Origin: an uncultured Candidatus Saccharibacteria bacterium
GTDB lineage: Bacteria > Patescibacteriota > Minisyncoccia > Phycocordibacterales > UBA6065
Length of the DNA: 64,000 nucleotides
Direction: 5' to 3'
NCBI GenBank assembly: GCA_964559755.1
Contig: CAZLHP010000003.1
Location: 10,465-74,464, forward strand
In this document: piece after piece, positions 1 to 64,000 of the stretch
Position numbering within the stretch: position 1 is the stretch's first letter
How the letters are laid out: each line of letters begins with the position of its first letter
Translations under genes and position numbers: made by a program
The notes under the pieces: generated by a model
The model's input: only the letters and a program-made list of their open reading frames with translations
Told to the model about the DNA's origin: nothing
Databases searched by the model: none

Positions 1-342
1 TTAGCAACAATTACTTTATGTTTTTTACGACAAACATATTTCCGGACACGTTTTCGTAATGAGTAAAAACAAGCAGGAGTCTTTGAATCACATCGGGTGC
101 CCACAGACACAGGATGTTCGGAACACTGCCATGAAAGAGCGTTCATGAGGGAGATTTACGCTTAAGCATACCACAAGAGCGTTTCATGGCTACGCTTCGA
201 TTCTCTACCGAGAACCTCGTCTTACAGACGCAGTACCCGCAGTTGGATATTTTGTTTCGCTTCGCTCACAAAATATACTCAACGGGGCTTCGATTCTCTA
301 ACAAGAGCATCTCCATGCTCTTGTTTACCCGCACAATACAAA

Positions 343-370
343 ATAGCCCCTTTTGGGGCTATTTTGTATT
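343..370 (-). terminator. Rho-independent terminator downstream of the minus-strand tRNA-Arg/tRNA-Gly pair
   Basis: Perfect 10 bp hairpin aaatagcccc/ggggctattt followed by a T-run on the minus strand. Confidence 0.5.
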
Positions 371-371
371 G

Positions 372-442
372 TGCGGGTACCGAGAATCGAACTCGGATCC
401 CTACCTTGGCAAGGTAGTGTTCTACCACTAAACCATACCCGC
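372..442 (-). tRNA. tRNA-Gly(GCC)
   Basis: The reverse complement folds as a cloverleaf: acceptor GCGGGTA/TACCCGC, anticodon arm CTACC-TTGCCAA-GGTAG, T-loop TTCGATT. Confidence 0.8.
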
Positions 443-511
443 AAAAACTTTACACATTCTATATTATACGAAAAAAGCGAAATATCAAACCTACCTTCCC
501 TGAAAAACTGG

Positions 512-583
512 TGTACCCGTCAGGACTCGAACCTGAAATACAACTTTCGAAGAGTTGCGTGATATCCGTTTCACTACGGGTAC
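512..583 (-). tRNA. tRNA-Arg(TCG)
   Basis: The reverse complement folds as a cloverleaf: acceptor GTACCCG/CGGGTAC, anticodon arm CAACT-CTTCGAA-AGTTG, T-loop TTCGAGT. Confidence 0.75.
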
Positions 584-587
584 ATAA

Positions 588-1265
588 TTAGATTGCTTCA
601 TCATAATACTGTATAAGGAGCTTTTGCCAAGCATTCATCGTTCGTATGTGGCTCACACCATATATGCTCATTCTCATACAACCCATGTCTGAAACGGCCT
701 TTTTTGTAGGGTTTTTTGAAGCCTTAAGTACAGTAAAGGCAAAAAGAGATGCCTCTACAGCAAGGGCTTTTGCCCAGAAAGCCAAAATACTCGATTTACT
801 ATGGTCGCCTTGCACTACCACTCTGAAACGAATGTCTTTTTTATCAACAGAGAGAAAGGTTTTTGCCCACCGTACCATGAGACGAATCATTTCAGGCTCT
901 TTTGCTGAAAAATCAAAAACATAGCCTTTTTTGACACCTCCAACCAAACACAAAGAAAGTCCCACAAAAAAGAAGGGGTTATTTTTCCATTTCTTAAAAA
1001 GTTTTTCAGCTCCTTTTATGAGAACACGTTCCCTCTCTATTCTCCGGCTTCGATTAGCAATAAGAGTCGCTACCCTACCCCTCTGTACGCGTTCTTGTGT
1101 ATGAATACGTAGACGTTCTTTCTCTTCATGGGTCAAATCCAAACGAGAAAGCCACAAAGAAAGCAGTCCTTTCGATACAAAAACGTGCTGTCGTATCTCT
1201 TTATAACTCAAACCCTGCTTTCTCAATTCAATGGCTTTTTCTTTATCTTTTGACCTATGCTTCAT
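588..1265 (-). CDS. Hypothetical protein with an N-terminal helix-turn-helix (resolvase/transposase-OrfA-like HTH), possibly a degenerate mobile-element protein
   Basis: ORF with the HTH-like segment KAIELRKQGLSYKEIRQHVFVSKGLLSLWL; no DDE or recombinase catalytic motifs recognised; sits directly upstream of two tRNAs. Confidence 0.35.
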   Translation of the reverse strand: MKHRSKDKEKAIELRKQGLSYKEIRQHVFVSKGLLSLWLSRLDLTHEEKERLRIHTQERVQRGRVATLIANRSRRIERERVLIKGAEKLFKKWKNNPFFFVGLSLCLVGGVKKGYVFDFSAKEPEMIRLMVRWAKTFLSVDKKDIRFRVVVQGDHSKSSILAFWAKALAVEASLFAFTVLKASKNPTKKAVSDMGCMRMSIYGVSHIRTMNAWQKLLIQYYDEAI

Positions 1266-1330
1266 ATTTAGTATAAATATATCATATGGTTCTATTTCCT
1301 CAAAATGTTTTACGGTGTAGAATAAACACA

Positions 1331-2800
1331 ATGAATACGAAAAAATATACTATCCCTCCTGAAGTTTCACATGTAACCGAGACACTCCTAGCTAACGGTT
1401 TTGAAGCATACCTTGTTGGTGGATGCGTTCGAGATCTTGTTTTAAACAAAAAACCAAAAGATTGGGACGTTACGACAAACGCAATTCCGGAACAAATAAT
1501 AAATCTCTTCCCAAAGACGTTTTACGAGAACACCTACGGAACAGTAGGGGTGGTAAACGATGAGGCCACAGACAACACCCTTAAAATAGTAGAAGTTACG
1601 CCATACCGCACAGAATCCGAATATTCAGACAAAAGACGCCCAGACTCTGTTTCTTTCAGCAAAAAAATAGAAGACGACCTCAAACGAAGAGATTTCACTA
1701 TAAACGCACTCGCATTATCAAAAGACGGCTCTATTATTGACCTTTTTAACGGTCAGGATGATTTAGAGAAGGGAATAATCCGTACTGTAGGGGAGGCTCA
1801 CGCTCGTTTTTCAGAAGACGCGCTACGTATTCTTCGTGCAGTCAGAATAGCCACAGAATTGGGGTTTCACGTGGAACCAGATACCGAAAAAGCACTGGAA
1901 ACACACTCTCCACTCTTAAAACACATAGCTCTTGAACGTGTTCGCGACGAATTCACAAGAATTATCATGTCCGATAACCCTATAGCAGGAATCGAGAGAT
2001 GCCATCAGCTTGGAATACTGCGCTACATAATTCCTGAATTAGAGCAGGGAATAGGTGTTGAGCAAAACCAAGCCCACTCATTTGACGTATGGACACACCT
2101 CTTGAAAACACTCCAGCATGCCGCTTTCAAGAAATGGTCTCTTGAAATAAGGCTTTCTGCGCTACTTCATGACATAGGAAAGCCCGCAACACGCAGGTTT
2201 TCACGTGAAACAAACCAATACACATTTTACGGACATGAGGTTGTTGGTGCCAAAATGACCAAGAAAATACTAGAAAGGCTCAAGTTTTCACGTGAAACCG
2301 TAGAAAATGTAACCAAATTCGTTAGATGGCACATGTTTTTCTCAGATACTGAAGAAATTACACTTTCAGCAGTCAGACGAATGATAAACAACGTTGGCAA
2401 GGAAAGAATTTGGGATCTCATGGACCTACGGGCTTGTGACCGCATAGGAACCGGCAGGCCAAAAGAAAACCCCTACAGACTGAGAAAGTACAAGGCGATG
2501 GTTGAAGAGGCTCTCAGAGACCCTATATCAGTCGGATTACTAAAAGTAGACGGCAAAGATATTATGGAGATAACACAATCAGCGCCAGGTCCTAAAATAG
2601 GACTCATTCTAAACGCTCTCCTCGAAGAAGCCCTCGAAGATCCTCGTGTTAATACAAAAGAGTTTCTCACCAAACGTGTGCTCGAACTCTACGCAATGGA
2701 CGAAAAAGAACTTAAGAAACACGCAGTAATAGGGAAAGACAAGAAAGAAAAGGCAGAAGAAACAGAACTAAAAAAGATACGCAGTAAACATAATATTTAA
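1331..2800 (+). CDS. cca: CCA-adding tRNA nucleotidyltransferase (polyA-polymerase head plus HD domain)
   Basis: GGCVRDLVLNKKPKDWDVTTNA nucleotidyltransferase motif and an HD-domain region (LLHDIGK); ATG at 1331. Confidence 0.85.
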   Translation: MNTKKYTIPPEVSHVTETLLANGFEAYLVGGCVRDLVLNKKPKDWDVTTNAIPEQIINLFPKTFYENTYGTVGVVNDEATDNTLKIVEVTPYRTESEYSDKRRPDSVSFSKKIEDDLKRRDFTINALALSKDGSIIDLFNGQDDLEKGIIRTVGEAHARFSEDALRILRAVRIATELGFHVEPDTEKALETHSPLLKHIALERVRDEFTRIIMSDNPIAGIERCHQLGILRYIIPELEQGIGVEQNQAHSFDVWTHLLKTLQHAAFKKWSLEIRLSALLHDIGKPATRRFSRETNQYTFYGHEVVGAKMTKKILERLKFSRETVENVTKFVRWHMFFSDTEEITLSAVRRMINNVGKERIWDLMDLRACDRIGTGRPKENPYRLRKYKAMVEEALRDPISVGLLKVDGKDIMEITQSAPGPKIGLILNALLEEALEDPRVNTKEFLTKRVLELYAMDEKELKKHAVIGKDKKEKAEETELKKIRSKHNI

Positions 2801-2830
2801 AAAAACGGCTTAACAAAGCCGTTTTTTGCT
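2801..2830 (+). terminator. Rho-independent terminator after cca
   Basis: aaacggctt-aacaa-agccgtttttt hairpin plus T-run. Confidence 0.7.
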
Positions 2831-2866
2831 TTGTTTCCCGTGAAACACTTCTTTAAAACAAAAAAC

Positions 2867-3200
2867 AAACCGCCTGAGCGATGATGCTTGGGCGGTTTTG
2901 GTGCAAAGAGCCTCTTAGGGTCAACGAGTTGGCGAATCCACTAGGGAGACGGCGATAAAATAAATATATGCCGTATAGTGGGACCGAGCTCGTTGGCCAA
3001 AGGGTTCTTTAGCAAAGAATGTAAGGAGAGACCACGTGTCTCAACTTACGAGGAGTCTCTCATTGTAGCAGTGAGGAGACTATAAAAATGTGTAAAGAAC
3101 TTTTTCCGAACCGTGTCCTTTAAAAGGATCGTTACTCGGTTCTGGAATAATAATAACAACTATCAAGGACATGTAAAGGACAAGCATGTGGATAACTTAA
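2867..3200 (+). ncRNA. Candidate structured non-coding RNA(s) of unknown class in a 400 nt ORF-free gap between convergent genes
   Basis: No ORF longer than 60 aa. Nested long-range stem GGTCAACGAGTT (2919-2930) / AGCTCGTTGGCC (2987-2998) enclosing the CCACTAG/CTAGTGG and ACGGC/GCCGT helices; further perfect hairpins TTCTTT-agc-AAAGAA, GAGAC-cacgt-GTCTC and AGTCTC...GAGACT; ends at a perfect bidirectional terminator. Confidence 0.3.
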
Positions 3201-3201
3201 A

Positions 3202-3236
3202 CGGCGATGTCTTTTATAAAAGACATCGCCGTTTTT
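3202..3236. terminator. Bidirectional rho-independent terminator (serves xth and the upstream structured RNA region)
   Basis: cggcgatgtctttt-ataa-aagacatcgccg perfect hairpin flanked by an A-run and a T-run. Confidence 0.6.
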
Positions 3237-3242
3237 ATGGCT

Positions 3243-4025
3243 CTATATATTGATTTCTAGAAAAATAGGACAATGATCAGATCCGAGAACATCATGAAAT
3301 ATTTCTGCTTTTTTCACGAGAGGAGCACTCTCTTTGTTCACAAAAAAATAATCTATGCGCCAACCAATATTTCTTTCTCGTGCAAATGTTTTCATGTCCC
3401 ACCACGTGTATGCATTTTTCTTTTCTGGATATTTCAAACGAAACGTATCAACATATCCTGCTGAAATAACATCATCAATCCACGCTCTTTCGATCGGAAG
3501 AAACCCTGTAGTGTTTTGATTCTCTTTTGGTCGAGAGAGATCAATCTCTGTATGTGCAGTATTCACATCTCCCGTAAAGACAATGGCATAGCCTTTTTTC
3601 TTTAAATCCTCAATATACGCCAGAAAAGCGTCATAGTAACGCAGTTTAAAAGCGATGCGCTCCTCACCACCACCTCCATTAGGGAAATACGTGTTTATAA
3701 GTACCCATTTTGTGTTTTTACCCTTAAAAAACAAGGCTACTTGGCGACCCTCTTGATCCAATTCATCTATACCAAACCCATACTCCACCTTTTCAGGAAC
3801 GTTTTTCGTGTATACAGCAACACCACTGTAGCCCTTTTTCATTTTGGAATGATCAAAATACGATGTATATCCTTGAGGAGAGAGCACAGCCTCAGTTAAT
3901 TGATCCCTATGTGCCTTTGTCTCCTGTAAACAGAAAATATCAGGGGATTCATTTAAAATCCAATCAAAAGCACCTTTTTTAACATGGGCACGAATACCAT
4001 TCACGTTCCAGGAAATAATTTTCAT
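3243..4025 (-). CDS. xth: Exodeoxyribonuclease III (AP endonuclease)
   Basis: MKIISWNVNGIRA...CLQETK...GDVNTAHTEIDL...SDHCP ExoIII signature residues; start trimmed to the internal Met of the 309 aa ORF. Confidence 0.85.
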   Translation of the reverse strand: MKIISWNVNGIRAHVKKGAFDWILNESPDIFCLQETKAHRDQLTEAVLSPQGYTSYFDHSKMKKGYSGVAVYTKNVPEKVEYGFGIDELDQEGRQVALFFKGKNTKWVLINTYFPNGGGGEERIAFKLRYYDAFLAYIEDLKKKGYAIVFTGDVNTAHTEIDLSRPKENQNTTGFLPIERAWIDDVISAGYVDTFRLKYPEKKNAYTWWDMKTFARERNIGWRIDYFFVNKESAPLVKKAEIFHDVLGSDHCPIFLEINI

Positions 4026-4062
4026 AGACGTATAGTACCAAATTTCCCCTGTAATAAAAAAG

Positions 4063-4326
4063 CTACACCACAGGGTGTAGCTCGATTTTTTCAAGTGGTG
4101 GTGGAACCACAACCGGAATTTGTGGGCTGTCAGAATACACCACATCCTCATTATACGGAATATAACCCTCAATCCGTTCGTGAAGTAATTCTGGTGTAAC
4201 TACGACCTTAACAGGAATACAGAGTACTCCGGAAACCTTATATATCTGAATTGATGAACGGACGTACACACGAGCGTCATCAGATCGATAAAAAGGCCTT
4301 CCTACCTCGATTTCAAAGGCTTTCAT
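4063..4326 (-). CDS. Small hypothetical protein between xerC and xth
   Basis: ORF only; same strand and tight spacing suggest co-transcription. Confidence 0.3.
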   Translation of the reverse strand: MKAFEIEVGRPFYRSDDARVYVRSSIQIYKVSGVLCIPVKVVVTPELLHERIEGYIPYNEDVVYSDSPQIPVVVPPPLEKIELHPVV

Positions 4327-4371
4327 AGAACTATAATCATAAGTATCCACACAAAACGGGGGCCGGTCAAC

Positions 4372-5295
4372 TTACTTAGACTTCTTGTTGTGAAATTGCT
4401 TATGAATATTACGTAGATGTTTGTCGGTAACGTGAGTATAAATCTGAGTTGTACCAATGTGAGCATGCCCAAGAAGAGCTTGCACTGAGCGCAAATCAGC
4501 ACCATTTGATAACAAATCTGTTGCAAAACTGTGTCTAATAACGTGTGGAGTTACTTTCTTGGAAATACCAGCCTTGATCGCATAGTATTTCACGATACGC
4601 TCAATAGACCTGCGCGTAAGAGGAAAGGAGTCATCATTGCCTTTTTTTTCATATGCCAGCTTCACAAAAAGAGCATCGTCTACGTCACCACGCTTATCAA
4701 GATAGGCTTTTATTGCCTTACGAGCATCGTCTGATATAAAAACCACACGAACTTTGTCACCCTTACCCCTAATAGAAATCTCGTCGGCAGACAAATCAAT
4801 ATCGCGCGAGAGGGAACAGAGCTCAGAAACGCGCAATCCTGTAGAAAACAAAAGCTCTAAAATAGCCTTATCTCTCAAGGATTTAATGTCAGAACCGCTC
4901 GGGACAGCAAGTAAGCGGTGTAAATCATCGTTTGACATGAACTCAATGTGGCGTTCACCGACCTTTGCTAACTCAATCTTGTCTGGAGGAAGAGATGGCA
5001 CGCCTTGGCGCGCTAAATACTTGAGGAATGCCCTCAATGCTATCAGGTAATAATTCTGAGTCTTTTTTTTGAGTGTTTCCCCCGTGGCTTTGTTATTGCC
5101 CGTAGATTGCCTATTGAGCCACAGCCTGAACTCTCGTACTGACGTATCGGTAATGTCAGAAGGGTTATCTTTCTTTAAAAAAGCAATAAAACGAGTGAGG
5201 TAACGGTCGTAATTCTGTACGGTATTCAAACTACGGCCTTTTTCAATCTCAACGTATTCGAGAAATTGTTGTTTCAAAGCTTTGAGAGATGCCAT
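4372..5295 (-). CDS. xerC: Tyrosine site-specific recombinase XerC/XerD family
   Basis: N-terminal SAM-like domain and C-terminal HVIRHSFATDLLSNGADLRSVQALLGHAHIGTTQIYTHV with the catalytic R-H-R-Y pattern. Confidence 0.8.
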   Translation of the reverse strand: MASLKALKQQFLEYVEIEKGRSLNTVQNYDRYLTRFIAFLKKDNPSDITDTSVREFRLWLNRQSTGNNKATGETLKKKTQNYYLIALRAFLKYLARQGVPSLPPDKIELAKVGERHIEFMSNDDLHRLLAVPSGSDIKSLRDKAILELLFSTGLRVSELCSLSRDIDLSADEISIRGKGDKVRVVFISDDARKAIKAYLDKRGDVDDALFVKLAYEKKGNDDSFPLTRRSIERIVKYYAIKAGISKKVTPHVIRHSFATDLLSNGADLRSVQALLGHAHIGTTQIYTHVTDKHLRNIHKQFHNKKSK

Positions 5296-5385
5296 AAGGT
5301 ACAGTATACCAAAGGACCCCGTATATGACTCACGATTTAAAAAGGGCTTGCTTTTTTAAATGTTTCGTGCTACGATATTCGAGCA

Positions 5386-5652
5386 ATGCTTTCAACAACA
5401 AAGAAAAACAAAGTCGTCAAATCAGCCGCGATTCACGACAAAGATACAGGTTCATCTGAGGTTCAAATTGCAATTCTTACGTCACGTATTGAAGAACTTG
5501 CAAAACACCTCAAGAAAAACCAGAAAGATAAGCACTCACGTCGAGGACTCCTCGCTATGGTTGCTGATCGTCAGACACATATCAAGTATCTTTCAACAAA
5601 ATTTCCAAAGCGCTTTGAGGCAATAGCAAAAAAGCTCGACCTCAAGAAATAA
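5386..5652 (+). CDS. rpsO: 30S ribosomal protein S15
   Basis: 88 aa; SSEVQIAILTSRIEELAKHLKKNQKDKHSRRGLLAMVADR matches S15. Confidence 0.9.
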   Translation: MLSTTKKNKVVKSAAIHDKDTGSSEVQIAILTSRIEELAKHLKKNQKDKHSRRGLLAMVADRQTHIKYLSTKFPKRFEAIAKKLDLKK

Positions 5653-5679
5653 ATCTGACACCGAAGCTGTCAGATTTTG
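5653..5679 (+). terminator. Rho-independent terminator after rpsO
   Basis: tctgaca-ccgaagc-tgtcaga hairpin plus tttt. Confidence 0.65.
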
Positions 5680-5795
5680 GCTATAAAAGCTGAAAGTATT
5701 GTATTTTTTACGCTTCATATGTCGGTCATTTTAATAAGTTAGTTTAGTTTCTTTTAGATAAAGCGTCTCGCGCTATACCCTAAAAGCTCTTTTAC

Positions 5796-6446
5796 ATGTC
5801 AGTCATTAAACACAAAGATCAGCGTGTCGGTATTTTTATAGACACACAAAATCTTTATCACTCTGCAAAAAATCTCTACCACGCTCGGGTCAACTTTGAC
5901 CAAGTGGTCAAAGACGCCCTTGCAGATAGACGGCTCATTCGAGCAACGGCCTACGTCATCACCACCGAATCAGGAGATGAAAAAAATTTCTTTGAAGCCC
6001 TAGAAAAAATGGGAATCGAAGCAAAGACAAAAGATCTCCAAATATTTTCAGGAGGCTCCAAAAAAGCTGACTGGGATGTAGGTCTCGCTATTGATGCGGT
6101 TAAACTCGCACCAAAACTCGACGCTGTTATTCTCGTAACAGGTGACGGGGACTTTGTTCCTCTCGTTGAATACCTTCAAATGAACGAAGGTTGTCAGGTT
6201 GAAGTTGTAACGTTCGGTAAGTCAGCCTCAGGTAAACTCAAAGAGGCGACAGACGATTTTATCGATCTCGACAAAAACCCTGGACGATATCTCCTTGGAC
6301 ACAGAGATACACACAAAACAGGAGGGAACACTGAACGAGAGATTCCTCAAAAAAACGAACGCCCACTACGACCTGAACGCCCAGAAAAACCTCAACGATC
6401 AGAATCTCGGATACGTAAAGTCATTCGTGAAAAACAAGACGAATAA
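5796..6446 (+). CDS. NYN/LabA-like domain protein with a basic C-terminal tail
   Basis: VGIFIDTQNLYHSAKNLYH...VILVTGDGDFVPLVEYLQ matches the NYN/LabA (PIN-like) fold motifs. Confidence 0.6.
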   Translation: MSVIKHKDQRVGIFIDTQNLYHSAKNLYHARVNFDQVVKDALADRRLIRATAYVITTESGDEKNFFEALEKMGIEAKTKDLQIFSGGSKKADWDVGLAIDAVKLAPKLDAVILVTGDGDFVPLVEYLQMNEGCQVEVVTFGKSASGKLKEATDDFIDLDKNPGRYLLGHRDTHKTGGNTEREIPQKNERPLRPERPEKPQRSESRIRKVIREKQDE

Positions 6447-6520
6447 ATAGCTATCAGAAAAAACCGGAGCACTTCCGGTTTTTTCTATTCTTCAAACTCA
6501 TTTTCCTATACAATAGAGGT

Positions 6521-7765
6521 ATGGATAGCGTAGAAAACGAAGAGAACAAACAAAAGGAACAAGCCCTCGATAGGGCAGGTTTCAAAAATGAAGGTGTAGA
6601 CATCCTGGGAGATACCCCGTCTGGGGCGTCTGACTCTCTCGAGGAGGTTTCACAAAACCTTCAGAATGTTGCTACTGCACTTGAACAAAATACAATCAAG
6701 CAAACACCGCCACCAGAAATAAAGTCTCCTGAGCCACAAATACAACCTCCCAAAAAACAGCCGAACAGCCAAGCGGAAGAGGAGGGATATATTGAAGTTC
6801 CCGGTGGTAGTACTTTTGGTGGCAAAGGCGGAACTCTTGAAAGCGAAATTGCGCAAGTTCTTCAAGATGCAGAAAAAGTGTCGACCGTAGCACGCCCGAC
6901 AATTCCTATAAATAACCCTGGAATCAAACCTCTTCGAACCTATAAAACTGATACCGAGGAGGCGATACAAAACCAAAGAATGTCTGTGGTTACCATTGCT
7001 GTCGCTGAATCAAACAAAAAAGAGGAACAAAAAATGTCCGCTCCTGAGCAGGAAAAGGTAAAAATTCCTTACGGAGCAATTATTACCAGCATTATACTTG
7101 TTGTTCTCGGAGCTGGAGCTTTCTACGTTGTGTATCTCAAACAAACAAATCCTCCGACCGCACAAATAGAAGGGAACACCGAAGAGACCGCACCTATTGT
7201 AAAAACAAAAAACATTCAAGAGCTCGATTTTGCGAACTCAAGAAACCTTATGTATGACATTGCCCTCAAGGGCTCAAATGCAGGAGGAGCAACAATTGGA
7301 GATATTGTAACGGTGCAACCTGTATCAAACACCGCATCGGGCAAAGTAGTACCTACCGCACAATCCTTTTTTGAAAAAGCGACACCTCTCATACCAGGAA
7401 AGCTCGCTCGATCACTCTCAAAAGAATTTTTTATTGGTATTCACGTGTTTGATGGACCAACACCCTTTATTATCCTAAAAACAACCTTCTTCCAAAATGC
7501 TTTTGCGGGAATGCTCGAATGGGAATCAACAATCACACAAGACCTTGCTCCACTCATTACGCTCTCACATGGCAATGTAAAAGCGGGCACATTCTTTATC
7601 GATAGCGTTGTTAAAAACAAAGATGTGAGAATCATCCGAGGCTCAGAAGGTCAGGACTTACTTTTCTACACATTTGTCGACAGAAACACCATACTCATAA
7701 CCACAAAGAAACTCACCCTTGAGGATCTCATCGCTCGACTTACCACAACAACAGTTGTGCGTTAA
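6521..7765 (+). CDS. Hypothetical membrane protein (acidic and Pro-rich N-terminus, one TM helix, C-terminal globular region)
   Basis: ORF; TM segment IITSIILVVLGAGAFYVVYL; no recognisable family. Confidence 0.4.
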   Translation: MDSVENEENKQKEQALDRAGFKNEGVDILGDTPSGASDSLEEVSQNLQNVATALEQNTIKQTPPPEIKSPEPQIQPPKKQPNSQAEEEGYIEVPGGSTFGGKGGTLESEIAQVLQDAEKVSTVARPTIPINNPGIKPLRTYKTDTEEAIQNQRMSVVTIAVAESNKKEEQKMSAPEQEKVKIPYGAIITSIILVVLGAGAFYVVYLKQTNPPTAQIEGNTEETAPIVKTKNIQELDFANSRNLMYDIALKGSNAGGATIGDIVTVQPVSNTASGKVVPTAQSFFEKATPLIPGKLARSLSKEFFIGIHVFDGPTPFIILKTTFFQNAFAGMLEWESTITQDLAPLITLSHGNVKAGTFFIDSVVKNKDVRIIRGSEGQDLLFYTFVDRNTILITTKKLTLEDLIARLTTTTVVR

Positions 7766-7782
7766 AAATACGTTTTGCACGA

Positions 7783-8187
7783 ATGACTCTATCCTTGTAT
7801 GATAGAGTCATGAAAAATACATTAGACACAGAATACTTCAAAAAGAGACTCGAGACAGAACTCAAGAGTTTAGAAAAGGATCTTGCAACTGTAGGACACA
7901 AAAGTGCATCTAATCCAAAAGACTGGGAACCCGTATCAGGAGATGTTGACGTAAACGCATCAGACTCTGCTGACATCGCTGACAATATAGAAAATTACGA
8001 ATCAAACACAGCGGTTCTCAAACCTCTGGAAATTCAGTACAACGACGTAAAACGCGCTCTCGATAAAATAAAAAAGGGTACCTACGGTATATGTGAAATT
8101 TCTGGAGAGCCTATTGAAAAAGAACGTCTCGAAGCCAATCCATCGGCCCGAACAAGCATCAAGCATAAGGACGCTAAACTACACTAA
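7783..8187 (+). CDS. DksA/TraR-family-like protein (Cys-poor variant)
   Basis: C-terminal GTYGICEISGEPIEKERLEANPSARTSIKHK resembles the DksA/TraR zinc-finger region; preceded by a coiled-coil. Confidence 0.45.
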   Translation: MTLSLYDRVMKNTLDTEYFKKRLETELKSLEKDLATVGHKSASNPKDWEPVSGDVDVNASDSADIADNIENYESNTAVLKPLEIQYNDVKRALDKIKKGTYGICEISGEPIEKERLEANPSARTSIKHKDAKLH

Positions 8188-8192
8188 CCCTT

Positions 8193-9737
8193 ATGAGCTT
8201 TTCAAAGATTCACACGGCACAGAATCATCTTTTAAAAGCTCATATTATTGATATTGAAACCGACTTGTCTCGTGGGTTACACTCGTTTTCAATTGTCGGT
8301 CTAGGGGACAAAGCCGTCGAAGAATCAAAAGACAGAGTTTCTTCTGCAATAAAGAACTCTGGTTTTACGGCTCCAAAAAGTAAAAACGAAAAAATAGTGG
8401 TGTCACTGGCACCAGCAGATATAAAAAAAGAAGGTCCTTCTTTTGATGTGGGCATTGCCCTTGGATATCTCGTTGCGACAGGGGACATTGAATTTAATCC
8501 TGAAAAAACCATTTTCCTAGGAGAACTCTCACTCGACGGAAGCATTCGTTCTATCACGGGCGTACTTCCTCTTATCGTTGAGGCACGTAAGCACGGTTTT
8601 GTCCGTGCATTTGTTCCAAAAGAAAACGCGGAGGAAGCGGCGCTTGTAGAGGGGATCAGTATTTACCCAGCAGCATCACTCACGGAACTCATAGAACACC
8701 TAAACGTCCGCGACAAAAAAAGTACGCCAAAAACCCTACTCGAACAACCAAAAACAGAAATCATTTATACCAAAGAGGATGTGTCTATTGATTTCGACGA
8801 TGTGGAAGGGAACGAAACCGCAAAACGAGGACTTCTCATTGCCGCTGCCGGCGGCCACAACATTGCACTCTTTGGACCACCCGGCACAGGTAAAACAATG
8901 CTTGCAAAAGCATTTAGAAGTATATTGCCACCACTTTCACTTAAAGATGTTTTAGAAGTTACAGCAATTCACTCGATAGCAGGAACATTGAAATCGGCAT
9001 ACATGACACATCCGCCGATACGCTCACCTCATCACACTGCCTCATACGTTTCCCTTGTCGGGGGCGGGGCAGTACCAAAACCAGGAGAGATCACTCTTGC
9101 ACATAAAGGTGTACTTTTTCTCGATGAGTTTCCTGAATTTGATAAAAAGGTTATAGAAACCCTGAGACAGCCCCTTGAAGAAAAAGTTGTCTCTGTTACG
9201 CGCGCACGTGGTTCGGCTCATTTCCCAGCACACTGTATTCTCGTTGCTGCGCTCAACCCATGCCCTTGTGGTAATTTTGGAGTAGAAGGTAAAAAATGTA
9301 TCTGCTCTCCACAGAATATACAAAAATATCAAAGAAAAATATCAGGACCAATCGCTGACCGCATCGACATGTGGATTGAAGTGTCGAAGATAGATTATGA
9401 AAAAATAATTCGTAAAAAACAGAGAGGCAACAGTACTGAGGCCATACGTAGCAGTGTGGCGAATGCGAGAAAAATACAATACGACCGTTTTAAACACAAA
9501 GAAGGTATGCTCAATAGCGATATGGGAGCACGTGATATTCAAAATTTTTTTGAAATGGACGCTCAGGCAGAAAAAATACTTGAACAAGCAGCAAAAAATC
9601 TGGAACTTTCCGCACGAGCATGTCACAAAGTAATGAAACTCGCACGAACAATCGCCGATTTAGATACAAAAGAAAAAGTTGATGAGAAAAGTATTCTCGA
9701 GGCGCTTCAGTACCGACAGAAAAAGACGGAGGTGTAG
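8193..9737 (+). CDS. comM: Mg-chelatase-like AAA+ ATPase YifB/ComM family
   Basis: N-terminal Lon-protease-like domain, Walker A GPPGTGKTM and the C-terminal ChlI region. Confidence 0.8.
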   Translation: MSFSKIHTAQNHLLKAHIIDIETDLSRGLHSFSIVGLGDKAVEESKDRVSSAIKNSGFTAPKSKNEKIVVSLAPADIKKEGPSFDVGIALGYLVATGDIEFNPEKTIFLGELSLDGSIRSITGVLPLIVEARKHGFVRAFVPKENAEEAALVEGISIYPAASLTELIEHLNVRDKKSTPKTLLEQPKTEIIYTKEDVSIDFDDVEGNETAKRGLLIAAAGGHNIALFGPPGTGKTMLAKAFRSILPPLSLKDVLEVTAIHSIAGTLKSAYMTHPPIRSPHHTASYVSLVGGGAVPKPGEITLAHKGVLFLDEFPEFDKKVIETLRQPLEEKVVSVTRARGSAHFPAHCILVAALNPCPCGNFGVEGKKCICSPQNIQKYQRKISGPIADRIDMWIEVSKIDYEKIIRKKQRGNSTEAIRSSVANARKIQYDRFKHKEGMLNSDMGARDIQNFFEMDAQAEKILEQAAKNLELSARACHKVMKLARTIADLDTKEKVDEKSILEALQYRQKKTEV

Positions 9738-9750
9738 AAGGAGGTGTCAG

Positions 9751-9774
9751 CTTTTAGGTGTTAGGTTTTAGAAA
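9751..9774 (+). repeat. Copy 1 of a recurring post-stop-codon motif cttttaggtgttaggttttagaaa
   Basis: Near-identical motif also at 21689-21714 and 22958-22989, each immediately after a stop codon. Confidence 0.5.
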
Positions 9775-9834
9775 ACCAAAAAGTGTTTTAAATTCCTACC
9801 GAAAGCCAACACCTGAAACCTGATAACTGTGTTT

Positions 9835-10887
9835 TTAAAATGGATTTTTCGCTCCACGAATCTCAAAGTGAACATGAGGCCCTGTAGATTTTCCTGTGTT
9901 TCCAAGGGAGCCAATTGTTTCACCCTGCTTGATAAGTTGTCCCTGCTCAACAGACACTGTGTTCATGTGACCGTATAGAGTCTGTGTTCCGTTCGGATGA
10001 GAGATAACGACATACTTTCCATAACCACCATTCCAACCTGAGGAACGAGCAACAATGACAACACCCTCAGCAGAAGCAACAATCGGAGTTCCGATAGCCG
10101 AAGCGATGTCCACAGCATTGTAGCCGTGTAGACCTTGAGACTTACGTCCACCGATGATAGGGCGGAGATAGTACCCTTCGTAAAGAGGACCTCCGCCTCC
10201 CAAAACCTTTGCAGTTGATTTTGTCACAACAACAGAAGGTGCTTCGCCGTCAGGAATAATAAGTTTTGTACCTACAGCGAGAACCTCATCACCTTTGAGG
10301 TTGTTGAAAGTAATTACCTCATCGAGATCTGCTTTATATTTACGCACAATAGAACGGAGAGTGTCCCCTTTAACAACGGTGTAACTCACTCCTGATACCG
10401 GCAAGATAACAAGGGTGTCGCCTTCACGAATAGTATTTGAAATAGCATTTGCCCACTTGATCGTGTTTACAGAAACACCAAACATTTTGGCAATTTCAGA
10501 GAGAGAATCTCCCGCACGAACAACATAGAGACTGATCTGAGAGGACTTGGTGTCATCAATATCTGCAAGGGTTCCAGAAACACCAGTTTCTGTTACGAGA
10601 GCACCACCAGAAGTAATGACGATATCAACATTGGCCTTTGATGAAGCAACGTAGGGATTAAAAGCAGCTTGAAGTAAAGCCATATTTTGACTATTCACTG
10701 TATTTTCAGGAACAGCGGCAGACACCTCTTCACCCATGAGTTCAGACACAAAAGAAAACACTCCGGCATGGAGTGTGACCGGAATGCCAAACACAAACAA
10801 AAAAACAAAAGATGAGCAAAGGATAAACTTTGTAAAAAGTCTTATTTTAAGCCATTTTTTTATCATTTTCGGTGCCAACATACCCAA
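9835..10887 (-). CDS. LysM-domain peptidoglycan hydrolase, peptidase M23 family
   Basis: LysM (GDSLSEIAKMFGVSVNTIKWANAI) and C-terminal M23 motifs HxxxD...GNTGKSTGPHVHFEI; the real start may be the internal Met near 10866. Confidence 0.8.
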   Translation of the reverse strand: MGMLAPKMIKKWLKIRLFTKFILCSSFVFLFVFGIPVTLHAGVFSFVSELMGEEVSAAVPENTVNSQNMALLQAAFNPYVASSKANVDIVITSGGALVTETGVSGTLADIDDTKSSQISLYVVRAGDSLSEIAKMFGVSVNTIKWANAISNTIREGDTLVILPVSGVSYTVVKGDTLRSIVRKYKADLDEVITFNNLKGDEVLAVGTKLIIPDGEAPSVVVTKSTAKVLGGGGPLYEGYYLRPIIGGRKSQGLHGYNAVDIASAIGTPIVASAEGVVIVARSSGWNGGYGKYVVISHPNGTQTLYGHMNTVSVEQGQLIKQGETIGSLGNTGKSTGPHVHFEIRGAKNPF

Positions 10888-10961
10888 AAAAGAAAATGAA
10901 TTGTGAGAGAAAGTAGAAATAAGTCTATATATTAAGCGGTCCTACAGAATTTCTGTTTTAC

Positions 10962-11089
10962 GGCTCTGTGTAGCCATATTTTAGGTGTACGGGCGTTTCA
11001 GTACCCATACACTATACTCTGAGGCTTTTCAAAGTCAACGCCCGTAATCCAGAACTAATCCACAGACAAAAAAGAGGCTACACAGAGCC
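10962..11089 (+). promoter_or_regulatory. Nested inverted-repeat element in the divergent promoter region upstream of pcrA
   Basis: Outer 14 bp arms ggctctgtgtagcc (10962-10975) / ggctacacagagcc (11076-11089), each followed by atattt; inner 9 bp arms acgggcgtt (10989-10997) / aacgcccgt (11037-11045). Confidence 0.35.
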
Positions 11090-11138
11090 ATATTTCGTAA
11101 TTTTTTGAGAGTCCCTTGATTGGTGTTATAGTTTCTTA

Positions 11139-13079
11139 GTGACACATCTCACCGGACTCAATGAGGAGCAGAAAAAGGCGGTTCTTCACACAGAAGGACC
11201 GCTTCTTATACTTGCAGGTGCGGGTGCAGGAAAAACAAAAACTGTTACTCACAGAATATTGCACCTCATTAAACAAGGAACAGCACCTAAAAACATTCTT
11301 GCTATAACTTTTACAAACAAAGCAGCAAAAGAAATGAGGGAAAGAGTGTACCACCTCATACAAAACGACACCGAACTCAATAGACCTATCTCTTTTGACG
11401 AGAGGCCTTTTGTAAGTACTTTTCACTCCCTCGGAGTACATATTATGAAAGAAAACAGTGTCCTTCTCGGACTACCAAAACATTTTGGTATTTTTGATAG
11501 AGGCGATTCAAAGAGGGTGGTCAAAGAAGCACTTGAAGAAAAGGGATTGGATACCAAAGAATACGATCCGAACCTTATCTTGAACATGATTTCTCGAGAA
11601 AAAGGAAATGATGTGACCTTGGAAGGCTTTAGAGATCGTGGGTTGTCCGACTACATGAGCGATATCATCCAAAGTGTTTGGGAAAAATACGAAAAGGCGC
11701 TCGAGCGAGAAAAAGCAGTGGACTTTGACGATCTTCTTCTCAAAACAGCTCGCTTACTTAGAACGAATACCGAGGTACGAGAGCACTATCAAAAAACATG
11801 GACGTACATTCATGTGGATGAGTATCAGGATACAAACAAAGTTCAATATTCAATAATGAAGTCACTCGCGGGTGAAAAGAAAAATATATGCGTAGTTGGA
11901 GATGTCGACCAAAACATTTATAGCTGGAGAGGTGCAGATATAAAGAATATTTTAAATTTCGAAAAAGATTTTGCAGGAGCAACGACAATAATGCTCGAGG
12001 AAAACTACCGATCAACACAAACCATACTCTCTGTTGCAAATCACGTTATCAAAAAAAATAAAAACAGATTTGAAAAAAATCTCTTTACTAAAAAAGGGGC
12101 AGGGGAGCTTATAACCGTTTTTGAGGCTTTTGATGAAAATGACGAAGCGCGTTTTGTTGCCGACAAAGCTACAGACCTTATAGAAAAAGGTGTTTCTCCC
12201 CAGGAAATAGCTGTACTGTACCGAGCAAACTTTCAATCACGTGTGCTCGAGGAGGCGTTTCTCACGAAAAGCGTTCCATATCAAGTGCTCGGTGTAAAAT
12301 TCTTTGAGAGAAAAGAAGTGCGTGATGTTCTGGCCTACATACGAGCATCCCTTAACCCAGACTCTCTCTCTGATCTGAAAAGGATTATAAATGTACCGCC
12401 TCGAGGAATCGGCAAAGTAACTATCGCAAAAATATTTGGTGGTCAGGAATCAGACCTATCATCCGCCCACAAAGAAAAGTGGCAAAACTTTAAAGACCTC
12501 CTCATGCGAATAAAAAACGTCACCCAGACACAGAAGACGTCGGATGCAGTAAAGTACGTCATTAAGCAATCGGGAATGGAGGAACATTTTTCAAGCGGAA
12601 CAGGTGAGGACGAGGAACGTCTCGAAAACATACGAGAGCTCGCAACCCTAGCTTCAAAATATGACATCATGCCTCCAGGAGAAGGCATCGAAAAACTTCT
12701 TGAAGAATCAGCGCTTCATAGTGATCAAGATGAGATGAAGGAAGAACAAAATGCTGTGAGACTCATGACTGTACACGCATCGAAAGGACTTGAGTTTGAT
12801 TACATTTTTATTGTTGGACTCGAACAGGATCTTTTTCCTCACAAACCAGGAGAGAGTAAAAAAGGATCACGAGACAATGAGGAAGAAAGAAGGCTTTTTT
12901 ATGTGGCGCTGACGCGAGCACGACTCAAACTCTTTCTTACGTATGCAAATATGCGTACGTTATTTGGATCCCGACAAATGAGCGTCCCTTCAGAATTCAT
13001 TTTTGACATACCTGACGAGCACCTCCAAAAAGAAGAGCGTTTCGAAGGAAGAAAAAAAGTTATCTATTTTGATATATAA
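11139..13079 (+). CDS. pcrA: ATP-dependent DNA helicase UvrD/PcrA/Rep family
   Basis: LNEEQKKAVLHTEGPLLILAGAGAGKTKTVTHRI (Walker A), DEYQDTN (motif II) and the downstream helicase motifs. Confidence 0.85.
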   Translation: MTHLTGLNEEQKKAVLHTEGPLLILAGAGAGKTKTVTHRILHLIKQGTAPKNILAITFTNKAAKEMRERVYHLIQNDTELNRPISFDERPFVSTFHSLGVHIMKENSVLLGLPKHFGIFDRGDSKRVVKEALEEKGLDTKEYDPNLILNMISREKGNDVTLEGFRDRGLSDYMSDIIQSVWEKYEKALEREKAVDFDDLLLKTARLLRTNTEVREHYQKTWTYIHVDEYQDTNKVQYSIMKSLAGEKKNICVVGDVDQNIYSWRGADIKNILNFEKDFAGATTIMLEENYRSTQTILSVANHVIKKNKNRFEKNLFTKKGAGELITVFEAFDENDEARFVADKATDLIEKGVSPQEIAVLYRANFQSRVLEEAFLTKSVPYQVLGVKFFERKEVRDVLAYIRASLNPDSLSDLKRIINVPPRGIGKVTIAKIFGGQESDLSSAHKEKWQNFKDLLMRIKNVTQTQKTSDAVKYVIKQSGMEEHFSSGTGEDEERLENIRELATLASKYDIMPPGEGIEKLLEESALHSDQDEMKEEQNAVRLMTVHASKGLEFDYIFIVGLEQDLFPHKPGESKKGSRDNEEERRLFYVALTRARLKLFLTYANMRTLFGSRQMSVPSEFIFDIPDEHLQKEERFEGRKKVIYFDI

Positions 13080-13115
13080 TCAAAAACCATCTATCGTAAA
13101 ACCTATTAAAAAACT

Positions 13116-13892
13116 ATGTCCTTATTTGCAAAAAAATCACTTGGCCAAAACTTTCTTATATCCCCACGAATAACAGAGACCATTGCGCACACCGCTGACC
13201 TGAAAAAAGGCGACTGCGTGCTCGAAATAGGACCCGGCAAAGGCATGCTCACCCGCGAACTTCTCAAAACAGGTGCTCATGTTATTGCCGTAGAAAAAGA
13301 CGACCGCCTTATTCCTATACTCCTTGAAAACTTTGCTCGCGAAACACGAGAGGGAAGGTTTACCCTTATACATGGAGACATTCTAGAAATAGACCTGAGC
13401 ACGGTTATCACCGAACCCTACAAAGTAGTGGCGAACATTCCTTACTATATTACGGGAGAAATATTCAGACTTTTTCTTTCTGATATAAAAAACAAACCCA
13501 CAGCGATACTGCTTATGGTCCAAAAAGAAATTGCACAGAGACTCAAAGATACAAAAGAAAGCATCCTTTCCTTGTCAGTAAAAGCATATGGAAGTGTTTC
13601 TATTGTTACGCACGTATCCCGAGGAAATTTTTTCCCCGTACCAAACGTAGACTCGACAGTCATACACATACACTCAATCCATGATCCTTTTGTAAACAGC
13701 GATCACGAACAAAGGTTTTTTGAAATCGTAAAAGCAGGATTTGCACACAAGCGAAAAAAACTTATCTCAAACCTAAACAATGTGTTTGAAAAAGAAAAAA
13801 TACATACCTTATTTAAAGAAAATAATATAGCAGAAAACGTGAGGTCTGAGGACATTCCTCTAGAAACATGGTTACTCTTGGCGCAAAAATAA
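13116..13892 (+). CDS. rsmA: 16S rRNA (adenine1518-N6/adenine1519-N6)-dimethyltransferase
   Basis: SLGQNFLISPRI...VLEIGPGKGMLTREL SAM-binding motif and the NIPY motif. Confidence 0.85.
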   Translation: MSLFAKKSLGQNFLISPRITETIAHTADLKKGDCVLEIGPGKGMLTRELLKTGAHVIAVEKDDRLIPILLENFARETREGRFTLIHGDILEIDLSTVITEPYKVVANIPYYITGEIFRLFLSDIKNKPTAILLMVQKEIAQRLKDTKESILSLSVKAYGSVSIVTHVSRGNFFPVPNVDSTVIHIHSIHDPFVNSDHEQRFFEIVKAGFAHKRKKLISNLNNVFEKEKIHTLFKENNIAENVRSEDIPLETWLLLAQK

Positions 13893-13894
13893 AT

Positions 13895-14281
13895 TTATTT
13901 TCCAGCAGGAAGACCTGTTCCCACAAAACCCATCACCCCAATACTTGGTAGAGGGAAACACCCTGTTACTGCATACATCCAACACGCCTGTACACCAGGG
14001 ACATACGCTCCGAGATGAGGCACACCAGGAACTGTTGGCAAATAATTCGCCATAACATAGGTACCAGCAGGATAATAAACGAGAGGTCCTGTAACAGGAA
14101 GAGATGACAAATAGAGAGGTGCAAACCATGCCCATGTAGCAACTGAACACGTACAAGGAATAGTTTCAACAGGCCACCCTCCGAACTGGAGAAGTGGCGG
14201 AACGAGAGCGCTCGTCGTAAAAGGTAGGACGCTACAAAACGCAAAGGCCATAGTCACAACAAAATACAAAACTCGTTTCAT
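13895..14281 (-). CDS. Small secreted Pro/aromatic-rich hypothetical protein
   Basis: ORF with an N-terminal signal peptide; operon-like with the upstream minus-strand gene. Confidence 0.4.
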   Translation of the reverse strand: MKRVLYFVVTMAFAFCSVLPFTTSALVPPLLQFGGWPVETIPCTCSVATWAWFAPLYLSSLPVTGPLVYYPAGTYVMANYLPTVPGVPHLGAYVPGVQACWMYAVTGCFPLPSIGVMGFVGTGLPAGK

Positions 14282-14284
14282 GAT

Positions 14285-15439
14285 TTAAAATTGAACGTTA
14301 AAAACAAAAGTATCTTTATTATACCCCTGAGGAGTAGCGACGATAACCAAGACCTGTATTACCTTACCCTTTACATAGTCCAAATCTTTAATTTTTGACA
14401 CAAGACTTGAATCAGAGAGTCTGAATTGAATAGATGAATCAGAGACAGAAATATTTTCTATAACACCAAGTGAGGTATAGAGACCGGATGCGCCTGAAAA
14501 ATGTTCTCCGTACAGAGTAATACTATCGAGATACGACGGAAGGGAAGGTGAGACTGAAGTAATGACGGGACGAGGTATGGGATTTTGAGTGATAGTCAGA
14601 CGAATAGGCTGGGAGTCGTTCCTGCTTGTACCTTTGCTGTTCGTAACCCATGCATCGTATACACCATCTGAAATACCTGAAGGCACAACAAAAGAAAGAG
14701 TCATTCCGTCTGCACTTGATAAACCAGACACCTCGTAACCACCGATCGATACTGTGTTTTCTGTTGATGTAAAACCAAAACCAGAAGCAATGAGTTCTGA
14801 TCCAGGACGAATCTGTGTCTCAGAAAAAGCAAAAAGTTTGAGTGGAGAATTTTTGAGACGATCGTAGAAACCCTGAAGTGAGAACCGTGCTTCATTTTGA
14901 GATGATACAGAACCACTCGGACGAGAAAAGGTGCTGTTTGTTTTTGCAACAGAGGGGATAGGTGTTTCTTTTTTTGAAAAAGAAAGAGGAGGGGGAACTA
15001 CATCAACAATACTCGTGTTCACTCTTTCGTTTTTTGGATTTGAAATTTTTTCTTTACAATACGCCTCTGAGTAAGCCCCCACTACAAACGAACACAAAGA
15101 AGTGTCTTGTTTTTCATAAGCAACCTGAGTCACACAATCGTTTGATTCAACTTGGTTTTTTGAAAAACAATCATATACAGCCTCATTTTTTTCATTCTTT
15201 TCAACAGTTACAGTGTACGAAGGGAGAGTGTTCTGTTTTGTATCTGAACCAACAAAGATCTCTTTGAAACAAGGAAGAAGAGGATTCTCTCCTTGAAAAG
15301 CAACACAAGGAATCTCCCCCTGAGAGGCAACAGGAGCATTGTTTTCCTTTTTTAAAAACCACCAGAGAGAAAGTCCGATGCAAACCGAGAGAAATATTAT
15401 AAAAAAAATTTTCTTTTTCACACGTATAGTATAACTCAA
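14285..15439 (-). CDS. Hypothetical secreted/membrane-anchored protein
   Basis: ORF; N-terminal TM/signal segment FFIIFLSVCIGLSLWWF. Confidence 0.45.
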   Translation of the reverse strand: MSYTIRVKKKIFFIIFLSVCIGLSLWWFLKKENNAPVASQGEIPCVAFQGENPLLPCFKEIFVGSDTKQNTLPSYTVTVEKNEKNEAVYDCFSKNQVESNDCVTQVAYEKQDTSLCSFVVGAYSEAYCKEKISNPKNERVNTSIVDVVPPPLSFSKKETPIPSVAKTNSTFSRPSGSVSSQNEARFSLQGFYDRLKNSPLKLFAFSETQIRPGSELIASGFGFTSTENTVSIGGYEVSGLSSADGMTLSFVVPSGISDGVYDAWVTNSKGTSRNDSQPIRLTITQNPIPRPVITSVSPSLPSYLDSITLYGEHFSGASGLYTSLGVIENISVSDSSIQFRLSDSSLVSKIKDLDYVKGKVIQVLVIVATPQGYNKDTFVFNVQF

Positions 15440-15493
15440 GAGACATCACATAGAGAAAACGATACTAAAATCATTTCTGATATACTTACAAGC

Positions 15494-16453
15494 ATGATGA
15501 AAAGTAAAATTATCCTAGCTCTCATTATTGCGTCTTTTTTTATTCTTACAGCGTTTCTTATTAAAGTGAACCAGACAAAGAAAACCCCTGAAAAGAGCGA
15601 TGTTGCTGTGATTATTGACTCTACGGTCAAAAAAGCACTTGCTGAAGACTCGGATGAGGACGGTCTCAAGGACTGGGAAGAGGGAATACGCGGAACAGAC
15701 CCTAATAAAGCAGATACCGACGGTGATGGAACTGATGACGGTGTGGAAATACAAGACGGCCGAGATCCACTCGTACTAGGGCCAAATGACAAGGAAAACA
15801 CTAATGAAACCGAAGAAAATCTCCTTCCAAAGAAAAAACCCACCGCAACAGACCTTTTTTCACGAGAAATACTAGAAAAATACCTAGAAGCAAAGAAAAA
15901 CGGGCTTGAAATAGACACCAGTCTGGAAGAACAGATCGCAAACATGGTATTAAACAAGGATTACGAAGGAGAAATAACCTTTTTTGATGAAAACAACTTA
16001 GTGACTAGCCCAAACGAAAGTCCTGATTTTATAAGGTCCTACGGAAACGCTATTGGCACCATTCTTACAACACCCCCTGTTCCAAACACGCCCAATGAGA
16101 TAGAAATTCTGAAGGACATTCAAATTAATGGCTTAACAGAGGATCATATAACAAACTCAAAGCTTCTCGTCGAAAGGTATAACTTCATGTTGTCGAAACT
16201 TGTTTTAATGACGACTCCCAAAGAAGCGTCCACCTCCCATGTCGAAATAATAAGAGGAATCCAGGTGTTGCGTGACACAGCAGAAACAATACAAACTTTC
16301 GAAAATGACCCTATAGGATCTCTCCCTAAAATAGCACGCTATGAGGAGGGTTTAGGCTTGCTGACCACAGGAACCGGGAATTTAAAATCTTACTTTATCA
16401 AAAAAAATGTATTTTTTTATTCGAACGAAAATGGATACATTTTTTTTGAATAA
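15494..16453 (+). CDS. Membrane-anchored hypothetical protein with acidic calcium-binding-like (thrombospondin type 3-like DxDxDG) repeats
   Basis: N-terminal TM; DSDEDGLKDWEEGIRGTDPNKADTDGDGTDDGVEIQDGRDP. Confidence 0.45.
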   Translation: MMKSKIILALIIASFFILTAFLIKVNQTKKTPEKSDVAVIIDSTVKKALAEDSDEDGLKDWEEGIRGTDPNKADTDGDGTDDGVEIQDGRDPLVLGPNDKENTNETEENLLPKKKPTATDLFSREILEKYLEAKKNGLEIDTSLEEQIANMVLNKDYEGEITFFDENNLVTSPNESPDFIRSYGNAIGTILTTPPVPNTPNEIEILKDIQINGLTEDHITNSKLLVERYNFMLSKLVLMTTPKEASTSHVEIIRGIQVLRDTAETIQTFENDPIGSLPKIARYEEGLGLLTTGTGNLKSYFIKKNVFFYSNENGYIFFE

Positions 16454-16496
16454 TCTGTTTTAGTGGATATTTCAGAATGTTTTATTTGTTCCCCTA

Positions 16497-18818
16497 ATGT
16501 ATAATAAAAGAACAAGTTCCCCATTATTTATGAAGAGTGTGTACATAAAAATACTCTCGGTAGCCTTGGTTCTATCATTCGTTATTCCGAATACGTTCTT
16601 TCTTTATCCTAAAAAAGTAGAAGCGACTGGCGGAGCAGAGTCGTGTGCTGCAGGATACGTAATTGCAGGTGTGAGTAAAATAGTAGCAGCTATTTCTTCA
16701 GTTTACAGCGTACCTGATGAAAGCTCGGGAAATAACGCCTCCAATTATCAACAAGAAGCCTCAGCCTATAGTGGTTCTTTTACCGAATGTATCCTAAGGC
16801 CCCTTGCACAACACATGCTTATTTCTTTAATACGTAGACTTGGAGCGAGTACAGTTGAATGGGTAAATTCTGGTTTTGAAGGGAAACCTCTCTTTGTAAC
16901 AGACTTCGAAGGACTTCTCACTGATACTGCAGATGGAGTAATTGGAAAATTTATTGAAGGATCAGAACTTGGCTGGCTTTGTAAAGATTTTTCTCAACAG
17001 ATTAGTCTCTCTCTCGCTCTCAAATACAGCAAACCTACTCGTGAGAAATTCAGATGCACCCTGAGTGATATTGCAAATAACGCAGAAAACTTTTTAGAAG
17101 ATAATGGCGGACGAGGTTGGGACAACTGGCTCACACTCACCACACAACCGCAAAACAATGTGTATGGCGCGTACTTTACCGCTCAAGGAGAACTAGCACA
17201 AAGAGTTGCAGCAAAAGTAAATGACAAAACTCAGGAGGTTCAGAGAAATGCCGGCTTCCTCAACTTTACCTACTGTGAGGAAATGGAAACAATGGACGAC
17301 GCAATCGCGCGCGTAAGTGGAGCTACTTCGCCTTATGAGGTTGGAGGCTCAAATCTTCAGACAACGGCTCAACCAATACCAGAGTGTAAAGCTGGAAAAA
17401 CAAAAACGGGTACCCCAGGATCAATCATCGGTAGCAAACTCAGTAGCGTTATGAACCAAAGTGAAATACAAAATGCCGTTGCGACTGAGATTGATCAGGT
17501 TATTGGAGCCATTCTCAATCAACTCGCAGAAAAAGCAATGGATGGAGCGCAGGGTATACTTGGCCTTAGCAAGAAAAAATCTGTACAAACAGGATCAAGC
17601 TACCTAGCAAAATATAGGCAAGAATTATACGGTGCACAGTCCGGAACAGGAAGTATTATAATTCCCGCAACCTCAGAAATAGAAAATTACCGAGTAGAAA
17701 ATTACCTAGAAGCAATAGATTTAATAAACACCGATCCTCGAACGAAAGACCTACTTGCAACAACATCGAGGATAGCAAACGAGATTACCGAGGGACAAAT
17801 CGAAGCTAATGAGGAGGTTGTAAACAACCAAAATAATCCGACAGAAAGAAACACCGCACTTCTCAGGCCATCCACACAATCAAGCTCTGGCCTAGGTAAC
17901 GCATCGAATGCGGTAAATGGAATCAACGACGGTAACGTGACTCAGTATCTACCTCCCTCAATCACAGGGGAGGAACAAAACCCTTGGTGGCAAACAAACC
18001 TAGGAAGAAATACCTCAATACGCGAAGTTCGTATTTGGCGTGTCACAAATAAACCTGTATCTCAAACACTCGAGCAAATACAAGTAATCGTCTATGACGA
18101 AAATGACAATCAAGTTTGGCAGAGTAGTCCATTGTTTCCCACTGAGTCGAGCCCAAATCCACTCGTTGTACCTGTAGGAATTACAGGAAGCAAAGTTAGA
18201 ATACAAAAATTCGGAACGCTCGACTACCAGTGTAGAGAAACATTCTCTTTTGATGATCAGTATGAATATGATAGTTGTTATAGACCTCTTGAACTGGTTG
18301 AAGTCGAAGTTATTGAGACCATCACATCTCCAACAGTAAGTGGACCAGGTGGTGGTGCTACACCGACAATTCCAACAAATCCAACCACTAACCCTCCTAC
18401 AGGTAATCAAACCGGAGGAGCAAGTGTGTCAATGCAGAGTAATTCAACTGTCACATCAAGCATTCCTCTCAGTTATACATCAAGCGTCTCGTCAGTCTCA
18501 TCACGAACAGGGATTACTGTTATAACAAGCCTACAAACATCAGGTGGGGCTCCTGTGTCATTCTCTAGTGTGTTTGGATCGCTCGATCTCTACCACGGAA
18601 GACAAAACGGGACACTTTCTCTTGTTTCAATAACTGGAACAACTGAGTCATCTATTGTTATACGAGGAATGAGTCTTGATCCAAACAATGGTTACCGAAT
18701 AAACCTAAATGGAGCAAAGAGGGTAGGAGTCAGTGGTAATTACGTGATTGAAGTGAGAGTCCTTGATAGTGCTGGAAACAATCTCACCACACAACGAATA
18801 AACTTCGTAGTACAATAA
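16497..18818 (+). CDS. Large (773 aa) surface protein with a discoidin/F5-8 type C-like carbohydrate-binding module and a Ser/Thr/Pro-rich linker
   Basis: N-terminal TM/signal; NPWWQTNLGRNTSIREVRIWRVTN...VRIQKF resembles F5/8 type C; S/T/P-rich low-complexity region; first gene of the T4SS-like cluster. Confidence 0.5.
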   Translation: MYNKRTSSPLFMKSVYIKILSVALVLSFVIPNTFFLYPKKVEATGGAESCAAGYVIAGVSKIVAAISSVYSVPDESSGNNASNYQQEASAYSGSFTECILRPLAQHMLISLIRRLGASTVEWVNSGFEGKPLFVTDFEGLLTDTADGVIGKFIEGSELGWLCKDFSQQISLSLALKYSKPTREKFRCTLSDIANNAENFLEDNGGRGWDNWLTLTTQPQNNVYGAYFTAQGELAQRVAAKVNDKTQEVQRNAGFLNFTYCEEMETMDDAIARVSGATSPYEVGGSNLQTTAQPIPECKAGKTKTGTPGSIIGSKLSSVMNQSEIQNAVATEIDQVIGAILNQLAEKAMDGAQGILGLSKKKSVQTGSSYLAKYRQELYGAQSGTGSIIIPATSEIENYRVENYLEAIDLINTDPRTKDLLATTSRIANEITEGQIEANEEVVNNQNNPTERNTALLRPSTQSSSGLGNASNAVNGINDGNVTQYLPPSITGEEQNPWWQTNLGRNTSIREVRIWRVTNKPVSQTLEQIQVIVYDENDNQVWQSSPLFPTESSPNPLVVPVGITGSKVRIQKFGTLDYQCRETFSFDDQYEYDSCYRPLELVEVEVIETITSPTVSGPGGGATPTIPTNPTTNPPTGNQTGGASVSMQSNSTVTSSIPLSYTSSVSSVSSRTGITVITSLQTSGGAPVSFSSVFGSLDLYHGRQNGTLSLVSITGTTESSIVIRGMSLDPNNGYRINLNGAKRVGVSGNYVIEVRVLDSAGNNLTTQRINFVVQ

Positions 18819-18824
18819 AAAATA

Positions 18825-19553
18825 ATGCGTCGATTTCTATCAAAAAAAATCATGGTGGCACTTGTACTCTGTAGCATGGGAGTATTTCTTTTTGTGCCCC
18901 AGACTTCATACGCAGATGTATTAGACGTAGCGAGTTTTGTAGCAAATACCCTTTACGGCTCTATAGGAAAAGCTCTTTATGAATTACTCCAGACACCTCT
19001 ATCTTGGATACTCAGTTTAGCTGGTCAAATACTTGATTTCACAATCACTCTGTCTCTATCGGCAACAGACTTGTTTAATTCACCTGCCGTCAGCATCGGA
19101 TGGAAAGCAGTGCGGGACATTTTTAACATGTTCTTTATTTTCTCGCTTATCTACATATCCATAAAAACAATACTCAAATCAGGAGGATACAAAACATCAG
19201 ACGCTCTCAAGAACGTCATTATTGGCGCCGTCCTTATAAACTTCAGCCTATACTTCACAAAGATAGTTATTGATATTTCAAATGTTTTTGCTGTATGGAT
19301 TTACAATGGAATACAGGGATTAACTCCTGGTGGGGGAGGTGGAATAAGCAAGACAATACAAGACATCTTTTCATTTGAAAAAATGTTTCAAACAAAAGAG
19401 GTTAATGATTTGTCAGCATTTGCTGCTATTTTTGCCCTCATATTCCTCTATGCTGCTTCAATAAAAATATTTCTAGAGGTGAGCTTCTTGTTTATCACTC
19501 GAACCGTTATGTTTGTTTTTTTACTTATTATGTCTACTATTGGCTTTGTTTGA
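18825..19553 (+). CDS. Polytopic membrane protein, N-terminal part of a VirB6/TrbL-like T4SS component (ends at an in-frame TGA)
   Basis: Five or more hydrophobic helices; the frame stays open through the TGA at 19551-19553 into the next ORF. Confidence 0.45.
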   Translation: MRRFLSKKIMVALVLCSMGVFLFVPQTSYADVLDVASFVANTLYGSIGKALYELLQTPLSWILSLAGQILDFTITLSLSATDLFNSPAVSIGWKAVRDIFNMFFIFSLIYISIKTILKSGGYKTSDALKNVIIGAVLINFSLYFTKIVIDISNVFAVWIYNGIQGLTPGGGGGISKTIQDIFSFEKMFQTKEVNDLSAFAAIFALIFLYAASIKIFLEVSFLFITRTVMFVFLLIMSTIGFV

Positions 19554-21089
19554 GAAGTATTTCCTAAACTAGCAAGTGATAGTAAAAGATGTAAAGAGGA
19601 TCTTATAGGACAAGCCCTCGTAGCCCCTGTTTTTTTACTCCTTCTCTACATCACTCTTCTTTTCGTTGACAACATCCAACAAACAACCTTGTTTGTAAAC
19701 AGTAAGCCGACAATGGACTCGACCACAAAATCAAGCTTCACTTTTGTTGATTTTGCTTTATTTATGATCACCTATTTCATGATAAAGAAGAGCCTAGACG
19801 TCGCAAAGGACTTTTCTGGTAAATCAGGTGACATGATCACAGGAGCAATCAAAGGGGGACTGGGTATAGCTCTTGGTGCTGTATCAGGAGGAGCCGCACT
19901 GGTCGGAAGAAGAGTTATTGGCGGAGCGGCAGCTTCTCTTGCTCAAAATGCTGCTCTTAGTAATGCGGCTGCGGGTAAGTCTGGAATCGTAAACCAGCTC
20001 GCTGGTAAGGCGATCCTAGGGGCTGCACGCGGAACAGCTTCATCAAACTTTGATATCCGATCGACGGGCATACTTAAAGGGCTCAGTGCTGAGACTAAAG
20101 CTCTGGGAGTCGACATAAGTAAAACTCAAAAAGGAGGCTTCAAACAAGCTGTTAAAGACAGAGGAGAAAAAGAGAAAAAATATGCTGAAGAATTCGGAGA
20201 TGACAAAGACGGTATCTCTCGCCGAATAGCCTATGCAGAAAGTCGAAAGGGTAGCATCCTTGCTCGGCTTGCAATAGGAAACAAAAATACGGAAAAAATG
20301 GCAGGTAAGCTCCGCAATGAAGCAGGTTTAGCATTCACAAAAGCTGAAAGTGAAGATGCGCAGAAAGATGCGCAGAAGATAAAAAATCTTATTGTTGACG
20401 CTCAGATCGTAAATGAGGTCTTAAAAAAGACAACTTCAGCGGCCACAACAGAAGACGTGAATGGGTTCATCAACCAAGCCTCGTCGGGTCTTGATAACTT
20501 CCTAGAAAATAGGAAAAAAGACATGAGAAATGACAAAATAAAGCTCATGGCAAAAGCAAATCACTTAGATCGAGAGATTGATGAACATATAGCGAAAGGA
20601 AACTACGAGCGAGCAGACGAGATTCGTGGCGATAGTGACTATGCTATTTTTTCAAACATAAGAAGAGGAGCTACCAAAGCTGAAATAGAGGATGCAGCGA
20701 ATATAGGCGAATTTACAAAAGAAGATTTCGACGCAACACTTAAGAGGTACAAGACAAGAGTTATTAAAATGCAAGAACAAGTTGCAGATGCTCAACAAAT
20801 ACTCAGCCAGGCTAAACAACTTGATACTTTGATTGGAAAGAAAACCCGCGTTAATGATGCGATAAAGAAGATTACAGATGACATTATAGGCAAAGAAAAG
20901 AAATGGAATAAGCAGGGTGAAGAAACTCAAGCAGGATCGGGCCTTAATGCAGAATTGAGTGAAAGCAAGAGGAAAGCTACCCGAGCAAAAGGTGAGTCCC
21001 GTACTCTAGGCGCAGAAGGAGGAGGTGGAAGACCTCCGAAAGAAGAAGATGAGGATGAGGAAGAAAACCCTGCTGATAAAAAAACCTAG
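19554..21089 (+). CDS. Continuation of the VirB6/TrbL-like protein: two more TM helices, a Gly/Ala-rich segment, a long coiled-coil and an acidic tail (or a separate gene from the TTG at 19689 / ATG at 19713)
   Basis: Same frame as 18825-19553 with no stop between 19554 and 21089; the architecture (TM block plus hydrophilic C-terminal extension) is typical of TrbL/VirB6. Confidence 0.4.
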   Translation, partial: EVFPKLASDSKRCKEDLIGQALVAPVFLLLLYITLLFVDNIQQTTLFVNSKPTMDSTTKSSFTFVDFALFMITYFMIKKSLDVAKDFSGKSGDMITGAIKGGLGIALGAVSGGAALVGRRVIGGAAASLAQNAALSNAAAGKSGIVNQLAGKAILGAARGTASSNFDIRSTGILKGLSAETKALGVDISKTQKGGFKQAVKDRGEKEKKYAEEFGDDKDGISRRIAYAESRKGSILARLAIGNKNTEKMAGKLRNEAGLAFTKAESEDAQKDAQKIKNLIVDAQIVNEVLKKTTSAATTEDVNGFINQASSGLDNFLENRKKDMRNDKIKLMAKANHLDREIDEHIAKGNYERADEIRGDSDYAIFSNIRRGATKAEIEDAANIGEFTKEDFDATLKRYKTRVIKMQEQVADAQQILSQAKQLDTLIGKKTRVNDAIKKITDDIIGKEKKWNKQGEETQAGSGLNAELSESKRKATRAKGESRTLGAEGGGGRPPKEEDEDEEENPADKKT

Positions 21090-21092
21090 CAT

Positions 21093-21689
21093 ATGGATAA
21101 AAATATTCAAAAAAAATATGAATCTCTGCCTGACGATGTAAGAAAGGCAATTGACTCGACTGAACTGCCTTTAAAGCTTCAGAAAATTTCTTCTGATCAA
21201 GGTCTTCATGTGGATCAAGCAGGAATTCTTGAGGAAGAAGTTGCTTCTGTCATGCTTGGAATAATCCATCCTGACGAGTTCGTAGATGCAATCGAGGAAA
21301 GGCTTGGCATATCAACGGAAAAAGCGATTGATATCACCACATCTGTCAATATGGAGATTATTATACCGATTCGAGAGTCGCTCATGACTCTTCATGAAAA
21401 AGAAAGCTCTATAGAAACCAGAGCTGAGGAAATCTTACCCTCAAAAGAAGAAGTTCTGCACGAAATTGAAAACCCGACCCAAAACGAAGCGCCTAAGAAA
21501 CCATCTACAGAACTCATGGTGGGCAGGCTCACTGGTATAGTTCAAATTCCTGGAGGGAAGAGCCAAATCCCTGTTAAAAAACCTACTCTACCCGCACAAC
21601 CAATACAGCCAATTCAAAAAACTGTTAGCCAGAGCCCGAATGACCAGAGACCTCGATCATCTGACCCTTATAGAGAACCTGTAAACTAG
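21093..21689 (+). CDS. Acidic hydrophilic hypothetical protein of the T4SS-like cluster
   Basis: ORF, translationally coupled (4 nt gap) to the upstream gene. Confidence 0.4.
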   Translation: MDKNIQKKYESLPDDVRKAIDSTELPLKLQKISSDQGLHVDQAGILEEEVASVMLGIIHPDEFVDAIEERLGISTEKAIDITTSVNMEIIIPIRESLMTLHEKESSIETRAEEILPSKEEVLHEIENPTQNEAPKKPSTELMVGRLTGIVQIPGGKSQIPVKKPTLPAQPIQPIQKTVSQSPNDQRPRSSDPYREPVN

Positions 21690-21714
21690 TTTTTAGGTGT
21701 CAGGTTTTAGAAAG
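21689..21714 (+). repeat. Copy 2 of the post-stop motif gtttttaggtgtcaggttttagaaag
   Basis: See 9751-9774. Confidence 0.5.
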
Positions 21715-21777
21715 AAGGGCTTAATGTTATATTGTATGTACTAAAAGCTAAAAGCTTTAACCTCAAACCTTTTACAT

Positions 21778-22218
21778 ATGCGATTTCAAGTTCCACAATT
21801 CATAGAAGTAGAAGATAAAATATTTGGACCTCTCACCCTTAAACAATTCCTATATCTCGCAGGAAGTGGTGGTTTAGCATTTATAGTCTATAGTTTCATT
21901 GGTAATCTTTTTATAACAGCACTGTTTGTCATTCCTATAGCAAGCACAGGAATTGCTTTAGCCTTCTACAAAGTAAACAACAAACCTTTCATTTTTGTAC
22001 TCGAGGCTGCGATTAAATACTATTTTTCTGAAAAACTCTACATCTGGAGGAAAAAAGAAAGACAAGTAATACAAGCGAGCCAAAAAGAAAACTCTGACGT
22101 ATCAAGTCTCTACATTCCAAAACTATCAGACAGCAAACTAAAAGACCTCACATGGAGTCTCGATATAAAACAAGCACAGAATCCAGCACAGGGGAAAGGA
22201 GGAAAGAATACTTTTTAA
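21778..22218 (+). CDS. PrgI/VirB3-like small membrane protein of Gram-positive-type conjugation systems
   Basis: EDKIFGPLTLKQFLYLAGSGGLAFIVYSF followed by a second TM helix; matches the PrgI-family pattern; located just upstream of VirB4. Confidence 0.5.
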   Translation: MRFQVPQFIEVEDKIFGPLTLKQFLYLAGSGGLAFIVYSFIGNLFITALFVIPIASTGIALAFYKVNNKPFIFVLEAAIKYYFSEKLYIWRKKERQVIQASQKENSDVSSLYIPKLSDSKLKDLTWSLDIKQAQNPAQGKGGKNTF

Positions 22219-22304
22219 TAAAAACCTTGGGTATTATAAACAGATTCAATTATTAAATAGTAAGGTATAATTCTTATTGTCATATACTCTATATTTAAAG
22301 CCTC

Positions 22305-22952
22305 ATGCCTTCTCAAGTAAAATCAAAAACATCCCAGGATTTTGTTCCTATAAAAGAAATCCGCCAGAGTACGGTTGTACTCAAAGATGGATCCTTGCGC
22401 GGTGTTGTTATGGCATCCTCGATAAACTTTGCCCTCAAATCAAACGAGGAACAACAGTCTGTTATGTATCAGTTTCAGAACTTTTTGAATTCACTCGACT
22501 TTTCTGTACAAATTTTTATCCAGTCACGTCGTCTCGATATTAGACCATATATAGCCCTTCTCGAAGGGCGTCTCAAAGAACAAGTAGGGGACTTGCTGAA
22601 AATACAAACGAGAGAGTATATAGAATTCATAAAAAACTTTACTGAGAACTCAAACATAATGACAAAAACCTTCTTTGTTGTTGTTCCATATACACCACCC
22701 GTACTCAATTCAAAAACAGGACCAGGATCATTTCTCAGTAAACAAAAACAATCCTCTGCTTCAAATGCAGAAATGAAGCTCGAGCAGTTCGAAGAACACC
22801 GAAGTCAGCTTGAACAGCGTATCAGCGTTGTAGAACAAGGCCTCGTGCGTTGTGGTATCAGAACAATACAACTCGGAACAGAAGAGGTCGTTGAACTTTT
22901 CTACAAAATATTCAATCCTGGAGATACCGAAAAACCAATACCGTTGGCGTAA
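22305..22952 (+). CDS. VirB4/TraE/Orf16-like ATPase, N-terminal fragment (residues 1 to about 210 of a roughly 815 aa protein)
   Basis: QDFVPIKEIRQSTVVLKDGSLRGVVMASSINFALKSNEEQ...LNSLDFSVQIFIQSRRLD follows the conserved N-terminal domain of Gram-positive VirB4 homologs; ends ...ELFYKIFNPGDTEKPIPLA* just after the homology. Confidence 0.6.
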   Translation: MPSQVKSKTSQDFVPIKEIRQSTVVLKDGSLRGVVMASSINFALKSNEEQQSVMYQFQNFLNSLDFSVQIFIQSRRLDIRPYIALLEGRLKEQVGDLLKIQTREYIEFIKNFTENSNIMTKTFFVVVPYTPPVLNSKTGPGSFLSKQKQSSASNAEMKLEQFEEHRSQLEQRISVVEQGLVRCGIRTIQLGTEEVVELFYKIFNPGDTEKPIPLA

Positions 22953-22957
22953 TTAAG

Positions 22958-22989
22958 CTTTTAGGTAATAGGTTTTAGCTTTTAGAAAA
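22958..22989 (+). repeat. Copy 3 of the post-stop motif cttttaggtaataggttttagcttttagaaaa
   Basis: See 9751-9774; lies between the VirB4 N-fragment stop and the Avd-like gene start. Confidence 0.5.
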
Positions 22990-23352
22990 ATGATTAGTTC
23001 CTACAAAGATTTGGTAGTTTGGCAAAAATCCATAGAGCTAGTTAGTGAGATCTATAAAACGACCCAACTATTTCCAAAAGAAGAGATGTTTAGCTTAACC
23101 TCTCAAATACGTCGAGCCGCTATTTCCATACCATCAAACATCGCGGAAGGGAGAGGGAGAAGCACCAGAAAAGACTTTGTACATTTTCTATACATTGCTA
23201 AAGGGTCGCTTTCTGAACTAGAAACTCAACTATTTATCAGCAAAGACCTGCAACTATTACCAAAAGAAAACTTTGATGTGCTTTATCAAAAAACAAGCGA
23301 GATTGGAAAATTATTACATGGTATTATTAATAAGCTAAAAGCTGAAAACTAA
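22990..23352 (+). CDS. Four-helix-bundle protein of the '23S rRNA intervening-sequence protein' / DGR Avd-like family
   Basis: 120 aa; YKDLVVWQKSIELVSEIYKTTQLFPKEEMFSLTSQIRRAAISIPSNIAEGRGR...GSLSELETQL matches the family consensus closely. Confidence 0.8.
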   Translation: MISSYKDLVVWQKSIELVSEIYKTTQLFPKEEMFSLTSQIRRAAISIPSNIAEGRGRSTRKDFVHFLYIAKGSLSELETQLFISKDLQLLPKENFDVLYQKTSEIGKLLHGIINKLKAEN

Positions 23353-23363
23353 AACCTCTCCCC

Positions 23364-25172
23364 ATGGGACTATTTGATTTTTTAAAACCAAAACGCCAAG
23401 GATCGCTCGTAGCACCAGTACTCCCTCAACAAATCTATGAGGCTGGTATTCTAGAGCTCAAAGACGTTATTGCGCCCTCAGCACTCAAGGTCACACCTCG
23501 CGAACTCAATCTAGGAGACAAAATTTGTCGAAGTTTTTTTGTTATATCATATCCACGCTTTCTCACAGAGAGCTGGTTTGCTCCGATCATTAACTTAGAT
23601 AAGGTTTTTAACATATCGATATTCATTCATCCTGTTGAAACAGCAAAGGTTCTCCGTCAGTTTCAGAAAAAAGTGGCTGAAGTACAGAGCCAGATAAACA
23701 TCAGAGAGCAAAAAGGACTTGTGCGTGACCCTATGCTCGATACTGCATACCAAGACCTCGAATCTCTCCGTGACCAGTTGCAACAAGCCCAAGAAAAACT
23801 TTTTGATGTAGGGCTCTACATCACCATCTACGCAGATACTGAGGCAGATCTCGACAAAACAGAGTCGGAGGTTAAATCAATACTTGAATCAAAGCTTGTC
23901 TATGTAAAACCAGCACTTTTTCAACAAGAGCAAGGTTTCCGCTCAAATATCCCCACCGCATCTGACGAGCTTGTTGTACATTCAAAACTCAACTCATCTC
24001 CACTTTCAAGTCTTTTTCCTTTTATTTCATTCGACCTTACGTCCGACAAGGGTATTCTCTATGGAATCAACAGGCACAACTCTTCACTCGTTCTGTTCGA
24101 CCGATTTTCCCTTGAAAACTACAACTCTATAACATTTGCAAAGTCTGGATCAGGTAAATCATATACAACAAAGCTGGAGATATTGAGAACCCTCATGTTT
24201 GATACAGAAGTCATCGTAATAGACCCTGAAAGGGAGTATGAGTACCTTGCCGAAGCGACAGGAGGAAAGTATTTCAACATTTCTCTCAATTCCGAGCATC
24301 ACATCAATCCATTTGAACTTCCTATCGCGCGTGAAGATGAATCTCCTGCAGACGTTTTGAGGTCAAACATTATCAATCTCGTGGGACTCTTTCGTATTAT
24401 GATGGGAGGACTCTCTCCCGAAGAGGACGCGATCATTGATCGTGCTATCACCGAGACCTACGCACTCAAAGACATCACTCCTGATTCTGATTTTGCAAAC
24501 ATAGAACCACCACTTCTTTCTGATTTTGAACTTGTCCTTGCTGGCATGGAGGGAGGGGAGTCTCTCGTGCAACGGCTCACAAAATACACCAAGGGTACCT
24601 GGTCAGGATTCATCAATCGTCCAACAAACGTAGATATCAGTGCAAAATTCATAGTGTTCTCTCTTCGCGACATGGAAGACGAGTTAAAACCAGTAGCAAT
24701 GTATATCGTGACTCACTATATATGGAATGCTGTTCGCAAAAACCTCAAAAAACGCCTCCTTGTTATCGATGAGGCTTGGTGGATGATGCGTTCTGAGGAT
24801 ACTGCATCATTCCTCCTCGGCATGGCGAAACGTGGACGTAAATACTTCCTAGGTCTTGCAACTATCACACAAGACGTTGATGACTTTATGAAATCACCTT
24901 ATGGATTGCCTATTGTTACCAACTCATCTATTCAGATACTCCTCAAACAGTCTCCTTCATCTATCGACAGGCTTCAGCAAACATTCAACCTCACCGATGA
25001 AGAAAAGTACCTTCTTCTCGAGTCAGATGTTGGTGAGGGTATCTTCTTTGTGGGACTAAAACACGTAGCAATCAAAATAATTGCGTCCTATACAGAAGAC
25101 CAAATCATCACCTCAGACCCCTCTCAGCTTTTGGCAATAAAACAAGCGAGAAAGACGGCCGAAGGACTCTAA
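23364..25172 (+). CDS. VirB4/TraE/Orf16-like ATPase, C-terminal fragment carrying the ATPase domain
   Basis: Resumes the homology where the N-fragment stops (FDFLKPKRQGS...DVIAPSALKVTPRELNLGDKICRSFFVISYP); Walker A FAKSGSGKSYTTK, Walker B LLVIDEAWWMM. Confidence 0.75.
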   Translation: MGLFDFLKPKRQGSLVAPVLPQQIYEAGILELKDVIAPSALKVTPRELNLGDKICRSFFVISYPRFLTESWFAPIINLDKVFNISIFIHPVETAKVLRQFQKKVAEVQSQINIREQKGLVRDPMLDTAYQDLESLRDQLQQAQEKLFDVGLYITIYADTEADLDKTESEVKSILESKLVYVKPALFQQEQGFRSNIPTASDELVVHSKLNSSPLSSLFPFISFDLTSDKGILYGINRHNSSLVLFDRFSLENYNSITFAKSGSGKSYTTKLEILRTLMFDTEVIVIDPEREYEYLAEATGGKYFNISLNSEHHINPFELPIAREDESPADVLRSNIINLVGLFRIMMGGLSPEEDAIIDRAITETYALKDITPDSDFANIEPPLLSDFELVLAGMEGGESLVQRLTKYTKGTWSGFINRPTNVDISAKFIVFSLRDMEDELKPVAMYIVTHYIWNAVRKNLKKRLLVIDEAWWMMRSEDTASFLLGMAKRGRKYFLGLATITQDVDDFMKSPYGLPIVTNSSIQILLKQSPSSIDRLQQTFNLTDEEKYLLLESDVGEGIFFVGLKHVAIKIIASYTEDQIITSDPSQLLAIKQARKTAEGL

Positions 25173-25211
25173 AAAAGAAAAAACGAATCAAAAACACACC
25201 TTCCACATGGT

Positions 25212-26243
25212 GTGTTTTGCGTCATGAGCTTTGTGATATACTTATGCAGTATGGTTCGCACACCACTCATATTTTTTTTATCGTTTTTATTTTTCGCTCT
25301 TTCACCGTCTCTTTATGCGCAAACCCCACCAGGAAGTGGGGGAGTGAGTATCAGTCTCGTTCCTGAAAACCCAAAACCCAACCAGACCGTTACAGTAAAA
25401 ACTCAAAGCTTTAGCACAAATCTTGATAATGCGACTTTTAAATGGTCGGTGAACGGAAAAGTCGTTGCAGAAGGTGTTGGCATGAAACAATTTGATGCGC
25501 AAACAGGAAAAAGTGGATCAATCACAAGTATTCAAGTTGAAATAAGCACTCAAAACCTGGGCGTAATCCGCGACAGCATAACTTTTCGACCAACAGAAGT
25601 AACGCTCCTGTGGGAATCCGATGGTTACCTTCCTCCTTTTTACAAAGGAAGAGCTTTCTACACACTCGGAGGATCACTCAAGGTGGTAGCAATACCTGAG
25701 TTTTTTAGTTCACAAGGAAAAAGGATGAATCCAAAGGATCTTGTATACACATGGAAAAAGAACGGCGAGGTTGTTGCAGACGCTTCGGGATACGGAAAAG
25801 ATTTCTTTATTTCAGACAAAACATCATACCTACGAGATGGTAATGATATAAGCGTAGAGGTTTCAAGTCCCCGAGAGAACATTACAGGAGGAGCATCACT
25901 AGTTGTTGAACCACAACAACTAGAAATACTCATGTATGAAAAGAGCCCTCTCTATGGAATACTTTTTAATAAAAATCTCCCAACGTCGTTCAGTCTTACC
26001 AACGAAGAAATAACTCTCTATGCGGTACCTTTCTTTTTCTCAACACAAACACAATCCTTAGGGGAACTTTCTTTTGAGTGGACAATGAACAACAACCCTA
26101 TCCGAAATGCTGCAGGTAGCAACGAGTTAACCCTACGAAAAGAAACGGGACAAGTAGGTAGCTCAGACATCGGCCTAACAATTCAACACCCTCGCAAGGT
26201 GCTTCAGGGAACAACTATGAAGACTCGCATACTTTTTCAATAA
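25212..26243 (+). CDS. Secreted hypothetical protein (signal peptide, beta-rich)
   Basis: ORF with a hydrophobic N-terminus ...FFALSPSLYAQ. Confidence 0.4.
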   Translation: MFCVMSFVIYLCSMVRTPLIFFLSFLFFALSPSLYAQTPPGSGGVSISLVPENPKPNQTVTVKTQSFSTNLDNATFKWSVNGKVVAEGVGMKQFDAQTGKSGSITSIQVEISTQNLGVIRDSITFRPTEVTLLWESDGYLPPFYKGRAFYTLGGSLKVVAIPEFFSSQGKRMNPKDLVYTWKKNGEVVADASGYGKDFFISDKTSYLRDGNDISVEVSSPRENITGGASLVVEPQQLEILMYEKSPLYGILFNKNLPTSFSLTNEEITLYAVPFFFSTQTQSLGELSFEWTMNNNPIRNAAGSNELTLRKETGQVGSSDIGLTIQHPRKVLQGTTMKTRILFQ

Positions 26244-26246
26244 CAC

Positions 26247-27395
26247 ATGAATACGTATTTTAAAAGAATTACCTTAGGAGTCTGTATTTTTTTAGGACTT
26301 TGTTTGTATACAAGTGTTTTTGCTCTTGATTACATACCCCTTACCACCATTCCAGGTGTTACTGTAAAAGGTACTGCCCTGAGGACTCCCCAAAACCTCG
26401 TCCTTGGTATATATACAGCTTCAATAGGTATTGCATCAATTCTTGCAGTCATCATGGTCATTATTGGTGGTATAAAATACACCACAATGGAATCCTTCAA
26501 TGCAAAAACTGATGCAAAAAAACAAATAACATCAGCCTTCCTAGGACTTGTACTTCTCCTTGGTTCATACCTTCTCCTGAGAACAATAAACAAAGACCTT
26601 GTTGAGTTTGATACAAAACTACCTTCATCAGGAGGACAAGGCCTTGAAAGATTAAGCGCAGAAAGAGAGGCTATTAATGTTCAAATACACGACCTAAGAA
26701 GAAGCTATGCCGCCGCAGACGCAAAAACAAAAACTGCTCGAGAAGAAGCAGCAACCCTCCTTGCTGAAAAAAACACCCTTACTGCACGTTACAACATCAT
26801 AGGCGACAAGAACTCTCCTGAAGCAATAGAGCTGGCTAGACAAATAACATCAATCACATCAAGACATGCAAGCAAAACACAAGAAGTCGCGGATCTTGAT
26901 AATGCGGCCCAGAAACTTAGACGTGATGGTTTAGCCCTTATATATACACAACAAATACGAACGGAGCTCTCTGCTGGAAATTTTGATGTGGCAAATGATA
27001 TACTTCAGAAAACTATTAATCTAGAGCAACAAAAAATACAACTGCTCAAGGACCAAAACGCCCCTCAAGAAGAAATTCAAAAAGCTGAAGTAAACAAGAC
27101 CCACACTGTTGCACAGCTATCTTCAGAAGCAGACACGGCGCGAGCACTAAACGAACTCGGTAAAAACCTTGTATCAATAGACAAAACCAAGGTTACAGAA
27201 TTACGCATAAAAATAATGGCAGATGCTCTCAGGGCGGTTTCTTCTATTAACCAGACAGATCCGACAAAAGCGGCCGCTCTACGAAAAGAGGCACTTGATA
27301 ACATCAAAAAAATCGACGATGCTTTAAATGCTAAATATAGATGCACACAATCAACAACACCGACTTTTGAAACCTTAGGAACTTGTAGTATTTAA
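26247..27395 (+). CDS. VirB2/TrbC-like pilin-type N-terminus fused to a long coiled-coil C-terminal region
   Basis: Signal/TM, then LVLGIYTASIGIASILAVIMVIIGGIKYT ... ITSAFLGLVLLLGSYLLL (two hydrophobic helices as in T4SS pilins), then about 270 aa of heptad-rich sequence. Confidence 0.4.
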   Translation: MNTYFKRITLGVCIFLGLCLYTSVFALDYIPLTTIPGVTVKGTALRTPQNLVLGIYTASIGIASILAVIMVIIGGIKYTTMESFNAKTDAKKQITSAFLGLVLLLGSYLLLRTINKDLVEFDTKLPSSGGQGLERLSAEREAINVQIHDLRRSYAAADAKTKTAREEAATLLAEKNTLTARYNIIGDKNSPEAIELARQITSITSRHASKTQEVADLDNAAQKLRRDGLALIYTQQIRTELSAGNFDVANDILQKTINLEQQKIQLLKDQNAPQEEIQKAEVNKTHTVAQLSSEADTARALNELGKNLVSIDKTKVTELRIKIMADALRAVSSINQTDPTKAAALRKEALDNIKKIDDALNAKYRCTQSTTPTFETLGTCSI

Positions 27396-27400
27396 AAACC

Positions 27401-28615
27401 ATGTCAAAAAAAATATTTATAACACTCATACTTATCGCTCTCATCTCTCTTGTTTTTGGAGTATGGTTTTTAATGATGGACAAGAATCCAAACGATACGC
27501 TTAGCCAAACTGACGAAGAAAATCTTTTTCCTTTTGGACAAGGCGGAGTAAATACACCAATAAACCCCGGCACAACAAATCAGACAACTACTACTCCTGA
27601 CTTTGATTCAGACTATATACCTCGTTTGAGAAAAATATCAGAGACACCAGTAGCTGGGGGAGTCGTATTCACCAACAAACTCGGAACGATTATTCGTTAT
27701 GTTGAACGAGCGACAGGACATATCTTTGAAACATACAGCGATTCTATTGAAGTAAAAAGAATATCAAACACCACAATACCTAAAATAGAAGAAGCGTTGT
27801 GGTCAAATCAAGGTAACCAAGTACTTTTCCGTTATTTACGCGATGACAATCAAACAATTCGTACCTTCTATGCACGAATAAGCACCACAACTGTTCCGGA
27901 TCAGGCTATCGAGGGTATATTTCTCCCAGACAACATAGCAAAGATAAGCGTTTTTGGAGACAGAATGTTCTATACATCAAAAACAGAGACAGGATCAACA
28001 GGGATCATCGCAAACATTGATGGGACAAAGAAAACAGCACTCATAAACTCTCCCTTTAACACATGGAGTCACACATGGAGTCAACCAGGATCGGTTTTGC
28101 TTTTCCCGAGCCCAAGCTACCTAGCAACAGGATTCATCTACACCCTCAACACAGCGTCAGGTGAGTATATAAAAGTGAGCCCAGGGGCTCCTGGCCTCTC
28201 AGGACTCGGCAACAAAGACGGATCTCTCATACTTATGAGCGGTAAAAAAGGGTTAGGAGTAGGTACAGCTGTTCTCAACACAAAAACAGGAGAGACTACA
28301 AACCTTTCTCTACAAACAATGACCGACAAGTGCGTCTGGAGCACGCTTGATGCCGTAGTGCTCTACTGTGCAATCTCTCAAGCATTACCGCAAAACAACT
28401 ATCCTGATGCGTGGTACCAAGGAAAGGTAACTACCAATGACTCCGTTTGGAAAATAAACACCGAAACAGGGGACACCGAAGAAATACTTAGTCCTCAAAT
28501 AGAAGCCCTCGAAGAGATTGATATGGTAAACCTTTCTCTCGACGCACAAGAAAATGTCTTACTCTTCATCAACAAAAAAGACTTAACCTTGTGGGCATAC
28601 AGCCTTCGCTTCTAA
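27401..28615 (+). CDS. Membrane-anchored/secreted hypothetical protein (beta-propeller-like)
   Basis: ORF with an N-terminal TM; last gene of the cluster. Confidence 0.4.
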   Translation: MSKKIFITLILIALISLVFGVWFLMMDKNPNDTLSQTDEENLFPFGQGGVNTPINPGTTNQTTTTPDFDSDYIPRLRKISETPVAGGVVFTNKLGTIIRYVERATGHIFETYSDSIEVKRISNTTIPKIEEALWSNQGNQVLFRYLRDDNQTIRTFYARISTTTVPDQAIEGIFLPDNIAKISVFGDRMFYTSKTETGSTGIIANIDGTKKTALINSPFNTWSHTWSQPGSVLLFPSPSYLATGFIYTLNTASGEYIKVSPGAPGLSGLGNKDGSLILMSGKKGLGVGTAVLNTKTGETTNLSLQTMTDKCVWSTLDAVVLYCAISQALPQNNYPDAWYQGKVTTNDSVWKINTETGDTEEILSPQIEALEEIDMVNLSLDAQENVLLFINKKDLTLWAYSLRF

Positions 28616-28651
28616 ACAAAAAACCACTCGATCTCTCGAGTGGTTTTTTGT

Positions 28652-29419
28652 TTAGTTAATAGGAGCTAACTTCTCCTGATCTTTTTTAGATAATTCCTTT
28701 CTAACAAAAAGCTCTTGGAAGATGGTAAAGATATTACTTGTCGTCCAGTATATAGCGAGAGCACCGGCTGCGTGGTACGAAACAAAGAAAATAAAAAGAG
28801 GGAGGAAATATTTCATCTGAAGATTCATATTACGCGCCAAATCATCAGAAAAACTTGCCCCTTCTTTACGAGGTTGAGTTTTTGGAGAAGCAAGATATGC
28901 GTATATAAACTGTGTTATGCCGGCACAAAGCGCCAAAACATAACTTTTTTGTGTGACATCAAAGATACCGAGGAATATCTCATTTATAGCGGTAGGAACC
29001 TTAATAAAAGAATAGAGAATCTCTGTATTAAAAACCTCTAAACCATTGGAATAAAAAACTTTGTATAAAGCAAAAAGTATTGGGATCTGAATAAGGAGCA
29101 AGAGAATGCCAGAAAAAGGGTTTATATTCTTTGTTTTATAGTATTCCATCACCTTGAGAGCCTGCTCCTGTTTGTTTGGATATTTTTCTTTTATAGAACG
29201 AATGTCTTTATCAGAAAGCTTCATGATTATCTGAGTTCTCACAGCTTTACGCGTCAAAGGAAACAAAATAACTTTTACAAACAAAGTGAGAATTACCACA
29301 ACAATACCAACATCAGCCCACGGAAGGGCGCCTATGAGAAACACAAAACCATTATAAAGAGGGTCGAAAACAAACGTGTGATATAAATATGAAAACATAG
29401 AGTTAATACTACTGCACAT
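28652..29419 (-). CDS. yidC: Membrane protein insertase YidC/Oxa1 (short form)
   Basis: ILTLFVKVILFPLTRKAVRTQIIMKLSDKDIRSIKEKYPNKQEQALKVMEYYKTKNINPFSGILLLLIQIPILFALY; start set at the ATG at 29419. Confidence 0.8.
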   Translation of the reverse strand: MCSSINSMFSYLYHTFVFDPLYNGFVFLIGALPWADVGIVVVILTLFVKVILFPLTRKAVRTQIIMKLSDKDIRSIKEKYPNKQEQALKVMEYYKTKNINPFSGILLLLIQIPILFALYKVFYSNGLEVFNTEILYSFIKVPTAINEIFLGIFDVTQKSYVLALCAGITQFIYAYLASPKTQPRKEGASFSDDLARNMNLQMKYFLPLFIFFVSYHAAGALAIYWTTSNIFTIFQELFVRKELSKKDQEKLAPIN

Positions 29420-29448
29420 CAAACTATTCCTCAACAAAGAAACGAAAA

Positions 29449-29784
29449 CTAGAGAATTGAACCTTTTTTAAGAAGAGAAAGTAGCGTTTCTCTCATAGTA
29501 AACACGTCGAGATCTAGAGACTTCTTAACAACAAAAACAACGTCAAATGAGGGCTTAACCTCATCAAGAACCGAAAGAAGTACGTTATAACCGGCCCTGC
29601 GTATAGCATTTCTCTTTACAGCGGTCTTCACAGCTTTTGAAGAAACTGAGAAAGCAAAGCGTGTTGGCGCCGTATCTTGCCTTTTTATATACACGAGAGA
29701 AATCTCTTGTCCAAAGACGCTTTTCCCTGACGCAAATACGTTCTTAAGTAGGGAAGTAGTGAGTCTTCTATTTTTTACTAACAT
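29449..29784 (-). CDS. rnpA: Ribonuclease P protein component
   Basis: 111 aa basic protein; RNase P protein pattern; conserved rpmH-rnpA-yidC order. Confidence 0.8.
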   Translation of the reverse strand: MLVKNRRLTTSLLKNVFASGKSVFGQEISLVYIKRQDTAPTRFAFSVSSKAVKTAVKRNAIRRAGYNVLLSVLDEVKPSFDVVFVVKKSLDLDVFTMRETLLSLLKKGSIL

Positions 29785-29793
29785 AGTAGAGAA

Positions 29794-29928
29794 CTATACA
29801 CCGAGCTTCTTTCGGCCTTTGTGCATTCGTCTCTTTATAGTCTTTCGTCCTCCTTTGGTTTTAGTTCGAGAAAGGAAGCCGTGAGCACGAGCATGTTTTC
29901 TATTTTTTGGTTTATATACGATTGCCAT
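29794..29928 (-). CDS. rpmH: 50S ribosomal protein L34 (absent from the ORF track because it is under 60 aa)
   Basis: The reverse complement translates to MAIVYKPKNRKHARAHGFLSRTKTKGGRKTIKRRMHKGRKKLGV*. Confidence 0.85.
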   Translation of the reverse strand: MAIVYKPKNRKHARAHGFLSRTKTKGGRKTIKRRMHKGRKKLGV

Positions 29929-30079
29929 AAATGAATGGTTTATTTTAAAACAAAATCTTTCTGAACAAAAATATTCTTATTAACAGATTGTTCACATATT
30001 ATTAACATATTTACTCATTTTCCACAAGTATTAAAATTCCATTAAGCCTTTATACTTAGTCTCAACCAAACACACAACT

Positions 30080-31426
30080 ATGTCTGAAACAAAAAAAATT
30101 TGGGATGGTGTACTCGGTGAAATAGAACTCCAAGTTTCAAAAGCAAACTTCAACACATGGTTCAGGGATACTTTTATATCAAAAATAGACGATGGCGTGG
30201 TTCACGTTGCAGTGCCAAACGCTTTTGTACGAGACTGGCTCCTCAATAAATATCATAAATGCATCCTCAAGAGCTTGAGAGATAGCGGTAAAGACATCAG
30301 ATCTGTTGAATATAATATTTCTAAGTCGGATAGTAAAAAACAAGAAACCGAAATTATTCGAAAGGTTTCTCCTACAAACGAGCTTCCTCTTCAGGATTTT
30401 TATATAAACAAAGAAGACAATCTCAACCCTCGTTATACCTTTGAATCCTTTATTGTAGGGCCTTTCAACGAACTTGCTCACGCGGCATCACAAGCAGTGC
30501 TTAAAAAACCAGGTATTTCCTACAATCCGCTCTTCATTTATGGCGACACAGGAAGAGGAAAGACTCACCTCATCCAGTCAGTAGGGAACTATCTCAAAAA
30601 TAACGGCTCTAATTCAAAGGTTATTTATGTGACTTCAGAAAAATTTGTTGTTGATTACGTCAACGCTGTTCAAGGTGGAAAAATGAACCTTTTTAAAGAA
30701 AAGTATAGAAAATATGATGTGTTCATCATGGACGATACGCAATTTCTTTCAGGAAAAGAGAAATGCCAGGAAGAACTCTTTCACCTTTTCAATACTTTTT
30801 ACGACAATAATAAACAAATTATCTTTTCCTCTGATAGGCACCCGAACTATATAGATAATCTTGAGGATCGTCTCAAATCTCGTTTTGCTGCGGGTATGAT
30901 TGTTGATATTTCTGCACCAGATCATGAATCTCGTATGGCAATACTCAAAACAAAAGCTAAAGTTAACAATGTTTTTGTTGATGATCAGATTTTAGACTTC
31001 ATTGCTTCAAATATAGAAGGGAATATCCGTGAACTTGAGGGTATTTTCAACTCTATTGTGATGCAAACACAACTAAAACAGAGAACATTGAACCTTATTG
31101 AGGTAAAAAACCTTATAAAAGACTCCTCAAAACCAAAAAAGTCGCTCTCAGTGAAAGAAATAGTCAAAATAGTCTCTGATTATTACAACGTTGAAGAGAA
31201 TTTTATCTATGAAAAGACAAGAAAGAAGGAGATTGTTAAACCTAGGCAGATTATTATGTATCTTTTAAGAGAAGATATGAATATTTCATACCCTTCGATA
31301 GGAGAGAAGCTTGGTGGCAGAGACCACACGACTGTTATACACTCATGTGAGAAGATAAAAGAAGACATAAAGACAAACAACCTTCTTTCTCAGGAGTTAA
31401 GCCATATCCGCTCCCTCATGTTTTAA
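30080..31426 (+). CDS. dnaA: Chromosomal replication initiator DnaA
   Basis: N-terminal domain, AAA+ Walker A GDTGRGKTHL, and the C-terminal DNA-binding signature. Confidence 0.95.
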   Translation: MSETKKIWDGVLGEIELQVSKANFNTWFRDTFISKIDDGVVHVAVPNAFVRDWLLNKYHKCILKSLRDSGKDIRSVEYNISKSDSKKQETEIIRKVSPTNELPLQDFYINKEDNLNPRYTFESFIVGPFNELAHAASQAVLKKPGISYNPLFIYGDTGRGKTHLIQSVGNYLKNNGSNSKVIYVTSEKFVVDYVNAVQGGKMNLFKEKYRKYDVFIMDDTQFLSGKEKCQEELFHLFNTFYDNNKQIIFSSDRHPNYIDNLEDRLKSRFAAGMIVDISAPDHESRMAILKTKAKVNNVFVDDQILDFIASNIEGNIRELEGIFNSIVMQTQLKQRTLNLIEVKNLIKDSSKPKKSLSVKEIVKIVSDYYNVEENFIYEKTRKKEIVKPRQIIMYLLREDMNISYPSIGEKLGGRDHTTVIHSCEKIKEDIKTNNLLSQELSHIRSLMF

Positions 31427-31656
31427 GTGGATAACCTTGGGGATAAGTATGTGGATTGCTGTGAATTAACCTGGGTATGAAATGTTGAGTACTGACCCTT
31501 TATTCACAGAGTAAAAAATCATCCACTTTATCAACGTTTTTTATGCACAGTGAGGTAGGGTATAAAACAATCGAAAAGTGCTTAAAAATAAGGCTTTGAG
31601 AGCTATCCCCACAAGTCACAGGTATTATAATAATAATAGACTTATATAATAAGATT
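31427..31656 (+). promoter_or_regulatory. Putative oriC: DnaA-box cluster plus an AT-rich unwinding element between dnaA and dnaN
   Basis: Boxes agtggataa (revcomp TTATCCACT), ttattcaca, ttatgcaca, tatccccaca, tgtggattg; AT-rich ttataataataatagacttatataataa next to dnaN; a TTTTCCACA box also upstream of dnaA at about 30019. Confidence 0.6.
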
Positions 31657-32757
31657 ATGAAGCTAGACTGTGTAAAAGAAAAAATCACCGAAGGAATCAA
31701 TCGAGTTGAGAAGACTACGGGAAAGAATCTCAATCTTCCTATTCTTTCTTGCGTACTTCTCAAAACTGATAAGAATAATCTTATTATCAGATCAACTAAT
31801 CTTGATATTGGTGTTGAAGTTTCAATACCTGCAAAAGTTCATAGAGAAGGAAGTGTTGCTGTTTCAGGATCAATCCTTGCTTCTTTCTTGGCATGTGTAA
31901 AAAATGAAAAAAACATTACCCTCGAACTTGTTGATGGTAATTTGGTTATAAAAACAAATTCTTTATCAACAACAATAAAAGCTCAATCTTCTGAAGATTT
32001 TCCTACACTACCTCAAGTAGGGAAGGAAAAGACTTTTACAATAAACCCTGCTGTTTTTGTAACAGGATTAAAACATGTTTGGTACGCAGCTTCTCATTCA
32101 ACAGTAAAGCCAGAACTCGCTAGTGTATACGTACACCCGTATGACGACTCTCTTGTTTTTGTTTCAACAGACTCTTTTCGCTTGGCTGAGAAAAAAATGC
32201 GTGCCAAAGACGTAAAAGACTTTACTCCTGTTATTATTCCTTCAAAAAACATAGGCGATATTATACGTATCCTTGAAACCGTTGATGAGGATGTTGAAAT
32301 TTTGTTTGATAAAAATCAAATTGCTTTCGAAGCTTCTGGTTTGTATCTCGTCTCACGAGTTATTGATGGAACATTTCCTGATTATCGACAAATTATTCCT
32401 AAAAATCATTCCACGGAAGTTATTGCGCTCAAAGCTGACGTTGTCGACTCGTTTAAAGGCTCAAATATCTTCTCAGACAAGTTTAATCAGATACACATGA
32501 CAGTTCTACCGCATGACAAGGTTTTTGAGATTAAAACGAACAACAGCGACATTGGAGAGTATGTTCAAAAAGTAGATTCTTCTCTTTCTGGTGAAAATAT
32601 TGAAATGAACTTTAATCACAAATATATTGCAGATTCTTTTCAATCTCTCGATTCAGATAGTATCTCCTTTACTTTTAATGGACAAAATAAGCCTTTGATC
32701 ATTCAGGGAGTATCTGACAAGTCCTTTTTGTACCTTGTAATGCCTATGAATAAATAG
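31657..32757 (+). CDS. dnaN: DNA polymerase III beta sliding clamp
   Basis: 366 aa with the three-domain clamp pattern; conserved dnaA-dnaN synteny. Confidence 0.9.
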   Translation: MKLDCVKEKITEGINRVEKTTGKNLNLPILSCVLLKTDKNNLIIRSTNLDIGVEVSIPAKVHREGSVAVSGSILASFLACVKNEKNITLELVDGNLVIKTNSLSTTIKAQSSEDFPTLPQVGKEKTFTINPAVFVTGLKHVWYAASHSTVKPELASVYVHPYDDSLVFVSTDSFRLAEKKMRAKDVKDFTPVIIPSKNIGDIIRILETVDEDVEILFDKNQIAFEASGLYLVSRVIDGTFPDYRQIIPKNHSTEVIALKADVVDSFKGSNIFSDKFNQIHMTVLPHDKVFEIKTNNSDIGEYVQKVDSSLSGENIEMNFNHKYIADSFQSLDSDSISFTFNGQNKPLIIQGVSDKSFLYLVMPMNK

Positions 32758-32761
32758 GAAT

Positions 32762-33013
32762 ATGTTTAATGTTCAGGACTATTTAGCAAAGTTTTTAAAA
32801 CTAGGTGCTCACCACGAGCTTGCGCATAAGGTTTTCAATGAGGTTGTTGCTTCTTTTTTCTCTCTACCGGTTTCCGCAATAAAATTTACTTACAAAGACG
32901 GTATTTTTATTCTTTCTTGTTCTCCTGCAATAAAAAATGCTCTTTTCGTTAAAAAGAGCATTCTTATGGAGGAAATAACAAAGAGAGGTGTTAAGGTTTT
33001 TGATATTCGTTAG
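32762..33013 (+). CDS. Small protein after dnaN, possibly DUF721/DciA-like
   Basis: 83 aa; GIFILSCSPAIKNALFVKKSILMEEI resembles the DUF721 core; position next to dnaN is typical. Confidence 0.3.
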   Translation: MFNVQDYLAKFLKLGAHHELAHKVFNEVVASFFSLPVSAIKFTYKDGIFILSCSPAIKNALFVKKSILMEEITKRGVKVFDIR

Positions 33014-35535
33014 TTCGTTGTTGAGAATTGAAGCGTTTTTTCACCTCTGTTGTATACGTTGTCTATTCCAATTATTTTTATTTCATTACTTTTTTGAAGA
33101 TTCGGTAGGTCGGCCACTTGTAGTGTTGTGGTGAATGGACTTGTTAGTGTTGAAATATACGCACCGTTTACATAGATCATTACTTTTGAGAGGGGATACC
33201 TTCCTTGAGAAGACACAGTGAACTGAATTTTTTGATTAACAACCATTCCGTCTTGAAGGTTTGAAACGTTTAGTTTAGGACTAGCTTCTGGGGTATGGAT
33301 ATCATCACTTAGTTGAGGTTCTTTGAAGTCTACTTGATCTGGGTAGTTATTTTTCTCTGCCCATAGTCGTACAGCACCTTCCCATTTCTCAAACTGAGGG
33401 TCTTTATCAGGATTAACCGGTTGTGCACCGTGAGGATCGTCTTTGTTTATCCAATAGAGAATAGAGTGCACTTCTTGTATAACTTCTTCCTTTCTTGTTT
33501 CTTCTGGAGTGTATTCAGTGGCCTTTTTTCCACTAATCGTATCTATTTCATAGGTACGGCCACCTTTCCAAATACCTCTAAAAACAGGTTTCAAGTCTCT
33601 TTCAGGAACAGATGGTTTTTTAAAGTTTTCCTGTGGGTACTGAGAGAGAACATAGCGCATAAATTCATTCCATAGAGGAGCAACTATTTGTCCGGCAACT
33701 TTCTTTTCCATAGGTGTGTTGTCATTGTTACCTGCCCAAACACCAAGAACGAGGTAGGGGGTGTATCCAAGTGTCCATGCGTCTTTGTAATCGTTTGTTG
33801 TTCCTGTTTTTACAGCAACATCATATCCTGGAAAATGTAGGAGAGAGTTTCTACCGTATGATGCGGTACGTGCTTCGTTGTCACTCAAAACATCTGATAT
33901 TGTTTGGGCAACGTAGGCAGGAAGAACCTCTTTTCGAGTTGTTGTTTTTTCAAACAGGATGTCTCCTCGGTTATTTTCGACACGCTCGATTGGTTGATAA
34001 GGCACTCGTACTCCGTTGTTTGCAAACACTCCATAAGCACTTGTGAGATCGAGTAGGGAAACCTCTCCACCTCCAAGAACGAGAGTAAGTCCGTACTGAT
34101 TTGCATCACTGAGGCCTGTTATTCCCATGTTTTTTGCTAAAGCAAGGGCTTCTTTTATGCCAACCAAATAAAGGGTTTTTATTGCAGGTATGTTGATAGA
34201 CTGAGCGAGAGCTTCTCGTAGGGTGATGGGGCCTCTAAAGAGATCATCATAGTTTCCTGGTTTATAACAAATTTTCTCATCTGTTTCTGGAGGAAGAGGT
34301 TTTCCTTCAGCGTCACATCTACTACTGAATTCAGTTTCCACATCAAAAAGAACTGTTTCTGGTGTATAGCCTTCGAGGAAAGCTTGAGCGTATACAATTG
34401 GTTTAAAGGTTGATCCTGGCTGTCTGCTCGCTGTTGATACATTGAAGTTTCCATCAATTTCTTTGTCAAAGTAGTCTCGTGAGCCGACCATAGACAAAAT
34501 GTCTCCTGTTTTTGGGTCGAGCGCTATGAGTGCAGCGTTTTCAGCGTTGAACTTCTCTTTGTTTTCAAGCGCTTTTCTCTTTACGATTTCTTCTGCTTTG
34601 ACTTGAAGATCATAATCAAGAGTGGTTATAACCTTTAGTCCGCCATTTTCTATCATATCCTGCCCGTATTTTTGTTCAAGGATTTCTTTTACAAAGAGGA
34701 CAAAGTGAGGAGCCTTTATTCCGAATTCATTCTTGGGTAGAAATTCAACTTTTTCATTCAAGGCTCCTGTGTACTCAGTATCAGAGATAAAACCATTTTC
34801 TTTCATTCTTTTTAGAACGAGATTTTTTCTCTCTTCAAGTTTGTCTGTGTTTTTCCCGTATGGTGAGTAGAATGTTGTTGCCTGGGGGATTGCGGCAAGG
34901 TATGCAGCTTGGGCGAGGGTCACATCTTTTGCACTTACTCCAAAAAACTGACTACTCGCTTCTTCTACGCCGTACATGCTTCCGCCATAAGAGGTTTCGT
35001 TGAGGTAAATACCGAGAATCTCGTCTTTCGATACAACTCGTTCTAGTTTGAGTGCGAGTACCCACTCTTTTAGTTTTCGTGAGATTTGCTTGTCTTTTGT
35101 AAGAAGCGCGTTTTTAACAACCTGTTGGGTTATTGTCGAACCTCCTTGTCCGTATGATCCTGTGACAAGATTGGCAAGTACCGCACGAAGAAAGGAGAGG
35201 GGGCGTATACCGTTGTGTTCGTAGAATTGGTCATCTTCTATGGCAACAGTCGCATTTTTTATATTTCGGGAGATGTCTCCAAAAGGAATAACCGTTCTTT
35301 TTGTTCCTTGAAATACATCGTAGAGTAATATTTTACCCGTTCGATCGTATATTTTTGTTGACTCAGAAACTTTTCGTTGCTCGAAAGAACTCAGATCTGG
35401 CAACTTGAACGTGGATATCCACAACAGGAAAATACCAACACTCACAAGGAGTAGGCTTAAGCTGATGAAAAAAAAGGGGTGCTTATGAAATTCTTTACTA
35501 AACAGAGAGCGAGAGGTCTTCATAACTTGATACAA
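33010..35535 (-). CDS. Bifunctional penicillin-binding protein 1A (glycosyltransferase plus transpeptidase) with a C-terminal extension
   Basis: GT51 motifs (AIEDDQFYEHNGI, GGSTITQQ) and transpeptidase SxxK/SxN/KTG motifs. Confidence 0.85.
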   Translation of the reverse strand: MYQVMKTSRSLFSKEFHKHPFFFISLSLLLVSVGIFLLWISTFKLPDLSSFEQRKVSESTKIYDRTGKILLYDVFQGTKRTVIPFGDISRNIKNATVAIEDDQFYEHNGIRPLSFLRAVLANLVTGSYGQGGSTITQQVVKNALLTKDKQISRKLKEWVLALKLERVVSKDEILGIYLNETSYGGSMYGVEEASSQFFGVSAKDVTLAQAAYLAAIPQATTFYSPYGKNTDKLEERKNLVLKRMKENGFISDTEYTGALNEKVEFLPKNEFGIKAPHFVLFVKEILEQKYGQDMIENGGLKVITTLDYDLQVKAEEIVKRKALENKEKFNAENAALIALDPKTGDILSMVGSRDYFDKEIDGNFNVSTASRQPGSTFKPIVYAQAFLEGYTPETVLFDVETEFSSRCDAEGKPLPPETDEKICYKPGNYDDLFRGPITLREALAQSINIPAIKTLYLVGIKEALALAKNMGITGLSDANQYGLTLVLGGGEVSLLDLTSAYGVFANNGVRVPYQPIERVENNRGDILFEKTTTRKEVLPAYVAQTISDVLSDNEARTASYGRNSLLHFPGYDVAVKTGTTNDYKDAWTLGYTPYLVLGVWAGNNDNTPMEKKVAGQIVAPLWNEFMRYVLSQYPQENFKKPSVPERDLKPVFRGIWKGGRTYEIDTISGKKATEYTPEETRKEEVIQEVHSILYWINKDDPHGAQPVNPDKDPQFEKWEGAVRLWAEKNNYPDQVDFKEPQLSDDIHTPEASPKLNVSNLQDGMVVNQKIQFTVSSQGRYPLSKVMIYVNGAYISTLTSPFTTTLQVADLPNLQKSNEIKIIGIDNVYNRGEKTLQFSTTN

Positions 35536-35596
35536 AATAACATCAAAAACACTCTCTTACAAGACAGAATTAACATTTTTTGATACATTTCTCTAT

Positions 35597-36820
35597 ATGA
35601 TATTCACCAGTAAAACAAAAATAATTGTAGAAGAGGCAAAAATTGATGAGTTTCTAACTCGGTCGGTAGAAAAAGTGTATCCGAGCGCAGATTTTTTAAA
35701 GAAGACACTTTTATTAGGGAAACAACTTTCTTTTTATTTTGGGATTGATCCGACGGGGCCATCTATACATATTGGACATGTTATTCCACTTTTAGCCCTA
35801 GCGCGTCTTCAAAAGCTTGGACACAAAGTCACTCTTCTTATAGGTGATTTTACAGCAATGATTGGGGACCCTGATAAGCTATCAACAAGAGAGCCTCTAA
35901 GTAAAAAACAAGTTTTAGCTAATTTAAAAGATTATAAAAAACAAGCCTCTAGAATTATTGACTTTCACGGAGCGAATAAGGCCAACATTGTTTTTAATAG
36001 TAAGTGGCTTTCAAAAATGAATTTCGAAGATGTTCTTTCTCTTGCTTCTAAAATGACCCTTCAGCAAATGATTGAAAGGGACCTGTTTGATAAACGCATA
36101 AAAGAAGGTAGGCCAGTTTATCTTCATGAGTTTATGTATCCTTTAATGCAGGGTTACGACAGTGTTTCCCTACAGACGGACGGGGAAATAGGAGGTAATG
36201 ATCAAACTTTTAATATGCTTACCGGTAGAAATCTAGAAAAAGAGATTCTAGGTAAAGAAAAGTTTGTTTTGACCACAAAACTACTTACTGATTCTTCTGG
36301 TAAAAAAATGGGTAAGTCTGAAGGAAACATGGTTGCTTTATTAGATAAACCATCGGATGTTTTTGGAAAAATTATGAGTTGGGGTGATGGCTCCATTGTT
36401 CCCGCCTTGGAGTACTGTACAACATTGCCAATGTCAGAAATTGAAAAAACAAAGGATAATCTTGCAAAAGGTTTAAATCCTCGCGATGAAAAGAAAAAAC
36501 TTGCTTATGCAATAACTGAGCTTTGTTTTGGTCCTAAGGATGCTCAGTATGCTATGGAAATTTTTGAAAAGACTTTTCAAAAAAAAGAAATTCTTGATGA
36601 TGTTCCTGAGATTGTTGCTGCTGCTGGGGACGACATTGGTGCCCTTTTAATTGAAAAAGGTTTTGTCTCATCGAAAACAGAATTACGGAGACTTGCTTCG
36701 TTTGGAGCAATCACTGAGGTTGGTAAAAATAAAAAGATTACTCAAGAAGAAATTTCAACTATTAAAGATGGTACATATAAAATTGGGAAACATCGTTTTG
36801 TAAAAATAATAATAAAATAA
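35597..36820 (+). CDS. tyrS: Tyrosyl-tRNA synthetase
   Basis: Class I HIGH (PTGPSIHIGH) and KMGKS motifs; C-terminal S4-like domain. Confidence 0.8.
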   Translation: MIFTSKTKIIVEEAKIDEFLTRSVEKVYPSADFLKKTLLLGKQLSFYFGIDPTGPSIHIGHVIPLLALARLQKLGHKVTLLIGDFTAMIGDPDKLSTREPLSKKQVLANLKDYKKQASRIIDFHGANKANIVFNSKWLSKMNFEDVLSLASKMTLQQMIERDLFDKRIKEGRPVYLHEFMYPLMQGYDSVSLQTDGEIGGNDQTFNMLTGRNLEKEILGKEKFVLTTKLLTDSSGKKMGKSEGNMVALLDKPSDVFGKIMSWGDGSIVPALEYCTTLPMSEIEKTKDNLAKGLNPRDEKKKLAYAITELCFGPKDAQYAMEIFEKTFQKKEILDDVPEIVAAAGDDIGALLIEKGFVSSKTELRRLASFGAITEVGKNKKITQEEISTIKDGTYKIGKHRFVKIIIK

Positions 36821-36850
36821 AAAAACCGCTTTTAAGCGGTTTTTTTGTTA
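36821..36850. terminator. Bidirectional terminator between tyrS and the convergent acidic-protein gene
   Basis: aaaaaaccgctt-ttaa-gcggtttttttg. Confidence 0.65.
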
Positions 36851-37069
36851 CCAACTGTCTGCGCCATCATCTTCCTCTGAGTCGAGAGGGTCTTCCTCCT
36901 CATCGTCATCATCTGCGCCATAGTAGGTGTCATGGAGATCATCACCGTCGTCGCTTGTAACCTTTTTGGGATCAAAATCGTCCTCCTCTTCTTTTTCTTC
37001 CTCTTCTGGTTTTACGACTTTTTTATCCTCATCTTCCGGTAATTCTTTTTTATCTTTTTTGTGTGGCAT
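36848..37069 (-). CDS. Highly acidic 73 aa hypothetical protein
   Basis: ORF; D/E-rich low complexity. Confidence 0.3.
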   Translation of the reverse strand: MPHKKDKKELPEDEDKKVVKPEEEEKEEEDDFDPKKVTSDDGDDLHDTYYGADDDDEEEDPLDSEEDDGADSW

Positions 37070-37167
37070 ATAACAGTCAGTGTTTAATTTTTTTACGGGA
37101 CGAATCTATTTTTAGCAGATTCGTTTTTGTTTGTGAAGACCCACGCTCTGTGGAAAAGTTTTTTCAA

Positions 37168-37392
37168 AAAGCCGGAGCCTGACGAGGCGAGGATGGGTCG
37201 CAGAAATTTTCACCAGAAAATTATCTGTGACAGCGAGTTCGTTAGAACCGCTCACTTGCGAAGCACGTGAGATATGGGGTGGGTCCCATATCGTAAAGCC
37301 GGAGCCTGACGAGGCGAGGATGGGTCGCAGAAATTTTCACCAGAAAATTATCTGTGACAGCGAGTTCGTTAGAACCGCTCACTTGCGAAGCA
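37168..37392. repeat. Perfect 98 nt tandem direct repeat (copies 37168-37265 and 37295-37392, 29 nt spacer); copy 2 contains the last 8 codons of ruvC
   Basis: Both copies read aaagccggagcctgacgaggcgaggatgggtcgcagaaattttcaccagaaaattatctgtgacagcgagttcgttagaaccgctcacttgcgaagca. Confidence 0.7.
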
Positions 37393-37845
37393 AGTGAGCC
37401 CCACCGCAATCGCGTCGTATTCGTCGTCGTATTCTATTTCCTTGGTGATTACTACAAGTTTTGGAATCATAGAGATGATGTGTTCCTTGTCGCTTTTTCC
37501 ATAACCAGTCACTGCAACTTTTATTTGTCCTGGTCCGTATTCAAAAACAGGCAGAGAGTGTGCTGCGGCTTGAAAGAGTATAACGCCTCGCGCTTCCGCT
37601 ACGAGTAACGCGGTTTTTTGGTTTGTGCTAAAAAAGAGAGATTCAATCGCCAGAGCGTCTGGTTTGTGCTCAGCTATTATTTTTTCAATTTCTTTTCCTA
37701 TGAGACAAAGTCTTTCGCCGTGTGAAAGTTTTGTTGAAGTTTTAAAACATTCAGAAAAGAGCACTTTTTCTTTGGTGCTTTTTTGTTTTTCAATAATAGC
37801 GATCCCAAGACGTTCATAACCAGGATCGATTGAGATGAGTTTCAT
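37369..37845 (-). CDS. ruvC: Holliday junction resolvase RuvC
   Basis: MKLISIDPGYERLGIAII... RNase H-fold catalytic pattern. Confidence 0.85.
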   Translation of the reverse strand: MKLISIDPGYERLGIAIIEKQKSTKEKVLFSECFKTSTKLSHGERLCLIGKEIEKIIAEHKPDALAIESLFFSTNQKTALLVAEARGVILFQAAAHSLPVFEYGPGQIKVAVTGYGKSDKEHIISMIPKLVVITKEIEYDDEYDAIAVGLTCFASERF

Positions 37846-37853
37846 AACGATTT

Positions 37854-38381
37854 TTATTCTACATTCGTGAAAATCTCCTGTACTTCGTCATTGTTTTCGA
37901 GATCATCAACGAGTTTTTCTAGAATAGCGAGATCTGCATCCTCGAGAGACACAGTCGAGGTCGCTATCCATTCAGCACCTTTTTTTTCAAATGCCCATGA
38001 TGCCGAGCCGGGTGAGGCGAGAGAGAAGCCGTTATCAGAGAGTATGTGTTTTACTTCTTGAGCAGCTTTATTTTTGTTGGAGGTGAGAGCTTCGATGATT
38101 AAAGCACATCCTCCGGGCCCGTATGACTCGTAGGTGATTGTTTCAAGTCCTTGTGCACTCTCGGTAGCTTTCTTGATTGCACGTTCAATTGCATCGTTCG
38201 GCATATTAACTCCGCGGGCACGTTCAATTGCTGTGCGCACTCCTGCGGCATCTTTGTTTCCTTTTGCTTTTCGCACCTCATCAGTAATAAGACGTGAGAA
38301 TTTTGAGAACTGTTTTGATTTTTGTGCGTCTGTCTTAGCTTTTTTGTGTTTTATTTGTGACCATTTGTTATGTCCTGCCAT
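37854..38381 (-). CDS. yebC: YebC/PmpR-family transcriptional regulator (short form)
   Basis: MAGHNKWSQIKHKKAKTDAQKSKQFSKFSRLI...; conserved ruvC-yebC-ruvB neighbourhood. Confidence 0.8.
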   Translation of the reverse strand: MAGHNKWSQIKHKKAKTDAQKSKQFSKFSRLITDEVRKAKGNKDAAGVRTAIERARGVNMPNDAIERAIKKATESAQGLETITYESYGPGGCALIIEALTSNKNKAAQEVKHILSDNGFSLASPGSASWAFEKKGAEWIATSTVSLEDADLAILEKLVDDLENNDEVQEIFTNVE

Positions 38382-38421
38382 AGTAAGTGAGAATTATGAA
38401 TGTGGTATAGAGTACATTTTT

Positions 38422-39462
38422 CTATAACCCTAAACCGTTTTTAATGTTTAAATGTTCATACCCTTTTGTTGTAACAGTGCGCCCTCGAGGAGTTCTCTCT
38501 ATGAGACCTAGCTGGAGGAGATAGGGTTCGTGAACCTCCTCAATAGTCTCTTGTTCCTCAGAGAGGGAAGCGGCAAGAGTATTTAATCCCACAGGGCCAC
38601 CTCCAAATTTATCAATAATCGTTTTGAGTAAATCCCTGTCCGCATGTGTTAGTCCTAAAGCATCGATTCCAAGCATGGAGAGTGTTTTTTCAACGGTCGT
38701 TTTCGATACGGTTGTTTTTTCTACTTGGGCGAGATCTCGCACTCTTTTGAGTAGGTAGTTTGCTGTACGAGGTGTAAAACGTGATCGTTTCGCGATTTCC
38801 TCTGCGGGCTCACCATCGATAGCGATACCGAGAATCTTTGCGGAACGATTGAGAATGTCTTCTATTTCTTTGTGTGTGTAGAATTCAAGTTTAAAGACGC
38901 CTCCAGAGAAACGAGACCGTAGCGGAGAGGAGAGCATTGCTATGCGTGTTGTGGCGGCAATGAGTGTAAAAGGTGGTAAGTCGAGTTGTATTGTTCGCGC
39001 TGAAGGTCCTTTTCCTATAATAATGTCGAGCGTCCCTGATTCCATTGCAGGGTAGAGCACTTCTTCTATTGTTTTGTTGAGGCGGTGAATTTCATCGATA
39101 AAGAGAATATCCCCCGATGAGAGGTTTGTGAGTATCGAAGCCAAGTCTCCAATTTTCTCAATGGCAGGGCCAGAGGTTGCTTTTATTTGAGCGCCTGTTT
39201 CTTTTGCTATGAGATGTGCTAGTGTTGTCTTTCCCAAGCCTGGAGGGCCATAAAAGAGTATGTGTTCGGGCGGGTGATTTCGTTCTCGTGCGGCAGTGAG
39301 GAGTACGTGGAGGTTGTCTTTTATGTTCTTTTGACCAATGTACTCTTTCCAGGATGACGGCCTCAAGGTTTGGTCGAGAAACAATACATCAGCCTCTCCG
39401 ACATTTTTTGTCTGAGCCTTTGATGGGGGTGTGTTTGGAGAGGGGGAGGGGGTACTTGACAT
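38422..39462 (-). CDS. ruvB: Holliday junction branch-migration ATPase RuvB
   Basis: Walker A GPPGLGKTTLA, sensor motifs, C-terminal winged helix. Confidence 0.9.
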   Translation of the reverse strand: MSSTPSPSPNTPPSKAQTKNVGEADVLFLDQTLRPSSWKEYIGQKNIKDNLHVLLTAARERNHPPEHILFYGPPGLGKTTLAHLIAKETGAQIKATSGPAIEKIGDLASILTNLSSGDILFIDEIHRLNKTIEEVLYPAMESGTLDIIIGKGPSARTIQLDLPPFTLIAATTRIAMLSSPLRSRFSGGVFKLEFYTHKEIEDILNRSAKILGIAIDGEPAEEIAKRSRFTPRTANYLLKRVRDLAQVEKTTVSKTTVEKTLSMLGIDALGLTHADRDLLKTIIDKFGGGPVGLNTLAASLSEEQETIEEVHEPYLLQLGLIERTPRGRTVTTKGYEHLNIKNGLGL

Positions 39463-39685
39463 TTGGAATGGTTTGTGCTAGTCTATCTATGTACAGCTCA
39501 CGTGAGCTTTTTCTTTTCCAGAGTATAAATCTCTAAGCAATTAGACCTTACGGTTTACTAGCGTAACTTTTGAGGACGTTCTGGTTGTCTGCTTCGGCAT
39601 TCTTGCTGGTGCTATCCTTGGAACTACGCTTAACTTAACGGGCAACGTTCAAGTATTGCTTGGAGATTTATCTTCTGGAACCGAA

Positions 39686-39715
39686 ATTCCCCGAGAGGGG
39701 ATTTTCTTTTGCTTC
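39686..39715 (+). terminator. Plus-strand-specific terminator-like hairpin between minus-strand genes
   Basis: cccc-gaga-gggg then attttctttt; implies a short plus-strand transcript (see findings). Confidence 0.4.
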
Positions 39716-39810
39716 TTTAAAAATGGTACTCCTTGAGAGTGGTGTTTGCAATACAAAAAAGGCTTAGGAACACATAAAAAGCCTTTAGAAAAGTCTTTAC
39801 TTTTCCAAGA

Positions 39811-40179
39811 TTATTTGTGTGGAGTTTGTTTTTGAGCGCGGGCGTATTCTTGTTGAAACTGAGACAGCTCGTGATGATGTTTTTCGCTCTCTTTTTTGAG
39901 TTGAGCAAGCTCGGTTTCTGATTTTCTCAGTGTATTTTCGTTTTTTACCACCAAGCGTTCTGCTTCGAGCTTTTGCGCTTTGATTTTCTCTATCTCGGTT
40001 TGCTTCTGGTGTATTTCTGCATCACTTGTTTTGATAGTGTTCCTCTCTTTGAGTATTTCTGCGTTTAGTCGTTGTACCTCAGCTTCTTTTTCGTGAAGTT
40101 CGCGCTCACTTGTTGCCATCTCTATCTTGAGACGTTCCAATGCATCAGAAATGGATTGTATATCGTTGTGTGTATTCAT
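39811..40179 (-). CDS. Coiled-coil hypothetical protein
   Basis: ORF; heptad-rich; sits directly upstream of the GspE/PilB ATPase. Confidence 0.4.
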   Translation of the reverse strand: MNTHNDIQSISDALERLKIEMATSERELHEKEAEVQRLNAEILKERNTIKTSDAEIHQKQTEIEKIKAQKLEAERLVVKNENTLRKSETELAQLKKESEKHHHELSQFQQEYARAQKQTPHK

Positions 40180-40180
40180 T

Positions 40181-41854
40181 TTATTTTAAGTCTATAACTC
40201 GTTCGAGCTCTTCTAAGGACGTTGTTCCGCTCAGTACTTTTATAATACCGTCCTGAGACATGGTGAGGATGCCTTGAGTAGAGGCAGCTTTTTGTATGTC
40301 AGCCTCACTTGTGCTGTACTCTATTGCTTTGTTAATGTTTTCGTCTGTAAGTATTCCTTCGTAAATACCAACACGTCCTATGTAGCCAGTCATATGACAT
40401 TTTTCGCACCCAACCGGTTTAAAACGAGATGCGCGCTCCGCAGGTATTTCGTTTTTGTCAGTTATTGAGTTGAGGATGCTTTCTATTTTTGTTTTTTCTT
40501 CGGCGGTCATCTCAACTTTTTGTTTACAGTGCGGACAGAGCTTGCGCACGAGTCGTTGAGCAAGCGTTATGTTTATTGCAGACGAGATGATGCGCGGATT
40601 TACGCCGAGATCAATGAGGCGAGGGAAGGAGCCCGCTGCTGAGTTTGTGTGGAGTGTCGAGAACACGAGGTGTCCCGTGAGAGATGAGTTTACGGCGATT
40701 TGAGCGGTTTCGTTGTCGCGGATTTCTCCAATCATGATGACGTCGGGGTCCTGGCGAAGTGTTGAGCGGAGCCCTTCAGAAAAGGTGTAGTTTTTTTCGC
40801 TCTCGACCTGTGTTTGAACAATACCCGGGAGATGGTACTCAATAGGATCTTCGATGGTTATGATTTTTACATCAGGACTGTGAATTTTTTTGAGAAACGC
40901 GTAGAGCGTGGTCGTCTTTCCGGAACCTGTTGGTCCTGTGGTGAGAATCATTCCATTTGGCCGAGTTATTTGTTTGAGAATAACCGAGAGTAGTTTTTGT
41001 GGAATACCAAGCTCCTCGAGAGGTACTTGAATTGATTTCGGGTTGAGAATTCGAAGTACAATCGATTCACTATATGCTCCCGGTAGAATAGATGTACGGA
41101 TTTCGATATCGCCCTCGCTTATTTTTATACTGAAACGTCCGTCCTGTGCTTCTGATTTTACGTTGAGCTTGAGTCCAGAGAGGAGTTTGATACGAGAGAG
41201 GAGGAGGTTGTATGTTTCGAGGTCAAAATCAACGATGTTGGTGAGTACTCCATCGAGGCGGTAGCGGAGTCGTACGTACTTTTCCTCAGGTTCTATGTGT
41301 ATGTCAGATGCTTTTATAGAGAGAGCTCCCGAGAGAACAATTTCAAGTATTTTTGAAATACGGAGTCCTTTTTTGAGTTTGATTATTTCTCCGATAATTT
41401 TTTGAACATCCTCAATTGTTTTTACTTGTTCAATAAATGTAGAGAGATCGTGACTCGAGATATCGAAGGCACCAGCTTTTGATTCTGTTGAGAAAGACAG
41501 GTCGCTATAACGCGCCCATGCTTTTTCAAGGCTCGCTGTAGAGACCACAATAATAGTCACCTCAAAACCTTTTCGAGTAAGTCCGTCTACGAGTTCAGGT
41601 ATTTTTTCGTTTGTAGGAGAGGTGACTGCAAGCTTAACTTTTTTACCAACGAGACTTGTTGTTGCAACTTTTGCTTCGCGTGCTTCTTTTTCAGGAACAA
41701 GCCTGAGCGCATCCATGTTGATAGGGATGAGGGTGAGGTTTGCGTACTCAAGGCCATTTCTGTGGGCGACAATTTGAGCAAGATCCTCTTCTTCTTTTTT
41801 TCTAAATTCACCGAGCTTTTTGTCCTGTTTTTCTTCATCAAATGAGATAGTCAT
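40181..41854 (-). CDS. Type II secretion / type IV pilus assembly ATPase (GspE/PilB family)
   Basis: Walker A GPTGSGKTTTLYA, Asp/His boxes and the C-terminal tetracysteine CPHC...CEKC. Confidence 0.85.
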   Translation of the reverse strand: MTISFDEEKQDKKLGEFRKKEEEDLAQIVAHRNGLEYANLTLIPINMDALRLVPEKEAREAKVATTSLVGKKVKLAVTSPTNEKIPELVDGLTRKGFEVTIIVVSTASLEKAWARYSDLSFSTESKAGAFDISSHDLSTFIEQVKTIEDVQKIIGEIIKLKKGLRISKILEIVLSGALSIKASDIHIEPEEKYVRLRYRLDGVLTNIVDFDLETYNLLLSRIKLLSGLKLNVKSEAQDGRFSIKISEGDIEIRTSILPGAYSESIVLRILNPKSIQVPLEELGIPQKLLSVILKQITRPNGMILTTGPTGSGKTTTLYAFLKKIHSPDVKIITIEDPIEYHLPGIVQTQVESEKNYTFSEGLRSTLRQDPDVIMIGEIRDNETAQIAVNSSLTGHLVFSTLHTNSAAGSFPRLIDLGVNPRIISSAINITLAQRLVRKLCPHCKQKVEMTAEEKTKIESILNSITDKNEIPAERASRFKPVGCEKCHMTGYIGRVGIYEGILTDENINKAIEYSTSEADIQKAASTQGILTMSQDGIIKVLSGTTSLEELERVIDLK

Positions 41855-42018
41855 GGTGATAAGTATAAAGGATAAAGACCAAAGAGGTAAGGGTAAAGAG
41901 GGTGAAATAAGCCCTCTACAAGGCCTCGAGAGAGGGGATTGACAAAAGCCTATAATTTGGTATAATAGTAGAGTAACAGTATATACATGGTGTGTGTACT
42001 GAAAAAGGAGAACTTTCT

Positions 42019-42456
42019 ATGAAAACGGCTATCTTGTTCTTTGTCAGTCTCGTTTCGTTTTTCCTCTCTGGTTGTGTCGTTCTTCCGGGTCCGCGAGTTG
42101 TGGGACCGGTGTCCGCAAGTGTTTCAGCCCCAAGTGTTTCGATGGTCGGACCATCAAACAATCTCGTCGTGAATATGCTTTACGGCAGGTCGGGGTTGTT
42201 CGTAAAGAATAATTACCAAAAGTTTGTTTTGGTAATCAACACGAACAACGGTCAGTCTGTTCGGCTTGAAACCGGACAGAGTGCCCAAATCCTCACGATC
42301 GGTTTGACTAACGGTGACGAAATGTCTGCACAAGCAGACTTCTACACCAAAGACGGGACCTATGTGGGTTACGATGACTACACCACGCGAGTCTATTACA
42401 GGAATGGATCACCCTTCGTCAGAAGGTGGGAACCAAACCTAAGACAGGTTCGCTAA
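42019..42456 (+). CDS. Putative lipoprotein
   Basis: Signal peptide with the lipobox LSGC. Confidence 0.45.
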   Translation: MKTAILFFVSLVSFFLSGCVVLPGPRVVGPVSASVSAPSVSMVGPSNNLVVNMLYGRSGLFVKNNYQKFVLVINTNNGQSVRLETGQSAQILTIGLTNGDEMSAQADFYTKDGTYVGYDDYTTRVYYRNGSPFVRRWEPNLRQVR

Positions 42457-42535
42457 GCAAAAGAGGCTTCGATTATATCGAAGCCTCTTTTTTTGTGGGT
42501 TGTACGCAGGGAGCATTCTGGTCTAGTATGAATAT

Positions 42536-42970
42536 ATGACATCGCATAGTCCTTTAGAAACAAAAAAAATAGCGGAAGAGTTCGTTAATCGCCTCATTTC
42601 TGGCGCTAAAAACAGCGGTGCAACCGTTCTGTGCCTCTATGGCGACTTGGGTTCAGGTAAAACAACATTTACTCAACATCTCGCATCTACTCTTGGTATA
42701 GAGGATCATGTTGTGAGCCCAACATTCATTATCATGAAAAGCTATGAGCTAAAAACCAAAAGCTGGAAGCTTCTCTATCATATCGATGCGTACCGTCTCG
42801 ATGGGGAAGAGGGTATGGAAAAACTTGGTTGGAAGGAGATAATTGAAAATCCGGAAAATCTTGTTGTTGTTGAGTGGCCTCAGCGTATAGAAAAAATCCT
42901 GCCCAGAGAATACACGCGTATCAATTTTACGTTTATAGACGATGTGACACGCGAAATTACTTTTTCTTAA
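42536..42970 (+). CDS. tsaE: tRNA threonylcarbamoyladenosine biosynthesis protein TsaE
   Basis: LYGDLGSGKTTFTQHLASTLGIEDHVVSPTFIIM. Confidence 0.8.
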   Translation: MTSHSPLETKKIAEEFVNRLISGAKNSGATVLCLYGDLGSGKTTFTQHLASTLGIEDHVVSPTFIIMKSYELKTKSWKLLYHIDAYRLDGEEGMEKLGWKEIIENPENLVVVEWPQRIEKILPREYTRINFTFIDDVTREITFS

Positions 42971-42991
42971 TCCTCCTTTTCTTTTTGAGGT

Positions 42992-45400
42992 ATGATAGAA
43001 GGAATGACTTCTCCCGGAAAAAACAAAAGACTCGTTCTCCTTGATTCTCACGCGATACTTCATCGTGCGTATCATGCGTTGCCGGATTTTGCTTCAAGCC
43101 AAGGTGTTCCTACTGGCGCACTTTACGGCCTCTCGACAATGCTTATTGGAATTATTGATGATTTAAAGCCTGATTACATTGTGGCGTGTTTTGACCTGCC
43201 TAAACCAACTCATAGACACGAGGCATACAAAGAGTACAAGGCTGGCCGTGCAAAAACAGATGAAAACCTTGTTTTGCAAATAAAACGATCTCGTGATGTT
43301 TTCTCTGCATTCGGTATTCCGCTCTACGACAAAGAGGGGTTTGAGGCCGATGATATTTTAGGAACAATCGTTGAGAACTTAAAAAGTAGACCAGATATTG
43401 AAATTATTGTTGCGTCGGGTGATATGGACACATTACAGCTTGTTTCATCAAAAAAGGTTCAGGTGTATACGATGAAAAAGGGGATCAAAGACACCATACT
43501 CTATGACGAAGACGCGGTGATGGAACGTTTTGGTTTTGGGCCGGAACTTTTGCCTGACTACAAAGGTCTCCGAGGTGACCCATCAGACAATATTATTGGC
43601 ATCAAAGGTATTGGTGAAAAAACAGCGACTATTCTTATAAAAGAGTTTGGCACCATTGAGAATATGTACGAGAAGCTCAAGGAGTCAGGTTTTAGGTGTC
43701 AGCTTTCAGGAATAACCCCGCGAATCCTAGAGCTTATCAAAAACGGCGAAGAGGAGGCTCTGTTTTCAAAAATGCTTGCGACTATTCGGCGAGACGCACC
43801 TATTAATTTTCAGTTGCCTGAAAAAACATGGAAAGAAGCTTTTGATCCCAACAAAACCAACGCCCTTTTCACAGAGCTTGAGTTTCGAACATTAGGAACA
43901 CGTCTCAAGGGAGTAGTATCTGGTACTCCTCTCGCTTCTTCAGAGGAAAAGGAGGTGGTGGTTAATCGTAGTGATGTGTCTTCCGTTGATCCTAAGGAAT
44001 TTGAAGAAACAGCAATTGCACTATGGCTTGTTACTTCGTCTGTAACAAATCCCACCATGGAGGATATTCTCAACTTTGCTCACACGGATACTTTTTCGCA
44101 GGCGCGTGAAGTTATTTTTGCTGAGCTTGAAAAGAGAAAACTCATGTCTGTTTTTGAAACAATAGAAAAACCGCTTTTGCCCATTGTCCGAAAAATGGAT
44201 GAGAGGGGAGTGAGAGTAGATGTTGAGTATTTAAAAAAGTTAGGAAAAGAGTACCACGCGCAGTTGGACACGCTTGAAAAAAGCATTTGGAAGATGGCAG
44301 GGAAAGAGTTCAATGTCGCATCACCAAAACAACTCGGCGAAGTTTTGTTTACTGATTTAGGACTCAAGGCAAAAAACCAAAAGAAGACCGGCACGGGCGC
44401 ACTGTCTACAAAAGAGTCTGAACTGGAGAAGCTCAGAGAGGCGCATCCTATCATTGGTGAAATAATAAAATACCGTGAATTAGCAAAGCTTTTAGGTACA
44501 TATATAGATACTATTCCTGATCAGGTGGACGGCTCGGGACGTTTGCATGCTCATTTTTTGCAAGCGGGCACTACCACAGGACGTATGTCTTCTGAAAATC
44601 CAAATCTTCAGAATATTCCAAACAAGACAGAGCTCGGTCGTGCAATACGCAGGGCATTTATTGCAGACAAAGATTATACACTCCTTGCTCTCGATTACTC
44701 ACAGATAGAGTTACGCATTGCTGCGTTTTTATCTAAAGATGAAAAACTTATCGATATATTCAAAACAGGCAAGGATGTTCACTCTGCTGTAGCTTCTCAG
44801 GTTTTTGGCGTTGCCGAAACAGAAGTGACAAAAACTATGCGTAGTCAGGCAAAAGTTATCAATTTCGGTATTTTGTACGGCATGGGCGTGAACGCTCTCA
44901 AGGCAAATCTCGGCACAAGCAGAGATGATGCTCAAAAGTTTTATAATGACTACTTTGCAAAGTTTAGTACCTTGGCGTCGTACCTCGATCGGGTAAAGGC
45001 AGAGGCTTCTCGACAAGGTTATGTTGAAACGTTCTTTGGTCGCAGGAGATATTTCGAAGGCATCAACTCAAAACTTCCTTTTATTCGTGCGGCAGCGGAG
45101 CGTATGGCGATCAATGCGCCTATTCAGGGCACCGAAGCCGACATTGTAAAACTCGCAATGATCCGCATCGAAGATTTTTTGAATTCAAAAAAACTTACAG
45201 ACAAGGTACACCTTATCCTTCAGGTTCATGACGAGCTTGTGTATGAGGTTAAAAAAAGTGAAGTAAAAAATGTGGTGTCTGATTTCAAAAAAATTATGGA
45301 AAGCATTATTGATCCAAAAGATATTTTTGGAATTACCTGTGTAGCAGAGGCAAAGGTGGGGGATAATTGGGAAGAGATGGAGAAGATACCTAGTAACTAG
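42992..45400 (+). CDS. polA: DNA polymerase I (5'-3' exonuclease plus polymerase domains)
   Basis: FEN-like N-terminal domain; polymerase motifs A, B (RRxAKxxNFGxxYG) and C (QVHDELVYEV). Confidence 0.9.
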   Translation: MIEGMTSPGKNKRLVLLDSHAILHRAYHALPDFASSQGVPTGALYGLSTMLIGIIDDLKPDYIVACFDLPKPTHRHEAYKEYKAGRAKTDENLVLQIKRSRDVFSAFGIPLYDKEGFEADDILGTIVENLKSRPDIEIIVASGDMDTLQLVSSKKVQVYTMKKGIKDTILYDEDAVMERFGFGPELLPDYKGLRGDPSDNIIGIKGIGEKTATILIKEFGTIENMYEKLKESGFRCQLSGITPRILELIKNGEEEALFSKMLATIRRDAPINFQLPEKTWKEAFDPNKTNALFTELEFRTLGTRLKGVVSGTPLASSEEKEVVVNRSDVSSVDPKEFEETAIALWLVTSSVTNPTMEDILNFAHTDTFSQAREVIFAELEKRKLMSVFETIEKPLLPIVRKMDERGVRVDVEYLKKLGKEYHAQLDTLEKSIWKMAGKEFNVASPKQLGEVLFTDLGLKAKNQKKTGTGALSTKESELEKLREAHPIIGEIIKYRELAKLLGTYIDTIPDQVDGSGRLHAHFLQAGTTTGRMSSENPNLQNIPNKTELGRAIRRAFIADKDYTLLALDYSQIELRIAAFLSKDEKLIDIFKTGKDVHSAVASQVFGVAETEVTKTMRSQAKVINFGILYGMGVNALKANLGTSRDDAQKFYNDYFAKFSTLASYLDRVKAEASRQGYVETFFGRRRYFEGINSKLPFIRAAAERMAINAPIQGTEADIVKLAMIRIEDFLNSKKLTDKVHLILQVHDELVYEVKKSEVKNVVSDFKKIMESIIDPKDIFGITCVAEAKVGDNWEEMEKIPSN

Positions 45401-45488
45401 GTATGGTTAACTTTTAACCAAGCAAAAGAATTTTTCTTTTCTCTCAGACGGGTTAAGAGTAAACTGTTATAAGTCATTAGTTTATCCT

Positions 45489-46202
45489 ATGTTTTATTTT
45501 ATTTACGGAAACAACAAAGAGAAAACAAGGAGCAAGGCTCACGAATTGCTCGATATTATGAAGGGAAAACGCCCACAGTCTGCTTTTGTTCATGTGGACT
45601 CTGATTCGTTTTCTCCTGCGCTTGTTGATGAATTGTCGGGTAGCCAGGGTTTGTTTGATCACAAGAGTATTGTTTTTCTCGATGGTGTGATGGCAGACGC
45701 AGAGAGTAGAGATGTGCTTTTAGGCAAGGTATGTGAACTCAAAGAGTCAGATAATGCTTTTGTACTACTTGAAACGAGTGCGACAAAAGAAGTTTTGAAA
45801 AAAATAGAAAAGGGCGCCGAAAAAGTTTTTGTATTTGAAGATGAGAAAGTAAAAAAAGAAAGTTCGAGTTTGTTTTCGCTTGCAGATGCTTTGGGCAGGA
45901 GAGATAGAAAGGCTCTGTGGATGGGGGTGGTGAGCGCTTTCGAAAATGAAGTTGCTCCCGAAGAGTTGCACGGAATATTGTTTTGGCAGGTAAAAAGTAT
46001 GATTCTCGCGACGCTCACAAAAAAAGCCGAAGAGGCAGGACTCAATCCGTATGTTTTTACAAAGTCTCAGGGTTTTGCACGAAATTTTAAAAATGATGAG
46101 TTGCTTTCTTTGTCCGCAGAGTTGGTAGATATGTACCATGACGCCCATCGGGGAAAGCGTAATTTTAAATTAGCCCTCGAGCAGTTTGCTTTAGGTGTTT
46201 AA
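45489..46202 (+). CDS. holA: DNA polymerase III delta subunit-like (short)
   Basis: 237 aa; holA-like N-terminal pattern; weak call. Confidence 0.45.
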   Translation: MFYFIYGNNKEKTRSKAHELLDIMKGKRPQSAFVHVDSDSFSPALVDELSGSQGLFDHKSIVFLDGVMADAESRDVLLGKVCELKESDNAFVLLETSATKEVLKKIEKGAEKVFVFEDEKVKKESSSLFSLADALGRRDRKALWMGVVSAFENEVAPEELHGILFWQVKSMILATLTKKAEEAGLNPYVFTKSQGFARNFKNDELLSLSAELVDMYHDAHRGKRNFKLALEQFALGV

Positions 46203-46238
46203 AAAACCACGCTACTGGAGCGTGGTTTTCTCTAGCTC
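46182..46238 (+). repeat. Left copy of a perfect 57 bp direct repeat (last 21 nt of holA plus its terminator hairpin); the right copy is at 49470-49526
   Basis: cagtttgctttaggtgtttaaaaaaccacgctactggagcgtggttttctctagctc is identical at both positions. Confidence 0.8.
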
Positions 46239-46255
46239 AAAATATGTAAAAAATT

Positions 46256-46360
46256 CCCTCTGCATTTATACGGACTTGGGACCGTTTCTTTCTTGCGAAA
46301 GAAGTTGCATTACATTGTGCGAATTTTATGGTTATACTCGCAAACCCCTGAATAATCAGG
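46256..46360 (+). repeat. Roughly 100 nt repeat family: copy 1 (copy 2 at 47141-47245 is near-identical; a degenerate copy 3 is at 47959-48030)
   Basis: ccctctgcatttatacggacttgggaccgtttctttcttgcgaaagaagttgcattacattgtgcgaattttatggttatactcgcaaacccc; its internal hairpin tctttc-ttgc-gaaaga is replaced in copy 3 by the compensatory ttctct-gttta-agagaa. Confidence 0.7.
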
Positions 46361-46363
46361 GTA

Positions 46364-46705
46364 TTACTCCACAAGGTGCACAGTTCTGTACGTGCGGAAT
46401 GTATCGATCCTGGTGTTAACTAGGACCCCCTCTTTGTCAAAAGAGTCGATTTTGTCGTAATAAACGACAACCTCAACCTTGTCACCCTCCGTGGCTTTCT
46501 CCTCTTTGCCTCTATAGCTGACCACTTTTTCTGAAGGAGGCACCCGGACCGACCAGGTGTACGATCCGTCTTTTTCCGGCCGAACTTGGGTGATGATTCC
46601 AGGGAATTCCTGGTGTTCTGTGGTGCGGACCCACTTTACCTCCCTCGAACAACCACACAGAGCAATAATCGCGACGCCTACTAATAACAAGATGAATTTC
46701 TTCAT
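46364..46705 (-). CDS. Lipoprotein (113 aa)
   Basis: Signal peptide with the lipobox ALCGC. Confidence 0.5.
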   Translation of the reverse strand: MKKFILLLVGVAIIALCGCSREVKWVRTTEHQEFPGIITQVRPEKDGSYTWSVRVPPSEKVVSYRGKEEKATEGDKVEVVVYYDKIDSFDKEGVLVNTRIDTFRTYRTVHLVE

Positions 46706-46763
46706 GTTTAAATTCCTTCCTCAACTCTTGTGTCATCTCAACATGAGACGCTTAGCAAAAGTT

Positions 46764-46828
46764 TTCGGTTTCGGAAGTGAGTGCGTATAGCACGGTTGCG
46801 CGCTCGCTTCCGAAACCGAATTGTTTTT
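46764..46828 (+). other. 22 bp-arm inverted repeat (20/22 matches) followed by ttgttttt: a very stable terminator-like hairpin
   Basis: ttcggtttcggaagtgagtgcg ... cgcgctcgcttccgaaaccgaa. Confidence 0.5.
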
Positions 46829-46830
46829 AC

Positions 46831-46888
46831 AAAGAACTTCCGTTTCGTCCTTTTGGACTCATCAGTCGGAATACACATTCCGAGACAG
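46831..46888 (+). repeat. 58 nt repeat family: copy 1 (copy 2 at 47539-47597, about 90% identical)
   Basis: aaagaacttccgtttcgtccttttggactcatcagtcggaatacacattccgagacag; contains the perfect hairpin cggaat-acac-attccg. Confidence 0.65.
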
Positions 46889-47246
46889 GGAGCGTTTTTA
46901 AAGAGAACGCTCAGGGAGCCATCTAGGCTCAAACTCTTTGAAATATAAGAGAGATCGTGGCTTCGATCTTTCGGCATCTCTTATTGCCGGCAATCTATCC
47001 ATTAGATAGTGGATTCAATTGCACATCTTTAGGTTAAGATGTTGCCGTCTTCTAGACGGTCTAAACCTGCGGGCAGTTTCTAATGTCTGCCTCACCACCT
47101 TTTCCCCTCTTCTTTCGAAGTGACTTCGGGGCGGGAAGTACCCTCTGCATTTATACGGACTTGGGACCGTTTCTTTCTTGCGAAAGAAGTTGCATTACAT
47201 TGTGCGAATTTTATGGTTATACTCGCAAACCCCGGAACGATCCAGA

Positions 47247-47489
47247 TTATTTTTTCTTGGCTGACCCTCCGAATCCTCGAAGTACTACACGAAGCCCTAT
47301 CACTATCACCAGTAGTACCACACCTGTTTCAACTACAGGCCACAGGGCACGCACCAAGTTAGAGACTGCGGTCTTTCCCATATCTGGGTTAAATGACAAG
47401 GCCACAGCTAAAAGGATGCCGAATGTCCACAAGGATCTCTTCGGTGTCCCGAACAAAAAAATCAACCACTGTCTAATGTACGAGTTCAT
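47247..47489 (-). CDS. Small two-TM membrane protein (80 aa) with a KKK tail
   Basis: ORF with two clear hydrophobic helices; competes with a plus-strand ORF that spans repeat copy 2. Confidence 0.35.
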   Translation of the reverse strand: MNSYIRQWLIFLFGTPKRSLWTFGILLAVALSFNPDMGKTAVSNLVRALWPVVETGVVLLVIVIGLRVVLRGFGGSAKKK

Positions 47490-48132
47490 GTGTTAAATTC
47501 TTTTTAAAAGAAACTAACATCTGAACTCGTACTAATTTAAAGAACTTTCTGTTTCGCTCTTTTGAGCTCATCAGTCGGAATACACATTCCGAGACAGAGC
47601 ACCGAATTTAAAATTCGGAGGATTTTTGTGAGTTTTCTCTCAGAAGCACAACGTGCTTCACGTTCCGATTTAAAGCAATCTGGATAGCGTGCCATTCAAT
47701 CGGAATGGTGGCGGATTAGGTTCTGTTGCCAAGTGAATCACACTCCGCGTGCTGTATTTCTACAGGCGCAGGCAATTCGCTCCTTAGCGAACCGGGATCA
47801 CTTGGAAAAGCTCCACAGTGCAATCTGGTTGAACCAGATACACGTAGATAGCCTCCGAAGTGACCCGCCGGATGTACCGGGCCATGTTGTGAAGTAGAAA
47901 AACATTTAGCTTTTCTTTTATTTCACTTTCACCCTCACAACTAAATTCAAAGATCATTCCTCTGCATTTATATGGGCTTGGAACCATTTCTCTGTTTAAG
48001 AGAAGCTGCATTACTAATACCTGTTGACCACCACAGGTGAGGAGTGTTCTTTACGTAAAACACATAAAACGTTTTTGCCTCTTTTTACAGAACCGGACTT
48101 TGTTCGAACCTTTTTATAGGTGTTAATACCCC

Positions 48133-48477
48133 TCACGAGACAGACCAGAGGCTAAATACAAATTTCGCCCCTGCCACCTCCTCAGTGGTGTACTCGTGCC
48201 GATTTTCCAACCGGGGAAGGCCGGTAACGCCCATGACCAGCAGACGGTCACCGGGCGCGAGCGCCACGCTCGGAGCCTTACTGGGAATCTCGACTTTGAG
48301 CCCAAAGCGTTGCTCCATCACATCGATGGAGGCCTTATGGCTGGGGTTGAGACAACTAACGACGCCGTCCTCCATGACGTCTCGTGCCTGATCGACCGTA
48401 AGGTCGAGTTTGGCAATCGTGACGTTTCCGGGGAACATCGAGGGCGCTAGGCCGAAGCCGAAGTAGATCTTATTCAT
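48133..48477 (-). CDS. DUF1874-family protein (AcrIII-1 / Crn2-like cyclic tetra-adenylate ring nuclease homolog), markedly GC-rich relative to its surroundings
   Basis: 114 aa; MNKIYFGFGLAPSMF...VTIAKLD...VSCLNPSHKASI...LPRLENRH...KFVF aligns, from memory, with SIRV1 gp29 / STIV B116, including the catalytic His (..SH..) and Glu (..RLE..) positions; GC about 55-60% by eye against roughly 40% background. Confidence 0.55.
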   Translation of the reverse strand: MNKIYFGFGLAPSMFPGNVTIAKLDLTVDQARDVMEDGVVSCLNPSHKASIDVMEQRFGLKVEIPSKAPSVALAPGDRLLVMGVTGLPRLENRHEYTTEEVAGAKFVFSLWSVS

Positions 48478-48685
48478 GGTATCTATTTTCCTGTACTGGT
48501 GTATTGTTTGGGCACACCTGGTTAAAACCCGTTACTGTGCGAAATTCAACGAACTGTTACTTTGTAATTATAGCATAGTGAACAGAATTGTCAATATATT
48601 TACTTTAAAATACTCCCATGATTTACTTATATGTAAGCGTTTTAATGAAAATGGCTCTATTTAATAATTAATCTGTCACAAAGTT

Positions 48686-49456
48686 ATGACAAAAATAGAT
48701 GATAAGGTGTTAATCGACTCTGGGTTAACCAAAGAGCAAGCAAAAATTTACCTGTATCTTTTGGATGCCGGACTATCGAACGCCAAGGTAATTGCTCAAA
48801 AAACAAAGGTGGGAAGGGCACTAACATACAAAGTTATTGAACAATTGATAGAGATGGGTCTAATAGAGAAACGGGAAGACATTGCGAAAGTGGCTTTGTT
48901 TAAAGCCAGCCATCCATCTGCCATAAAAAACATTTTAGAAAAAAACAAACAAGTGGTTGATTTTGCAAATGAAAGTTTTAGCAAGTCATATGGCATGCTT
49001 TGTTCGCAATTCAATATTTTAAACGGGAAACCTCATGTAAAGTTTTTGGAAGGACTAGATGGTTTGCAAGAAATGTATAACGACATCCTTGATGAAGGTC
49101 AGGACATAAAACTTTTTCGTTCCTTTCTCGATCACAAAGATGAGCAGGTGACGAAAATATTACGTGAGCACATGAAGAAACAGGCGACAAAAGGAATACG
49201 AGTTAAAATGATCGGTCCACACAGAAATGATGTGACTCTTGAAGAGTTGAAAAAGAAAGACATCGAGCGTTTGGTTACAAGAAAAACGATTCATGAGGGC
49301 TTTCTTATTCCTTCACAGGTAATCGTTTATGGTAATAAAGTTTCGATAACTGATTTTAAAAATTTAATAATAACAATCATTGAAAATGAATGCGTAAAGG
49401 ATTCTTTTGAAAGAATGTTCGATTATACATTTGATAACCTAAAGGATACTTATTAA
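48686..49456 (+). CDS. TrmB-family transcriptional regulator
   Basis: N-terminal TrmB-type wHTH LTKEQAKIYLYLLDAGLSNAKVIAQKTKVGRALTYKVIEQLIEMGLIEK plus a C-terminal effector-like domain. Confidence 0.55.
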   Translation: MTKIDDKVLIDSGLTKEQAKIYLYLLDAGLSNAKVIAQKTKVGRALTYKVIEQLIEMGLIEKREDIAKVALFKASHPSAIKNILEKNKQVVDFANESFSKSYGMLCSQFNILNGKPHVKFLEGLDGLQEMYNDILDEGQDIKLFRSFLDHKDEQVTKILREHMKKQATKGIRVKMIGPHRNDVTLEELKKKDIERLVTRKTIHEGFLIPSQVIVYGNKVSITDFKNLIITIIENECVKDSFERMFDYTFDNLKDTY

Positions 49457-49469
49457 TCTGTTTGCTGGA

Positions 49470-49526
49470 ACAGTTTGCTTTAGGTGTTTAAAAAACCACG
49501 CTACTGGAGCGTGGTTTTCTCTAGCT
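49470..49526 (+). repeat. Right copy of the 57 bp direct repeat (see 46182-46238)
   Basis: Identical 57-mer, immediately after the trmB-like stop. Confidence 0.8.
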
Positions 49527-49939
49527 CCAGCTTGAGAAGGAGTTGGAGTTGTTCGTTTGGTTTTTCTTCGTGCGTGTTGTGGCAATGACAGGTGCATCTC
49601 CAGCCACCGTATACACCCGGGGGAGAACTTTGACCAATTGCGCAGAGCGAGTGGTCACCTTTTTCACATTCAGGAGTGATTCGTAGGAATACCATAGTTA
49701 GGGGAGCATTCTTTCCTAAGGGTACTTGAGGCGGAGAGGAAGTCAACGGAGAGGGAGGGGTAGCTGGATATCGATCGTTACGGGGTCAGAATCAGTGTTG
49801 GAATCTCCCGCGCCTCTCAACTCGCCGTCGCTCGTTTCGGGCTGGGCACCAGCTCGCATGATTTTTTACTAAAAATCATTGGCTCCGCTGTTCGATTCCA
49901 AACGCGAGCAAAATTGTTTGCTCGCTCTAGCCACACAAA

Positions 49940-49966
49940 AACCGCCCGAAGGCGGTTTGTTTTTTG
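49940..49966 (-). terminator. Terminator downstream of the minus-strand tRNA-Lys
   Basis: aaaccgcc-ttcg-ggcggttt followed by a T-run on the minus strand. Confidence 0.6.
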
Positions 49967-50039
49967 TGCGGCTAGTTGGAATCGAACCAACGACCCTCTG
50001 CTTAAAAGGCAGGTGCTCTACCGACTGAGCTATAGCCGC
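49967..50039 (-). tRNA. tRNA-Lys(TTT)
   Basis: Reverse complement GCGGCTATAGCTCAGTCGGTAGAGCACCTGCCTTTTAAGCAGAGGGTCGTTGGTTCGATTCCAACTAGCCGCA; anticodon loop CTTTTAA. Confidence 0.8.
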
Positions 50040-50135
50040 ATTTCGCTTGTTTATAACCTGATTATTCAACAAATTGCGATGGAATCGATAATACCACGAA
50101 ATTGCCAAATGACAATTTCTCGCTAGTATTGTCTC

Positions 50136-50615
50136 ATGTCTTCATCTTTTCAAAAATGTATTCTCCTGCACAACATTCGTTCGGTCTACAATGTAGGTGC
50201 GATATTCCGTACAGCTGATGCTCTAGGCGTCTCAAAAATATATCTTTCTGGGTATACGCCAACGCCCTTGGATAGGTTTGGTGTTCCGCGAAATGATTTT
50301 GCAAAATCAGCCCTCGGTGCTGAGAAAAGTGTTCCATGGGTTTTTGTAAAAAGCCCTAGCGCGCTTCTCAAAACCCTTTCGAAAGAAGGCTTTTCTATTT
50401 GTGCTGTAGAGCAGGACACTCGTTCTATTGATTACAAAAAAGCCCCACGCAAAAATAAAATGATTGTTTTGTTTGGTAATGAGGTGCGCGGGCTTTCTCC
50501 AACACTTCTCTCAAAGGCGGATGTGGTTATAGAAATACCGATGCGCGGTACAAAAGAGTCGCTCAATGTTTCTGTTTCGGCAGGTATCGTACTTTTTAAA
50601 CTTTTTGATAGGTAA
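50136..50615 (+). CDS. SpoU/TrmH-family RNA 2'-O-methyltransferase
   Basis: SPOUT motifs LFGNEVRGLS and IPMRGTKESLNVSVSAGIVLF. Confidence 0.75.
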   Translation: MSSSFQKCILLHNIRSVYNVGAIFRTADALGVSKIYLSGYTPTPLDRFGVPRNDFAKSALGAEKSVPWVFVKSPSALLKTLSKEGFSICAVEQDTRSIDYKKAPRKNKMIVLFGNEVRGLSPTLLSKADVVIEIPMRGTKESLNVSVSAGIVLFKLFDR

Positions 50616-50627
50616 GCTTCGTATTTC

Positions 50628-51578
50628 CTAATACGTTATTGCATCAAGTACTGTATTTTTACTATCAAGTATTTTTATGATCTCTCTTTTTTCTTTCCAG
50701 AGTTCGGTTGCGTTGCTCAAAAATAGCCTCCATTCATTACGAAAGAAACTTGTATCGTTTTTGTGAGATGCAACGCATCCATTGTAGTTGAGTGTGGTTT
50801 GTACAAAAGCGCTACATTCTTTTGAGAGGGTTGAGGGTATATTTTTTGTATAAATAGAACAGCGAGGTATTTTTTTTACAAAATCGGTACATGCTTCTTC
50901 ATCAATTCCTGAAGCCTTGAGTTCGTCGAGGGGTTCCGGACATTCTTGTCGTAGTTCAGGTGTGTATGTTTGGAATTGACCGAGGTATCCACTACAGATG
51001 TTTACCTTGAAGGACTCTCCAATAGGGGATCTGCCTGTACTGACAAAGGCACGCTCACCTGGAACAAGAGATATTTTTTCATTTTTTGATGCAGAGCCGA
51101 GAATGGGCAGTGACACTCCTTGAGGAATGACAATTTCTTTGTTGGTGACTGTGCTTTTGATTTTAATTCCTGTGAGTGTAAACGATCCCGTGTTTTTTGT
51201 GCTCGCGACAATACGAAGATACTCTTTTTGAGGGTCAGACAATTGCGCTCCACTGAAGCCGTCAATCACGAGAGGTCTGAGCGAGAGAGGGGATTTGTGT
51301 ATGAGTTCGGCCTCTTTTATTTTTTCTGCAAAAGCAGAAATATCCTCCTCAATAGTGTCGAGGTTTATCGCGTTTTTTGGGAGTCTTAATTCTGTTTTTC
51401 CGTTGTTATAAAGTGAGTTGATGTAGCCACCGCCGTATGCTTGCCCAGAGTCGATAGGGGCAAGTGGTCTTAGGAAAACTCCTTGTCGTGCTATTTCACG
51501 TTCTGGTCCTCCAGTCAAAAACCACGCAACTCCAAGTCCTACAAAAGCCCATATAAGCCATTTAGCAGTATCATCCAT
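50628..51578 (-). CDS. Secreted hypothetical protein with a Cys-rich C-terminal part
   Basis: ORF with a signal/TM N-terminus WLIWAFVGLGVAWFL. Confidence 0.45.
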   Translation of the reverse strand: MDDTAKWLIWAFVGLGVAWFLTGGPEREIARQGVFLRPLAPIDSGQAYGGGYINSLYNNGKTELRLPKNAINLDTIEEDISAFAEKIKEAELIHKSPLSLRPLVIDGFSGAQLSDPQKEYLRIVASTKNTGSFTLTGIKIKSTVTNKEIVIPQGVSLPILGSASKNEKISLVPGERAFVSTGRSPIGESFKVNICSGYLGQFQTYTPELRQECPEPLDELKASGIDEEACTDFVKKIPRCSIYTKNIPSTLSKECSAFVQTTLNYNGCVASHKNDTSFFRNEWRLFLSNATELWKEKREIIKILDSKNTVLDAITY

Positions 51579-51622
51579 ACTCGTTATGATAAAACAGAAT
51601 TACATAACAGGGAACTAGTGGT

Positions 51623-52549
51623 TTAGGCTCTCGTCTGGTGTATTGGGCAAAAATGAGCGCTCCTTCCTCCGATTTTTATTTTTGTGAGTATTCCTGTACA
51701 CCCACGTTTACTGCAGGGGAGGCCATCTTTTTGATATGCTTTGTGCTTTTTTTGAAAGGTACCACGCTCGCCAAAAATATTTCGGTAGTCAGACATGGAA
51801 TCTCCCCCTAGGTCTATGCCTGTACGAAGTAGTGTACGCATAGCCTTAAACATTTTTTGTAGAGTTTTTTCTGAGAGCGTATTTGTTTTGGTGAGGGGGT
51901 GAGTGTCGACTAACCAGAGTATTTCGTCAGAATAGATATTCCCAACGCCTGCAACAACAGTATGATCCATAAGCACTGTTTTTACAGGTTTGTTTTTTCC
52001 CAGAGTCAGACGTTCTTTGAATACTTTCTCGGTAAAATTTTTGTCGAGGGGTTCTGGGCCACTTGTAGAGAGGTGAGGAGAAGAGGCAAGGTTTCGTGTG
52101 GGGATGAGGGTCACTTTTGCAAATTTTCTCATGTCAGATAAGACAAGGTGATGACCGTTTGAAAGACAAAGCACGAGACGCACATGTCTATTAAAAGGAT
52201 CAGCAAGTGCGATATTGTCTACAGCACTCCACACTCCTTTGTTGTTTTTATATTTTCCATAGAGGAGATGTCCCGTCATTTTCATATGCACGAGAATGGT
52301 TTGCTCAGATGGTTTTCCCTGAGGGAGGGAGAGGTGAATGAGTACATTTTTTGCCCGTCTTGTTGCGTGTAGTATCCGCGCCCCACGAATTGTTTTTTTG
52401 AACAGAGAAAAGTAAGAAGGGTTTTTTATAGTACCCTCGTGCATTTTTAGTGGACTCGCGTAGTTTGTCCACACGTCAGTAATGATGAGATTTTTTACGG
52501 TGGCGTTTACTCCATCGACCGTTGTTTGTACTTCGGGCAGTTCTGGCAT
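51623..52549 (-). CDS. mutM: Formamidopyrimidine-DNA glycosylase (Fpg/MutM/Nei family)
   Basis: N-terminal MPELPEV, H2TH region and a C-terminal zinc finger. Confidence 0.85.
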   Translation of the reverse strand: MPELPEVQTTVDGVNATVKNLIITDVWTNYASPLKMHEGTIKNPSYFSLFKKTIRGARILHATRRAKNVLIHLSLPQGKPSEQTILVHMKMTGHLLYGKYKNNKGVWSAVDNIALADPFNRHVRLVLCLSNGHHLVLSDMRKFAKVTLIPTRNLASSPHLSTSGPEPLDKNFTEKVFKERLTLGKNKPVKTVLMDHTVVAGVGNIYSDEILWLVDTHPLTKTNTLSEKTLQKMFKAMRTLLRTGIDLGGDSMSDYRNIFGERGTFQKKHKAYQKDGLPCSKRGCTGILTKIKIGGRSAHFCPIHQTRA

Positions 52550-52624
52550 ACCCTACAAACTACGTTTGTTATTTTGTATTGTCAAAAAAACACCCTTCCG
52601 ATTGTATCGGAAGGGTGAATATTA

Positions 52625-53122
52625 TTACGTAACAATAATGAAGTCTTTTGTTTGCAGGAATACCGTCCCTGTAAAATCAGTGTTTCGAAACTGATTTACG
52701 AGTAGGTGTGAAAGGGCGAGTTCAACACCTTTTGAATCGATAACGATTCCTCCCAAGTCTTTTTTTACTGGAATGATTACCCAGCCACTGAAAGGTGAAA
52801 GCCCCATGAATTCTTTGTATCGCTGATCTGCTGTAGGGTTCTTTTGAACCACACAGAGAAACTCAGTCCATGCGAGCCTGTCTTTCTCGACGAGTTTCTT
52901 GATGAACTCTTGCTCCGCTTTTTCACAGTCCTCTTCTGAGGCATGATCAAGCATAGCGTCGAGTTTTGGTGGTAGGAGGGGTAGGGAGGGCAATCCCTTT
53001 GCTCCCTGAGGGTTTTTGAGGTACTCGATGAAATCATCGAGACTCCTGAGAAGGAGTGCCCATTCAAACTCAGAACAAATCGTTTTCATAGATAGTATTT
53101 GAGGTTTCTGTTCCTCTATCAC
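52625..53122 (-). CDS. Hypothetical protein (165 aa)
   Basis: ORF only. Confidence 0.4.
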   Translation of the reverse strand: MIEEQKPQILSMKTICSEFEWALLLRSLDDFIEYLKNPQGAKGLPSLPLLPPKLDAMLDHASEEDCEKAEQEFIKKLVEKDRLAWTEFLCVVQKNPTADQRYKEFMGLSPFSGWVIIPVKKDLGGIVIDSKGVELALSHLLVNQFRNTDFTGTVFLQTKDFIIVT

Positions 53123-53137
53123 AATACTATATTACTA

Positions 53138-54403
53138 TCACTTTGTCAATTTCTTGTGTAATTCCTCTTTGGCCACGAGCGCGTCGCTCCAAGGGGTTTT
53201 TGTGCCGTTAGGCCCCATGATGTAGGGGTCAGTGCCTTTGCCGGTGATGAGTACAGAATCTCCTGTGTTGGCCAAAGAGAGAGCGTGCGCTATTGCTTCG
53301 CGCCTATCCATGATAATGGTTGGTTTTTTGCTCATCTCTTGTGCCATGTCGCGCACTATTTTTTCAGGGATATCGTCATAGGGGTCTTCATTAGTAAGAA
53401 TTATTTCATCACATTCTTTTTCTGCGATATGTGCCATCTCATTTCTTTTCCACACATCTCGTCCTCCACCTGTGTTTCCTAGCACACAAATACGGCGAGT
53501 GTTTTGAAATACGTCGTAGAGTTTTTGGAGAGAGTCTGGCGTGTGCGCATAGTCCACAATGACAGTGAAGTCTTGTCCTTCTTCAATTCTCTCTACACGT
53601 CCGCGTATGCCAGAGAATTTTTCCAGAGCTTTTTTAATGGTTTCGATAGAGATCAACTGTGTTTGTGCGTACGTGATTGCTCCTAGGCAGTTGTATATAT
53701 TAAACACACCAGAGAGGGGTGAGGTTATAGGTGTGTCTCGAACAGTCATTGTGAATCCTTGTTTCTGGAGAGTGTAAGGTTCTGCTTGGGAGAGGGAGTA
53801 AGTGTGTTTTTCTGGAACACGAAGAGAGAGAAATCGGTGCGCTTCTTTGTCGTCCTTATTTATAATGAGAGATCTTTTTTCTTTGCGTGATATTTCAACT
53901 TGTTTTGCGATTGCTACTTTTGCTGCCACATAGTTTTCGTACGAACCATGAGATTCAATATGTTCTGGTGCGAGGTTTGTAAAGATGAGTGAGTCGAGCT
54001 GTATGTGTTTGTGCCGATAGAGTTCTGCGCCCTGAGAAGTCATTTCTAGTATTGCGTAGTTACAGCCAGCATTGACTGCTTTACGTAAAAAAGACTGAAC
54101 GAAAAATCGTCCCGGCATAGACATTTTGTAGAGATTATCTGTCGATTCGGCATCTATTTTAAAACGGATGGTATTTGAAACTGCTGTTTTGAAACCAGCT
54201 TCTTCTAGAATTGCATTCAGTATTTCCGTAACAGAACTTTTACCTTTTGTGCCTGTAACACCTATGACGGTTATATGGCGAGAGGGGAAGCGGTAGAGTA
54301 CTGCGCCTATGAGCGCCATTACTCTGTGGTAGGGCTTTTGAATGATTTTAAAAAGCCTTTTCGGAATGTATTTTTTTATTTTAAAAAGAATCGTGTCTAG
54401 CAT
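53138..54403 (-). CDS. Mur ligase family protein (MurE/MurF-like; ends with a TGA stop)
   Basis: P-loop VIGVTGTKGKSSVTEIL plus the Mur ligase middle and C-terminal domain pattern. Confidence 0.7.
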   Translation of the reverse strand: MLDTILFKIKKYIPKRLFKIIQKPYHRVMALIGAVLYRFPSRHITVIGVTGTKGKSSVTEILNAILEEAGFKTAVSNTIRFKIDAESTDNLYKMSMPGRFFVQSFLRKAVNAGCNYAILEMTSQGAELYRHKHIQLDSLIFTNLAPEHIESHGSYENYVAAKVAIAKQVEISRKEKRSLIINKDDKEAHRFLSLRVPEKHTYSLSQAEPYTLQKQGFTMTVRDTPITSPLSGVFNIYNCLGAITYAQTQLISIETIKKALEKFSGIRGRVERIEEGQDFTVIVDYAHTPDSLQKLYDVFQNTRRICVLGNTGGGRDVWKRNEMAHIAEKECDEIILTNEDPYDDIPEKIVRDMAQEMSKKPTIIMDRREAIAHALSLANTGDSVLITGKGTDPYIMGPNGTKTPWSDALVAKEELHKKLTK

Positions 54404-54412
54404 AAGGGCTTT

Positions 54413-54979
54413 TTATTTTCCTAGTATTTTTAGAGCTTTTTTTACACGGTCACTGGTGCTCGTGTGACTCGTATCAACTTGTTTGAGCGCCTCGCGTGCG
54501 TCTTTTTGTGTAAAACCAAGTGACTTGAGGGCCTCGATAGCATCAACCTCATCGCGGAGAGAAACTCCATCCGATTCTTCAGCGCCAAACTTTCCTTTGA
54601 GTTCCAAAACTATTTTGTCTGCAAGTTTTTTACCAACGCCAGAAACCTGCGTGAGGTGAGAAGTGTCTCCTGTTGAAACTGCCTTACGAATATTTTGAAC
54701 ACTCGATACGTTGAGTATACCGAGAGCTGTTTTTGGTCCGATGCCTGATATAGAGATGAGGAGTTCAAAAAAATCCCGTTCATCCTTGTCGATAAAACCG
54801 TAGAGGGTTTGGGAATCTTCACGTACTGCGTGGTGTGTCCACAAACTAAGGGGAGAACCTTCTTTTGCTTTGTCGACAATGCGCCCTGTCGTCCAAACGG
54901 TATAACCAACGCCTTGTATATCGAGTACAAGTGAGCGTTCGTTTGTATCAAGCACTGTTCCTGAAAGATGGGATATCAT
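54413..54979 (-). CDS. ruvA: Holliday junction DNA helicase RuvA
   Basis: MISHLSGTVLD...LDIQGVGYTV; HhH motifs. Confidence 0.85.
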   Translation of the reverse strand: MISHLSGTVLDTNERSLVLDIQGVGYTVWTTGRIVDKAKEGSPLSLWTHHAVREDSQTLYGFIDKDERDFFELLISISGIGPKTALGILNVSSVQNIRKAVSTGDTSHLTQVSGVGKKLADKIVLELKGKFGAEESDGVSLRDEVDAIEALKSLGFTQKDAREALKQVDTSHTSTSDRVKKALKILGK

Positions 54980-55104
54980 GGTTTTGATTATAGAACATAA
55001 AAGACTCTACGTAGAGCTTTGGTTACAGGTTTTTTGGTCACAAGGCGTTTTTTCCTGTAATGGGTTGCCTTTTTTGGTTCTTTCTGTTAATGTAACTGCC
55101 ACAT

Positions 55105-55368
55105 ATGCCAATAACATCAAGCGCAAAAAAAGCACTCCGTGTATCAAAACGAAAGCGTGTTTATAACGTTCGTACGAGAGATGCTATCGTAGATATCACA
55201 AAGAAAATAAAGAAGCTTGTCGCAGACAAGAATCAGAAAGAAGCAATGAAACTTCTTCCTACTGCTTACGCTATTTTTGATAAGGCAGCAAAGACAGACT
55301 TCATAAAAACTAATACTGCCGATAGAAAGAAATCTCGACTTTCAGCAATGATAAAGAAGGTTGCTTAA
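55105..55368 (+). CDS. rpsT: 30S ribosomal protein S20
   Basis: MPITSSAKKALRVSKRKRVYNVRTRDAIVDITKKIKKLVA... Confidence 0.85.
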   Translation: MPITSSAKKALRVSKRKRVYNVRTRDAIVDITKKIKKLVADKNQKEAMKLLPTAYAIFDKAAKTDFIKTNTADRKKSRLSAMIKKVA

Positions 55369-55470
55369 AAAAATCCCCGAAAGGGGATTTTTTTGACAAG
55401 GTACTTGAGGTGACGTAATGTCTGTATGGGCTTGGTTCTCAAAACAATCTAATAAAGAAAGGTCTAAATC

Positions 55471-55845
55471 ATGGCTGTTAAACAAAGCGCAGAGGATACT
55501 CCCTGTATGATCGAACAAAATATTGCAGTCGAGGGCCCTTACTTCTCATCACTTCAGGACAAGGCGCATGGTATTGAGGAGGTTCGGGATTTCTGTGTAA
55601 AATTTGGGGCGATTTTAAACGATCTCAATAAAAACATAGTTTCTCTGTGTGGAGGTGACCACTGCGCAATTGCTTCATGGTATTTGCGTTTGGCAAACCT
55701 ACACGCTCACCTGGGCTTTATTCAAAGAGAGCTTGAGCGGAGCCCGTTCATTGATTGGTACAAGGTTGCGACCTCAATGTCGACGCTCAATGTTCATCGA
55801 ACAGCAATCCTGAGTACTTTGGCACTCAACGGAGTGCAGCTCTAA
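55471..55845 (+). CDS. Hypothetical protein (124 aa)
   Basis: ORF only. Confidence 0.35.
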   Translation: MAVKQSAEDTPCMIEQNIAVEGPYFSSLQDKAHGIEEVRDFCVKFGAILNDLNKNIVSLCGGDHCAIASWYLRLANLHAHLGFIQRELERSPFIDWYKVATSMSTLNVHRTAILSTLALNGVQL

Positions 55846-55940
55846 CAAAGAAACAAAAGCGACACAACAGTGTGTCGCTTTTTTAATGGGGATGGTTTTA
55901 TTATTGTGTTCGGACACTCTTTGTTGTAACGTGTACATAC

Positions 55941-56012
55941 GCTCTCGTCGTTCAATGGATAGGACGCAAGTTTGCGGAACTTGCAATATAGGTTCGATTC
56001 CTATCGAGAGCA
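55941..56012 (+). tRNA. tRNA-Arg(GCG)
   Basis: GCTCTCG-TC-GTTCAATGGATAGGAC-G-CAAGT-TTGCGGA-ACTTG-CAAT-ATAGGTTCGATTCCTAT-CGAGAGC-A; every stem pairs. Confidence 0.75.
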
Positions 56013-56026
56013 CAAAAAAACAAAAA

Positions 56027-56046
56027 CAGCGAAGGCTGTTTTTTTT
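56027..56046 (+). terminator. Terminator after tRNA-Arg(GCG)
   Basis: cagc-gaag-gctg followed by tttttttt. Confidence 0.55.
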
Positions 56047-56159
56047 GCGCTCTCGAGAAGGCGTGGGGCGCCTTCGTATAGGAATCGAAAAGGTTCTCCC
56101 ATATTTTTGAGGATTTCCATCCGAAAAAATGGGAAACCTATACTGTCGCTGTAAGCGAA

Positions 56160-56177
56160 GATTTCCTATCGAGAGTA
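56160..56177 (+). repeat. Direct repeat of the tRNA-Arg(GCG) 3' end (att-like), about 150 nt downstream of the tRNA
   Basis: gatttcctatcgagagta matches tRNA positions 57-72 (gattcctatcgagagca) with one insertion; inverted partial copies ataggaatcgaa at 56071-56082 and 56197-56208. Confidence 0.55.
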
Positions 56178-56247
56178 CGGGGTGCTTTCTTATAGGAATC
56201 GAATTTGTATCGTTTAAGGTTTTAGATTAAATGCTAGAATTTATAAT

Positions 56248-56730
56248 ATGAATGAATCACGAGAGAAGTTCTCAGCAAGAGAATTGTTACAGGATTTCGA
56301 GGCTACACATAAGTATGTTTTTCATGGCTCAGAGGAGGTAGATTTAGATTATTTAGAACCTCGTCAAGCCTACAATCATAGAAATGGTGAGCGGGAGCTA
56401 GATGGAGATCCTGCGGTGTTTGCGTCCTCAAAAGCAGATTACGCTATTATGATGGCGCTTATAAACAAAAACAATTGCCCCGAAGGTTTTCGTTCCTCTG
56501 CTTCATCAAAGCAAAAAGAGAATGGTGAAATACTTTTAAAATTACGGGCTACAAAAGGTTCAGTCGATCAGTTAAATAGTGGGTCTTTTGGGTGTGTGTA
56601 CGTTTTTGATAAAAATATCTTTCACAAAAGAGAGGGAGGTGCGGAGTATATAAGTAGCATTAGGGTGACTCCTGTAAAAAAAGTTAAGGTCACAAAAGCC
56701 GATCTACCGCCATATATTGAGATTTTTTAA
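56248..56730 (+). CDS. Hypothetical protein (160 aa)
   Basis: ORF only; lies between a tRNA-Arg and a tRNA-Ser. Confidence 0.4.
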   Translation: MNESREKFSARELLQDFEATHKYVFHGSEEVDLDYLEPRQAYNHRNGERELDGDPAVFASSKADYAIMMALINKNNCPEGFRSSASSKQKENGEILLKLRATKGSVDQLNSGSFGCVYVFDKNIFHKREGGAEYISSIRVTPVKKVKVTKADLPPYIEIF

Positions 56731-56754
56731 AACAAAGTTTGGTTGTATAAAAAC

Positions 56755-57225
56755 CTACACTCCAAAATGCTCGAGGAGTTTTGCCAAAAAAGATTCCTCC
56801 AGTATTTCTTCTTTGAGATTTTTTATGAGTTCATTTTTAAGCTCAGCGGTATCTACTGATCCAATAGGGAGGGTGATGAGAGGGAGAAACATTTTTTTTG
56901 ATTTGAGGAGAAGTTTTTTTTGACGCGAAGATTCTTCAATCCAAAAACTTTCAAGGGTAGTAAAGGGGAGGAGGATGTTATTTGTTCGAATACCTTTTTC
57001 TTGCACTTCTATTTCGATGAGGGATGGTTTTTTAAATGAGAGGAGCGTTATTGCAAAGATACCGAGGATTACAACAATACCAAAGAGCACATTACCGATA
57101 ATGATTGAAGCGCCAGCACAGGCAACACCGATTATTCCAAATATCCAATACCAGTCGGCTGTTTTACGCACAATGGTGCGCTCAGGTGTTCTCCAGAGAA
57201 TGTTTTTTGAAGAATACGTTGGCAT
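56755..57225 (-). CDS. Membrane protein, possibly a bacterial PH-like (YdbS/YdbT-type) domain
   Basis: Two adjacent TM helices (WYWIFGIIGVACAGASIIIGNVLFGIVVILGIFAITLL) followed by a roughly 80 aa domain. Confidence 0.35.
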   Translation of the reverse strand: MPTYSSKNILWRTPERTIVRKTADWYWIFGIIGVACAGASIIIGNVLFGIVVILGIFAITLLSFKKPSLIEIEVQEKGIRTNNILLPFTTLESFWIEESSRQKKLLLKSKKMFLPLITLPIGSVDTAELKNELIKNLKEEILEESFLAKLLEHFGV

Positions 57226-57420
57226 GAATAGTAGTATAGCAGAAGAGGGGTGGAGGGGAGAGATTTAGGAGAGGAGAGAGATTCGGTCGTTACACGACCA
57301 GTATCCCGATTGGCGCGAATACGCGACTCAATCGGGCTTCGAATCTCACACGCAAGCGTCTCCACGCTTGCTCCTATTCGCATAAAAAAATCACACCGTT
57401 GCCGGTGGATTTTTATAATG

Positions 57421-57507
57421 CGGATGGGGTGAGATTCGAACTCACGGCCCCCTTGCGAAGGCGACAGTTTTCAAGACTGTTGCTTTAGACCACTCAGCCA
57501 CCCATCC
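57421..57507 (-). tRNA. tRNA-Ser(TGA)
   Basis: The reverse complement has a long variable arm; anticodon arm ACAGT-CTTGAAA-ACTGT; acceptor GGATGGG/CCCATCC. Confidence 0.8.
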
Positions 57508-57849
57508 ATATACTTACTTAACCACAAGAGACAACTTACAACAAATGGAGAAAAATCGCAAAGATTTTTTCATAAGCGAAGGGTCACTCGTCCGGCTAGT
57601 ATAACAAAAAGCCCGTTCGTTTAAAAACGAACGGGCACAGGGCGCTTTTTGTTTATACACAAGTGCCTTTTCAGAGGCGCACAGGTTCGAGTTCGTAGCG
57701 ACAGGCTACACCATGACACGTGCATGATCTCAACGCTCGCGCTTTTCACGTCTCGATTTGTTGCCGGTTTGCTACCCGTGTAGAGTACCAATCTTGTGGG
57801 ATCCGTATGTAGTATATACCAACCGATGTGATAGGGTACAATACAATCT

Positions 57850-58233
57850 ATGAGATATGTAGGTATCGACTACGGCGAAAAGCGTATTGGAATAGCACTC
57901 TCTGACGCCGAGGGTCGTTTTGCTTTTTCAAAAGAAGTTATCCAAAATGTTTCAAATCCTACAGACGCTGTCGTGGCTTTTTGTTCCAAGGAAGGGGTGA
58001 GCACGGTTATAGTGGGGGAATCAAAAAATTATAAAGGAGAGAATAATTCAATAATGAAGAGAATCGTTCCTTTTGTGGAGTCTCTTAAAAAGGCAGGGCT
58101 CTCTGTCGTGTGGGAGCCAGAGTTCATGTCTTCTCAACAGGCCGAGTATCACCAAGGCGCTATCAAGAAATTAGACGCTTCTTCTGCTGCAATTATTTTA
58201 CAAAGCTATCTCGATAAAAAGAATTCTCGTTAG
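57850..58233 (+). CDS. ruvX: Putative pre-16S rRNA nuclease / Holliday junction resolvase-like YqgF
   Basis: MRYVGIDYGEKRIGIALSD. Confidence 0.8.
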   Translation: MRYVGIDYGEKRIGIALSDAEGRFAFSKEVIQNVSNPTDAVVAFCSKEGVSTVIVGESKNYKGENNSIMKRIVPFVESLKKAGLSVVWEPEFMSSQQAEYHQGAIKKLDASSAAIILQSYLDKKNSR

Positions 58234-58321
58234 AATATACTCACAACTAGTAACTTTTAACCAAAGAAGATAAGATGTGAATGTTACCTAGGTTAAAAGC
58301 GAATAGTAATTAGTTAATTTC

Positions 58322-58732
58322 ATGATCTCCTACGAAGAATTTTCAAAAGTTGAGCTCCGTGTTGGCAAGATAGTTTCAGCCGAACCGGTACCAAAATCAG
58401 ACAAACTTCTCAAATTGTCTGTAGATTTTGGGTGCGTGCCTCAAATTCCAGAGCCGGCAGGTGAAATTGATGAAGACATTCCCGCAGGAGTAAATAGTGA
58501 GCCTGTCCCAGAATCTCGAGAAATTCGTCAAATCCTCTCGGGTATCGCAAAGCATTTTCCTGATGCGAGTTCTCTTGTTGGAAAAAAGTGTATGTTCGTA
58601 ACAAACCTCGCTCCGCGTATGATGATGGGAATGGAGTCCAACGGTATGATTCTTGCTGTTTCTACTGACGACGGACATTTTTCTCTTCTTGAGCCAAACA
58701 ATTCTATTCCTGAGGGTACTAAAGCAAAATAA
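58322..58732 (+). CDS. tRNA-binding domain protein (CsaA / MetRS C-terminal EMAP-like)
   Basis: EEFSKVELRVGKIVSAEPVPKSDKLLKLSVDFG ... OB-fold pattern. Confidence 0.7.
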   Translation: MISYEEFSKVELRVGKIVSAEPVPKSDKLLKLSVDFGCVPQIPEPAGEIDEDIPAGVNSEPVPESREIRQILSGIAKHFPDASSLVGKKCMFVTNLAPRMMMGMESNGMILAVSTDDGHFSLLEPNNSIPEGTKAK

Positions 58733-58734
58733 CA

Positions 58735-59337
58735 ATGCCATCTTTTCTTAATCCACAGTTTCTTGTTGAAACATTAGGGCTCATTGGCGTGTATGGAATC
58801 GTTTTTGCTGAGTCCGGTTTGTTTTTCGGTTTTTTTCTTCCAGGCGATTCTCTTTTGTTTACAGCGGGATTGTTTGCTTCGCAGGGGTATATCAATATTT
58901 TTCTTCTCCTTGTCGGTACCACGCTCTGTGCAATAGCGGGGGACAGTGTGGGGTATGCCTTTGGTAAGAGAGTAGGCCCCGCACTCTTTTCACGTGAGGA
59001 TTCTTTTTTCTTTAAAAAGAAGCACGTTGAACACGCTCGGGTGTTTTATGAAAAGTACGGTGTTAAAACTATTGTGTTTGCACGTTTCGTTCCTATTGTG
59101 AGAACTTTTGCTCCTATCGTTGCAGGTGTGGCAAATATGAATTATCGAACATTTCTTTTTTACAATATTATTGGAGGTTTTTCATGGGTGTGGAGCATGA
59201 CTCTTGCTGGATTTTTCCTCGGCACCCTCGTTCCAAACATAGAAAAATACCTTCACTATATTATTTTCGGTATCATTGTTTTGTCTTTTGTTCCTGTTGT
59301 TGTTGAAGTTATCAAAGCGCGTTCTCACAGAGGGTAA
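58735..59337 (+). CDS. dedA: DedA-family membrane protein
   Basis: GVYGIVFAESGLFFGFFLPGDSLLFTAG signature. Confidence 0.75.
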   Translation: MPSFLNPQFLVETLGLIGVYGIVFAESGLFFGFFLPGDSLLFTAGLFASQGYINIFLLLVGTTLCAIAGDSVGYAFGKRVGPALFSREDSFFFKKKHVEHARVFYEKYGVKTIVFARFVPIVRTFAPIVAGVANMNYRTFLFYNIIGGFSWVWSMTLAGFFLGTLVPNIEKYLHYIIFGIIVLSFVPVVVEVIKARSHRG

Positions 59338-59464
59338 ATTGTTGAAGATTCCTGTATGTAAACAAGAGAGGGTGTAGTATACTTTTTACATGGCTTCAGG
59401 TTCTAAAACATCTTCACATTTCAAAAATTTTCAGTCGATTTTTCCACCACCACGTTTTCTGCTT

Positions 59465-60478
59465 ATGTCGCGGATCGGTGTGGATATTTCAAATGGGTTT
59501 CTCAGGCATGTGCGTTTTGAGGACTCGCTCAAAGGTATAAAACTCGCATCATGGGAACAAAAAAACATTTCTCGTTTTGATCCAGACGGTATTTCAGATC
59601 CAGAGCGTGATGATCTCAAGAAAAAAATTGTCGCCCTCAAAGGTGAGCTCGGGACAAACACGGTTCGTGTGGTGATCCCCGATGACGAAGTGTATCTCTT
59701 TCGTATCACTATTCCTTATACAGAAGGGGAGGATCTTCGAAGTGCTGTCGAGTTTAAGCTTGAGGAAAACCTACCTATCGCACCGTCTGATACTTTGTTT
59801 GAGTACGATGTTGTTGGTACTAATCAAGCAGGAACAATAACGCTTTCTGTTTCTGCGGTGTCTCGAGCTTTTGTTTCAAAGATGCTTGAGTTTTTTCAGT
59901 CATGTGGTCTCGATCCCATACGAGCAGACACGGAGGCGCGTTGTTTGGCGCGGTCTCTATCAAAACAGACAGCAGAGGATGTTGAGCTCATTGTTTCAAT
60001 AAGCGGTTTTAGTACTTCTTTTATTATCGCTCGTTCAGGCAAGCCTCTTTTTAGCTCAAACACTCCTATTGGCTCAAAGGATATCAGTCAGGCAATCGCC
60101 AAATCCTTTTCTCTTTCTGAGGTTGAGGCTGAGAAAATGAGAAAACAAAATCTTTCAACTCCTTATACGGATAACGTTGAGTTTCTCAATGGTATTTTGC
60201 CGGTAATGGCTTCTCTCAAGGATGAAATAAACAAGGTGATTGTGTACTGGAACACACACGGAGAAACTCATGAGGGACTCGGTCCCGTGTCGAGAGTGAT
60301 ACTTGCCGGAGAGGACGCAGCTCTCTCTGGTGTTGTGAGGTATGTTGGTAGTGGCGTTTCTGTGCCTGTCGTTTTAGGTGATGTGTGGACAAACATTCTC
60401 TCGTTCAAGGAATACATCCCAAAGATAACCAAGGACGAATCGCTATCGTACGGCGCCGTTGTAGGAATTTGTTTTTAA
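59465..60478 (+). CDS. pilM: Type IV pilus assembly protein PilM-like (actin/FtsA-fold)
   Basis: RIGVDISNGFLRHVRF... and operon with PilN/PilO-like genes; the start could be upstream at 59390. Confidence 0.55.
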   Translation: MSRIGVDISNGFLRHVRFEDSLKGIKLASWEQKNISRFDPDGISDPERDDLKKKIVALKGELGTNTVRVVIPDDEVYLFRITIPYTEGEDLRSAVEFKLEENLPIAPSDTLFEYDVVGTNQAGTITLSVSAVSRAFVSKMLEFFQSCGLDPIRADTEARCLARSLSKQTAEDVELIVSISGFSTSFIIARSGKPLFSSNTPIGSKDISQAIAKSFSLSEVEAEKMRKQNLSTPYTDNVEFLNGILPVMASLKDEINKVIVYWNTHGETHEGLGPVSRVILAGEDAALSGVVRYVGSGVSVPVVLGDVWTNILSFKEYIPKITKDESLSYGAVVGICF

Positions 60479-60482
60479 CTAT

Positions 60483-61019
60483 ATGTTCGATTTTCTTCCT
60501 CAAGATTTCAAGATAAAAGCACGTCGTCTCTACCGAGGCAGGCTTATGCTCTTGTACGTGTGTGCAGGGTGCATACTTTTTCTCGTATCTTTTTTGTTGT
60601 TGTTGCCTTCACAAATGCTTGCGCTCGCAAAAAAGAAGAGCCTCGAAGGGGAGCTCTCTGCACTCAAACAGTCTCTCTCTATAAAAGGGAATAGTACCGT
60701 AGAGAGTTTTGTTGATGCCTCAAAGGAAAAAATGTCTGTTGTTGAGCGTACAGAAGGAGTAAAACTCTTTAGTGATTCTCTCTCGGAATTTTTTTCATAT
60801 TACACACCCGGTATTTCTCTCAATTCTGTAACGTTCGAGCGCGCAGAAAAACAAAACATTATACGAGTATCTGGTGTAGCACAGACTCGAGACGCACTCT
60901 TGGAATTTTCAAAGTCTCTCAAGTCAAACCATCGTTTTGAAAGCGTGGATCTGCCTGTGTCGAATCTCGCTCGTAATAAAGACATTGATTTTTCAATCAC
61001 CGTAATGGAAAACATCTAA
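60483..61019 (+). CDS. pilN: PilN-like single-TM pilus assembly protein
   Basis: Basic N-terminus, one TM, periplasmic coiled-coil; size and position after pilM. Confidence 0.45.
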   Translation: MFDFLPQDFKIKARRLYRGRLMLLYVCAGCILFLVSFLLLLPSQMLALAKKKSLEGELSALKQSLSIKGNSTVESFVDASKEKMSVVERTEGVKLFSDSLSEFFSYYTPGISLNSVTFERAEKQNIIRVSGVAQTRDALLEFSKSLKSNHRFESVDLPVSNLARNKDIDFSITVMENI

Positions 61020-61023
61020 CATT

Positions 61024-61560
61024 ATGAAATCCTTTTTTCAAAAAACATTTAGCATTGTCATTGCGAGTATAACCATTATCGTGCTCGGTGCGTGGGGATA
61101 TTTTCTCTACGTAGTTCGTGCAAATCAAAATGAAATAGTGGCACTCTCTCAAACAATCGTGAACGAAAAAGACAAAAGTGGGCGATTGGCATCTGTACGT
61201 GCTCTCGCTATAAATATTGAAGAAGACATAAAAAAACTCGATGATGTGTTCATTGCGAGCGACGACGTGGCTTCTTTTGTTGAATTACTTGAGACCGAGG
61301 CGGACGCTTCGAATGCTTCAATTTCTATTGGCTCAATAAACGTAGACGACAAAGTTAAAGGCTCGGTACAACCTCTCGTTGTGCGTATTGAGGCCGAGGG
61401 TTCTTGGGGAAGCATACTTTCCTATGTAACTCGCCTTGAACATTTGCCCAAGACGATACAAATCAATAAGGTTATACTGACAAAAGCAGAGGCGAGAGAG
61501 TCAAAAGCTCGCGTGTGGAGATTGCAGGCAGATGTCACTACTCATGTTGTCAAAAAATAA
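61024..61560 (+). CDS. pilO: PilO-like single-TM pilus assembly protein
   Basis: One TM plus a coiled-coil periplasmic domain; position. Confidence 0.4.
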   Translation: MKSFFQKTFSIVIASITIIVLGAWGYFLYVVRANQNEIVALSQTIVNEKDKSGRLASVRALAINIEEDIKKLDDVFIASDDVASFVELLETEADASNASISIGSINVDDKVKGSVQPLVVRIEAEGSWGSILSYVTRLEHLPKTIQINKVILTKAEARESKARVWRLQADVTTHVVKK

Positions 61561-61868
61561 TGAAATTTCTAACTTTTTTTAAAAAAATAAAGAATAGTTT
61601 TTCTGGGTTAGGCTCAAACCCTCTCAAGGATTGGTTTTTGCTTCTCGCTCTTTTTGCTTTCTTTTTTGTGACGTCACTTACATTTCATGCCGTGGTTTTC
61701 TTTGCTGTAGATTCGAGTGATCAGGTTGTTGCCACATCCACGTCGTCTGTTCTTGAAACTCTCGATAGAGAGAGGCTCAAGAATGTGCTGAAAAAGATTG
61801 ATGAGCGTATCACAAATGGGGTAGGGGCCGAGGAATCCATACAAAAGCTTTCTGACCCGTCCCTCTAG
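61560..61868 (+). CDS. Small single-TM membrane protein (PilP-position)
   Basis: The ATG overlaps the pilO-like stop (taATGa); one TM helix. Confidence 0.3.
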   Translation: MKFLTFFKKIKNSFSGLGSNPLKDWFLLLALFAFFFVTSLTFHAVVFFAVDSSDQVVATSTSSVLETLDRERLKNVLKKIDERITNGVGAEESIQKLSDPSL

Positions 61869-61903
61869 CTTTCATTCGTTTTTCGGATAGTATACGTATA
61901 TAA

Positions 61904-61976
61904 CCCCTTGTAGTTCAATGGATCAGAACAGCGGACTTCTAAGCCGTTAATGTTGGTTCGATTCCAACCGAGGGGA
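61904..61976 (+). tRNA. tRNA-Arg(TCT) (anticodon stem has an A31-G39 mismatch)
   Basis: CCCCTTG...GTTCAATGGATCAGAAC-A-GCGGA-CTTCTAA-GCCGT-TAAT-GTTGGTTCGATTCCAAC-CGAGGGG-A. Confidence 0.6.
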
Positions 61977-62107
61977 CAAGTGTTAAGAAAAAGTGAACTG
62001 CTTCACTTTTTTAACTTGTCCCAATCGCAGCGATGTTGCTTTGCAACCGCGAGATGGGGTCGCGAGTACTTAGTAGAATTCGAGCTCTGCGAAGAATTAT
62101 ACTTAGT

Positions 62108-62293
62108 AACTTGTGACGACAAGACAAAAAATATCCAATCGTGGGTACTGGTTGTGTAACAACCGATAGGTGTACTCACGTTCCAACCGATCGTGACGAC
62201 AAGAAAAAATATCCTACTTGGAAAACCGTGGGTTTCCCAAATGTTCGATAGCGAAGCGTCCAACCGATTGTGACGACAAGACAAAAAACATCC
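62108..62293 (+). repeat. Three degenerate roughly 30-34 nt direct repeats (62108-62136, 62183-62214, 62260-62293) separated by roughly 45 nt spacers that share cgtgggt: iteron-like
   Basis: ccaaccgat[c/t]gtgacgacaaga(c)aaaaaa[t/c]atcc. Confidence 0.6.
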
Positions 62294-62340
62294 AACCGAA
62301 AAACGATAAGGTAAATTTTTTTACTATTTTTTCTCCATGT

Positions 62341-62385
62341 ACCACCATCACCAACTCTTACGACCGTGAAGGTTGGTGATGGTGG
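62341..62385 (+). other. Perfect 14 bp-stem hairpin followed by an A6-G9 tract
   Basis: accaccatcaccaac - tcttacgaccgtgaag - gttggtgatggtgg; then aaaaaagaggggggggg. Confidence 0.6.
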
Positions 62386-62602
62386 AAAAAAGAGGGGGGG
62401 GGTGAAAAATCTTGTGGTTACGCATATTTTCTCACCGTCGTTCGAAAATTGAGGAAACCGGTATATCTTGTGGTCAGGAATAATTATTCGCCGTCGCAAA
62501 TAATTTTCCCGACCCGACCTCGCGGTTTTTTGAAGCAAAAAAACATCGCTGCGGTTCGCACAAACTAAAAACCTGCCGCAGGGCAGATTTTTTTCACGCT
62601 TG

Positions 62603-62675
62603 TGCGCCCTGAGGGACTTGAACCCCCGACCTTATCAGTGTAAATGATCTGCTCTACCAACTGAGCTAAGGGCGC
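62603..62675 (-). tRNA. tRNA-Val(TAC)
   Basis: Reverse complement GCGCCCTTAGCTCAGTTGGTAGAGCA-GATCA-TTTACAC-TGATA-AGGTC-GGGGGTTCAAGTCCCTC-AGGGCGC-A; a terminator hairpin ctgcc-gcag-ggcag lies downstream on the minus strand. Confidence 0.75.
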
Positions 62676-62790
62676 GTGTGTATAACTATATATACTATTA
62701 CTTTTCAAACATCAACTATCAAAGACTATCTTACATTAACGTATTTATCAAGAAACTGTTCGTTTGGTGTTTTTGTGGTATGGTCAATAC

Positions 62791-63519
62791 ATGACTATAG
62801 ACGTTATATACGAAGACGACTCAACCCTCGTGCTCGCCAAGCCCGCGGGCCTTGTGGTACATAGCGATGGAAGGACGGAGGAGGCTACACTCACTTCATG
62901 GCTTCTCAAGACATATCCATATCTACAGGGTGTGGGTGGTACGGTGCGTATTGACTCAGGTTCTGAAGAACCTCGTGTGGGTATTGTGCATCGCCTCGAT
63001 AGAGAGACGTCGGGTGTGATTCTCGTTGCAAAGACAGAAGAAGCTTTTGCTTTTTATCAGGAGCAATTCAAGGGAAGGGAAGTTAAAAAAATATACCAAG
63101 GTATTGTGTGGGGAAGCATGAAGGAAGACATCGGCACCATAAATCGTCCCCTTGGTCGTAGTACAAAAGATTTTCGTATGAGAGTGGTTGGTTCTCAAGC
63201 GAGAGGAACGCTCCGTGAGGCAATTACAAAATACCGCGTTCTCGAGAGGGCTAATGGTTTTTCTTTTGTTGAGTTTTATCTTTTGACAGGACGCACACAT
63301 CAGATTCGTGCTCACATGAGATCAGCAGGCTATCCTCTCGTTTCGGACTCTCTCTATGGTATGGCAGACAAAGGTGAGGCTCTCGGTATACAGAGGGTTG
63401 CTCTCCATGCACTATCACTTCATTTCACTCTTTTGTCAGGGAAAGAAATTGACGTTAAAGCCCCATATCCTCTCGATTTTGTGCAGGCTCTCGAGTCCAT
63501 GCGAAAAGGGAACCTCTAG
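62791..63519 (+). CDS. RluA-family pseudouridine synthase (RluD-like, no S4 domain)
   Basis: VLAKPAGLVVHS...GIVHRLDRETSGVILVAKT catalytic-Asp motif. Confidence 0.8.
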   Translation: MTIDVIYEDDSTLVLAKPAGLVVHSDGRTEEATLTSWLLKTYPYLQGVGGTVRIDSGSEEPRVGIVHRLDRETSGVILVAKTEEAFAFYQEQFKGREVKKIYQGIVWGSMKEDIGTINRPLGRSTKDFRMRVVGSQARGTLREAITKYRVLERANGFSFVEFYLLTGRTHQIRAHMRSAGYPLVSDSLYGMADKGEALGIQRVALHALSLHFTLLSGKEIDVKAPYPLDFVQALESMRKGNL

Positions 63520-63570
63520 AAAAGGAAGGCCTTGCGAATGCTCAAAGCCTGTGTTAGATTAAGCACCTAT

Positions 63571-63966
63571 ATGAAAAGCGCAGTAAAAACATCACCGGTA
63601 AACATGGAGGAACGAAAGAAACTTGGTCTTCGTTCTGGAGACACTATTCGTGTGTGGCAGAAAATTAAAGAAGGCGATAAGACTCGTCTTCAGGCTTTTG
63701 AGGGTCTTGTTTTGTCTCGAAAACACGGTGACGAAGCAGGTGCAACATTCACTGTTCGAAAAGTAGTAGACGGTGTGGGCGTGGAAAGAATTTTTCCTCT
63801 CTATTCTCCTATAATTGATGAGATTGAGATCGTTCGTCGTTCAGAAGTTCGTCGCTCAAAGTTGTACTTTATCCGCGAGAAGGCTTCAAAGGAAATCCGC
63901 CGTCAGATGAGCAAGGAACGCTCAATGAAGGAGGTAGAAACAAAAACAGAAGAAGTTGCAGCATAA
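63571..63966 (+). CDS. rplS: 50S ribosomal protein L19
   Basis: [25 protein letters not shown]...[31 protein letters not shown]. Confidence 0.85.
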
Positions 63967-64000
63967 CAAATTCCGCCTCTGGCGGTTTTTTGTTTAAAGC

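Follow-up and report, generated by a model that had tools for sequence, protein, structure and literature searches.

What are the two repeat families that separate small genes in an island of an uncultured Candidatus Saccharibacteria bacterium, and what do they do there? Our window is the whole analyzed stretch of 64,000 nucleotides (contig CAZLHP010000003.1, assembly GCA_964559755.1). The repeats listed in the initial annotation are present: two family 1 copies are near-identical (46251-46357 and 47136-47242, 95% over 107 nt), a third has diverged (47959-47996, 84% identical), and a second family occurs at 46838-46888 and 47547-47597 (90% identical). As had been stated, the plus-strand ORFs overlapping them have a peptide in common solely through their common DNA. 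We scanned the window with Rfam covariance models, which at default settings returned tRNAs only, because all five ribozyme scores lie under the gathering thresholds. With E-value thresholds, the scan recovered five ribozymes, all on the minus strand, which the initial annotation had not considered. Family 1 consists of three type-P1 twisters (RF03160, 60.7-62.3 bits against a gathering score of 67.2, i.e. 5-7 bits short) and family 2 of two type III hammerheads (RF00008, 42.9-44.3 bits against 48.5), all full-length matches. Comparison with Rfam, as had been suggested, thus identifies the repeats below the curated gathering scores, and it does so as cis-acting ribozymes; the small-RNA or antitoxin genes, MITE-like elements or phage attachment or packaging remnants proposed at first are not supported. 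Standard annotation of candidate-phyla genomes will miss these arrays because the scores fall just under the Rfam gathering scores. The model scan gave no further ribozymes in the 64-kb window, and no pistol, hatchet, twister-sister, HDV-like or hairpin ribozymes at E < 0.01 in the window and 14 related loci. Both classes have already been described, so that the five copies are new members in an informative setting. We consider it very probable that they are self-cleaving ribozymes acting in cis on the minus strand of one operon, whose transcript they would cut into six RNAs. The supposed duplicated composite unit of about 900 nt dissolves on measurement: the twisters are spaced by 885 and 817 nt and the hammerheads by 709 nt, family 2 lies 575 and 398 nt from family 1 rather than about 470 nt, and the sequence between the repeats consists of unrelated genes and spacers.

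The twisters lie at 48017-47954 (Tw3, 60.8 bits, E 2.3e-12), 47201-47137 (Tw2, 60.7 bits, E 2.5e-12) and 46316-46252 (Tw1, 62.3 bits, E 8.5e-13). Their matches span model positions 1-68 with E-values of 8.5e-13 to 2.5e-12 in 5 kb, rising to about 1e-11 when the whole window is searched, and the predicted cuts fall between 48013 and 48012, 47197 and 47196, and 46312 and 46311, respectively. A relative in locus L057 scores 69.5 bits. The type-P1 twister class was reportedly introduced by Roth et al. in 2014. Like RF03160, the three copies show the P1-P2-(P3)-P4 layout with covarying pseudoknots, a U-A cleavage step followed by A, P2, the P4 loop YCCAAGY, UAAA and GAGGR. Unlike it, they have ACU or GCU in place of GCC after P2, compensated in the P4 loop (a T2 A-U pair replaces G-C), and two of the three carry a conserved 35-nt hairpin module directly 5' of the cut. 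The copies differ by no fewer than four compensated changes, in P3, P4 and the pseudoknots T1 and T2; all four elements differ between Tw3 and Tw1/Tw2, and the Tw3 core and pseudoknots are intact. The compensatory change from tctttc/gaaaga in Tw1 and Tw2 to ttctct/agagaa in Tw3, already seen in the initial annotation, is real and corresponds to the optional P3 stem. Across 33 distinct twister relatives, 94.8% of cells are paired (slid-partner control 23-42%) and nine pairs changed on both sides. P1 is 78.8% paired with four of four pairs changed on both sides, P4 is 99.2% paired with two such pairs, and the 100% pairing of P2 was imposed by the extraction of the sequences. The variable pair of T1 (P4 loop with GAGGR) is U-A in 22, C-G in 10 and U-G in 1, that of T2 (P4 loop with the junction after P2) is G-C in 27 and A-U in 6, and unpaired combinations number 0 for both.

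The hammerheads, HH2 at 47600-47546 (44.3 bits, E 1.6e-7, full length) and HH1 at 46891-46837 (42.9 bits, E 4.1e-7), both span model positions 1-54, with predicted cuts between 47593 and 47592 and between 46884 and 46883. Close relatives in L056, L053, L089 and L071 pass the gathering score (49.3-54.5 bits). The core reads CUGUC, the predicted cut, then UCGGAAUGUGUAUUCCGA-CUGAUGA-G(UCC/CUC)AAAA(GGA/GAG)C-GAAA-C(G/A)G, with C3 U4 G5 A6 N7 G8 A9 and G12 A13 A14 present and, in both copies, the A15.1-U16.1 and G10.1-C11.1 pairs and C17. The perfect cggaat-acac-attccg hairpin noted at first does exist; it is stem I of the hammerhead, whose adjacent CUGAUGA...GAAA core had been missed. As in RF00008, a canonical 11-nt core is joined by capped stems I and II and an open stem III. 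Here, unlike in RF00008, stem I is almost invariant (UCGGAAU-GUGU-AUUCCGA), stem II has 4 bp and the short stem III abuts an upstream hairpin. We found the exact stem-I/core pattern in 35 metagenome loci, and no match to the exact stem-I pattern in viral contigs. Stem II differs between HH2 and HH1 by two compensated pairs. In 38 distinct relatives, pairing reaches 92.4% (slid controls 29-52%), with 99.6% for stem I, 99.3% for stem II and 81.2% for stem III, and 14 of 18 pairs changed on both sides.

Taken over the 33 twisters and 38 hammerheads collected, every helix covaries, both twister pseudoknots included, which bears out the initial proposal and, by sequence comparison, argues for selection on RNA secondary structure. 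The five copies could still be catalytically dead relics kept as linkers or as structural 3' or 5' UTR elements such as stabilizing hairpins, given that all scores lie under the Rfam thresholds, that the P1 of Tw2 is weak (3 of 4 pairs), that HH1 forms just 4 pairs in stem III, including a G-U, and that a clearly degenerate hammerhead sits beside a twister in L071 (about 2197-2251). Yet the catalytic-core nucleotides are complete in 5 of 5 copies, and where the copies differ, in helices as in both pseudoknots, the changes are compensated, which indicates continuing selection on the complete tertiary fold. Twisters also proved tolerant of structural imperfections in high-throughput assays (PMC11662667), and we regard the loss of activity in all copies as distinctly unlikely.

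What transcript would these ribozymes cut? A scan for sigma-70 consensus sequences found one strong minus-strand promoter between 46100 and 49700, at 48594-48567, where TTGACA, a 16-nt spacer and a TG-extended TATAAT match the consensus at 12 of 12 positions; it is kept in L071 and L057. At the other end, a bidirectional intrinsic terminator (46203-46229, hairpin CCACGCU-CCAGU-AGCGUGG with A and T runs beside it) places UUUUUU after the hairpin on the minus strand and is common to a convergent holA-like gene. The model of a single transcript from 48594-48567 to 46229-46203, which is based on the promoter scan only, would give the order AcrIII-1/Crn2-like gene, Tw3, a possible 57-aa ORF with a new RNA motif, HH2, gene B, Tw2, spacer X1, HH1, gene A and Tw1. 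The holA-like 3' end and the terminator form the left copy (46176-46238, plus strand) of a 63-nt direct repeat, of which a right copy with 97% identity lies at 49465-49527; the two therefore enclose a 3.3-kb module. Metagenome contigs of the same element end at this repeat, and a search for an empty integration site by exact-protein matches of the holA-like and trmH genes returned only short contigs ending there.

Within this arrangement, independent small-RNA genes (antitoxin or regulatory) or phage att/pac remnants would fit short, structured repeats in an island flanked by a direct repeat. Against such a reading, the repeats match ribozyme models over their full length and lie in sense orientation between the genes of a single operon; promoter matches next to them, on whichever strand, are weak (9/12 at best), and Pfam and PADLOC searches show no toxin gene paired with them. 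We assign it a negligible probability. A toxin-antitoxin RNA was likewise considered and rejected.

The operon faces a divergent gene for a 256-aa TrmB-like winged-helix regulator (48686-49456, plus strand; Pfam PF01978, E 3.3e-11), and the pairing recurs in L057, L071, L093-L099 and the P0035 locus, with a DUF1874-like or another gene as the divergent first gene. An operator-like inverted repeat, TGTCATA..TTGTGACA, spans the regulator start codon and is kept in the window, L071 and L057; the regulator would probably control the ribozyme operon. The first gene (48133-48477, minus strand) matches Pfam PF08960 weakly (18.8 bits, where the cut-off is 26; E 0.0019) and PADLOC Csx16 at E 2.6e-5, many of its homologs have precomputed PF08960 matches, and a single-sequence search of its protein against the PDB gave no match. 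A profile and a predicted structure were needed to place it: a profile of 50 homologs matches AFV3-109 (2j6b, E 0.0027), and an AlphaFold model (pLDDT 91.4) submitted to Foldseek returned the AcrIII-1/Crn2/B116 family for all of the top 16 PDB matches (TM 0.62-0.75, probability 1.0; among them 2j6b, 6scf, 2x4i, 2j85, 8y7f and 8y7g). The model matches only the AcrIII-1/Crn2 (DUF1874) fold, which we assign to the product. His47 is invariant in the 50 homologs; in the alignment it falls on the GH-motif His of both AFV3-109 and the Csx1-Crn2 chain 8y7f, which we take to be the catalytic residue of AcrIII-1. This makes the first gene a candidate cyclic tetra-adenylate ring nuclease; relative to AcrIII-1/Crn2 proteins, its PF08960 match is under the cut-off, and its ring-nuclease activity and anti-CRISPR role are predicted only.

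The remaining genes are small. Directly after Tw3 lies a possible, uncertain 57-aa ORF (47784-47957, minus strand), called as a gene in L002, L003, L006 and L007 and without Pfam, PHROG or PADLOC match. Gene B, an 80-aa orphan in the ORF list (47247-47489, minus strand), is apparently a small membrane protein, has no Pfam, PHROG or PADLOC family, and starts within a 27-bp hairpin (47478-47532). Gene A, a 113-aa orphan from the same list (46364-46705, minus strand), has a lipoprotein-like N-terminus (...LCGCS), no Pfam or PADLOC family, and two marginal PHROG matches of unknown function (E about 0.005). Searching 5.8 billion proteins for homologs of genes A and B retrieved one 99%-identical copy of each and nothing else. 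With its very strong promoter, small AcrIII-1-fold gene and adjacent HTH regulator gene, the operon resembles acr-aca anti-CRISPR operons, and in relatives the alternative first gene hits PADLOC Unk_01 (E 3e-12), a small protein associated with type III CRISPR. Unlike in acr-aca operons, the regulator is a divergent 256-aa protein of TrmB type, and the downstream genes are orphans split by ribozymes. An anti-defence role of the array may be proposed.

If the ribozymes cleave in vivo, five cuts would yield six RNAs of about 548, 420, 396, 313, 572 and 109 nt, with 5'-hydroxyl or 2',3'-cyclic phosphate ends everywhere except at the ordinary start of the first RNA and end of the last. The ribozyme body would stay on the downstream piece as a compact 5'-end structure. 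A hairpin lies upstream of each of the five predicted cuts and would cap the new 3' end; across 43 hammerhead contexts, the mean folding energy of the 45 nt before the hammerhead is -11.35 kcal/mol, compared with -6.34 after shuffling (p 1e-15). The likely effect would be to make each cassette's stability and translation independent of its neighbors and of read-through.

Some of these hairpins belong to recurrent modules. After the first gene comes a 45-nt element (48076-48120, minus strand), a small covarying hairpin followed by the near-invariant UUYGAACAAAGUCCGGUUCUGUAAAAAGAGGCA, which occupies this place in the window, L011, L057, L071 and L056, whichever gene is first, and precedes the first ribozyme, twister or hammerhead alike. 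Between the gene B stop codon and Tw2 are two hairpins (47202-47246, minus strand), a variable hairpin 'a' and the 35-nt module GGUUUGCGAGUAUAACCAUAAAAUUCGCACAAUGU; the module also precedes Tw1, and in L071 it precedes a different twister after a different gene, with 32 nt 100% identical. HH1 is preceded by the hairpin GAGCGUU...AACGCUC. Spacer X1 (46892-47136, 245 nt, minus strand) is strongly structured (RNA fold z-score -4.4) and holds no convincing ORF, all being at most 34 aa; spacer X2 has a z-score of -6.05. A comparison of X1 and X2 with other arrays matched nothing but further, identical copies of this element, except for the new motif within X2. Both spacers are long and highly structured, features that a pure processing model does not explain.

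How do such arrays vary? In related Patescibacteria, the same module of regulator and promoter is combined with other genes and other mixes of the two ribozymes. Same-strand hammerhead and twister arrays among small genes occur in L053, L056, L057, L071, L084, L089 and L096-L098, often accompanied by a TrmB-like gene, and at the site between rny and the HU gene, L056 and L071 hold different cassette sets. One natural variant, L011, lacks exactly one cassette, from Tw3 to Tw2; the junction, a single event resolved to 8 nt, falls within the shared 8 nt GUAAUGCA at the twister cleavage site. Module boundaries in L057, L071 and L056 likewise lie at the 5' edge of ribozymes. The ribozymes and adjoining short modules are the only sequence common to unrelated cassettes, and therefore probably also serve as junctions for cassette gain, loss and exchange; homologous recombination between diverged twisters could produce the L011 junction.

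The same facts might be taken to mean that the primary role is at the DNA level, with the repeats as attC-like recombination or attachment sites or MITE-like repeats delimiting cassettes and the RNA fold secondary. Variable cassette content, the L011 deletion junction within a twister, 35-nt and 45-nt upstream modules that combine freely with different ribozymes, and the 63-nt direct repeat on both sides of the module would all fit. We nonetheless hold this reading very unlikely: the module has no integrase or transposase (ORF list and Pfam), the copies have neither terminal inverted repeats nor target duplications, two structurally unrelated ribozyme classes occupy equivalent slots, and covariation keeps RNA pseudoknots that are meaningless at the DNA level. 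A linker role is compatible with predicted self-cleaving ribozymes in one operon and is part of that explanation. As a specific candidate, a MITE was rejected after an inverted and direct repeat search around the copies.

The L011 junction also invites an RNA-level reading, in which ribozyme pairs release segments that become circular RNAs or transfer between arrays, making the cassettes RNA-level mobile units. A molecule with a 5'-hydroxyl and a 2',3'-cyclic phosphate is a substrate of RtcB-type ligases, so that the cleavage ends would be suitable; the segment missing in L011 corresponds, to within 8 nt, to the stretch between two successive twister cleavage sites, and the module boundaries of L057, L071 and L056 at the 5' edge of ribozymes agree with it. 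Against this, the examined arrays and their surroundings contain no gene for a reverse transcriptase or a ligase, a junction in a shared 8-mer is fairly often expected from plain homologous recombination, and Perreault et al. found no spliced or circular products in tandem-hammerhead transcripts (PMC3088659). We judge RNA mobility highly improbable.

The predicted cis-acting ribozymes of one operon can be set beside two known kinds of array. In prophages, several hammerheads flank single genes, e.g. ardA with marR, and their cleavage was observed both in vitro and in vivo (Perreault et al. 2011, PMC3088659). The present array shares with them same-strand ribozymes flanking small genes beside an HTH regulator (A. 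tumefaciens ardA/marR); it differs in that hammerheads alternate with twisters, on a Patescibacteria chromosome and in a module without integrase. Integron cassette arrays resemble it in having one promoter followed by same-strand small, mostly orphan, promoterless genes, with short conserved structured separators and content that varies between close relatives. They differ in that here IntI is lacking, ribozymes take the place of attC sites as separators and there is no evident attI site. An integron proper was rejected as a candidate, as the module ORFs include no IntI or recombinase and the separators are ribozymes (attC models as in Rfam only).

Twisters and hammerheads have common gene associations, for which a review gives no explanation, the reason being undetermined (PMC6765202), and the question why bacteria and their mobile elements carry both ribozymes close to similar kinds of genes dates from 2011-2014. 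This locus, in which a single promoter precedes five ribozymes from two classes, cleavage is predicted to give six RNAs of defined size and the first gene has the anti-CRISPR ring-nuclease fold, is a compact natural test case, and its natural relatives have cassettes added, removed or swapped, or hammerheads only. It leads to testable ideas: ribozymes may insulate and stabilize single cassettes of a variable accessory or anti-defence array, they may also serve as recombination linkers, and other RNAs found in the same slots may be functional equivalents.

One such RNA is a 63-nt pseudoknotted motif within X2 (47771-47709, minus strand), for which we built a covariance model (R1). It consists of a P1 hairpin closed by CUG...CGG, a P2 hairpin, UGGCAACAGAA and a stretch complementary to the P2 loop; the window copy, which is within the training set, scores 41.9 bits (E 2.5e-10), and spacer X1 does not match R1. 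The model finds 14 copies among Patescibacteria loci and another 10 among viral contigs. A loose-pattern viral scan had given 81 loci, near chance expectation, of which the covariance model confirms only about 10. Complementarity of at least 5 nt to the P2 loop is present in 8 of 16 matched pairs compared with 10 of 230 mismatched pairs. Queried with the L096 copy, Rfam gave no match at E up to 10; by these searches, the motif appears to belong to no Rfam family; it recurs in ribozyme arrays and phage contigs. The Drum, skipping-rope, FuFi-1 and DUF3800-I to XI motifs described by Weinberg et al. in 2017 (PMC5737381) are comparable: these too are small RNAs of complex structure and high conservation, found in settings that resemble mobile elements and in some cases just ahead of a terminator. 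Unlike them, it is matched by none of their Rfam models and has its own consensus of CUG..CGG, P2 hairpin, UGGCAACAGAA and pseudoknot strand.

A broader proposal would make these loci integron-like, ribozyme-delimited arrays of Patescibacteria, with a regulated strong promoter, an anti-CRISPR-type ring nuclease and changing orphans, in which cassette boundaries are cleavage sites and cassettes are exchanged at or through cleaved RNA ends. It would further make the UGGCAACAGAA motif, which lies on the downstream side of a gene and the upstream side of a hammerhead, in the slot that a twister takes elsewhere, an undescribed self-cleaving class or a regulator of the adjacent hammerhead. We consider this proposal as a whole unlikely. 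In 4 of the 14 copies from CPR loci, a hammerhead core follows the motif at a distance of about 60 nt, and the order in which the 57-aa ORF stands, an ORF, then the RNA motif, then a hammerhead, is seen in other arrays too.

Read on the minus strand, the two repeat families of the island carry ribozyme signatures, with GGUCCCAAG...UAAA...GAGGG in family 1 and CUGAUGA-stem-GAAA in family 2. An Rfam scan of the window at gathering thresholds returned tRNAs only and no ribozyme; at E-value thresholds only, the comparison with Rfam proposed in the initial annotation yielded five minus-strand ribozymes, all matched over their full length, and none of such kinds elsewhere in the 64 kb. Family 1 comprises three matches to twister-P1 (RF03160, E about 1e-12), namely Tw1 (46252-46316, 62.3 bits), Tw2 (47137-47201, 60.7 bits) and Tw3 (47954-48017, 60.8 bits), and family 2 comprises two matches to Hammerhead_3 (RF00008, E about 1e-7), namely HH1 (46837-46891, 42.9 bits) and HH2 (47546-47600, 44.3 bits), all five scoring below the curated gathering scores (67.2 for RF03160 and 48.5 for RF00008). 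The hammerhead core is complete in HH1 and HH2 (C3-A9, G12-A14, A15.1-U16.1, C17 and G10.1-C11.1), and their stems II differ by two compensated pairs. The stem exchange noticed in the initial annotation corresponds to twister P3, and Tw1 and Tw2 differ from Tw3 by further compensated changes in P4 (C-G to U-A), T1 (C-G to U-A) and T2 (A-U to G-C). The repeats themselves were recovered where they had been described, with 95% identity over 107 nt between 46251-46357 and 47136-47242 and 84% for the third, diverged copy of family 1 (47959-47996), and 90% identity between 46838-46888 and 47547-47597 for family 2. The duplicated composite unit of about 900 nt that had been proposed did not hold: twister starts are 885 and 817 nt apart and hammerheads 709 nt, the stretches between repeats are unrelated to one another, and the distance from family 1 to family 2 is 575 and 398 nt rather than about 470 nt.

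Related loci were gathered by scanning public collections with patterns made from these very ribozymes, yielding 40 viral and 6 genomic loci for the twisters and 35 metagenomic loci for hammerheads with the same stem I (which the pattern scan did not find in viral contigs), a sample skewed to close relatives because the search patterns derived from the same ribozymes. Counting both pseudoknots, 94.8% of the published twister fold was paired across 33 distinct cores, versus 23-42% with slid partners, P2 pairing being imposed by the sequence extraction and the remaining helices being free of this effect. Nine twister pairs were altered on both sides. The variable pair of T1 was U-A in 22 cores, C-G in 10 and U-G in 1, and that of T2 was G-C in 27 and A-U in 6. 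The 38 distinct hammerheads had 92.4% of their cells paired versus 29-52% when slid, and 14 of 18 pairs were altered on both sides.

By consensus-based calls, the stretch from 46100 to 49700 holds only one strong promoter on the minus strand, at 48594-48567 (-), with a perfect TTGACA-16-TG-TATAAT. It separates the first gene of that strand (48477-48133) from a TrmB-like regulator gene on the plus strand (48686-49456, Pfam E 3.3e-11). The minus-strand gene is followed on its own strand by a conserved 45-nt element (48120-48076), Tw3, a spacer (X2) containing a possible 57-aa ORF and a conserved RNA motif, HH2, gene B (80 aa), two hairpins, Tw2, a second spacer (X1), HH1, gene A (113 aa, lipoprotein-like), two hairpins, Tw1 and a terminator (hairpin and U-run, also a consensus-based call) that serves the convergent holA-like gene as well. 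Cuts are predicted at 48013/48012, 47593/47592, 47197/47196, 46884/46883 and 46312/46311, giving fragments of about 548, 420, 396, 313, 572 and 109 nt if transcription starts near 48560; the ribozyme body would be kept on the downstream fragment, because the cut of either ribozyme type falls close to its 5' end. A hairpin lies directly 5' of each of the five predicted cuts. For 43 distinct hammerhead copies, the 45 nt upstream had a mean folding energy of -11.35 kcal/mol, versus -6.34 when shuffled (p 1e-15) and -7.18 for windows drawn at random from the same loci (p 3e-9), and folding of these hairpins is kept across the subfamily though their sequences vary. Both spacers show an unusual degree of structure, with z-scores of -4.4 for X1 and -6.05 for X2. 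X1 (46892-47136 (-), 245 nt) forms about eight short hairpins in a row, lacks a convincing ORF and has no relatives beyond this element. The start codon of gene B is buried in an imperfect 27-bp hairpin (47478-47532, 85% complementary) enclosing its ATG, and no Shine-Dalgarno sequence is visible for it; translation of this cassette may need processing or a structural change. The inverted repeat TGTCATAACTTTGTGACA (48660-48700) overlaps the TrmB-like gene at its start codon and is a likely operator, since it is conserved together with the promoter in two related loci, L071 and L057.

The 114-aa product of the first gene weakly matches Pfam PF08960 (STIV B116-like, formerly DUF1874) and matches PADLOC Csx16 with an E-value of 2.6e-5. 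It has 168 homologs, chiefly from Candidatus Taylorbacteria and other Patescibacteria, and a profile built from 50 of them matches the crenarchaeal virus protein AFV3-109 in the PDB. The AlphaFold model (pLDDT 91.4) gave structural matches to AcrIII-1, Crn2, B116 and AFV3-109 only (TM 0.62-0.75), and His47 is invariant and aligned with the GH histidine of the family. AcrIII-1/Crn2 and Csx16 are ring nucleases acting on cyclic tetra-adenylate (PMC12409355). L057 and L071 have another small protein as first gene, which matches PADLOC "Unk_01, sometimes fused to CARF" (E 3e-12). Searching 5.8 billion proteins for homologs of genes A and B returned none except 99%-identical copies.

In several related loci, type III hammerheads, P1 twisters or both are arrayed on one strand with small genes in between, and a TrmB-like gene usually accompanies them. 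Three of these (L056, L057 and L071) are located between rny, the RNase Y gene, and the HU gene, and further ones are L084, L089, L096, L097 and L098. In a Saccharibacteria MAG (L053, 268-1952), an array of a TrmB-like gene, two twisters and two hammerheads with the same stem I adjoins a tRNA gene and the gene for a 540-aa large serine recombinase, which suggests that at least some such modules belong to integrative elements. Synteny with the window extends in L096 and L097 over tsaE, polA and holA and, further on, trmH and fpg; the block from tRNA-Lys to the array is inverted between holA and trmH (window 46239-50039 versus L096 4946-7551, including the TrmB-like and DUF1874-like genes), has three hammerheads and lacks twisters, and its last hammerhead is 55 nt upstream of the housekeeping trmH. 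In the window, a 63-nt direct repeat (46176-46238 and 49465-49527, 97% identity) is a duplication of the holA-like gene's 3' end together with the terminator and brackets the 3.3-kb module of array and TrmB-like gene, a layout like that left when a module is inserted there by recombination; the two copies enclose no recombinase gene, and metagenome assemblies break at this repeat. Metagenomic samples containing the element include GOS 3300001948, SRR25018336-41 and SRR12762274.

L011, from another assembly, has a DUF1874-like gene with 87% nucleotide identity to that of the window, and immediately after it come a Tw2-type twister, X1, HH1, gene A and Tw1; L011 is without the 817-nt cassette, and the crossover falls inside the shared GUAAUGCA spanning the twister cleavage site (a single event). 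L056 and L071 carry differing cassette sets at one chromosomal site, and the promoter and operator-like inverted repeat are common to the window, L071 and L057. Short modules recombine independently of what comes after them. Next to the 45-nt element, on its downstream side, L071 has a Tw3-like twister, L057 a Tw1-like one and L056 a hammerhead, and a 35-nt pre-twister hairpin module is identical upstream of two different twister types. The 45-nt element (window 48076-48120 (-), L056 3715-3759 (-), L057 989-1033 (-) and L071 2097-2137) consists of a small covarying hairpin and the near-invariant UUYGAACAAAGUCCGGUUCUGUAAAAAGAGGCA, occurs once per array after a first gene of any identity and before a first ribozyme of either class, and is conserved above the level of the ribozymes.

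The best-supported reading is that of a single transcript of the array, which the TrmB-like regulator would control and the five ribozymes would cut into RNAs each stabilised separately; a variable accessory-gene array headed by a candidate anti-CRISPR-type ring nuclease is likewise the best-supported reading of its setting. Tandem hammerheads are known to flank single genes, for instance the anti-restriction gene ardA, beside marR and an integrase gene, and their cleavage was shown in vitro and in vivo, spliced or circular products not being found (Perreault et al., PMC3088659). The locus resembles this known and unexplained pattern, here read from sequence, and the gene associations common to twisters and hammerheads are still unexplained according to reviews (PMC6765202). 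Novel features are two ribozyme classes alternating strictly within one operon, Patescibacteria as a setting for a ribozyme array, the association with a TrmB-like regulator and a gene of AcrIII-1 fold, a hairpin ahead of every predicted cut, cassette variants occurring in nature with a junction at the cleavage site (one event), and an additional RNA motif in ribozyme arrays.

This recurrent motif was found while inspecting the regions upstream of hammerheads, and consists of a P1 hairpin closed by CUG...CGG, a P2 hairpin, the near-invariant UGGCAACAGAA and a pseudoknot strand whose 4-7 nt are complementary to the 3' portion of the P2 loop. Covariation is seen in the pseudoknot (GCGAC/GUCGC, CAUAC/GUAUG, CUGACC/GGUCGG, GUGGAGA/UCUCCAC, and GAUU/AAUC in the window), and complementarity of at least 5 nt between loop and downstream strand was present in 8 of 16 matched pairs versus 10 of 230 mismatched ones; a subclass has a longer P2, an AGAAAA loop cap and no evident pseudoknot. 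Our covariance model R1 matches 14 copies in Patescibacteria loci and 10 in viral contigs, most of them members of its training set. The copy of the window is at 47709-47771 (-) (E 2.5e-10), and others are at L096 7421-7477, L066 2062-2118, L086 1413-1469 and 1826-1881 (-), L053 2500-2557, 3153-3212 and 4387-4439, L071 2705-2767, L082 5631-5695 and L109 11152-11212. Rfam gave no family for the L096 copy even at E-values up to 10, and no match below 0.01 for the copies in the scanned related loci. R1 matches nothing in X1, which holds GACGGCAACAUC, a stretch faintly resembling the motif. The motif is usually located downstream of an ORF in ribozyme arrays, about 60 nt upstream of a hammerhead core in 4 of the 14 CPR-locus copies, ahead of a terminator for one copy in L053, and ahead of a gene in phage contigs. 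Its ACAGAA has the same sequence as the 3' strand of hammerhead stem III, so that an alternative pairing with the hammerhead UUCUGU is conceivable, though only as an idea. In the phage contig L161 (5185-5300), the gene downstream of the motif begins with a stretch containing GGUUCUGUUGCAAG, complementary over 9 nt to the conserved GCAACAGAA of the motif, which hints at a possible alternative pairing.

Follow-up and report, generated by a model that had tools for sequence, protein, structure and literature searches.

A probable ring nuclease gene heading an array of putative twister and hammerhead ribozymes in a CPR bacterium

The locus and its features

The window, that is, the whole 64-kb stretch of DNA analysed here, contains a 3.3-kb segment bounded by 63-nt direct repeats, and the repeat-bounded island described by an earlier, sequence-only reading of this DNA is therefore upheld (Table 1). 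The array within it runs on one strand in a regular order, namely the lead gene, two successive units of twister, structured RNA, hammerhead, hairpin, and small ORF, followed at the end by one more twister and a terminator that is bidirectional. This terminator is a palindrome (46203-46229) that would be able to end both the minus-strand array and holA, which was identified by TIGR01128 (E = 1e-10). No terminator-like site was found between the stop codon of the lead gene and the first ribozyme, the sole such site in the array on its own strand being a weak 6-pair stem at 46952-46969. The TrmB-type neighbour named in the earlier reading proved to be one, with a score of 43.3 bits against PF01978 (cut-off 25.6).

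The 353-nt structured segment is without a convincing ORF, as the 75-aa ORF called mechanically in it begins within the twister. The start of the 80-aa ORF falls inside a hairpin with 27-nt arms (47478-47532), and a hairpin with 29-nt arms (46757-46827) lies upstream of the 113-aa ORF. For the 80-aa ORF, no homologue was found in 72 loci and no match in Pfam, PHROGs, or NCBIfam; for the 113-aa ORF, no homologue was found in the fetched loci and no match in Pfam or PHROGs. The supposition that the cassette ORFs are conserved across loci was rejected, these being unrelated between loci.

The statement that no type III CRISPR system is in view was also borne out, with no Cas10, CARF, or SAVED protein and no CRISPR array in the 64-kb window, and no Cas10, CARF, or SAVED protein in the 20-kb contexts of four relatives. 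The PADLOC matches in the window were discarded as defence genes, since the GajB models had picked up UvrD and the DRT models PolA, the remaining match being to the HD domain of a CCA-adding enzyme.

Table 1. Features assigned at the island and its borders; promoter and ribozymes are predictions
Feature	Position	Strand	Basis and remarks
Direct repeat, 63 nt, left copy	46176..46238		Last 8 holA codons and palindromic terminator
Twister, type P1, no. 3 (predicted)	46252..46316	-	Rfam 62.3 bits, E = 7.5e-13; own model R2 93.5 bits; last element of the array
ORF, 113 aa, variable cargo	46364..46705	-	Lipoprotein-type signal peptide (MKKFILLLVGVAIIALCGC...); GC3 0.59
Hammerhead, type III, no. 2 (predicted)	46833..46891	-	Rfam 42.9 bits, E = 3.6e-7; R1 73.4 bits
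Multi-hairpin spacer, 245 nt, twister 2 to hammerhead 2	46892..47136	-	MFE -80.3 kcal/mol, z = -4.55
Twister, type P1, no. 2 (predicted)	47137..47201	-	Rfam 60.7 bits, E = 2e-12; R2 90.7 bits
ORF, 80 aa, probable small membrane protein, variable cargo	47247..47489	-	ORF call
Hammerhead, type III, no. 1 (predicted)	47542..47600	-	Rfam RF00008 44.3 bits, E = 1.4e-7; own model R1 79.2 bits
Structured segment, 353 nt, twister 1 to hammerhead 1	47601..47953	-	MFE -128 kcal/mol, z = -6.55 vs shuffles
Twister, type P1, no. 1 (predicted)	47954..48017	-	Rfam RF03160 60.8 bits, E = 2e-12, full-length; R2 82.9 bits; 116 nt past the lead-gene stop
Recombination patch	48106..48361	-	~58 mismatches in ~255 nt vs strain contigs L083-L086
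Lead gene, DUF1874-fold, Csx16/Crn2-like probable ring nuclease	48133..48477	-	First cistron; 114 aa, ATG to TGA
Sigma-70 promoter, consensus (TTGACA, 16 nt, TG-TATAAT) (predicted)	48567..48594	-	Promoter scan, 12/12 matches; ~90 nt 5' of the ATG
TrmB/TrmBL2-like regulator (winged helix, coiled coil, PLD-like C-terminal domain)	48686..49456	+	PF01978; divergent from lead gene
Direct repeat, 63 nt, right copy	49465..49527		97% identical; 8 nt past the TrmB stop; also in close strains

The lead protein and its relatives

The lead gene is confirmed as real, as are its anomalous composition and the resemblance of its 114-aa product to the DUF1874 fold. Against the Pfam family PF08960 (DUF1874), the protein scored 18.8 bits (E = 0.0019), so that the family assignment of the sequence-only reading stands as a match and falls short as a Pfam membership, the gathering score being 26 bits. 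The same family is matched at E <= 0.01 by 13 of the 55 family representatives (best 6.4e-8), and many homologues have a precomputed PF08960 match. A single-sequence phmmer search of PDB sequences returned no significant match; searches of the PDB with family profiles matched AFV3-109 (E = 1e-4), SIRV1 gp29/ORF114 (E = 5e-3), and Csx1-Crn2 (E = 0.012). NCBIfam and PHROGs were found to hold no family for the protein.

In its AF2 monomer model (pLDDT 92.4, pTM 0.84), the protein is predicted to have the DUF1874 fold. Foldseek comparison of the model with the PDB recovered 2j6b, 6scf, 2j85, 2x4i, and 8y7f/8y7g (E = 1.5e-6 to 1.7e-4, TM 0.62-0.73), and AFV3-109, gp29 with cA4 (6scf), B116, ORF114, and Csx1-Crn2 were the sole structures matched significantly, the next match beyond the DUF1874 structures being unrelated (E = 0.49). 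In a library of viral structures, the model matched the AcrIII-1 proteins of STIV and of the THSA-485A phage. The AcrIII-1/Crn2 fold assigned in the earlier reading is thus supported by the model; with the Pfam match sub-threshold and the single-sequence search empty, the resemblance shows mainly in structure and profiles.

The best single-sequence profile match of the protein was to Csx16 (PADLOC PDLC01147; E = 2.6e-5, 22.9 bits, profile positions 22-96 of 105), PADLOC models having no curated cut-off, and the same profile was matched at E <= 0.001 by 6 of the 55 family representatives. Csx16 was confirmed by Hoikkala et al. (2025, PMC12409355) as a cA4-specific ring nuclease, with a structure that resembles AFV3-109. 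Pfam DUF1874 (AcrIII-1/Crn2) and Csx16 are both cA4 ring-nuclease families, and the protein is a member of a divergent clade, present mainly on CPR/Patescibacteria chromosomes, that lies between the two. The Csx16 match, about equal to that of Pfam DUF1874, had been missed in the sequence-only reading, as had the ribozymes and the conserved TrmB pairing.

The motifs named in that reading (N-terminal K-x-Y, VxIxKxD, the His, and the R-L-E loop) all have their counterparts in gp29 when the two are aligned by HMM, and in this alignment His47 is paired with gp29 His47, Arg89 with Arg85, and S/T50 with Thr50; His47 is also aligned with the His of AFV3-109 and with Marinitoga His495. All 44 close homologues have His47, Arg89, and Glu95, and 43 of them also keep Glu91, and the wide-family representatives retain the His in 48 of 55 cases and the Arg in 46 of 55. 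The H47A substitution in gp29 was reported to lower catalysis more than 2500-fold (bioRxiv 10.1101/778746), and the conservation of the His argues for retained catalysis. Of the His and Glu positions to which cA4 cleavage had been ascribed, the His stands, together with the lid Arg89; the equivalence of the Glu to gp29 Glu88 is uncertain, the acidic lid residue shifting among positions 91, 92, and 95 in the wide family. The gp29 ligand contacts Asn8 and Ser11 are replaced by Phe8 and Ala11, and given these altered contacts and the unfixed position of the acidic lid residue, the ligand could differ from cA4.

The protein is probably a homodimeric, metal-independent phosphodiesterase, in which His47 and the R89 lid loop would open cA4 or a closely related small cyclic or linear oligoadenylate, the predicted cleavage products probably ending in 2',3'-cyclic phosphate. 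We infer that cA4 itself would probably be cleaved.

Composition and residence of the gene

The claim that the lead gene is GC-richer than the host DNA was substantiated, with a GC content of 57.4% vs 41.2% for the 64-kb window and GC1/2/3 values of 0.61/0.41/0.70. The windowed GC maximum falls on the gene, 345-nt windows that are equally GC-rich amount to 0.03%, and its GC3 of 0.70 stands against a mean of 0.38 (sd 0.07) across the 64 ORFs of the window. This had been taken to give the gene a foreign look, and GC-richness by itself would indeed wrongly label the lead gene as a recent import. A total of 168 homologues of the protein were found, and the ring-nuclease-like family, with a size of 340 clusters at 50% identity, is present in 66 GTDB species loci from many CPR classes, nearly all of them CPR. 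The GC of the homologue exceeds that of its surroundings in all 72 fetched loci; among 59 distinct loci, it has a higher GC3 than the other ORFs in 58 and ranks first in 47, and its GC3 follows that of the host (slope 0.87, offset +0.24). Since the excess is found in nearly all loci and tracks host GC, GC-richness is a trait of the gene family and would not record a recent import. Its upkeep probably reflects either selection on a highly expressed transcript or GC-biased gene conversion at a recombination hot spot.

Comparison with close strains revealed a patch, spanning codons ~40-114 and 27 nt of the 3' UTR, that is ~23% divergent amid flanks 98-99% identical; by segment, strain identities are 84.9% for the DUF1874 gene, 98.8% for the TrmB gene, and 97.6% for the intergenic region. 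From so divergent a patch amid near-identical flanks, it may be concluded that alleles of the lead gene have evidently been exchanged by recombination, judging from the sequences. The horizontal acquisition put forward earlier is not supported as a recent import of the gene and survives as a recombined patch of 255 nt within it. The cassette units differ as well, three independent strain contigs lacking an 816-nt unit with the 80-aa ORF; the junction is at a twister.

An alternative that we regard as unlikely is that the 3.3-kb segment is a mobile element or decayed provirus, i.e., a recent foreign island that brought a viral-type AcrIII-1 from a GC-richer donor. The 63-nt repeat duplicates the holA 3' end and the terminator at both ends in the manner of attL/attR, ribozyme clusters are typical of prophage regions (PMC3088659), the recombination patch lies within the lead gene, and the DUF1874 gene and cassette ORFs are GC3-rich in the window and in a distant relative (L001) alike. 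The module is inverted with respect to that of L001, and nine IMG/VR contigs carry relatives, including a phage-like contig with a repressor, SSB, and integrase (L078) and one in which the gene adjoins an IS21 element and a tRNA gene (L047), so that some mobility of the clade may still be entertained. In the island itself, however, phage genes such as those for integrase, capsid, or terminase are lacking, the sole integrase in the window being Xer-like and situated outside it (4372-5295); the identification of the island as a prophage was rejected because integrase and structural genes are lacking and the cassette ORFs match no family. A GC-richer donor is opposed by the family-wide, host-tracking GC excess and by the TrmB gene inside the island, whose GC is host-like or lower (GC3 0.35). 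In L001, moreover, the module occupies the same holA-spoU slot, although HolA is just 24% and SpoU 56% identical, within ~17 kb of conserved gene order (RuvC, YebC, RuvB, T2SSE, TsaE, PolA, HolA, the module, SpoU, Fpg, RuvA). Across CPR classes the family is 50-90% identical, and TrmB identity falls in step. The protein found no match by tblastn in 50,697 GenBank phage records, and the phage-like relative L078 gave one weak match to GenBank phages at 26% identity.

The module appears instead to be an old, mostly vertically kept accessory locus with exchangeable downstream cargo units, probably with an anti-defence or signal-quenching role.

The ribozymes of the array

The repeats inside the island are three predicted twister and two predicted hammerhead ribozymes. 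An Rfam scan of the window at gathering scores (48.5 bits for RF00008 and 67.2 bits for RF03160) listed tRNAs alone, and the ribozymes surfaced at an E-value threshold: both hammerheads (44.3 and 42.9 bits) and all three twisters, which are full-length matches of 60.7-62.3 bits with four independent copies in all, lie under the respective gathering scores. Both hammerhead copies carry the GUC triplet, CUGAUGAG, and CGAAAC, with a CUGAUGA...GAAA core and three stems of which stem III is open. In an alignment of 20 copies from 13 sources, 13 of the 15 stem pairs covary and 99.7% of cells are paired, and the hammerhead of one relative (L009) passes the RF00008 gathering score at 49.4 bits.

Hammerhead matches at E < 1e-9 number 31, all on the strand of the gene and mostly downstream of it; the window has 2 of them, and the other 29 are spread over 16 further loci. 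The sources with hammerheads amount to 17 of 69, and where the TrmB gene is adjacent and divergent (17 loci), 12 loci carry them. Copies of twister model R2 were found in the window and in L010 alone. Twelve hammerhead-free CPR loci yielded no Rfam ribozyme at gathering score, eight more loci searched at E <= 0.5 added nothing to the two hammerheads known from L015 and L029, and the non-CPR and IMG/VR loci yielded no Rfam ribozyme. The proposition that ribozymes stand beside the gene everywhere was hence rejected, and with 17 of 69 sources the link to ribozymes holds for just a portion of the family.

Within the literature searched, no paper was found that ties hammerhead or twister ribozymes to CPR bacteria, and the sole tie of DUF1874 genes to structured RNA is the 'DUF1874 motif' described by Weinberg et al. 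(2017, PMC5737381), an RNA repeated from one intergenic region to the next in the manner of attC sites and proposed to be an unusual attC site; the Rfam model of this motif gave no match at E <= 1 around the lead gene. Clusters of hammerheads were reported by Perreault et al. (2011, PMC3088659) to flank the anti-restriction gene ardA, beside a marR regulator, in an A. tumefaciens prophage. The gene neighbours shared by twister and hammerhead ribozymes are an acknowledged open question (PMC6765202).

These observations lend themselves to a second alternative, which we judge distinctly unlikely, whereby the protein is the platform gene of an integron-like, RNA-processed cassette system and acts on ribozyme products, not on CRISPR-type messengers. 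Small circular RNAs, or RNAs with 2',3'-cyclic-phosphate/5'-OH ends, might be bound, trimmed, opened, or closed by it. Together with the TrmBL2-like regulator and the units bounded by ribozymes, the ring-nuclease-like gene would then constitute a previously undescribed CPR cassette platform, a notion as doubtful as its corollary that the twister and hammerhead sequences mark the borders of exchangeable units, with product RNAs that are possibly circular. In its favour, ring nucleases and ribozymes share a 2'-OH attack that leads to a 2',3'-cyclic phosphate (bioRxiv 10.1101/778746; PMC6765202), each significant hammerhead adjoins the gene on its strand, and units with structured RNA (z = -4.6, -6.6) come and go in their entirety, the junctions lying at twisters. 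The attC-like recurrence of the 'DUF1874 motif', the puzzle of the common gene neighbours, and the lack of a cyclic-oligoadenylate source in view point the same way. On the other hand, the gp29 dimer fully encloses its ligand in a closed pocket sized for a 4-nt ring (bioRxiv 10.1101/778746), and no recombinase or reverse transcriptase lies nearby. Hammerheads are lacking from 52 of the 69 sources and Rfam ribozymes from the non-CPR relatives, and with most loci devoid of hammerheads, the protein would function without ribozymes. In L015, L029, and L054, furthermore, the hammerhead precedes the gene itself, as if the gene were one cassette among others. Were this alternative true, it would account for the constant gene neighbours of twister and hammerhead ribozymes.

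The locus represents a compact case for the association of ribozymes with genes, given a lead-gene family that shares the chemistry of 2'-O-transesterification and a conserved regulator, and it also offers regular cassette units and natural strains that are one whole unit apart.

The regulator and the proposed function of the module

The AF2 model of the regulator (pLDDT 86.6) was matched by Foldseek to TrmBL2 (E = 1.6e-12, ~265 columns), its C-terminal domain resembling NucT/Zucchini/PLD3. Matches of Csa3/CasR profiles to the regulator span the winged helix alone, and a role as a cyclic-oligoadenylate sensor via a CARF-like domain was rejected, the C-terminal domain being PLD-like as in TrmBL2. 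Of 68 loci, 30 have a TrmB-like gene no more than 5 kb from the homologue, and in 17 it is divergent and adjacent. The pairing with TrmB is common to many CPR lineages.

It is very unlikely that the protein is a non-catalytic ligand binder with its fold kept and its function changed, serving either as a sponge or alongside the TrmBL2-like protein, as its partner or co-regulator. In favour of this, the TrmB-like pairing is conserved, the DUF1874 homologue SIRV2 gp37 also inhibits a host methyltransferase in a protein-binding role (bioRxiv 10.1101/2023.01.10.523387), the related candidate Csx15 showed no ring-nuclease activity and may be a sponge (PMC12409355), and some ligand-contact residues differ from gp29. 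Against it, close homologues all have the catalytic His and distant ones largely keep it, and nothing in the C-terminal domain of the TrmB protein, whose PLD-like fold is degenerate like that of TrmBL2, points to a nucleotide sensor.

The explanation that we favour as a whole, with moderate confidence, is that the lead gene encodes a resident CPR probable ring nuclease and heads a ribozyme-processed cassette transcript under TrmBL2-like control, its GC-richness recording no recent import. The lead gene would probably be strongly expressed as the first cistron of a ~2.4-kb transcript, which the five ribozymes would split into RNAs with 5'-OH and 2',3'-cyclic-phosphate ends, and the TrmBL2-like protein probably regulates the intergenic region that the two genes have in common; co-transcription, ribozyme cleavage, and TrmB regulation are each suggested by the sequence alone.

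Most CPR bacteria are without CRISPR. Ring nucleases are understood as off-switches of, or viral counter-measures to, type III CRISPR signalling. A well-conserved clade of ring-nuclease-like proteins in CPR bacteria, with neither Cas10 nor CARF proteins close to the gene, implies that these bacteria or their hosts possess a cyclic-oligoadenylate source that has gone unrecognised, or else that the fold acts on another substrate.

Comparison with known systems

The protein is like the AcrIII-1/Crn2 proteins (SIRV1 gp29, STIV B116, AFV3-109, THSA-485A, and Marinitoga Csx1-Crn2) in its fold (TM 0.62-0.73) and length (~110 aa), and in possessing the general-acid His of gp29, the lid-loop Arg, and an S/T three residues past the His. 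It differs in being merely 13-21% identical to them, under the Pfam gathering score and without a PHROG match, and in the replacement of gp29 Asn8 and Ser11. Its context is neither viral nor that of type III CRISPR, but chromosomal, paired with TrmB, and followed by ribozymes. In its cellular role, Crn2 sits in or next to type III CRISPR-Cas, and the definition of Csx16 rests on its occurrence within type III CRISPR loci; the 64-kb window has no such locus.

The regulator shares with TrmBL2/TrmB (PF01978; PDB 5bpi, 3qph) a winged helix, a long coiled coil, and a PLD-like C-terminal domain, whereas it is bacterial (CPR) and not archaeal, 13-15% identical, and has no detected sugar-binding subdomain of the TrmB kind. 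Its likeness to Csa3/CasR is confined to the winged helix, as it has no CARF domain.

With integron cassettes and the 'DUF1874 motif' (PMC5737381), the array has in common a structured element that recurs between unrelated ORFs behind one strong promoter, and whole units that are present or absent between close strains. It differs from an integron in that no IntI-type integrase lies in or beside the island and in that the recurring elements are putative ribozymes.

The prophage ribozyme clusters (PMC3088659; Roth et al. 2014 via PMC6765202) are alike in that ribozymes on one strand, in a mix of twister and hammerhead, flank changing small genes. An anti-defence-type gene is likewise included, and a winged-helix regulator adjoins, as does marR by ardA in A. 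tumefaciens (PMC3088659). The present locus is set apart from those clusters by its CPR host and its freedom from integrase and phage genes, by a pairing of lead gene and TrmB that is conserved across classes, and by the regular order of twister, structured RNA, hammerhead, and ORF.

Fold and Catalytic Residues of the DUF1874-like Protein

The 114-aa ORF proposed in the sequence-only reading was recovered as described (see the table), and on the single sequence alone its DUF1874 assignment is weak. Pfam PF08960 does match the product (E=0.0019), but at 18.8 bits the match does not reach the gathering score of 26; phmmer returned no match among PDB sequences, and none was found in PHROGs, NCBIfam, or GenBank phages (tblastn). 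Homologues number 168 at 56-91% identity, the named ones mostly from Candidatus Taylorbacteria or Patescibacteria. A profile of 44 homologues matched AFV3-109 at E=0.0023, and one of 55 family representatives at the 50% identity level matched AFV3-109 (1e-4), SIRV1 ORF114/gp29, an AcrIII-1 (5e-3), and the Crn2 domain of Marinitoga Csx1-Crn2 (0.012). Structure prediction bore out the claimed fold: the only significant PDB matches to the AlphaFold2 model (pLDDT 92.4, pTM 0.84) were AFV3-109, gp29 with cyclic tetra-adenylate (cA4; 6scf), STIV B116, ORF114, and Csx1-Crn2, all of this fold (E 1.5e-6 to 1.7e-4, TM 0.62-0.73; next match E=0.49). Matches in a viral structure library comprised proteins of STIV and of phage THSA-485A, the latter being the phage homologue tested as AcrIII-1 (bioRxiv 10.1101/778746). 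The PADLOC profile of Csx16, a biochemically confirmed cA4-specific ring nuclease resembling AFV3-109 (PMC12409355), matched the window protein over nearly its full length (E=2.6e-5), along with 6 of the 55 family members.

In the HMM alignment, His47 falls on His47 of gp29, the general acid whose loss slows the rate >2500-fold (bioRxiv 10.1101/778746), Arg89 falls on gp29 Arg85, and gp29 Thr50 is aligned with a Ser or Thr three residues past His47. His47, Arg89, Arg93, and Glu95, together with the motifs NPSH and GLPRL, do not vary among 44 close homologues; in the wide family the His is retained in 48/55 and Arg89 in 46/55, the acidic lid residue shifting among positions 91, 92, and 95. Phe8 and Ala11 occupy the gp29 ligand contacts Asn8 and Ser11. 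The protein therefore falls in a divergent clade that has the DUF1874/Csx16 ring-nuclease fold, and its catalytic His is intact; cA4 activity is a reasonable prediction for it.

Composition and Probable Residence of the Gene

The DUF1874 ORF is the compositional extreme of the window. Its reported GC-richness was confirmed (57.4% against 41.2% for the window), only 0.03% of 345-nt windows being as GC-rich and the window-wide maximum lying on the gene; GC1/2/3 are 0.61/0.41/0.70, the last against a mean of 0.38 (sd 0.07) over 64 ORFs of the window. The further step from GC-rich to recently acquired foreign DNA is not supported. The homologue exceeds its own locus in GC in 72/72 fetched loci, and, using correct reading frames in 59 distinct loci, its GC3 lies above the average for the remaining ORFs of the locus in 58 and is the top value in 47. 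Since homologue GC3 tracks host GC3 (slope 0.87, r=0.68) at a constant upward offset (mean +0.24), the gene is probably resident and the offset a property of the family. The locus L001, on a 681-kb contig, carries the module in the same slot and gene order as the window (RuvC, YebC, RuvB, T2SSE, TsaE, PolA, HolA, [TrmB/DUF1874/array], SpoU, ~310-aa ORF, Fpg, RuvA), with SpoU just 56% and HolA just 24% identical. The TrmB gene has a host-like GC3 of 0.35 though it lies inside the island, where a search found neither integrase nor phage gene.

Relatives 42-73% identical to the window protein turned up at 66 loci when one genome per species was scanned, almost all of candidate phyla radiation (CPR) lineages, namely Taylor-, Lipton-, Uhr-, Magasanik-, Yanofsky-, Vogel-, Falkow-, Kaiser-, Adler-, Doudna-, Morani-, Staskawicz-, and Saccharibacteria; exhaustive profile search gave 340 clusters at 50% identity. 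The clade extends beyond CPR chromosomes: nine IMG/VR contigs contain relatives, one of them (L078) with a repressor, SSB, and integrase, and on a 3.4-Mb Melainabacteria contig a relative adjoins an IS21 element and a tRNA gene.

The Island and Its Ribozyme Array

The island was rightly described as repeat-bounded, a 63-nt direct repeat (97% identical) enclosing the 3.3-kb segment, and the TrmB-type neighbour also named in that reading scores 43.3 bits against PF01978 (cut-off 25.6). The regulator has the architecture of TrmBL2, with a winged helix, coiled coil, and PLD-like domain; no CARF domain was found in it, the Csa3/CasR profile matches being confined to the winged helix. The module lies in the opposite orientation to that of L001, though in the same holA-spoU slot; the palindromic terminator in the flanking repeat might permit recombination in either orientation.

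The internal repeats are predicted self-cleaving ribozymes on the minus strand, like the gene. All five narrowly miss their Rfam gathering scores, and because of this a default Rfam scan gave tRNAs only; covariance-model search found no further hammerhead or twister elsewhere in the 64 kb. The repeating unit is [twister, structured RNA, hammerhead, hairpin, ORF], and its two copies measure 816 and 885 nt.

Features of the island, in minus-strand order
Feature	Position	Strand	Remarks
Direct repeat, right copy	49465-49527		63 nt
TrmB-family regulator	48686..49456	+	
Promoter, perfect	48594-48567	-	TTGACA, 16 nt, TG-TATAAT
5' UTR, ~90 nt		-	between promoter and DUF1874 gene
DUF1874 ORF, 114 aa	48133..48477	-	ATG to TGA
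Post-gene stretch, 116 nt		-	gene to twister 1; without terminator-like site
Twister-P1 no. 1	48017-47954	-	Rfam 60.8 bits, E~1e-12
Highly structured RNA, 353 nt	47601-47953	-	twister 1 to hammerhead 1; z=-6.6 vs shuffles
Hammerhead type III no. 1	47600-47546	-	Rfam 44.3 bits, E~1e-7
Hairpin, 27-nt arms, near-perfect	47478-47532	-	after hammerhead 1; over start codon of 80-aa ORF
Membrane-type ORF, 80 aa		-	between 27-nt-arm hairpin and twister 2
Twister-P1 no. 2	47201-47137	-	Rfam 60.7 bits, E~1e-12
Multi-hairpin RNA, 245 nt	46892-47136	-	twister 2 to hammerhead 2; z=-4.6 vs shuffles
Hammerhead type III no. 2	46891-46837	-	Rfam 42.9 bits, E~1e-7
Hairpin, 29-nt arms, near-perfect	46757-46827	-	hammerhead 2 to start codon of 113-aa ORF
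Lipoprotein-type ORF, 113 aa		-	between 29-nt-arm hairpin and twister 3
Twister-P1 no. 3	46316-46252	-	Rfam 62.3 bits, E~1e-12
Palindromic holA terminator		-	last element, after twister 3
Direct repeat, left copy	46176-46238		63 nt

Neither of the two twister-to-hammerhead segments holds a convincing ORF. Cleavage would release them as RNAs of ~320-430 nt bearing 5'-OH and 2',3'-cyclic-phosphate termini, and these predicted products are candidates for circularisation. The two hairpins may sequester the translation starts of the cassette ORFs.

Strain-Level Dynamics

Five short contigs of close strains were compared with the window. One (L082) has the same layout at 98.8% identity. In three others, from separate data sets (L083, L085, and L086), the gene is followed by one twister only, which joins window 47198->46247 directly at 99.8-100% identity; the first unit of 816 nt (window 48017-47202, minus strand), comprising twister 1, the 353-nt structured RNA, hammerhead 1, and the 80-aa ORF, is missing, and the junction falls within the twister. 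The strains match the window at 98.8% in TrmB and 97.6-98% in the intergenic region, whereas the DUF1874 ORF is just 84.9% identical; of its 52 mismatches, 39 fall on third codon positions, and the product differs at 10 amino acids. The missing unit, the junction inside a twister, and the near-identity of the remaining array despite 15% divergence of the ORF suggest gain, loss, or exchange of units at the ribozymes.

The mismatches are limited to 48361-48106 (~58 in ~255 nt), against a single one over the opening 115 nt of the ORF. This patch, which spans the catalytic His and lid loop, looks like recombination (gene conversion) from a distant allele. As to the GC3 excess, GC-biased gene conversion would fit frequent allelic recombination, and selection for expression would instead fit the consensus promoter and the mainly C-ending codons.

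Conservation of the Arrangement

The hammerhead cores are the repeats seen 3' of homologues in other loci. A three-stem alignment of 20 copies from 13 sources has 99.7% of cells paired and compensatory changes in 13/15 pairs, no slid control coming near the real pairing. The covariance model gave 31 matches at E<1e-9 in 776 kb. Two belong to the window and the remaining 29 are spread over 16 further loci, and all share the strand of the local DUF1874 homologue. Most are located no more than ~2.2 kb downstream of the homologue, and L015, L029, and L054 each have one upstream. Rfam supports hammerheads in six loci and an extra twister in L010. Hammerheads were not found in 52 of the 69 sources (the window plus 68 distinct loci). 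Rfam at gathering score gave no known ribozyme in 12 CPR loci that lack hammerheads. With E<=0.5 as the limit, another 8 loci returned nothing except the hammerheads already known in L015 and L029, and no known ribozyme was found in phage-like and non-CPR loci. A TrmB-like gene lies within 5 kb of the homologue in 30/68 distinct loci, and in 17, including Saccharibacteria and Moraniibacteriota, it is divergent and ~100-370 nt upstream; hammerheads occur in 12 of these 17. The cassette ORFs showed no relatedness between loci and no family match.

Uhrbacteria-type loci without hammerhead carry a conserved element, CCTCGCCGCGTACGGGATACGCGGAATCACGAGGACACTCTTCCC, at L005 10346-10415 and in the first ~70 nt past the homologue stop in L019, L020, L023, L024, and L027. 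It folds as a nested hairpin with a GGGA loop able in principle to pair with a downstream UCCC, has no Rfam match at E<=0.5, and could be another structured RNA or ribozyme class in the same position. At L001, the third hammerhead of the array (11497-11555) precedes the start of the gene for SpoU, a housekeeping methylase, by ~50 nt; the SpoU mRNA may therefore be made via read-through and ribozyme cleavage. The hammerhead array downstream of the homologue in L018 ends with a DUF3800-IX RNA (Rfam RF02968; 6482-6550; 42.1 bits, gathering 36.8).

Defence Context and Other Features of the Window

The claim that cas10 and CARF effectors are absent from the 64 kb held on searching: no CRISPR array, Cas10, CARF, or SAVED protein was found in the window, whose PADLOC matches are UvrD, PolA, and an HD domain, and its large ORFs without known function gave no defence match. 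The 20-kb surroundings of four relatives likewise yielded no Cas10, CARF, SAVED, or CRISPR array.

Between the right direct repeat and tRNA-Lys, a GC-rich stretch (49501-49965, up to 52% GC) contains a minus-strand ORF of 81 aa that is rich in Cys and His (..CTCHCHNTHEEK..), which overlaps the repeat by 27 nt, is conserved in the strain contig L083, and has no family match. At 37168-37398, 1.8 copies of a 127-nt unit (99% identity) lie just upstream of the RuvC gene region and overlap its start. A cluster at 21000-28700 resembles the type IV secretion-like system that has been described in Patescibacteria; it includes a TraG/VirB4-like P-loop ATPase (23364-25172), a protein bearing a type IV secretion pilin domain (26247-27395), and a number of signal-peptide proteins.

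Comparison with Known Systems

The locus is a conserved CPR module in which a TrmBL2-like regulator accompanies a ring-nuclease-like gene with a strong promoter and a set of exchangeable ribozyme-bounded units. This description, taken jointly with His-dependent cleavage of cA4 or a near relative as the likeliest function, is held with slightly more confidence than doubt.

Among the papers searched, none was found that ties hammerhead or twister ribozymes to CPR bacteria; the lists of ribozyme-associated genes in Roth 2014 and Weinberg 2015 may mention DUF1874. Weinberg et al. (2017) gave the name "DUF1874 motif" to a structured RNA that recurs from one intergenic region to the next, and likened it to attC sites (PMC5737381); Rfam gave no match to it around the window gene at E<=1. 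Twister ribozymes occur in the same gene neighbourhoods as hammerheads, for a cause "not yet determined" (PMC6765202). Hammerhead clusters around single genes of varying identity are known in prophage regions, and one in A. tumefaciens surrounds ardA, an anti-restriction gene, next to a marR regulator (PMC3088659). Type III loci with Crn2 are rare (7 loci) and AcrIII-1 is found in 36 phage genomes, whereas the clade described here is CPR-wide and chromosomal, a different setting from either.

What the first reader, a model, noticed from the sequence alone, without database searches (positions are those of the whole stretch)
61977..62602. 620 nt non-coding region between two tRNAs with iteron-like repeats, a perfect 14 bp hairpin and a G9 tract
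Between tRNA-Arg(TCT) and tRNA-Val(TAC) lie three roughly 30-34 nt degenerate direct repeats, ccaaccgatYgtgacgacaaga(c)aaaaaaYatcc, at about 76 nt periodicity; the roughly 45 nt spacers share cgtgggt. A perfect hairpin follows (accaccatcaccaac / gttggtgatggtgg) with an A6-G9 homopolymer run, then a further AT-rich segment. Regularly spaced, imperfect repeats with a GC-clamped hairpin are reminiscent of plasmid or phage replication-origin iterons or a partition (parS-like) site. They could also be the attachment region of an excised element at a tRNA hotspot.
Basis: seen in the sequence. Interest (0 to 1): 0.5.

Follow-up and report, generated by a model that had tools for sequence, protein, structure and literature searches.

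The report
Stacked tRNA-linked palindromic insertion modules
The 620-base gap between two tRNA genes is not a replication origin or partition site but a strain-variable pile-up of small, gene-less hairpin modules that sit behind almost every tRNA gene of this tiny (CPR/Paceibacterota) bacterium and carry copies of the tRNA's own 3' end, the signature of repeated site-specific insertion into tRNA genes.

Summary
In detail: three degenerate direct repeats, a perfect 14-bp hairpin and an A6-GA-G9 tract lie between tRNA-Arg(TCT) and tRNA-Val(TAC). The origin/partition reading fails. dnaA-dnaN, a DnaA-box cluster and the GC-skew minimum lie about 30 kb away, parS-like sites lie at 1.4-2.8 kb, and no Rep or ParB gene is in the window. 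Three related species with the same synteny have only 19-48 nt between these two tRNAs. Strains of this species differ in module copy number (1-3 of each repeat), in the orientation of the hairpin loop, and in an inserted 231-aa ORF.

The region belongs to a family of ORF-less modular elements that trail 6 of the 7 tRNA genes in the window. Each element runs: terminator, tRNA-specific inverted copy of the tRNA's T-loop-to-3' end, hairpins with constant loops and covarying stems, then a direct copy of the tRNA 3' end (21/21, 15/15 and 18/19 in clean cases). The finding is two such arrays meeting head-to-head, and the "iterons" are truncated units.

The best reading is serial site-specific insertion at the tRNA T-loop followed by recombination and decay. 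I found no matching Rfam family and no description of these elements in three literature searches.

The parts
61904..61977 (+). tRNA-Arg(TCT). Its T-loop-to-3' end (TTCGATTCCAACCGAGGGGA) is the sequence partly copied in the repeats.
61973..62022 (.). Extended terminator-like palindrome that includes the tRNA 3' end (GGGACAAGT...AAAAAGTGAA-CTGC-TTCACTTTTT...ACTTGTCCC).
   Evidence: (I7)
62023..62066 (+). Start of the left array, a 'type B' module (AATCGCAGCGATGTT-hairpin-AACCGCGAG-ATGGGGTCGCGAG). It is the left arm of the long-range inverted repeat.
   Evidence: (I1, I3)
62110..62164 (+). Repeat copy 1: CTTGT-GACG-ACAAG hairpin, A-run, then the 3' half of the type A scaffold (CCAATCGTGGGTAC-T, 62135-62149) and hairpin C (GGTTG-TGTAA-CAACC, 62150-62164).
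62181..62221 (+). Repeat copy 2. It begins with TTCCAACCGA (a copy of tRNA-Arg T-loop end, T-stem 3' strand and start of the acceptor), followed by the GTGACGACAAGA core.
   Evidence: (D1, D3)
62258..62299 (+). Repeat copy 3 (GTCCAACCGA plus core), followed directly by a fourth ATCCAACCGA.
   Evidence: D1, D3, D8
62341..62385 (.). Perfect 14-bp hairpin at the centre where the two arrays meet. Its 16-nt loop occurs in both orientations among strains. It is flanked by T-run/A-run in the non-terminator arrangement.
   Evidence: (I2)
62386..62402 (.). A6-G-A-G9 tract. Its length varies between strains, and it is the insertion point of a 231-aa ORF cassette in strains L052/L055/L056.
62409..62510 (-). 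Two 56-nt 'D2' hairpin units (CTTGTGGT..GCCGTCG..CGACC), which are the distal part of the type B module trailing tRNA-Val. There are 1-3 copies in other strains. Hairpin 62477-62510 shows four compensatory pairs against L011/L002.
   Evidence: (D2, I5)
62507..62564 (-). Start of the right array (type B module read from tRNA-Val). It is the right arm of the long-range inverted repeat.
62567..62594 (.). Bidirectional terminator behind tRNA-Val, with compensatory changes in L011.
62602..62675 (-). tRNA-Val(TAC).
200..370 (-). Family member outside the finding: a canonical type A element trailing tRNA-Gly(GCC).
49790..49965 (-). Family member: type B element trailing tRNA-Lys(TTT).
56014..56215 (+). 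Family member: type C element trailing tRNA-Arg(GCG), ending in an 18/19 direct copy of the tRNA 3' end (56151-56170), followed by the start of a second unit.
57280..57419 (-). Family member: type A element trailing tRNA-Ser(TGA). Strain L020 has a type B element at the same junction.

Best explanation
The segment is a lineage-specific, strain-variable compound array of small ORF-less palindromic modules that occupy the 3' flank of tRNA genes in this Candidatus Paceibacterota lineage. One array trails tRNA-Arg(TCT) on the + strand and a second trails tRNA-Val(TAC) on the - strand. They meet at the 14-bp hairpin and G-tract, which is why the region's two ends are inverted repeats of each other.

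Shown by the sequences. A complete unit reads: tRNA, terminator hairpin, inverted copy of that tRNA's acceptor 3' strand, hairpin A, inverted copy of its T-stem 3' strand plus T-loop, one of three conserved scaffolds (A, B or C), hairpin C (loop TGTAA), then a direct copy of the tRNA from mid T-loop to the 3' end. The 'iteron-like' repeats are truncated tandem units. Copies 2 and 3, and a fourth site, start with the tRNA-Arg-derived TCCAACCGA.

Inferred mechanism. Units enter by site-specific recombination within the T-loop (after TTC), bringing a replacement tRNA 3' end and terminator and displacing the old 3' end downstream. Repeated insertions stack up. Recombination between the repeated and inverted modules then changes copy number, flips segments and deletes parts. 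The tRNA 3' end, the terminator and the inverted copy together form a forked, almost perfectly Watson-Crick palindrome. This may be the recombination substrate, possibly as folded single-stranded DNA acted on by a recombinase supplied in trans. The region is not an origin of replication or a partition site.
For: Family and architecture. An nhmmer profile of the shared core hits the flanks of tRNA-Gly and tRNA-Ser in the window and of tRNA-Leu, tRNA-His and tRNA-Arg in other contigs. The sequences themselves are read.

Cognate specificity. For 8 canonical elements the neighbouring tRNA's own 3' end gives the best inverted-copy score (17-19 of 20). In 6 of the 8 it beats every non-cognate tRNA; in the other two it only ties the same tRNA-Ser sequence scored from a sister strain. 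Shuffles reach the score 0-1 times in 1000, and the copies sit at fixed offsets. Unusual T-loops are mirrored: L026 Leu TGCGAGT/ACTTGCA and L020 His TCCGATT/AATCGGA.

Direct copies at the distal end. These are 21/21 (L021/L058), 15/15 (L047 tRNA-Ser) and 18/19 (window 56151-56170).

Forked palindrome. It forms in 10 of 10 loci at -55 to -75 kcal/mol. G.U pairs are only 7/409 and 6/405 on the two strands.

Covarying stems with constant loops. Hairpin C has 8 distinct 5-bp stems. Hairpin A has a different stem in each of the 10 loci folded.

Lineage restriction. The Arg(TCT)-Val gap is 46, 48 and 19 nt in L036, L045 and L048. No cognate inverted copy is found at the 16 tRNAs of those three species.

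Strain variation at the finding. D1 is present in 3, 2 or 1 copies and D2 in 2, 1 or 3. The hairpin loop is flipped in some strains. L040 has a type A start where the window has type B. L052, L055 and L056 carry an extra 231-aa ORF, and L002 has a different neighbouring gene. At tRNA-Ser, type A (window) and type B (L020) elements sit at the same right junction CC|GAATCTC. tRNA-Arg(TCT) is inverted in L027, L045 and L048.

Precedent. tRNA-flanking islands built by successive integrations that leave partial tRNAs are described for tycheposons (bioRxiv 10.1101/2020.12.28.424599).
Against: No recombinase, transposase or Rep gene lies in or next to any unit. The only recombinase seen in the window is a Xer-family gene 57 kb away, which looks like a housekeeping gene.

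No excised form and no precise empty site within one species was seen. The empty sites come from species whose intergenic DNA is too diverged to define exact boundaries.

Inside the finding region itself the cognate inverted copies are missing (13 of 20, chance level). The tRNA-derived direct copies there are only 9-10 nt, which would be weak evidence on their own.

The same scaffold type sits at orthologous tRNAs in species with only 78% identical L19 (type C at Arg(GCG) in the window and in L047), with compensatory changes in its stems. This indicates long vertical persistence and selection on structure, not only recent mobility.

Two type B cores at 37160-37365 have no tRNA next to them.
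Confidence: 0.6

Rival explanations
1. The units are structured non-coding RNAs, co-transcribed with or processed from tRNA precursors. They might regulate tRNA 3' maturation or act as tRNA-linked small RNAs, and the region would be a multi-module RNA locus.
For: Predicted folding is extreme (z -9.5 and -10.9). Loops are conserved while stems covary between paralogues and between species. The position directly behind tRNA genes resembles some large RNAs (from my own knowledge). Type and position persist across species.
Against: No Rfam family matches at E up to 10. A terminator separates every tRNA from its unit, and no promoter-like site lies inside 61978-62601. The stems are almost purely Watson-Crick and fold equally well on both strands (1.7% and 1.5% G.U). 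Architecture and copy number differ between strains whose flanking RluA-like protein is identical. The inverted acceptor copy decays through A.C mismatches and differs between strains. L027's inverted copy matches another species' tRNA-Val allele better than its own (19 versus 16). The family is absent from three related species.
Confidence: 0.15
2. The units are REP/BIME-like or MITE-like palindromic repeats moved by a transposase (RAYT or IS200/IS605-type, or a DDE enzyme) encoded elsewhere, and they merely accumulate in safe intergenic sites such as tRNA flanks.
For: The structure is a mosaic of short palindromic modules in alternating orientation. The long terminal inverted repeat gives the whole region a MITE-like look. 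Two type B cores lie away from any tRNA. Assemblies break in the region.
Against: Apart from the two tandem type B cores at 37160-37365, every copy in 64 kb lies directly behind a tRNA gene. Units carry sequence specific to the adjacent tRNA in both orientations, which transposon ends do not. There are no short target-site duplications of fixed length. No Y1 or DDE transposase domain was found in the 40 window ORFs of at least 150 aa that were scanned. The 'terminal inverted repeat' is explained by two convergent units.
Confidence: 0.12
3. The region holds decayed remains of duplicated tRNA genes (tandem and inverted pseudo-tRNAs) with no mobility and no function. The 77-80 nt period would reflect tRNA gene length.
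For: The period is close to tRNA length. Many fragments resemble T-arm or acceptor sequence. Convergent and tandem tRNA pairs are native to these genomes.
Against: No partial tRNA hits were found in the region even at E up to 10. The non-tRNA scaffolds (A, B, C) and the loops are conserved across different tRNAs and species. Hairpin A is inserted at the same point (the acceptor/T-stem junction) in copies of seven different tRNA identities (Gly, Ser, Lys, Arg, Leu, His, Val). Different scaffold types occupy the same site in different strains.
Confidence: 0.08
4. The repeats are plasmid/phage-type replication-origin iterons or a partition (parS-like) centromere.
For: Regularly spaced direct repeats sit next to an AT-rich stretch and a hairpin.
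Against: See the membership rows. oriC is at 31.4 kb. parS-like sites lie at 1.4-2.8 kb. No Rep or ParB gene is present. The repeats are 68-94% identical and range from 3 copies down to 1 between strains. The region is absent in relatives. Patterns from the repeat unit and the family core gave no real hit in viral contigs, and the few short-pattern matches were unrelated chance hits.
Confidence: 0.02

Closest known systems
tRNA-targeted integrative elements and the islands of their remnants, for example tycheposons of Prochlorococcus (bioRxiv 10.1101/2020.12.28.424599), and cis-mobilizable/decayed derivatives (CIMEs; from my own knowledge)
   Same: They sit at the 3' side of tRNA genes. The inserted DNA is bounded by a direct copy of the tRNA 3' segment. 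Successive insertions push older ones outward and leave partial tRNAs. The host is a streamlined genome with hypervariable tRNA-adjacent loci. Cargo genes are occasionally present (the 231-aa ORF in L052).
   Different: The units here are 100-200 nt and ORF-less, with no integrase or its fragments. They carry a tRNA-specific inverted copy forming a forked palindrome with the tRNA 3' end. They share three conserved hairpin scaffolds across at least seven tRNA identities. They occupy nearly every tRNA flank rather than a few islands.
Folded single-strand recombination sites: the CTX-phi/IMEX attP forked hairpin at dif, and integron attC sites (from my own knowledge)
   Same: Two inverted copies of the target-like sequence, separated by a short spacer, can fold into a duplex that mimics the target. 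There are side branches or unpaired features. Structure is conserved while stems vary. Short cassettes form arrays. The recombinase could be supplied in trans, and a Xer-family gene is present.
   Different: The target is a tRNA T-loop-to-3' end, not dif or attI. The integron core GTTRRRY is not matched by GTTCRAN. No IntI is present. Single-strandedness and Xer dependence are untested.
Integrase-driven rearrangements between tRNA gene copies in Thermococcales (PLoS Genet 2017, PMC5495485; listed, abstract only read)
   Same: Inverted tRNA-derived att copies are associated with inversions. Here tRNA-Arg(TCT) is inverted in L027, L045 and L048, and the hairpin loop is flipped in some strains.
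   Different: No plasmid or integrase is linked here, and the scale is far smaller.
REP/BIME mosaics of enterobacteria (from my own knowledge)
   Same: They are intergenic mosaics of short palindromic units in both orientations with variable copy number.
   Different: The units here are tied to tRNA genes, carry tRNA-specific sequence, are not dispersed genome-wide within the 64 kb examined, and no RAYT gene was seen.

Membership tests
Iteron-type replication origin | Several near-identical 17-22 bp direct repeats that bind a Rep protein encoded next to them | tested here: not met
   The repeats are 68-94% identical and about 31 nt long at 77-80 nt spacing. No Rep-type domain was found in the 40 window ORFs of at least 150 aa that were scanned.
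Iteron-type replication origin | DnaA boxes, an AT-rich unwinding element or a skew switch at the site | tested here: not met
   The DnaA-box cluster at 31426-31549, dnaA-dnaN and the cumulative GC-skew minimum lie at about 30 kb. None is inside 61978-62601.
Iteron-type replication origin | Conservation of the repeat array in close relatives | tested here: not met
   The repeat is present in 3, 2 or 1 copies among strains. The gap is only 19-48 nt in three related species.
parS / ParB centromere | A 16-bp palindrome related to TGTTNCACGTGAAACA, with a parB gene | tested here: not met
   No match with up to 3 mismatches lies in the region. Matches cluster at 1363-2847. No ParB domain was found.
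CRISPR array | Near-identical repeats, unrelated spacers and cas genes | tested here: not met
   The repeats are 68-94% identical and the spacers share motifs. No Cas domains were found in the ORFs scanned.
Described large or small structured RNAs (Rfam 15, including ROOL, GOLLD, tmRNA, RNase P, 6S) | A match to a curated covariance model | tested here: not met
   Only the two tRNAs match at E up to 10 in 61000-64000. The same holds in four related loci.
Functional single-strand RNA (generic) | A strand-specific structure (G.U pairs on one strand) and a stable architecture | tested here: not met
   G.U pairs are 7/409 versus 6/405 on the two strands. Module number and type differ between strains.
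tRNA-targeted integrative element (att-flanked insertion) | Location at the 3' part of a tRNA gene that remains intact | tested here: met
   Units trail 6 of the 7 tRNAs in the window. All these tRNAs are called intact.
tRNA-targeted integrative element (att-flanked insertion) | A direct repeat of the tRNA 3' segment at the distal boundary | tested here: met
   The copies are 21/21 (L021/L058), 15/15 (L047 Ser) and 18/19 (window Arg(GCG)). In the finding itself there are only 9-10 nt (TCCAACCGA), present three times.
tRNA-targeted integrative element (att-flanked insertion) | An integrase encoded in the element | tested here: not met
   No conserved ORF lies in any unit. Only a distant Xer-family gene is present.
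tRNA-targeted integrative element (att-flanked insertion) | Presence/absence polymorphism and an excised circular form | tested here: inconclusive
   There is unit-level presence/absence: a 128-nt unit between 18-nt repeats in locus 2, type A versus type B at tRNA-Ser, and the ORF cassette in L052. Circular junctions cannot be tested without reads.
Integron attC / CALIN | R''/R' core sites (RYYYAAC / GTTRRRY) and an IntI integrase | tested here: not met
   The junction sequence is GTTC|RAWYC, which has C at the fourth position. The best recombinase is Xer-type and falls below the integron-integrase cut-offs.
IMEX / CTX-type folded attP | Inverted target-like copies that fold into a forked hairpin mimicking the target | tested here: met
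   A forked three-way palindrome forms from the tRNA 3' end, the terminator, the inverted copy and hairpin A in 10 of 10 loci.
IMEX / CTX-type folded attP | The target is dif, and recombination is carried out by XerC/D on single-stranded DNA | not testable with these tools
   The target here is a tRNA gene, not dif. Enzyme and strandedness need experiments.
REP/BIME or MITE | Many dispersed copies in unrelated intergenic sites, a fixed-length target duplication, and a cognate transposase | tested here: not met
   All copies but one site are behind tRNAs. No transposase domain was seen. The whole genome was not available.

The most novel reading that the evidence does not exclude
These are active, non-autonomous integrative cassettes of a new kind. 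Each would be a 100-200 nt ORF-less module whose recombination site is a folded, forked hairpin that mimics the 3' end of a specific tRNA gene. It would be inserted at the T-loop by a host-encoded (Xer-type) or otherwise trans-acting recombinase. Such cassettes would colonise nearly every tRNA gene of a streamlined CPR genome and create hypervariable landing pads that occasionally capture cargo genes.
Probability: 0.2. Interest if true: 0.85.

Novelty: new variant of a known kind. Interest (0 to 1): 0.6.

Why it matters
CPR/Patescibacteria genomes are small and gene-dense, and few mobile elements are known in them. A family of gene-less modules that sits behind most tRNA genes, copies each tRNA's 3' end in both orientations and differs between near-identical strains would be a new source of genome plasticity in these organisms. 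It would also be a cause of assembly breaks. If the forked hairpin is a real recombination substrate, it extends structure-based (attC/CTX-like) recombination to tRNA gene targets. Practically, these regions should not be annotated as origins, CRISPR arrays or hypothetical genes: one assembly calls a 171-aa 'gene' across this region.

Tried and rejected
1. Large structured RNA. The closing helix and the z-scores first suggested a roughly 550-nt RNA. I rejected this as the main reading after finding that the 'helix' is two convergent copies of one module, that there is no Rfam hit, that architecture varies between strains and that the palindromes are strand-symmetric and Watson-Crick.

2. Phage or plasmid origin. 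Five pattern scans of viral contigs gave only chance matches or nothing.

3. Wider family search. The single metagenome pattern scan returned only a sister strain and one new species (L020, L021). The genome scan with the RluA-like protein returned one close relative.

4. Empty site for the cleanest insertion (L021). Homologues of its neighbouring gene lie on about 1-kb contigs with different neighbours, so there was no informative comparison.

5. Formal pair-counting tool. The MAFFT alignment put hairpin A and B stems in different registers, so I tallied stems directly and built no covariance model.

6. Literature. Three searches found no description of such elements in CPR. A Gracilibacteria 'hypervariable repeat' paper concerns a coding repeat, and a paper on Patescibacteria tRNA introns does not mention 3' flanks.

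7. The scaffold gap (run of N) in L052 between tRNA-Arg(GCG) and tRNA-Ser is not an empty site.
Full report
OBSERVATION. The window region 61978-62601 lies between tRNA-Arg(tct) (61904-61977, +) and tRNA-Val(tac) (62602-62675, -). The three direct repeats lie at 62111, 62191 and 62268, spaced 80 and 77 nt, and are 68-94% identical. The 14-bp perfect hairpin (62341-62385) and the A6-G-A-G9 run (62386-62402) are also present. The repeat core occurs three times in the 64 kb, only here, against 0.31 expected. Nothing in Rfam matches except the tRNAs. No reading frame survives the strain-to-strain indels of 77, 56 and about 125 nt.

ORGANISM AND CONTEXT. The closest genome record is a Candidatus Paceibacterota MAG. 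The window carries dnaA (30080-31426) and dnaN. Four DnaA-box-like sites lie at 31426-31549, together with the cumulative GC-skew minimum, so the chromosomal origin is about 30 kb away. parS-like palindromes cluster at 1363-2847, and none lies in the region. Pfam scans of 40 of the 47 window ORFs of at least 150 aa (588-54979) show no Rep or ParB domain. The only recombinase is a Xer-family gene at 4372-5295. The origin and partition readings are therefore not supported.

THE REGION IS LINEAGE-SPECIFIC AND HYPERVARIABLE. Related species keep the synteny pil genes - tRNA-Arg(tct) - tRNA-Val - L19. In them the gap between the two tRNAs is 46 nt (L036, a single bidirectional terminator), 48 nt (L045), 19 nt (L048) or 199 nt (L047). 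Among contigs whose flanking RluA-like or L19 proteins are identical or 98-99% identical to the window's, the region varies in several ways:
- The first repeat is present in 3 copies (window, L001), 2 copies (L005, L020) or 1 copy (L011).
- The 56-nt unit is present in 2 copies (window), 1 copy (L011, L004, L002) or 3 copies (L020).
- The AG/G tract changes length.
- The 16-nt loop of the perfect hairpin is reverse-complemented in L011 and L002.
- L040 has a different module directly behind tRNA-Arg.
- L052, L055 and L056 carry a 231-aa ORF of unknown function, with its own promoter and terminator, inserted right after the G-tract.
- L002 has an unrelated HI0933-like gene abutting the hairpin.
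These differences are documented. Many metagenome contigs of this species end inside the region.

A FAMILY OF tRNA-TRAILING MODULES. A motif of the region (AAAATATCCAATCGTGGGTAC-T-hairpin with loop TGTAA, 62128-62164) recurs downstream of tRNA-Leu just beyond the window end. It also recurs behind a tRNA-Arg in another species (L021). A profile built from these sequences hits the flanks of tRNA-Gly (window 215-322, -) and tRNA-Ser (window 57282-57373, -), and of tRNA-His in L026. Reading all tRNA flanks shows one architecture: terminator; inverted copy of the tRNA's acceptor 3' strand; AA/AG; hairpin A (variable stem, loop GGAGA/TGGGAG); inverted copy of T-stem 3' strand plus T-loop; a scaffold; hairpin C (5-bp stem, loop TGTAA); then a direct copy of the tRNA from mid T-loop onward.

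Three scaffold types recur:
- Type A: GAAGCCCGATTGAG - hairpin B - CCAATCGYGGGTAC.
- Type B: CGGAGC - hairpin - CGCGAG - GGGTCG - hairpin around GCGACGGC - GTGACC.
- Type C: AAGGTTCTCCCAT...GGGAAACCTRTAC.
These are shown.

In the window, 6 of the 7 tRNAs are trailed by such units. The seventh, tRNA-Arg(tcg), is followed directly by tRNA-Gly.

THE tRNA-DERIVED PARTS ARE SPECIFIC. For eight canonical units the adjacent tRNA gives the highest inverted-copy score (17-19 of 20). In six of them it exceeds every non-cognate tRNA; in the other two it ties only with the identical tRNA-Ser sequence of a sister strain. Shuffles reach the score 0-1 times in 1000, and the copies sit at fixed offsets (+25 to +39 and +56 to +70). 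Two atypical T-loops are mirrored in their units. Distal direct copies are exact or nearly so in the cleanest cases: 21/21 in L021/L058, 15/15 in L047 tRNA-Ser (tracking that species' own allele), and 18/19 at window 56151-56170. The tRNA 3' end, the terminator, the inverted copy and hairpin A fold into a forked three-way palindrome of -55 to -75 kcal/mol in 10 of 10 loci. Its pairs are almost all Watson-Crick and equally good on both strands (G.U 1.7% and 1.5%). Hairpin C has eight different stems under a constant loop. Type C stems show compensatory changes between the window and L047. Hairpin 62477-62510 shows four compensatory pairs against L011/L002. The family is present in the window species, its sister clade, the L026, L021 and L047 species, and at tRNA-Val of L039. 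No cognate inverted copy is found at any of the 16 tRNAs of L036, L045 and L048.

WHAT THE FINDING IS. The alignment shows that the sequence just after the tRNA-Arg terminator (62023-62066) and the reverse complement of the sequence just after the tRNA-Val terminator (62507-62564) are copies of the same type B start. This explains the 'closing helix'. The left array continues with a type A 3' half and hairpin C (62135-62164). It is followed by truncated units that each begin with TCCAACCGA, which is the tRNA-Arg T-stem 3' strand plus the first acceptor bases. The right array contributes the 56-nt hairpin units. The perfect hairpin and the G-tract mark the meeting point, where extra DNA is inserted in some strains. 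In this particular strain the cognate inverted copies have been lost on both sides (13 of 20). The sister strain L040 still has a canonical type A unit behind tRNA-Arg(tct).

MECHANISM (INFERRED). The combination fits serial site-specific insertion at the T-loop, as described in principle for tRNA-targeting elements and their remnant-filled islands. That combination is: an intact tRNA, an element-borne terminator, a distal direct copy of the tRNA 3' end, stacking of units, different unit types at one junction in different strains (tRNA-Ser), and inversions (tRNA-Arg orientation in L027, L045 and L048). Unusual features here are the absence of any integrase, the 100-200 nt unit size, the conserved scaffolds and the tRNA-specific inverted copy. 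The forked palindrome resembles folded single-strand recombination sites (CTX-type attP, integron attC; from my own knowledge). That link, and any role of the Xer-family enzyme, are untested. Long persistence of the same type at orthologous tRNAs, with compensatory changes in its stems, shows that the structures are maintained, either for the elements' own propagation or for some host use.

RIVALS. A structured-RNA function is not excluded, but several results weigh against it: the terminators, the lack of promoters, strand symmetry, strain-level re-arrangement, and decay of the inverted acceptor copy through A.C mismatches. REP/MITE-type mobility is disfavoured by the tRNA specificity. Simple tRNA-pseudogene decay is disfavoured by the shared non-tRNA scaffolds and by the constant insertion point of hairpin A.

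VERDICT. The origin/partition interpretation is rejected, and the 'attachment region at a tRNA hotspot' idea is broadly right. The region is one instance of a family of tRNA-linked modular palindromic elements in Paceibacterota that I did not find described, neither in Rfam nor in three literature searches.

Noticed in passing
window 29500-31700: Chromosomal origin region: dnaA (30080-31426) and dnaN (31657-32757), four DnaA-box-like sites at 31426-31549, a GC dip to 0.36 and the cumulative GC-skew minimum.
   Followed up: partly
window 1363-2847: A cluster of four or five parS-like palindromes (for example TGTTTCACGGGAAACA at 2832 and GGTTCCACGTGAAACC at 1863), mostly inside the CCA-adding enzyme gene (1286-2800), about 28 kb from oriC. 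No ParB gene was seen in the window.
   Followed up: no
window 37160-37365: Two tandem type B cores (AAGCCGGAGCCTGACGAGGCGAGGATGGGTCGCAG...CTGTGAC) with no tRNA nearby. This is the only family copy in the window not tied to a tRNA gene.
   Followed up: partly
window 62356-62371, compared with L011 and L002: The 16-nt loop of the perfect 14-bp hairpin is found in both orientations among strains. It is a tiny invertible segment or a template-switch product.
   Followed up: partly
L052 8016-8711 (also L055, L056): A strain-specific 231-aa ORF with its own promoter and terminator is inserted after the G-tract. It has no Pfam or NCBIfam match. It is flanked by inverted G7-8/C8 runs.
   Followed up: partly
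L036 5300-6118 (-): An uncalled C-terminal fragment of a large serine recombinase (zinc-ribbon and coiled-coil region, judged by eye from the translation) abuts the 3' end of tRNA-His. It is followed by cation-efflux, ArsP and ArsR-type genes. This is probably a separate integrated element at a tRNA in a species that lacks the small modules.
   Followed up: no
L026 1328-2011; L048 10507-11172: A 221-227 aa ORF with a faint LAGLIDADG_3 hit sits between L19 and tRNA-Leu in two related species. It is absent in the window species.
   Followed up: no
L001 1307-1822 (- strand; corresponds to window about 62003-62538): One metagenome annotation calls a 171-aa 'gene' across the region. The frame is not conserved between strains, so this is a false gene call.
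   Followed up: yes
window 23364-27395: Genes with a TraG/VirB4-like P-loop domain and a T4SS-pilin domain, and a type IV pilus cluster (pilM/N/O-like, 59390-61868) directly upstream of the finding.
   Followed up: no
L027 59-213 compared with window tRNA-Val: The inverted tRNA-Val copy in L027 matches the window species' tRNA-Val allele (19 of 20) better than the adjacent L027 tRNA-Val (16 of 20). The copy therefore preserves a foreign or ancestral allele.
   Followed up: partly
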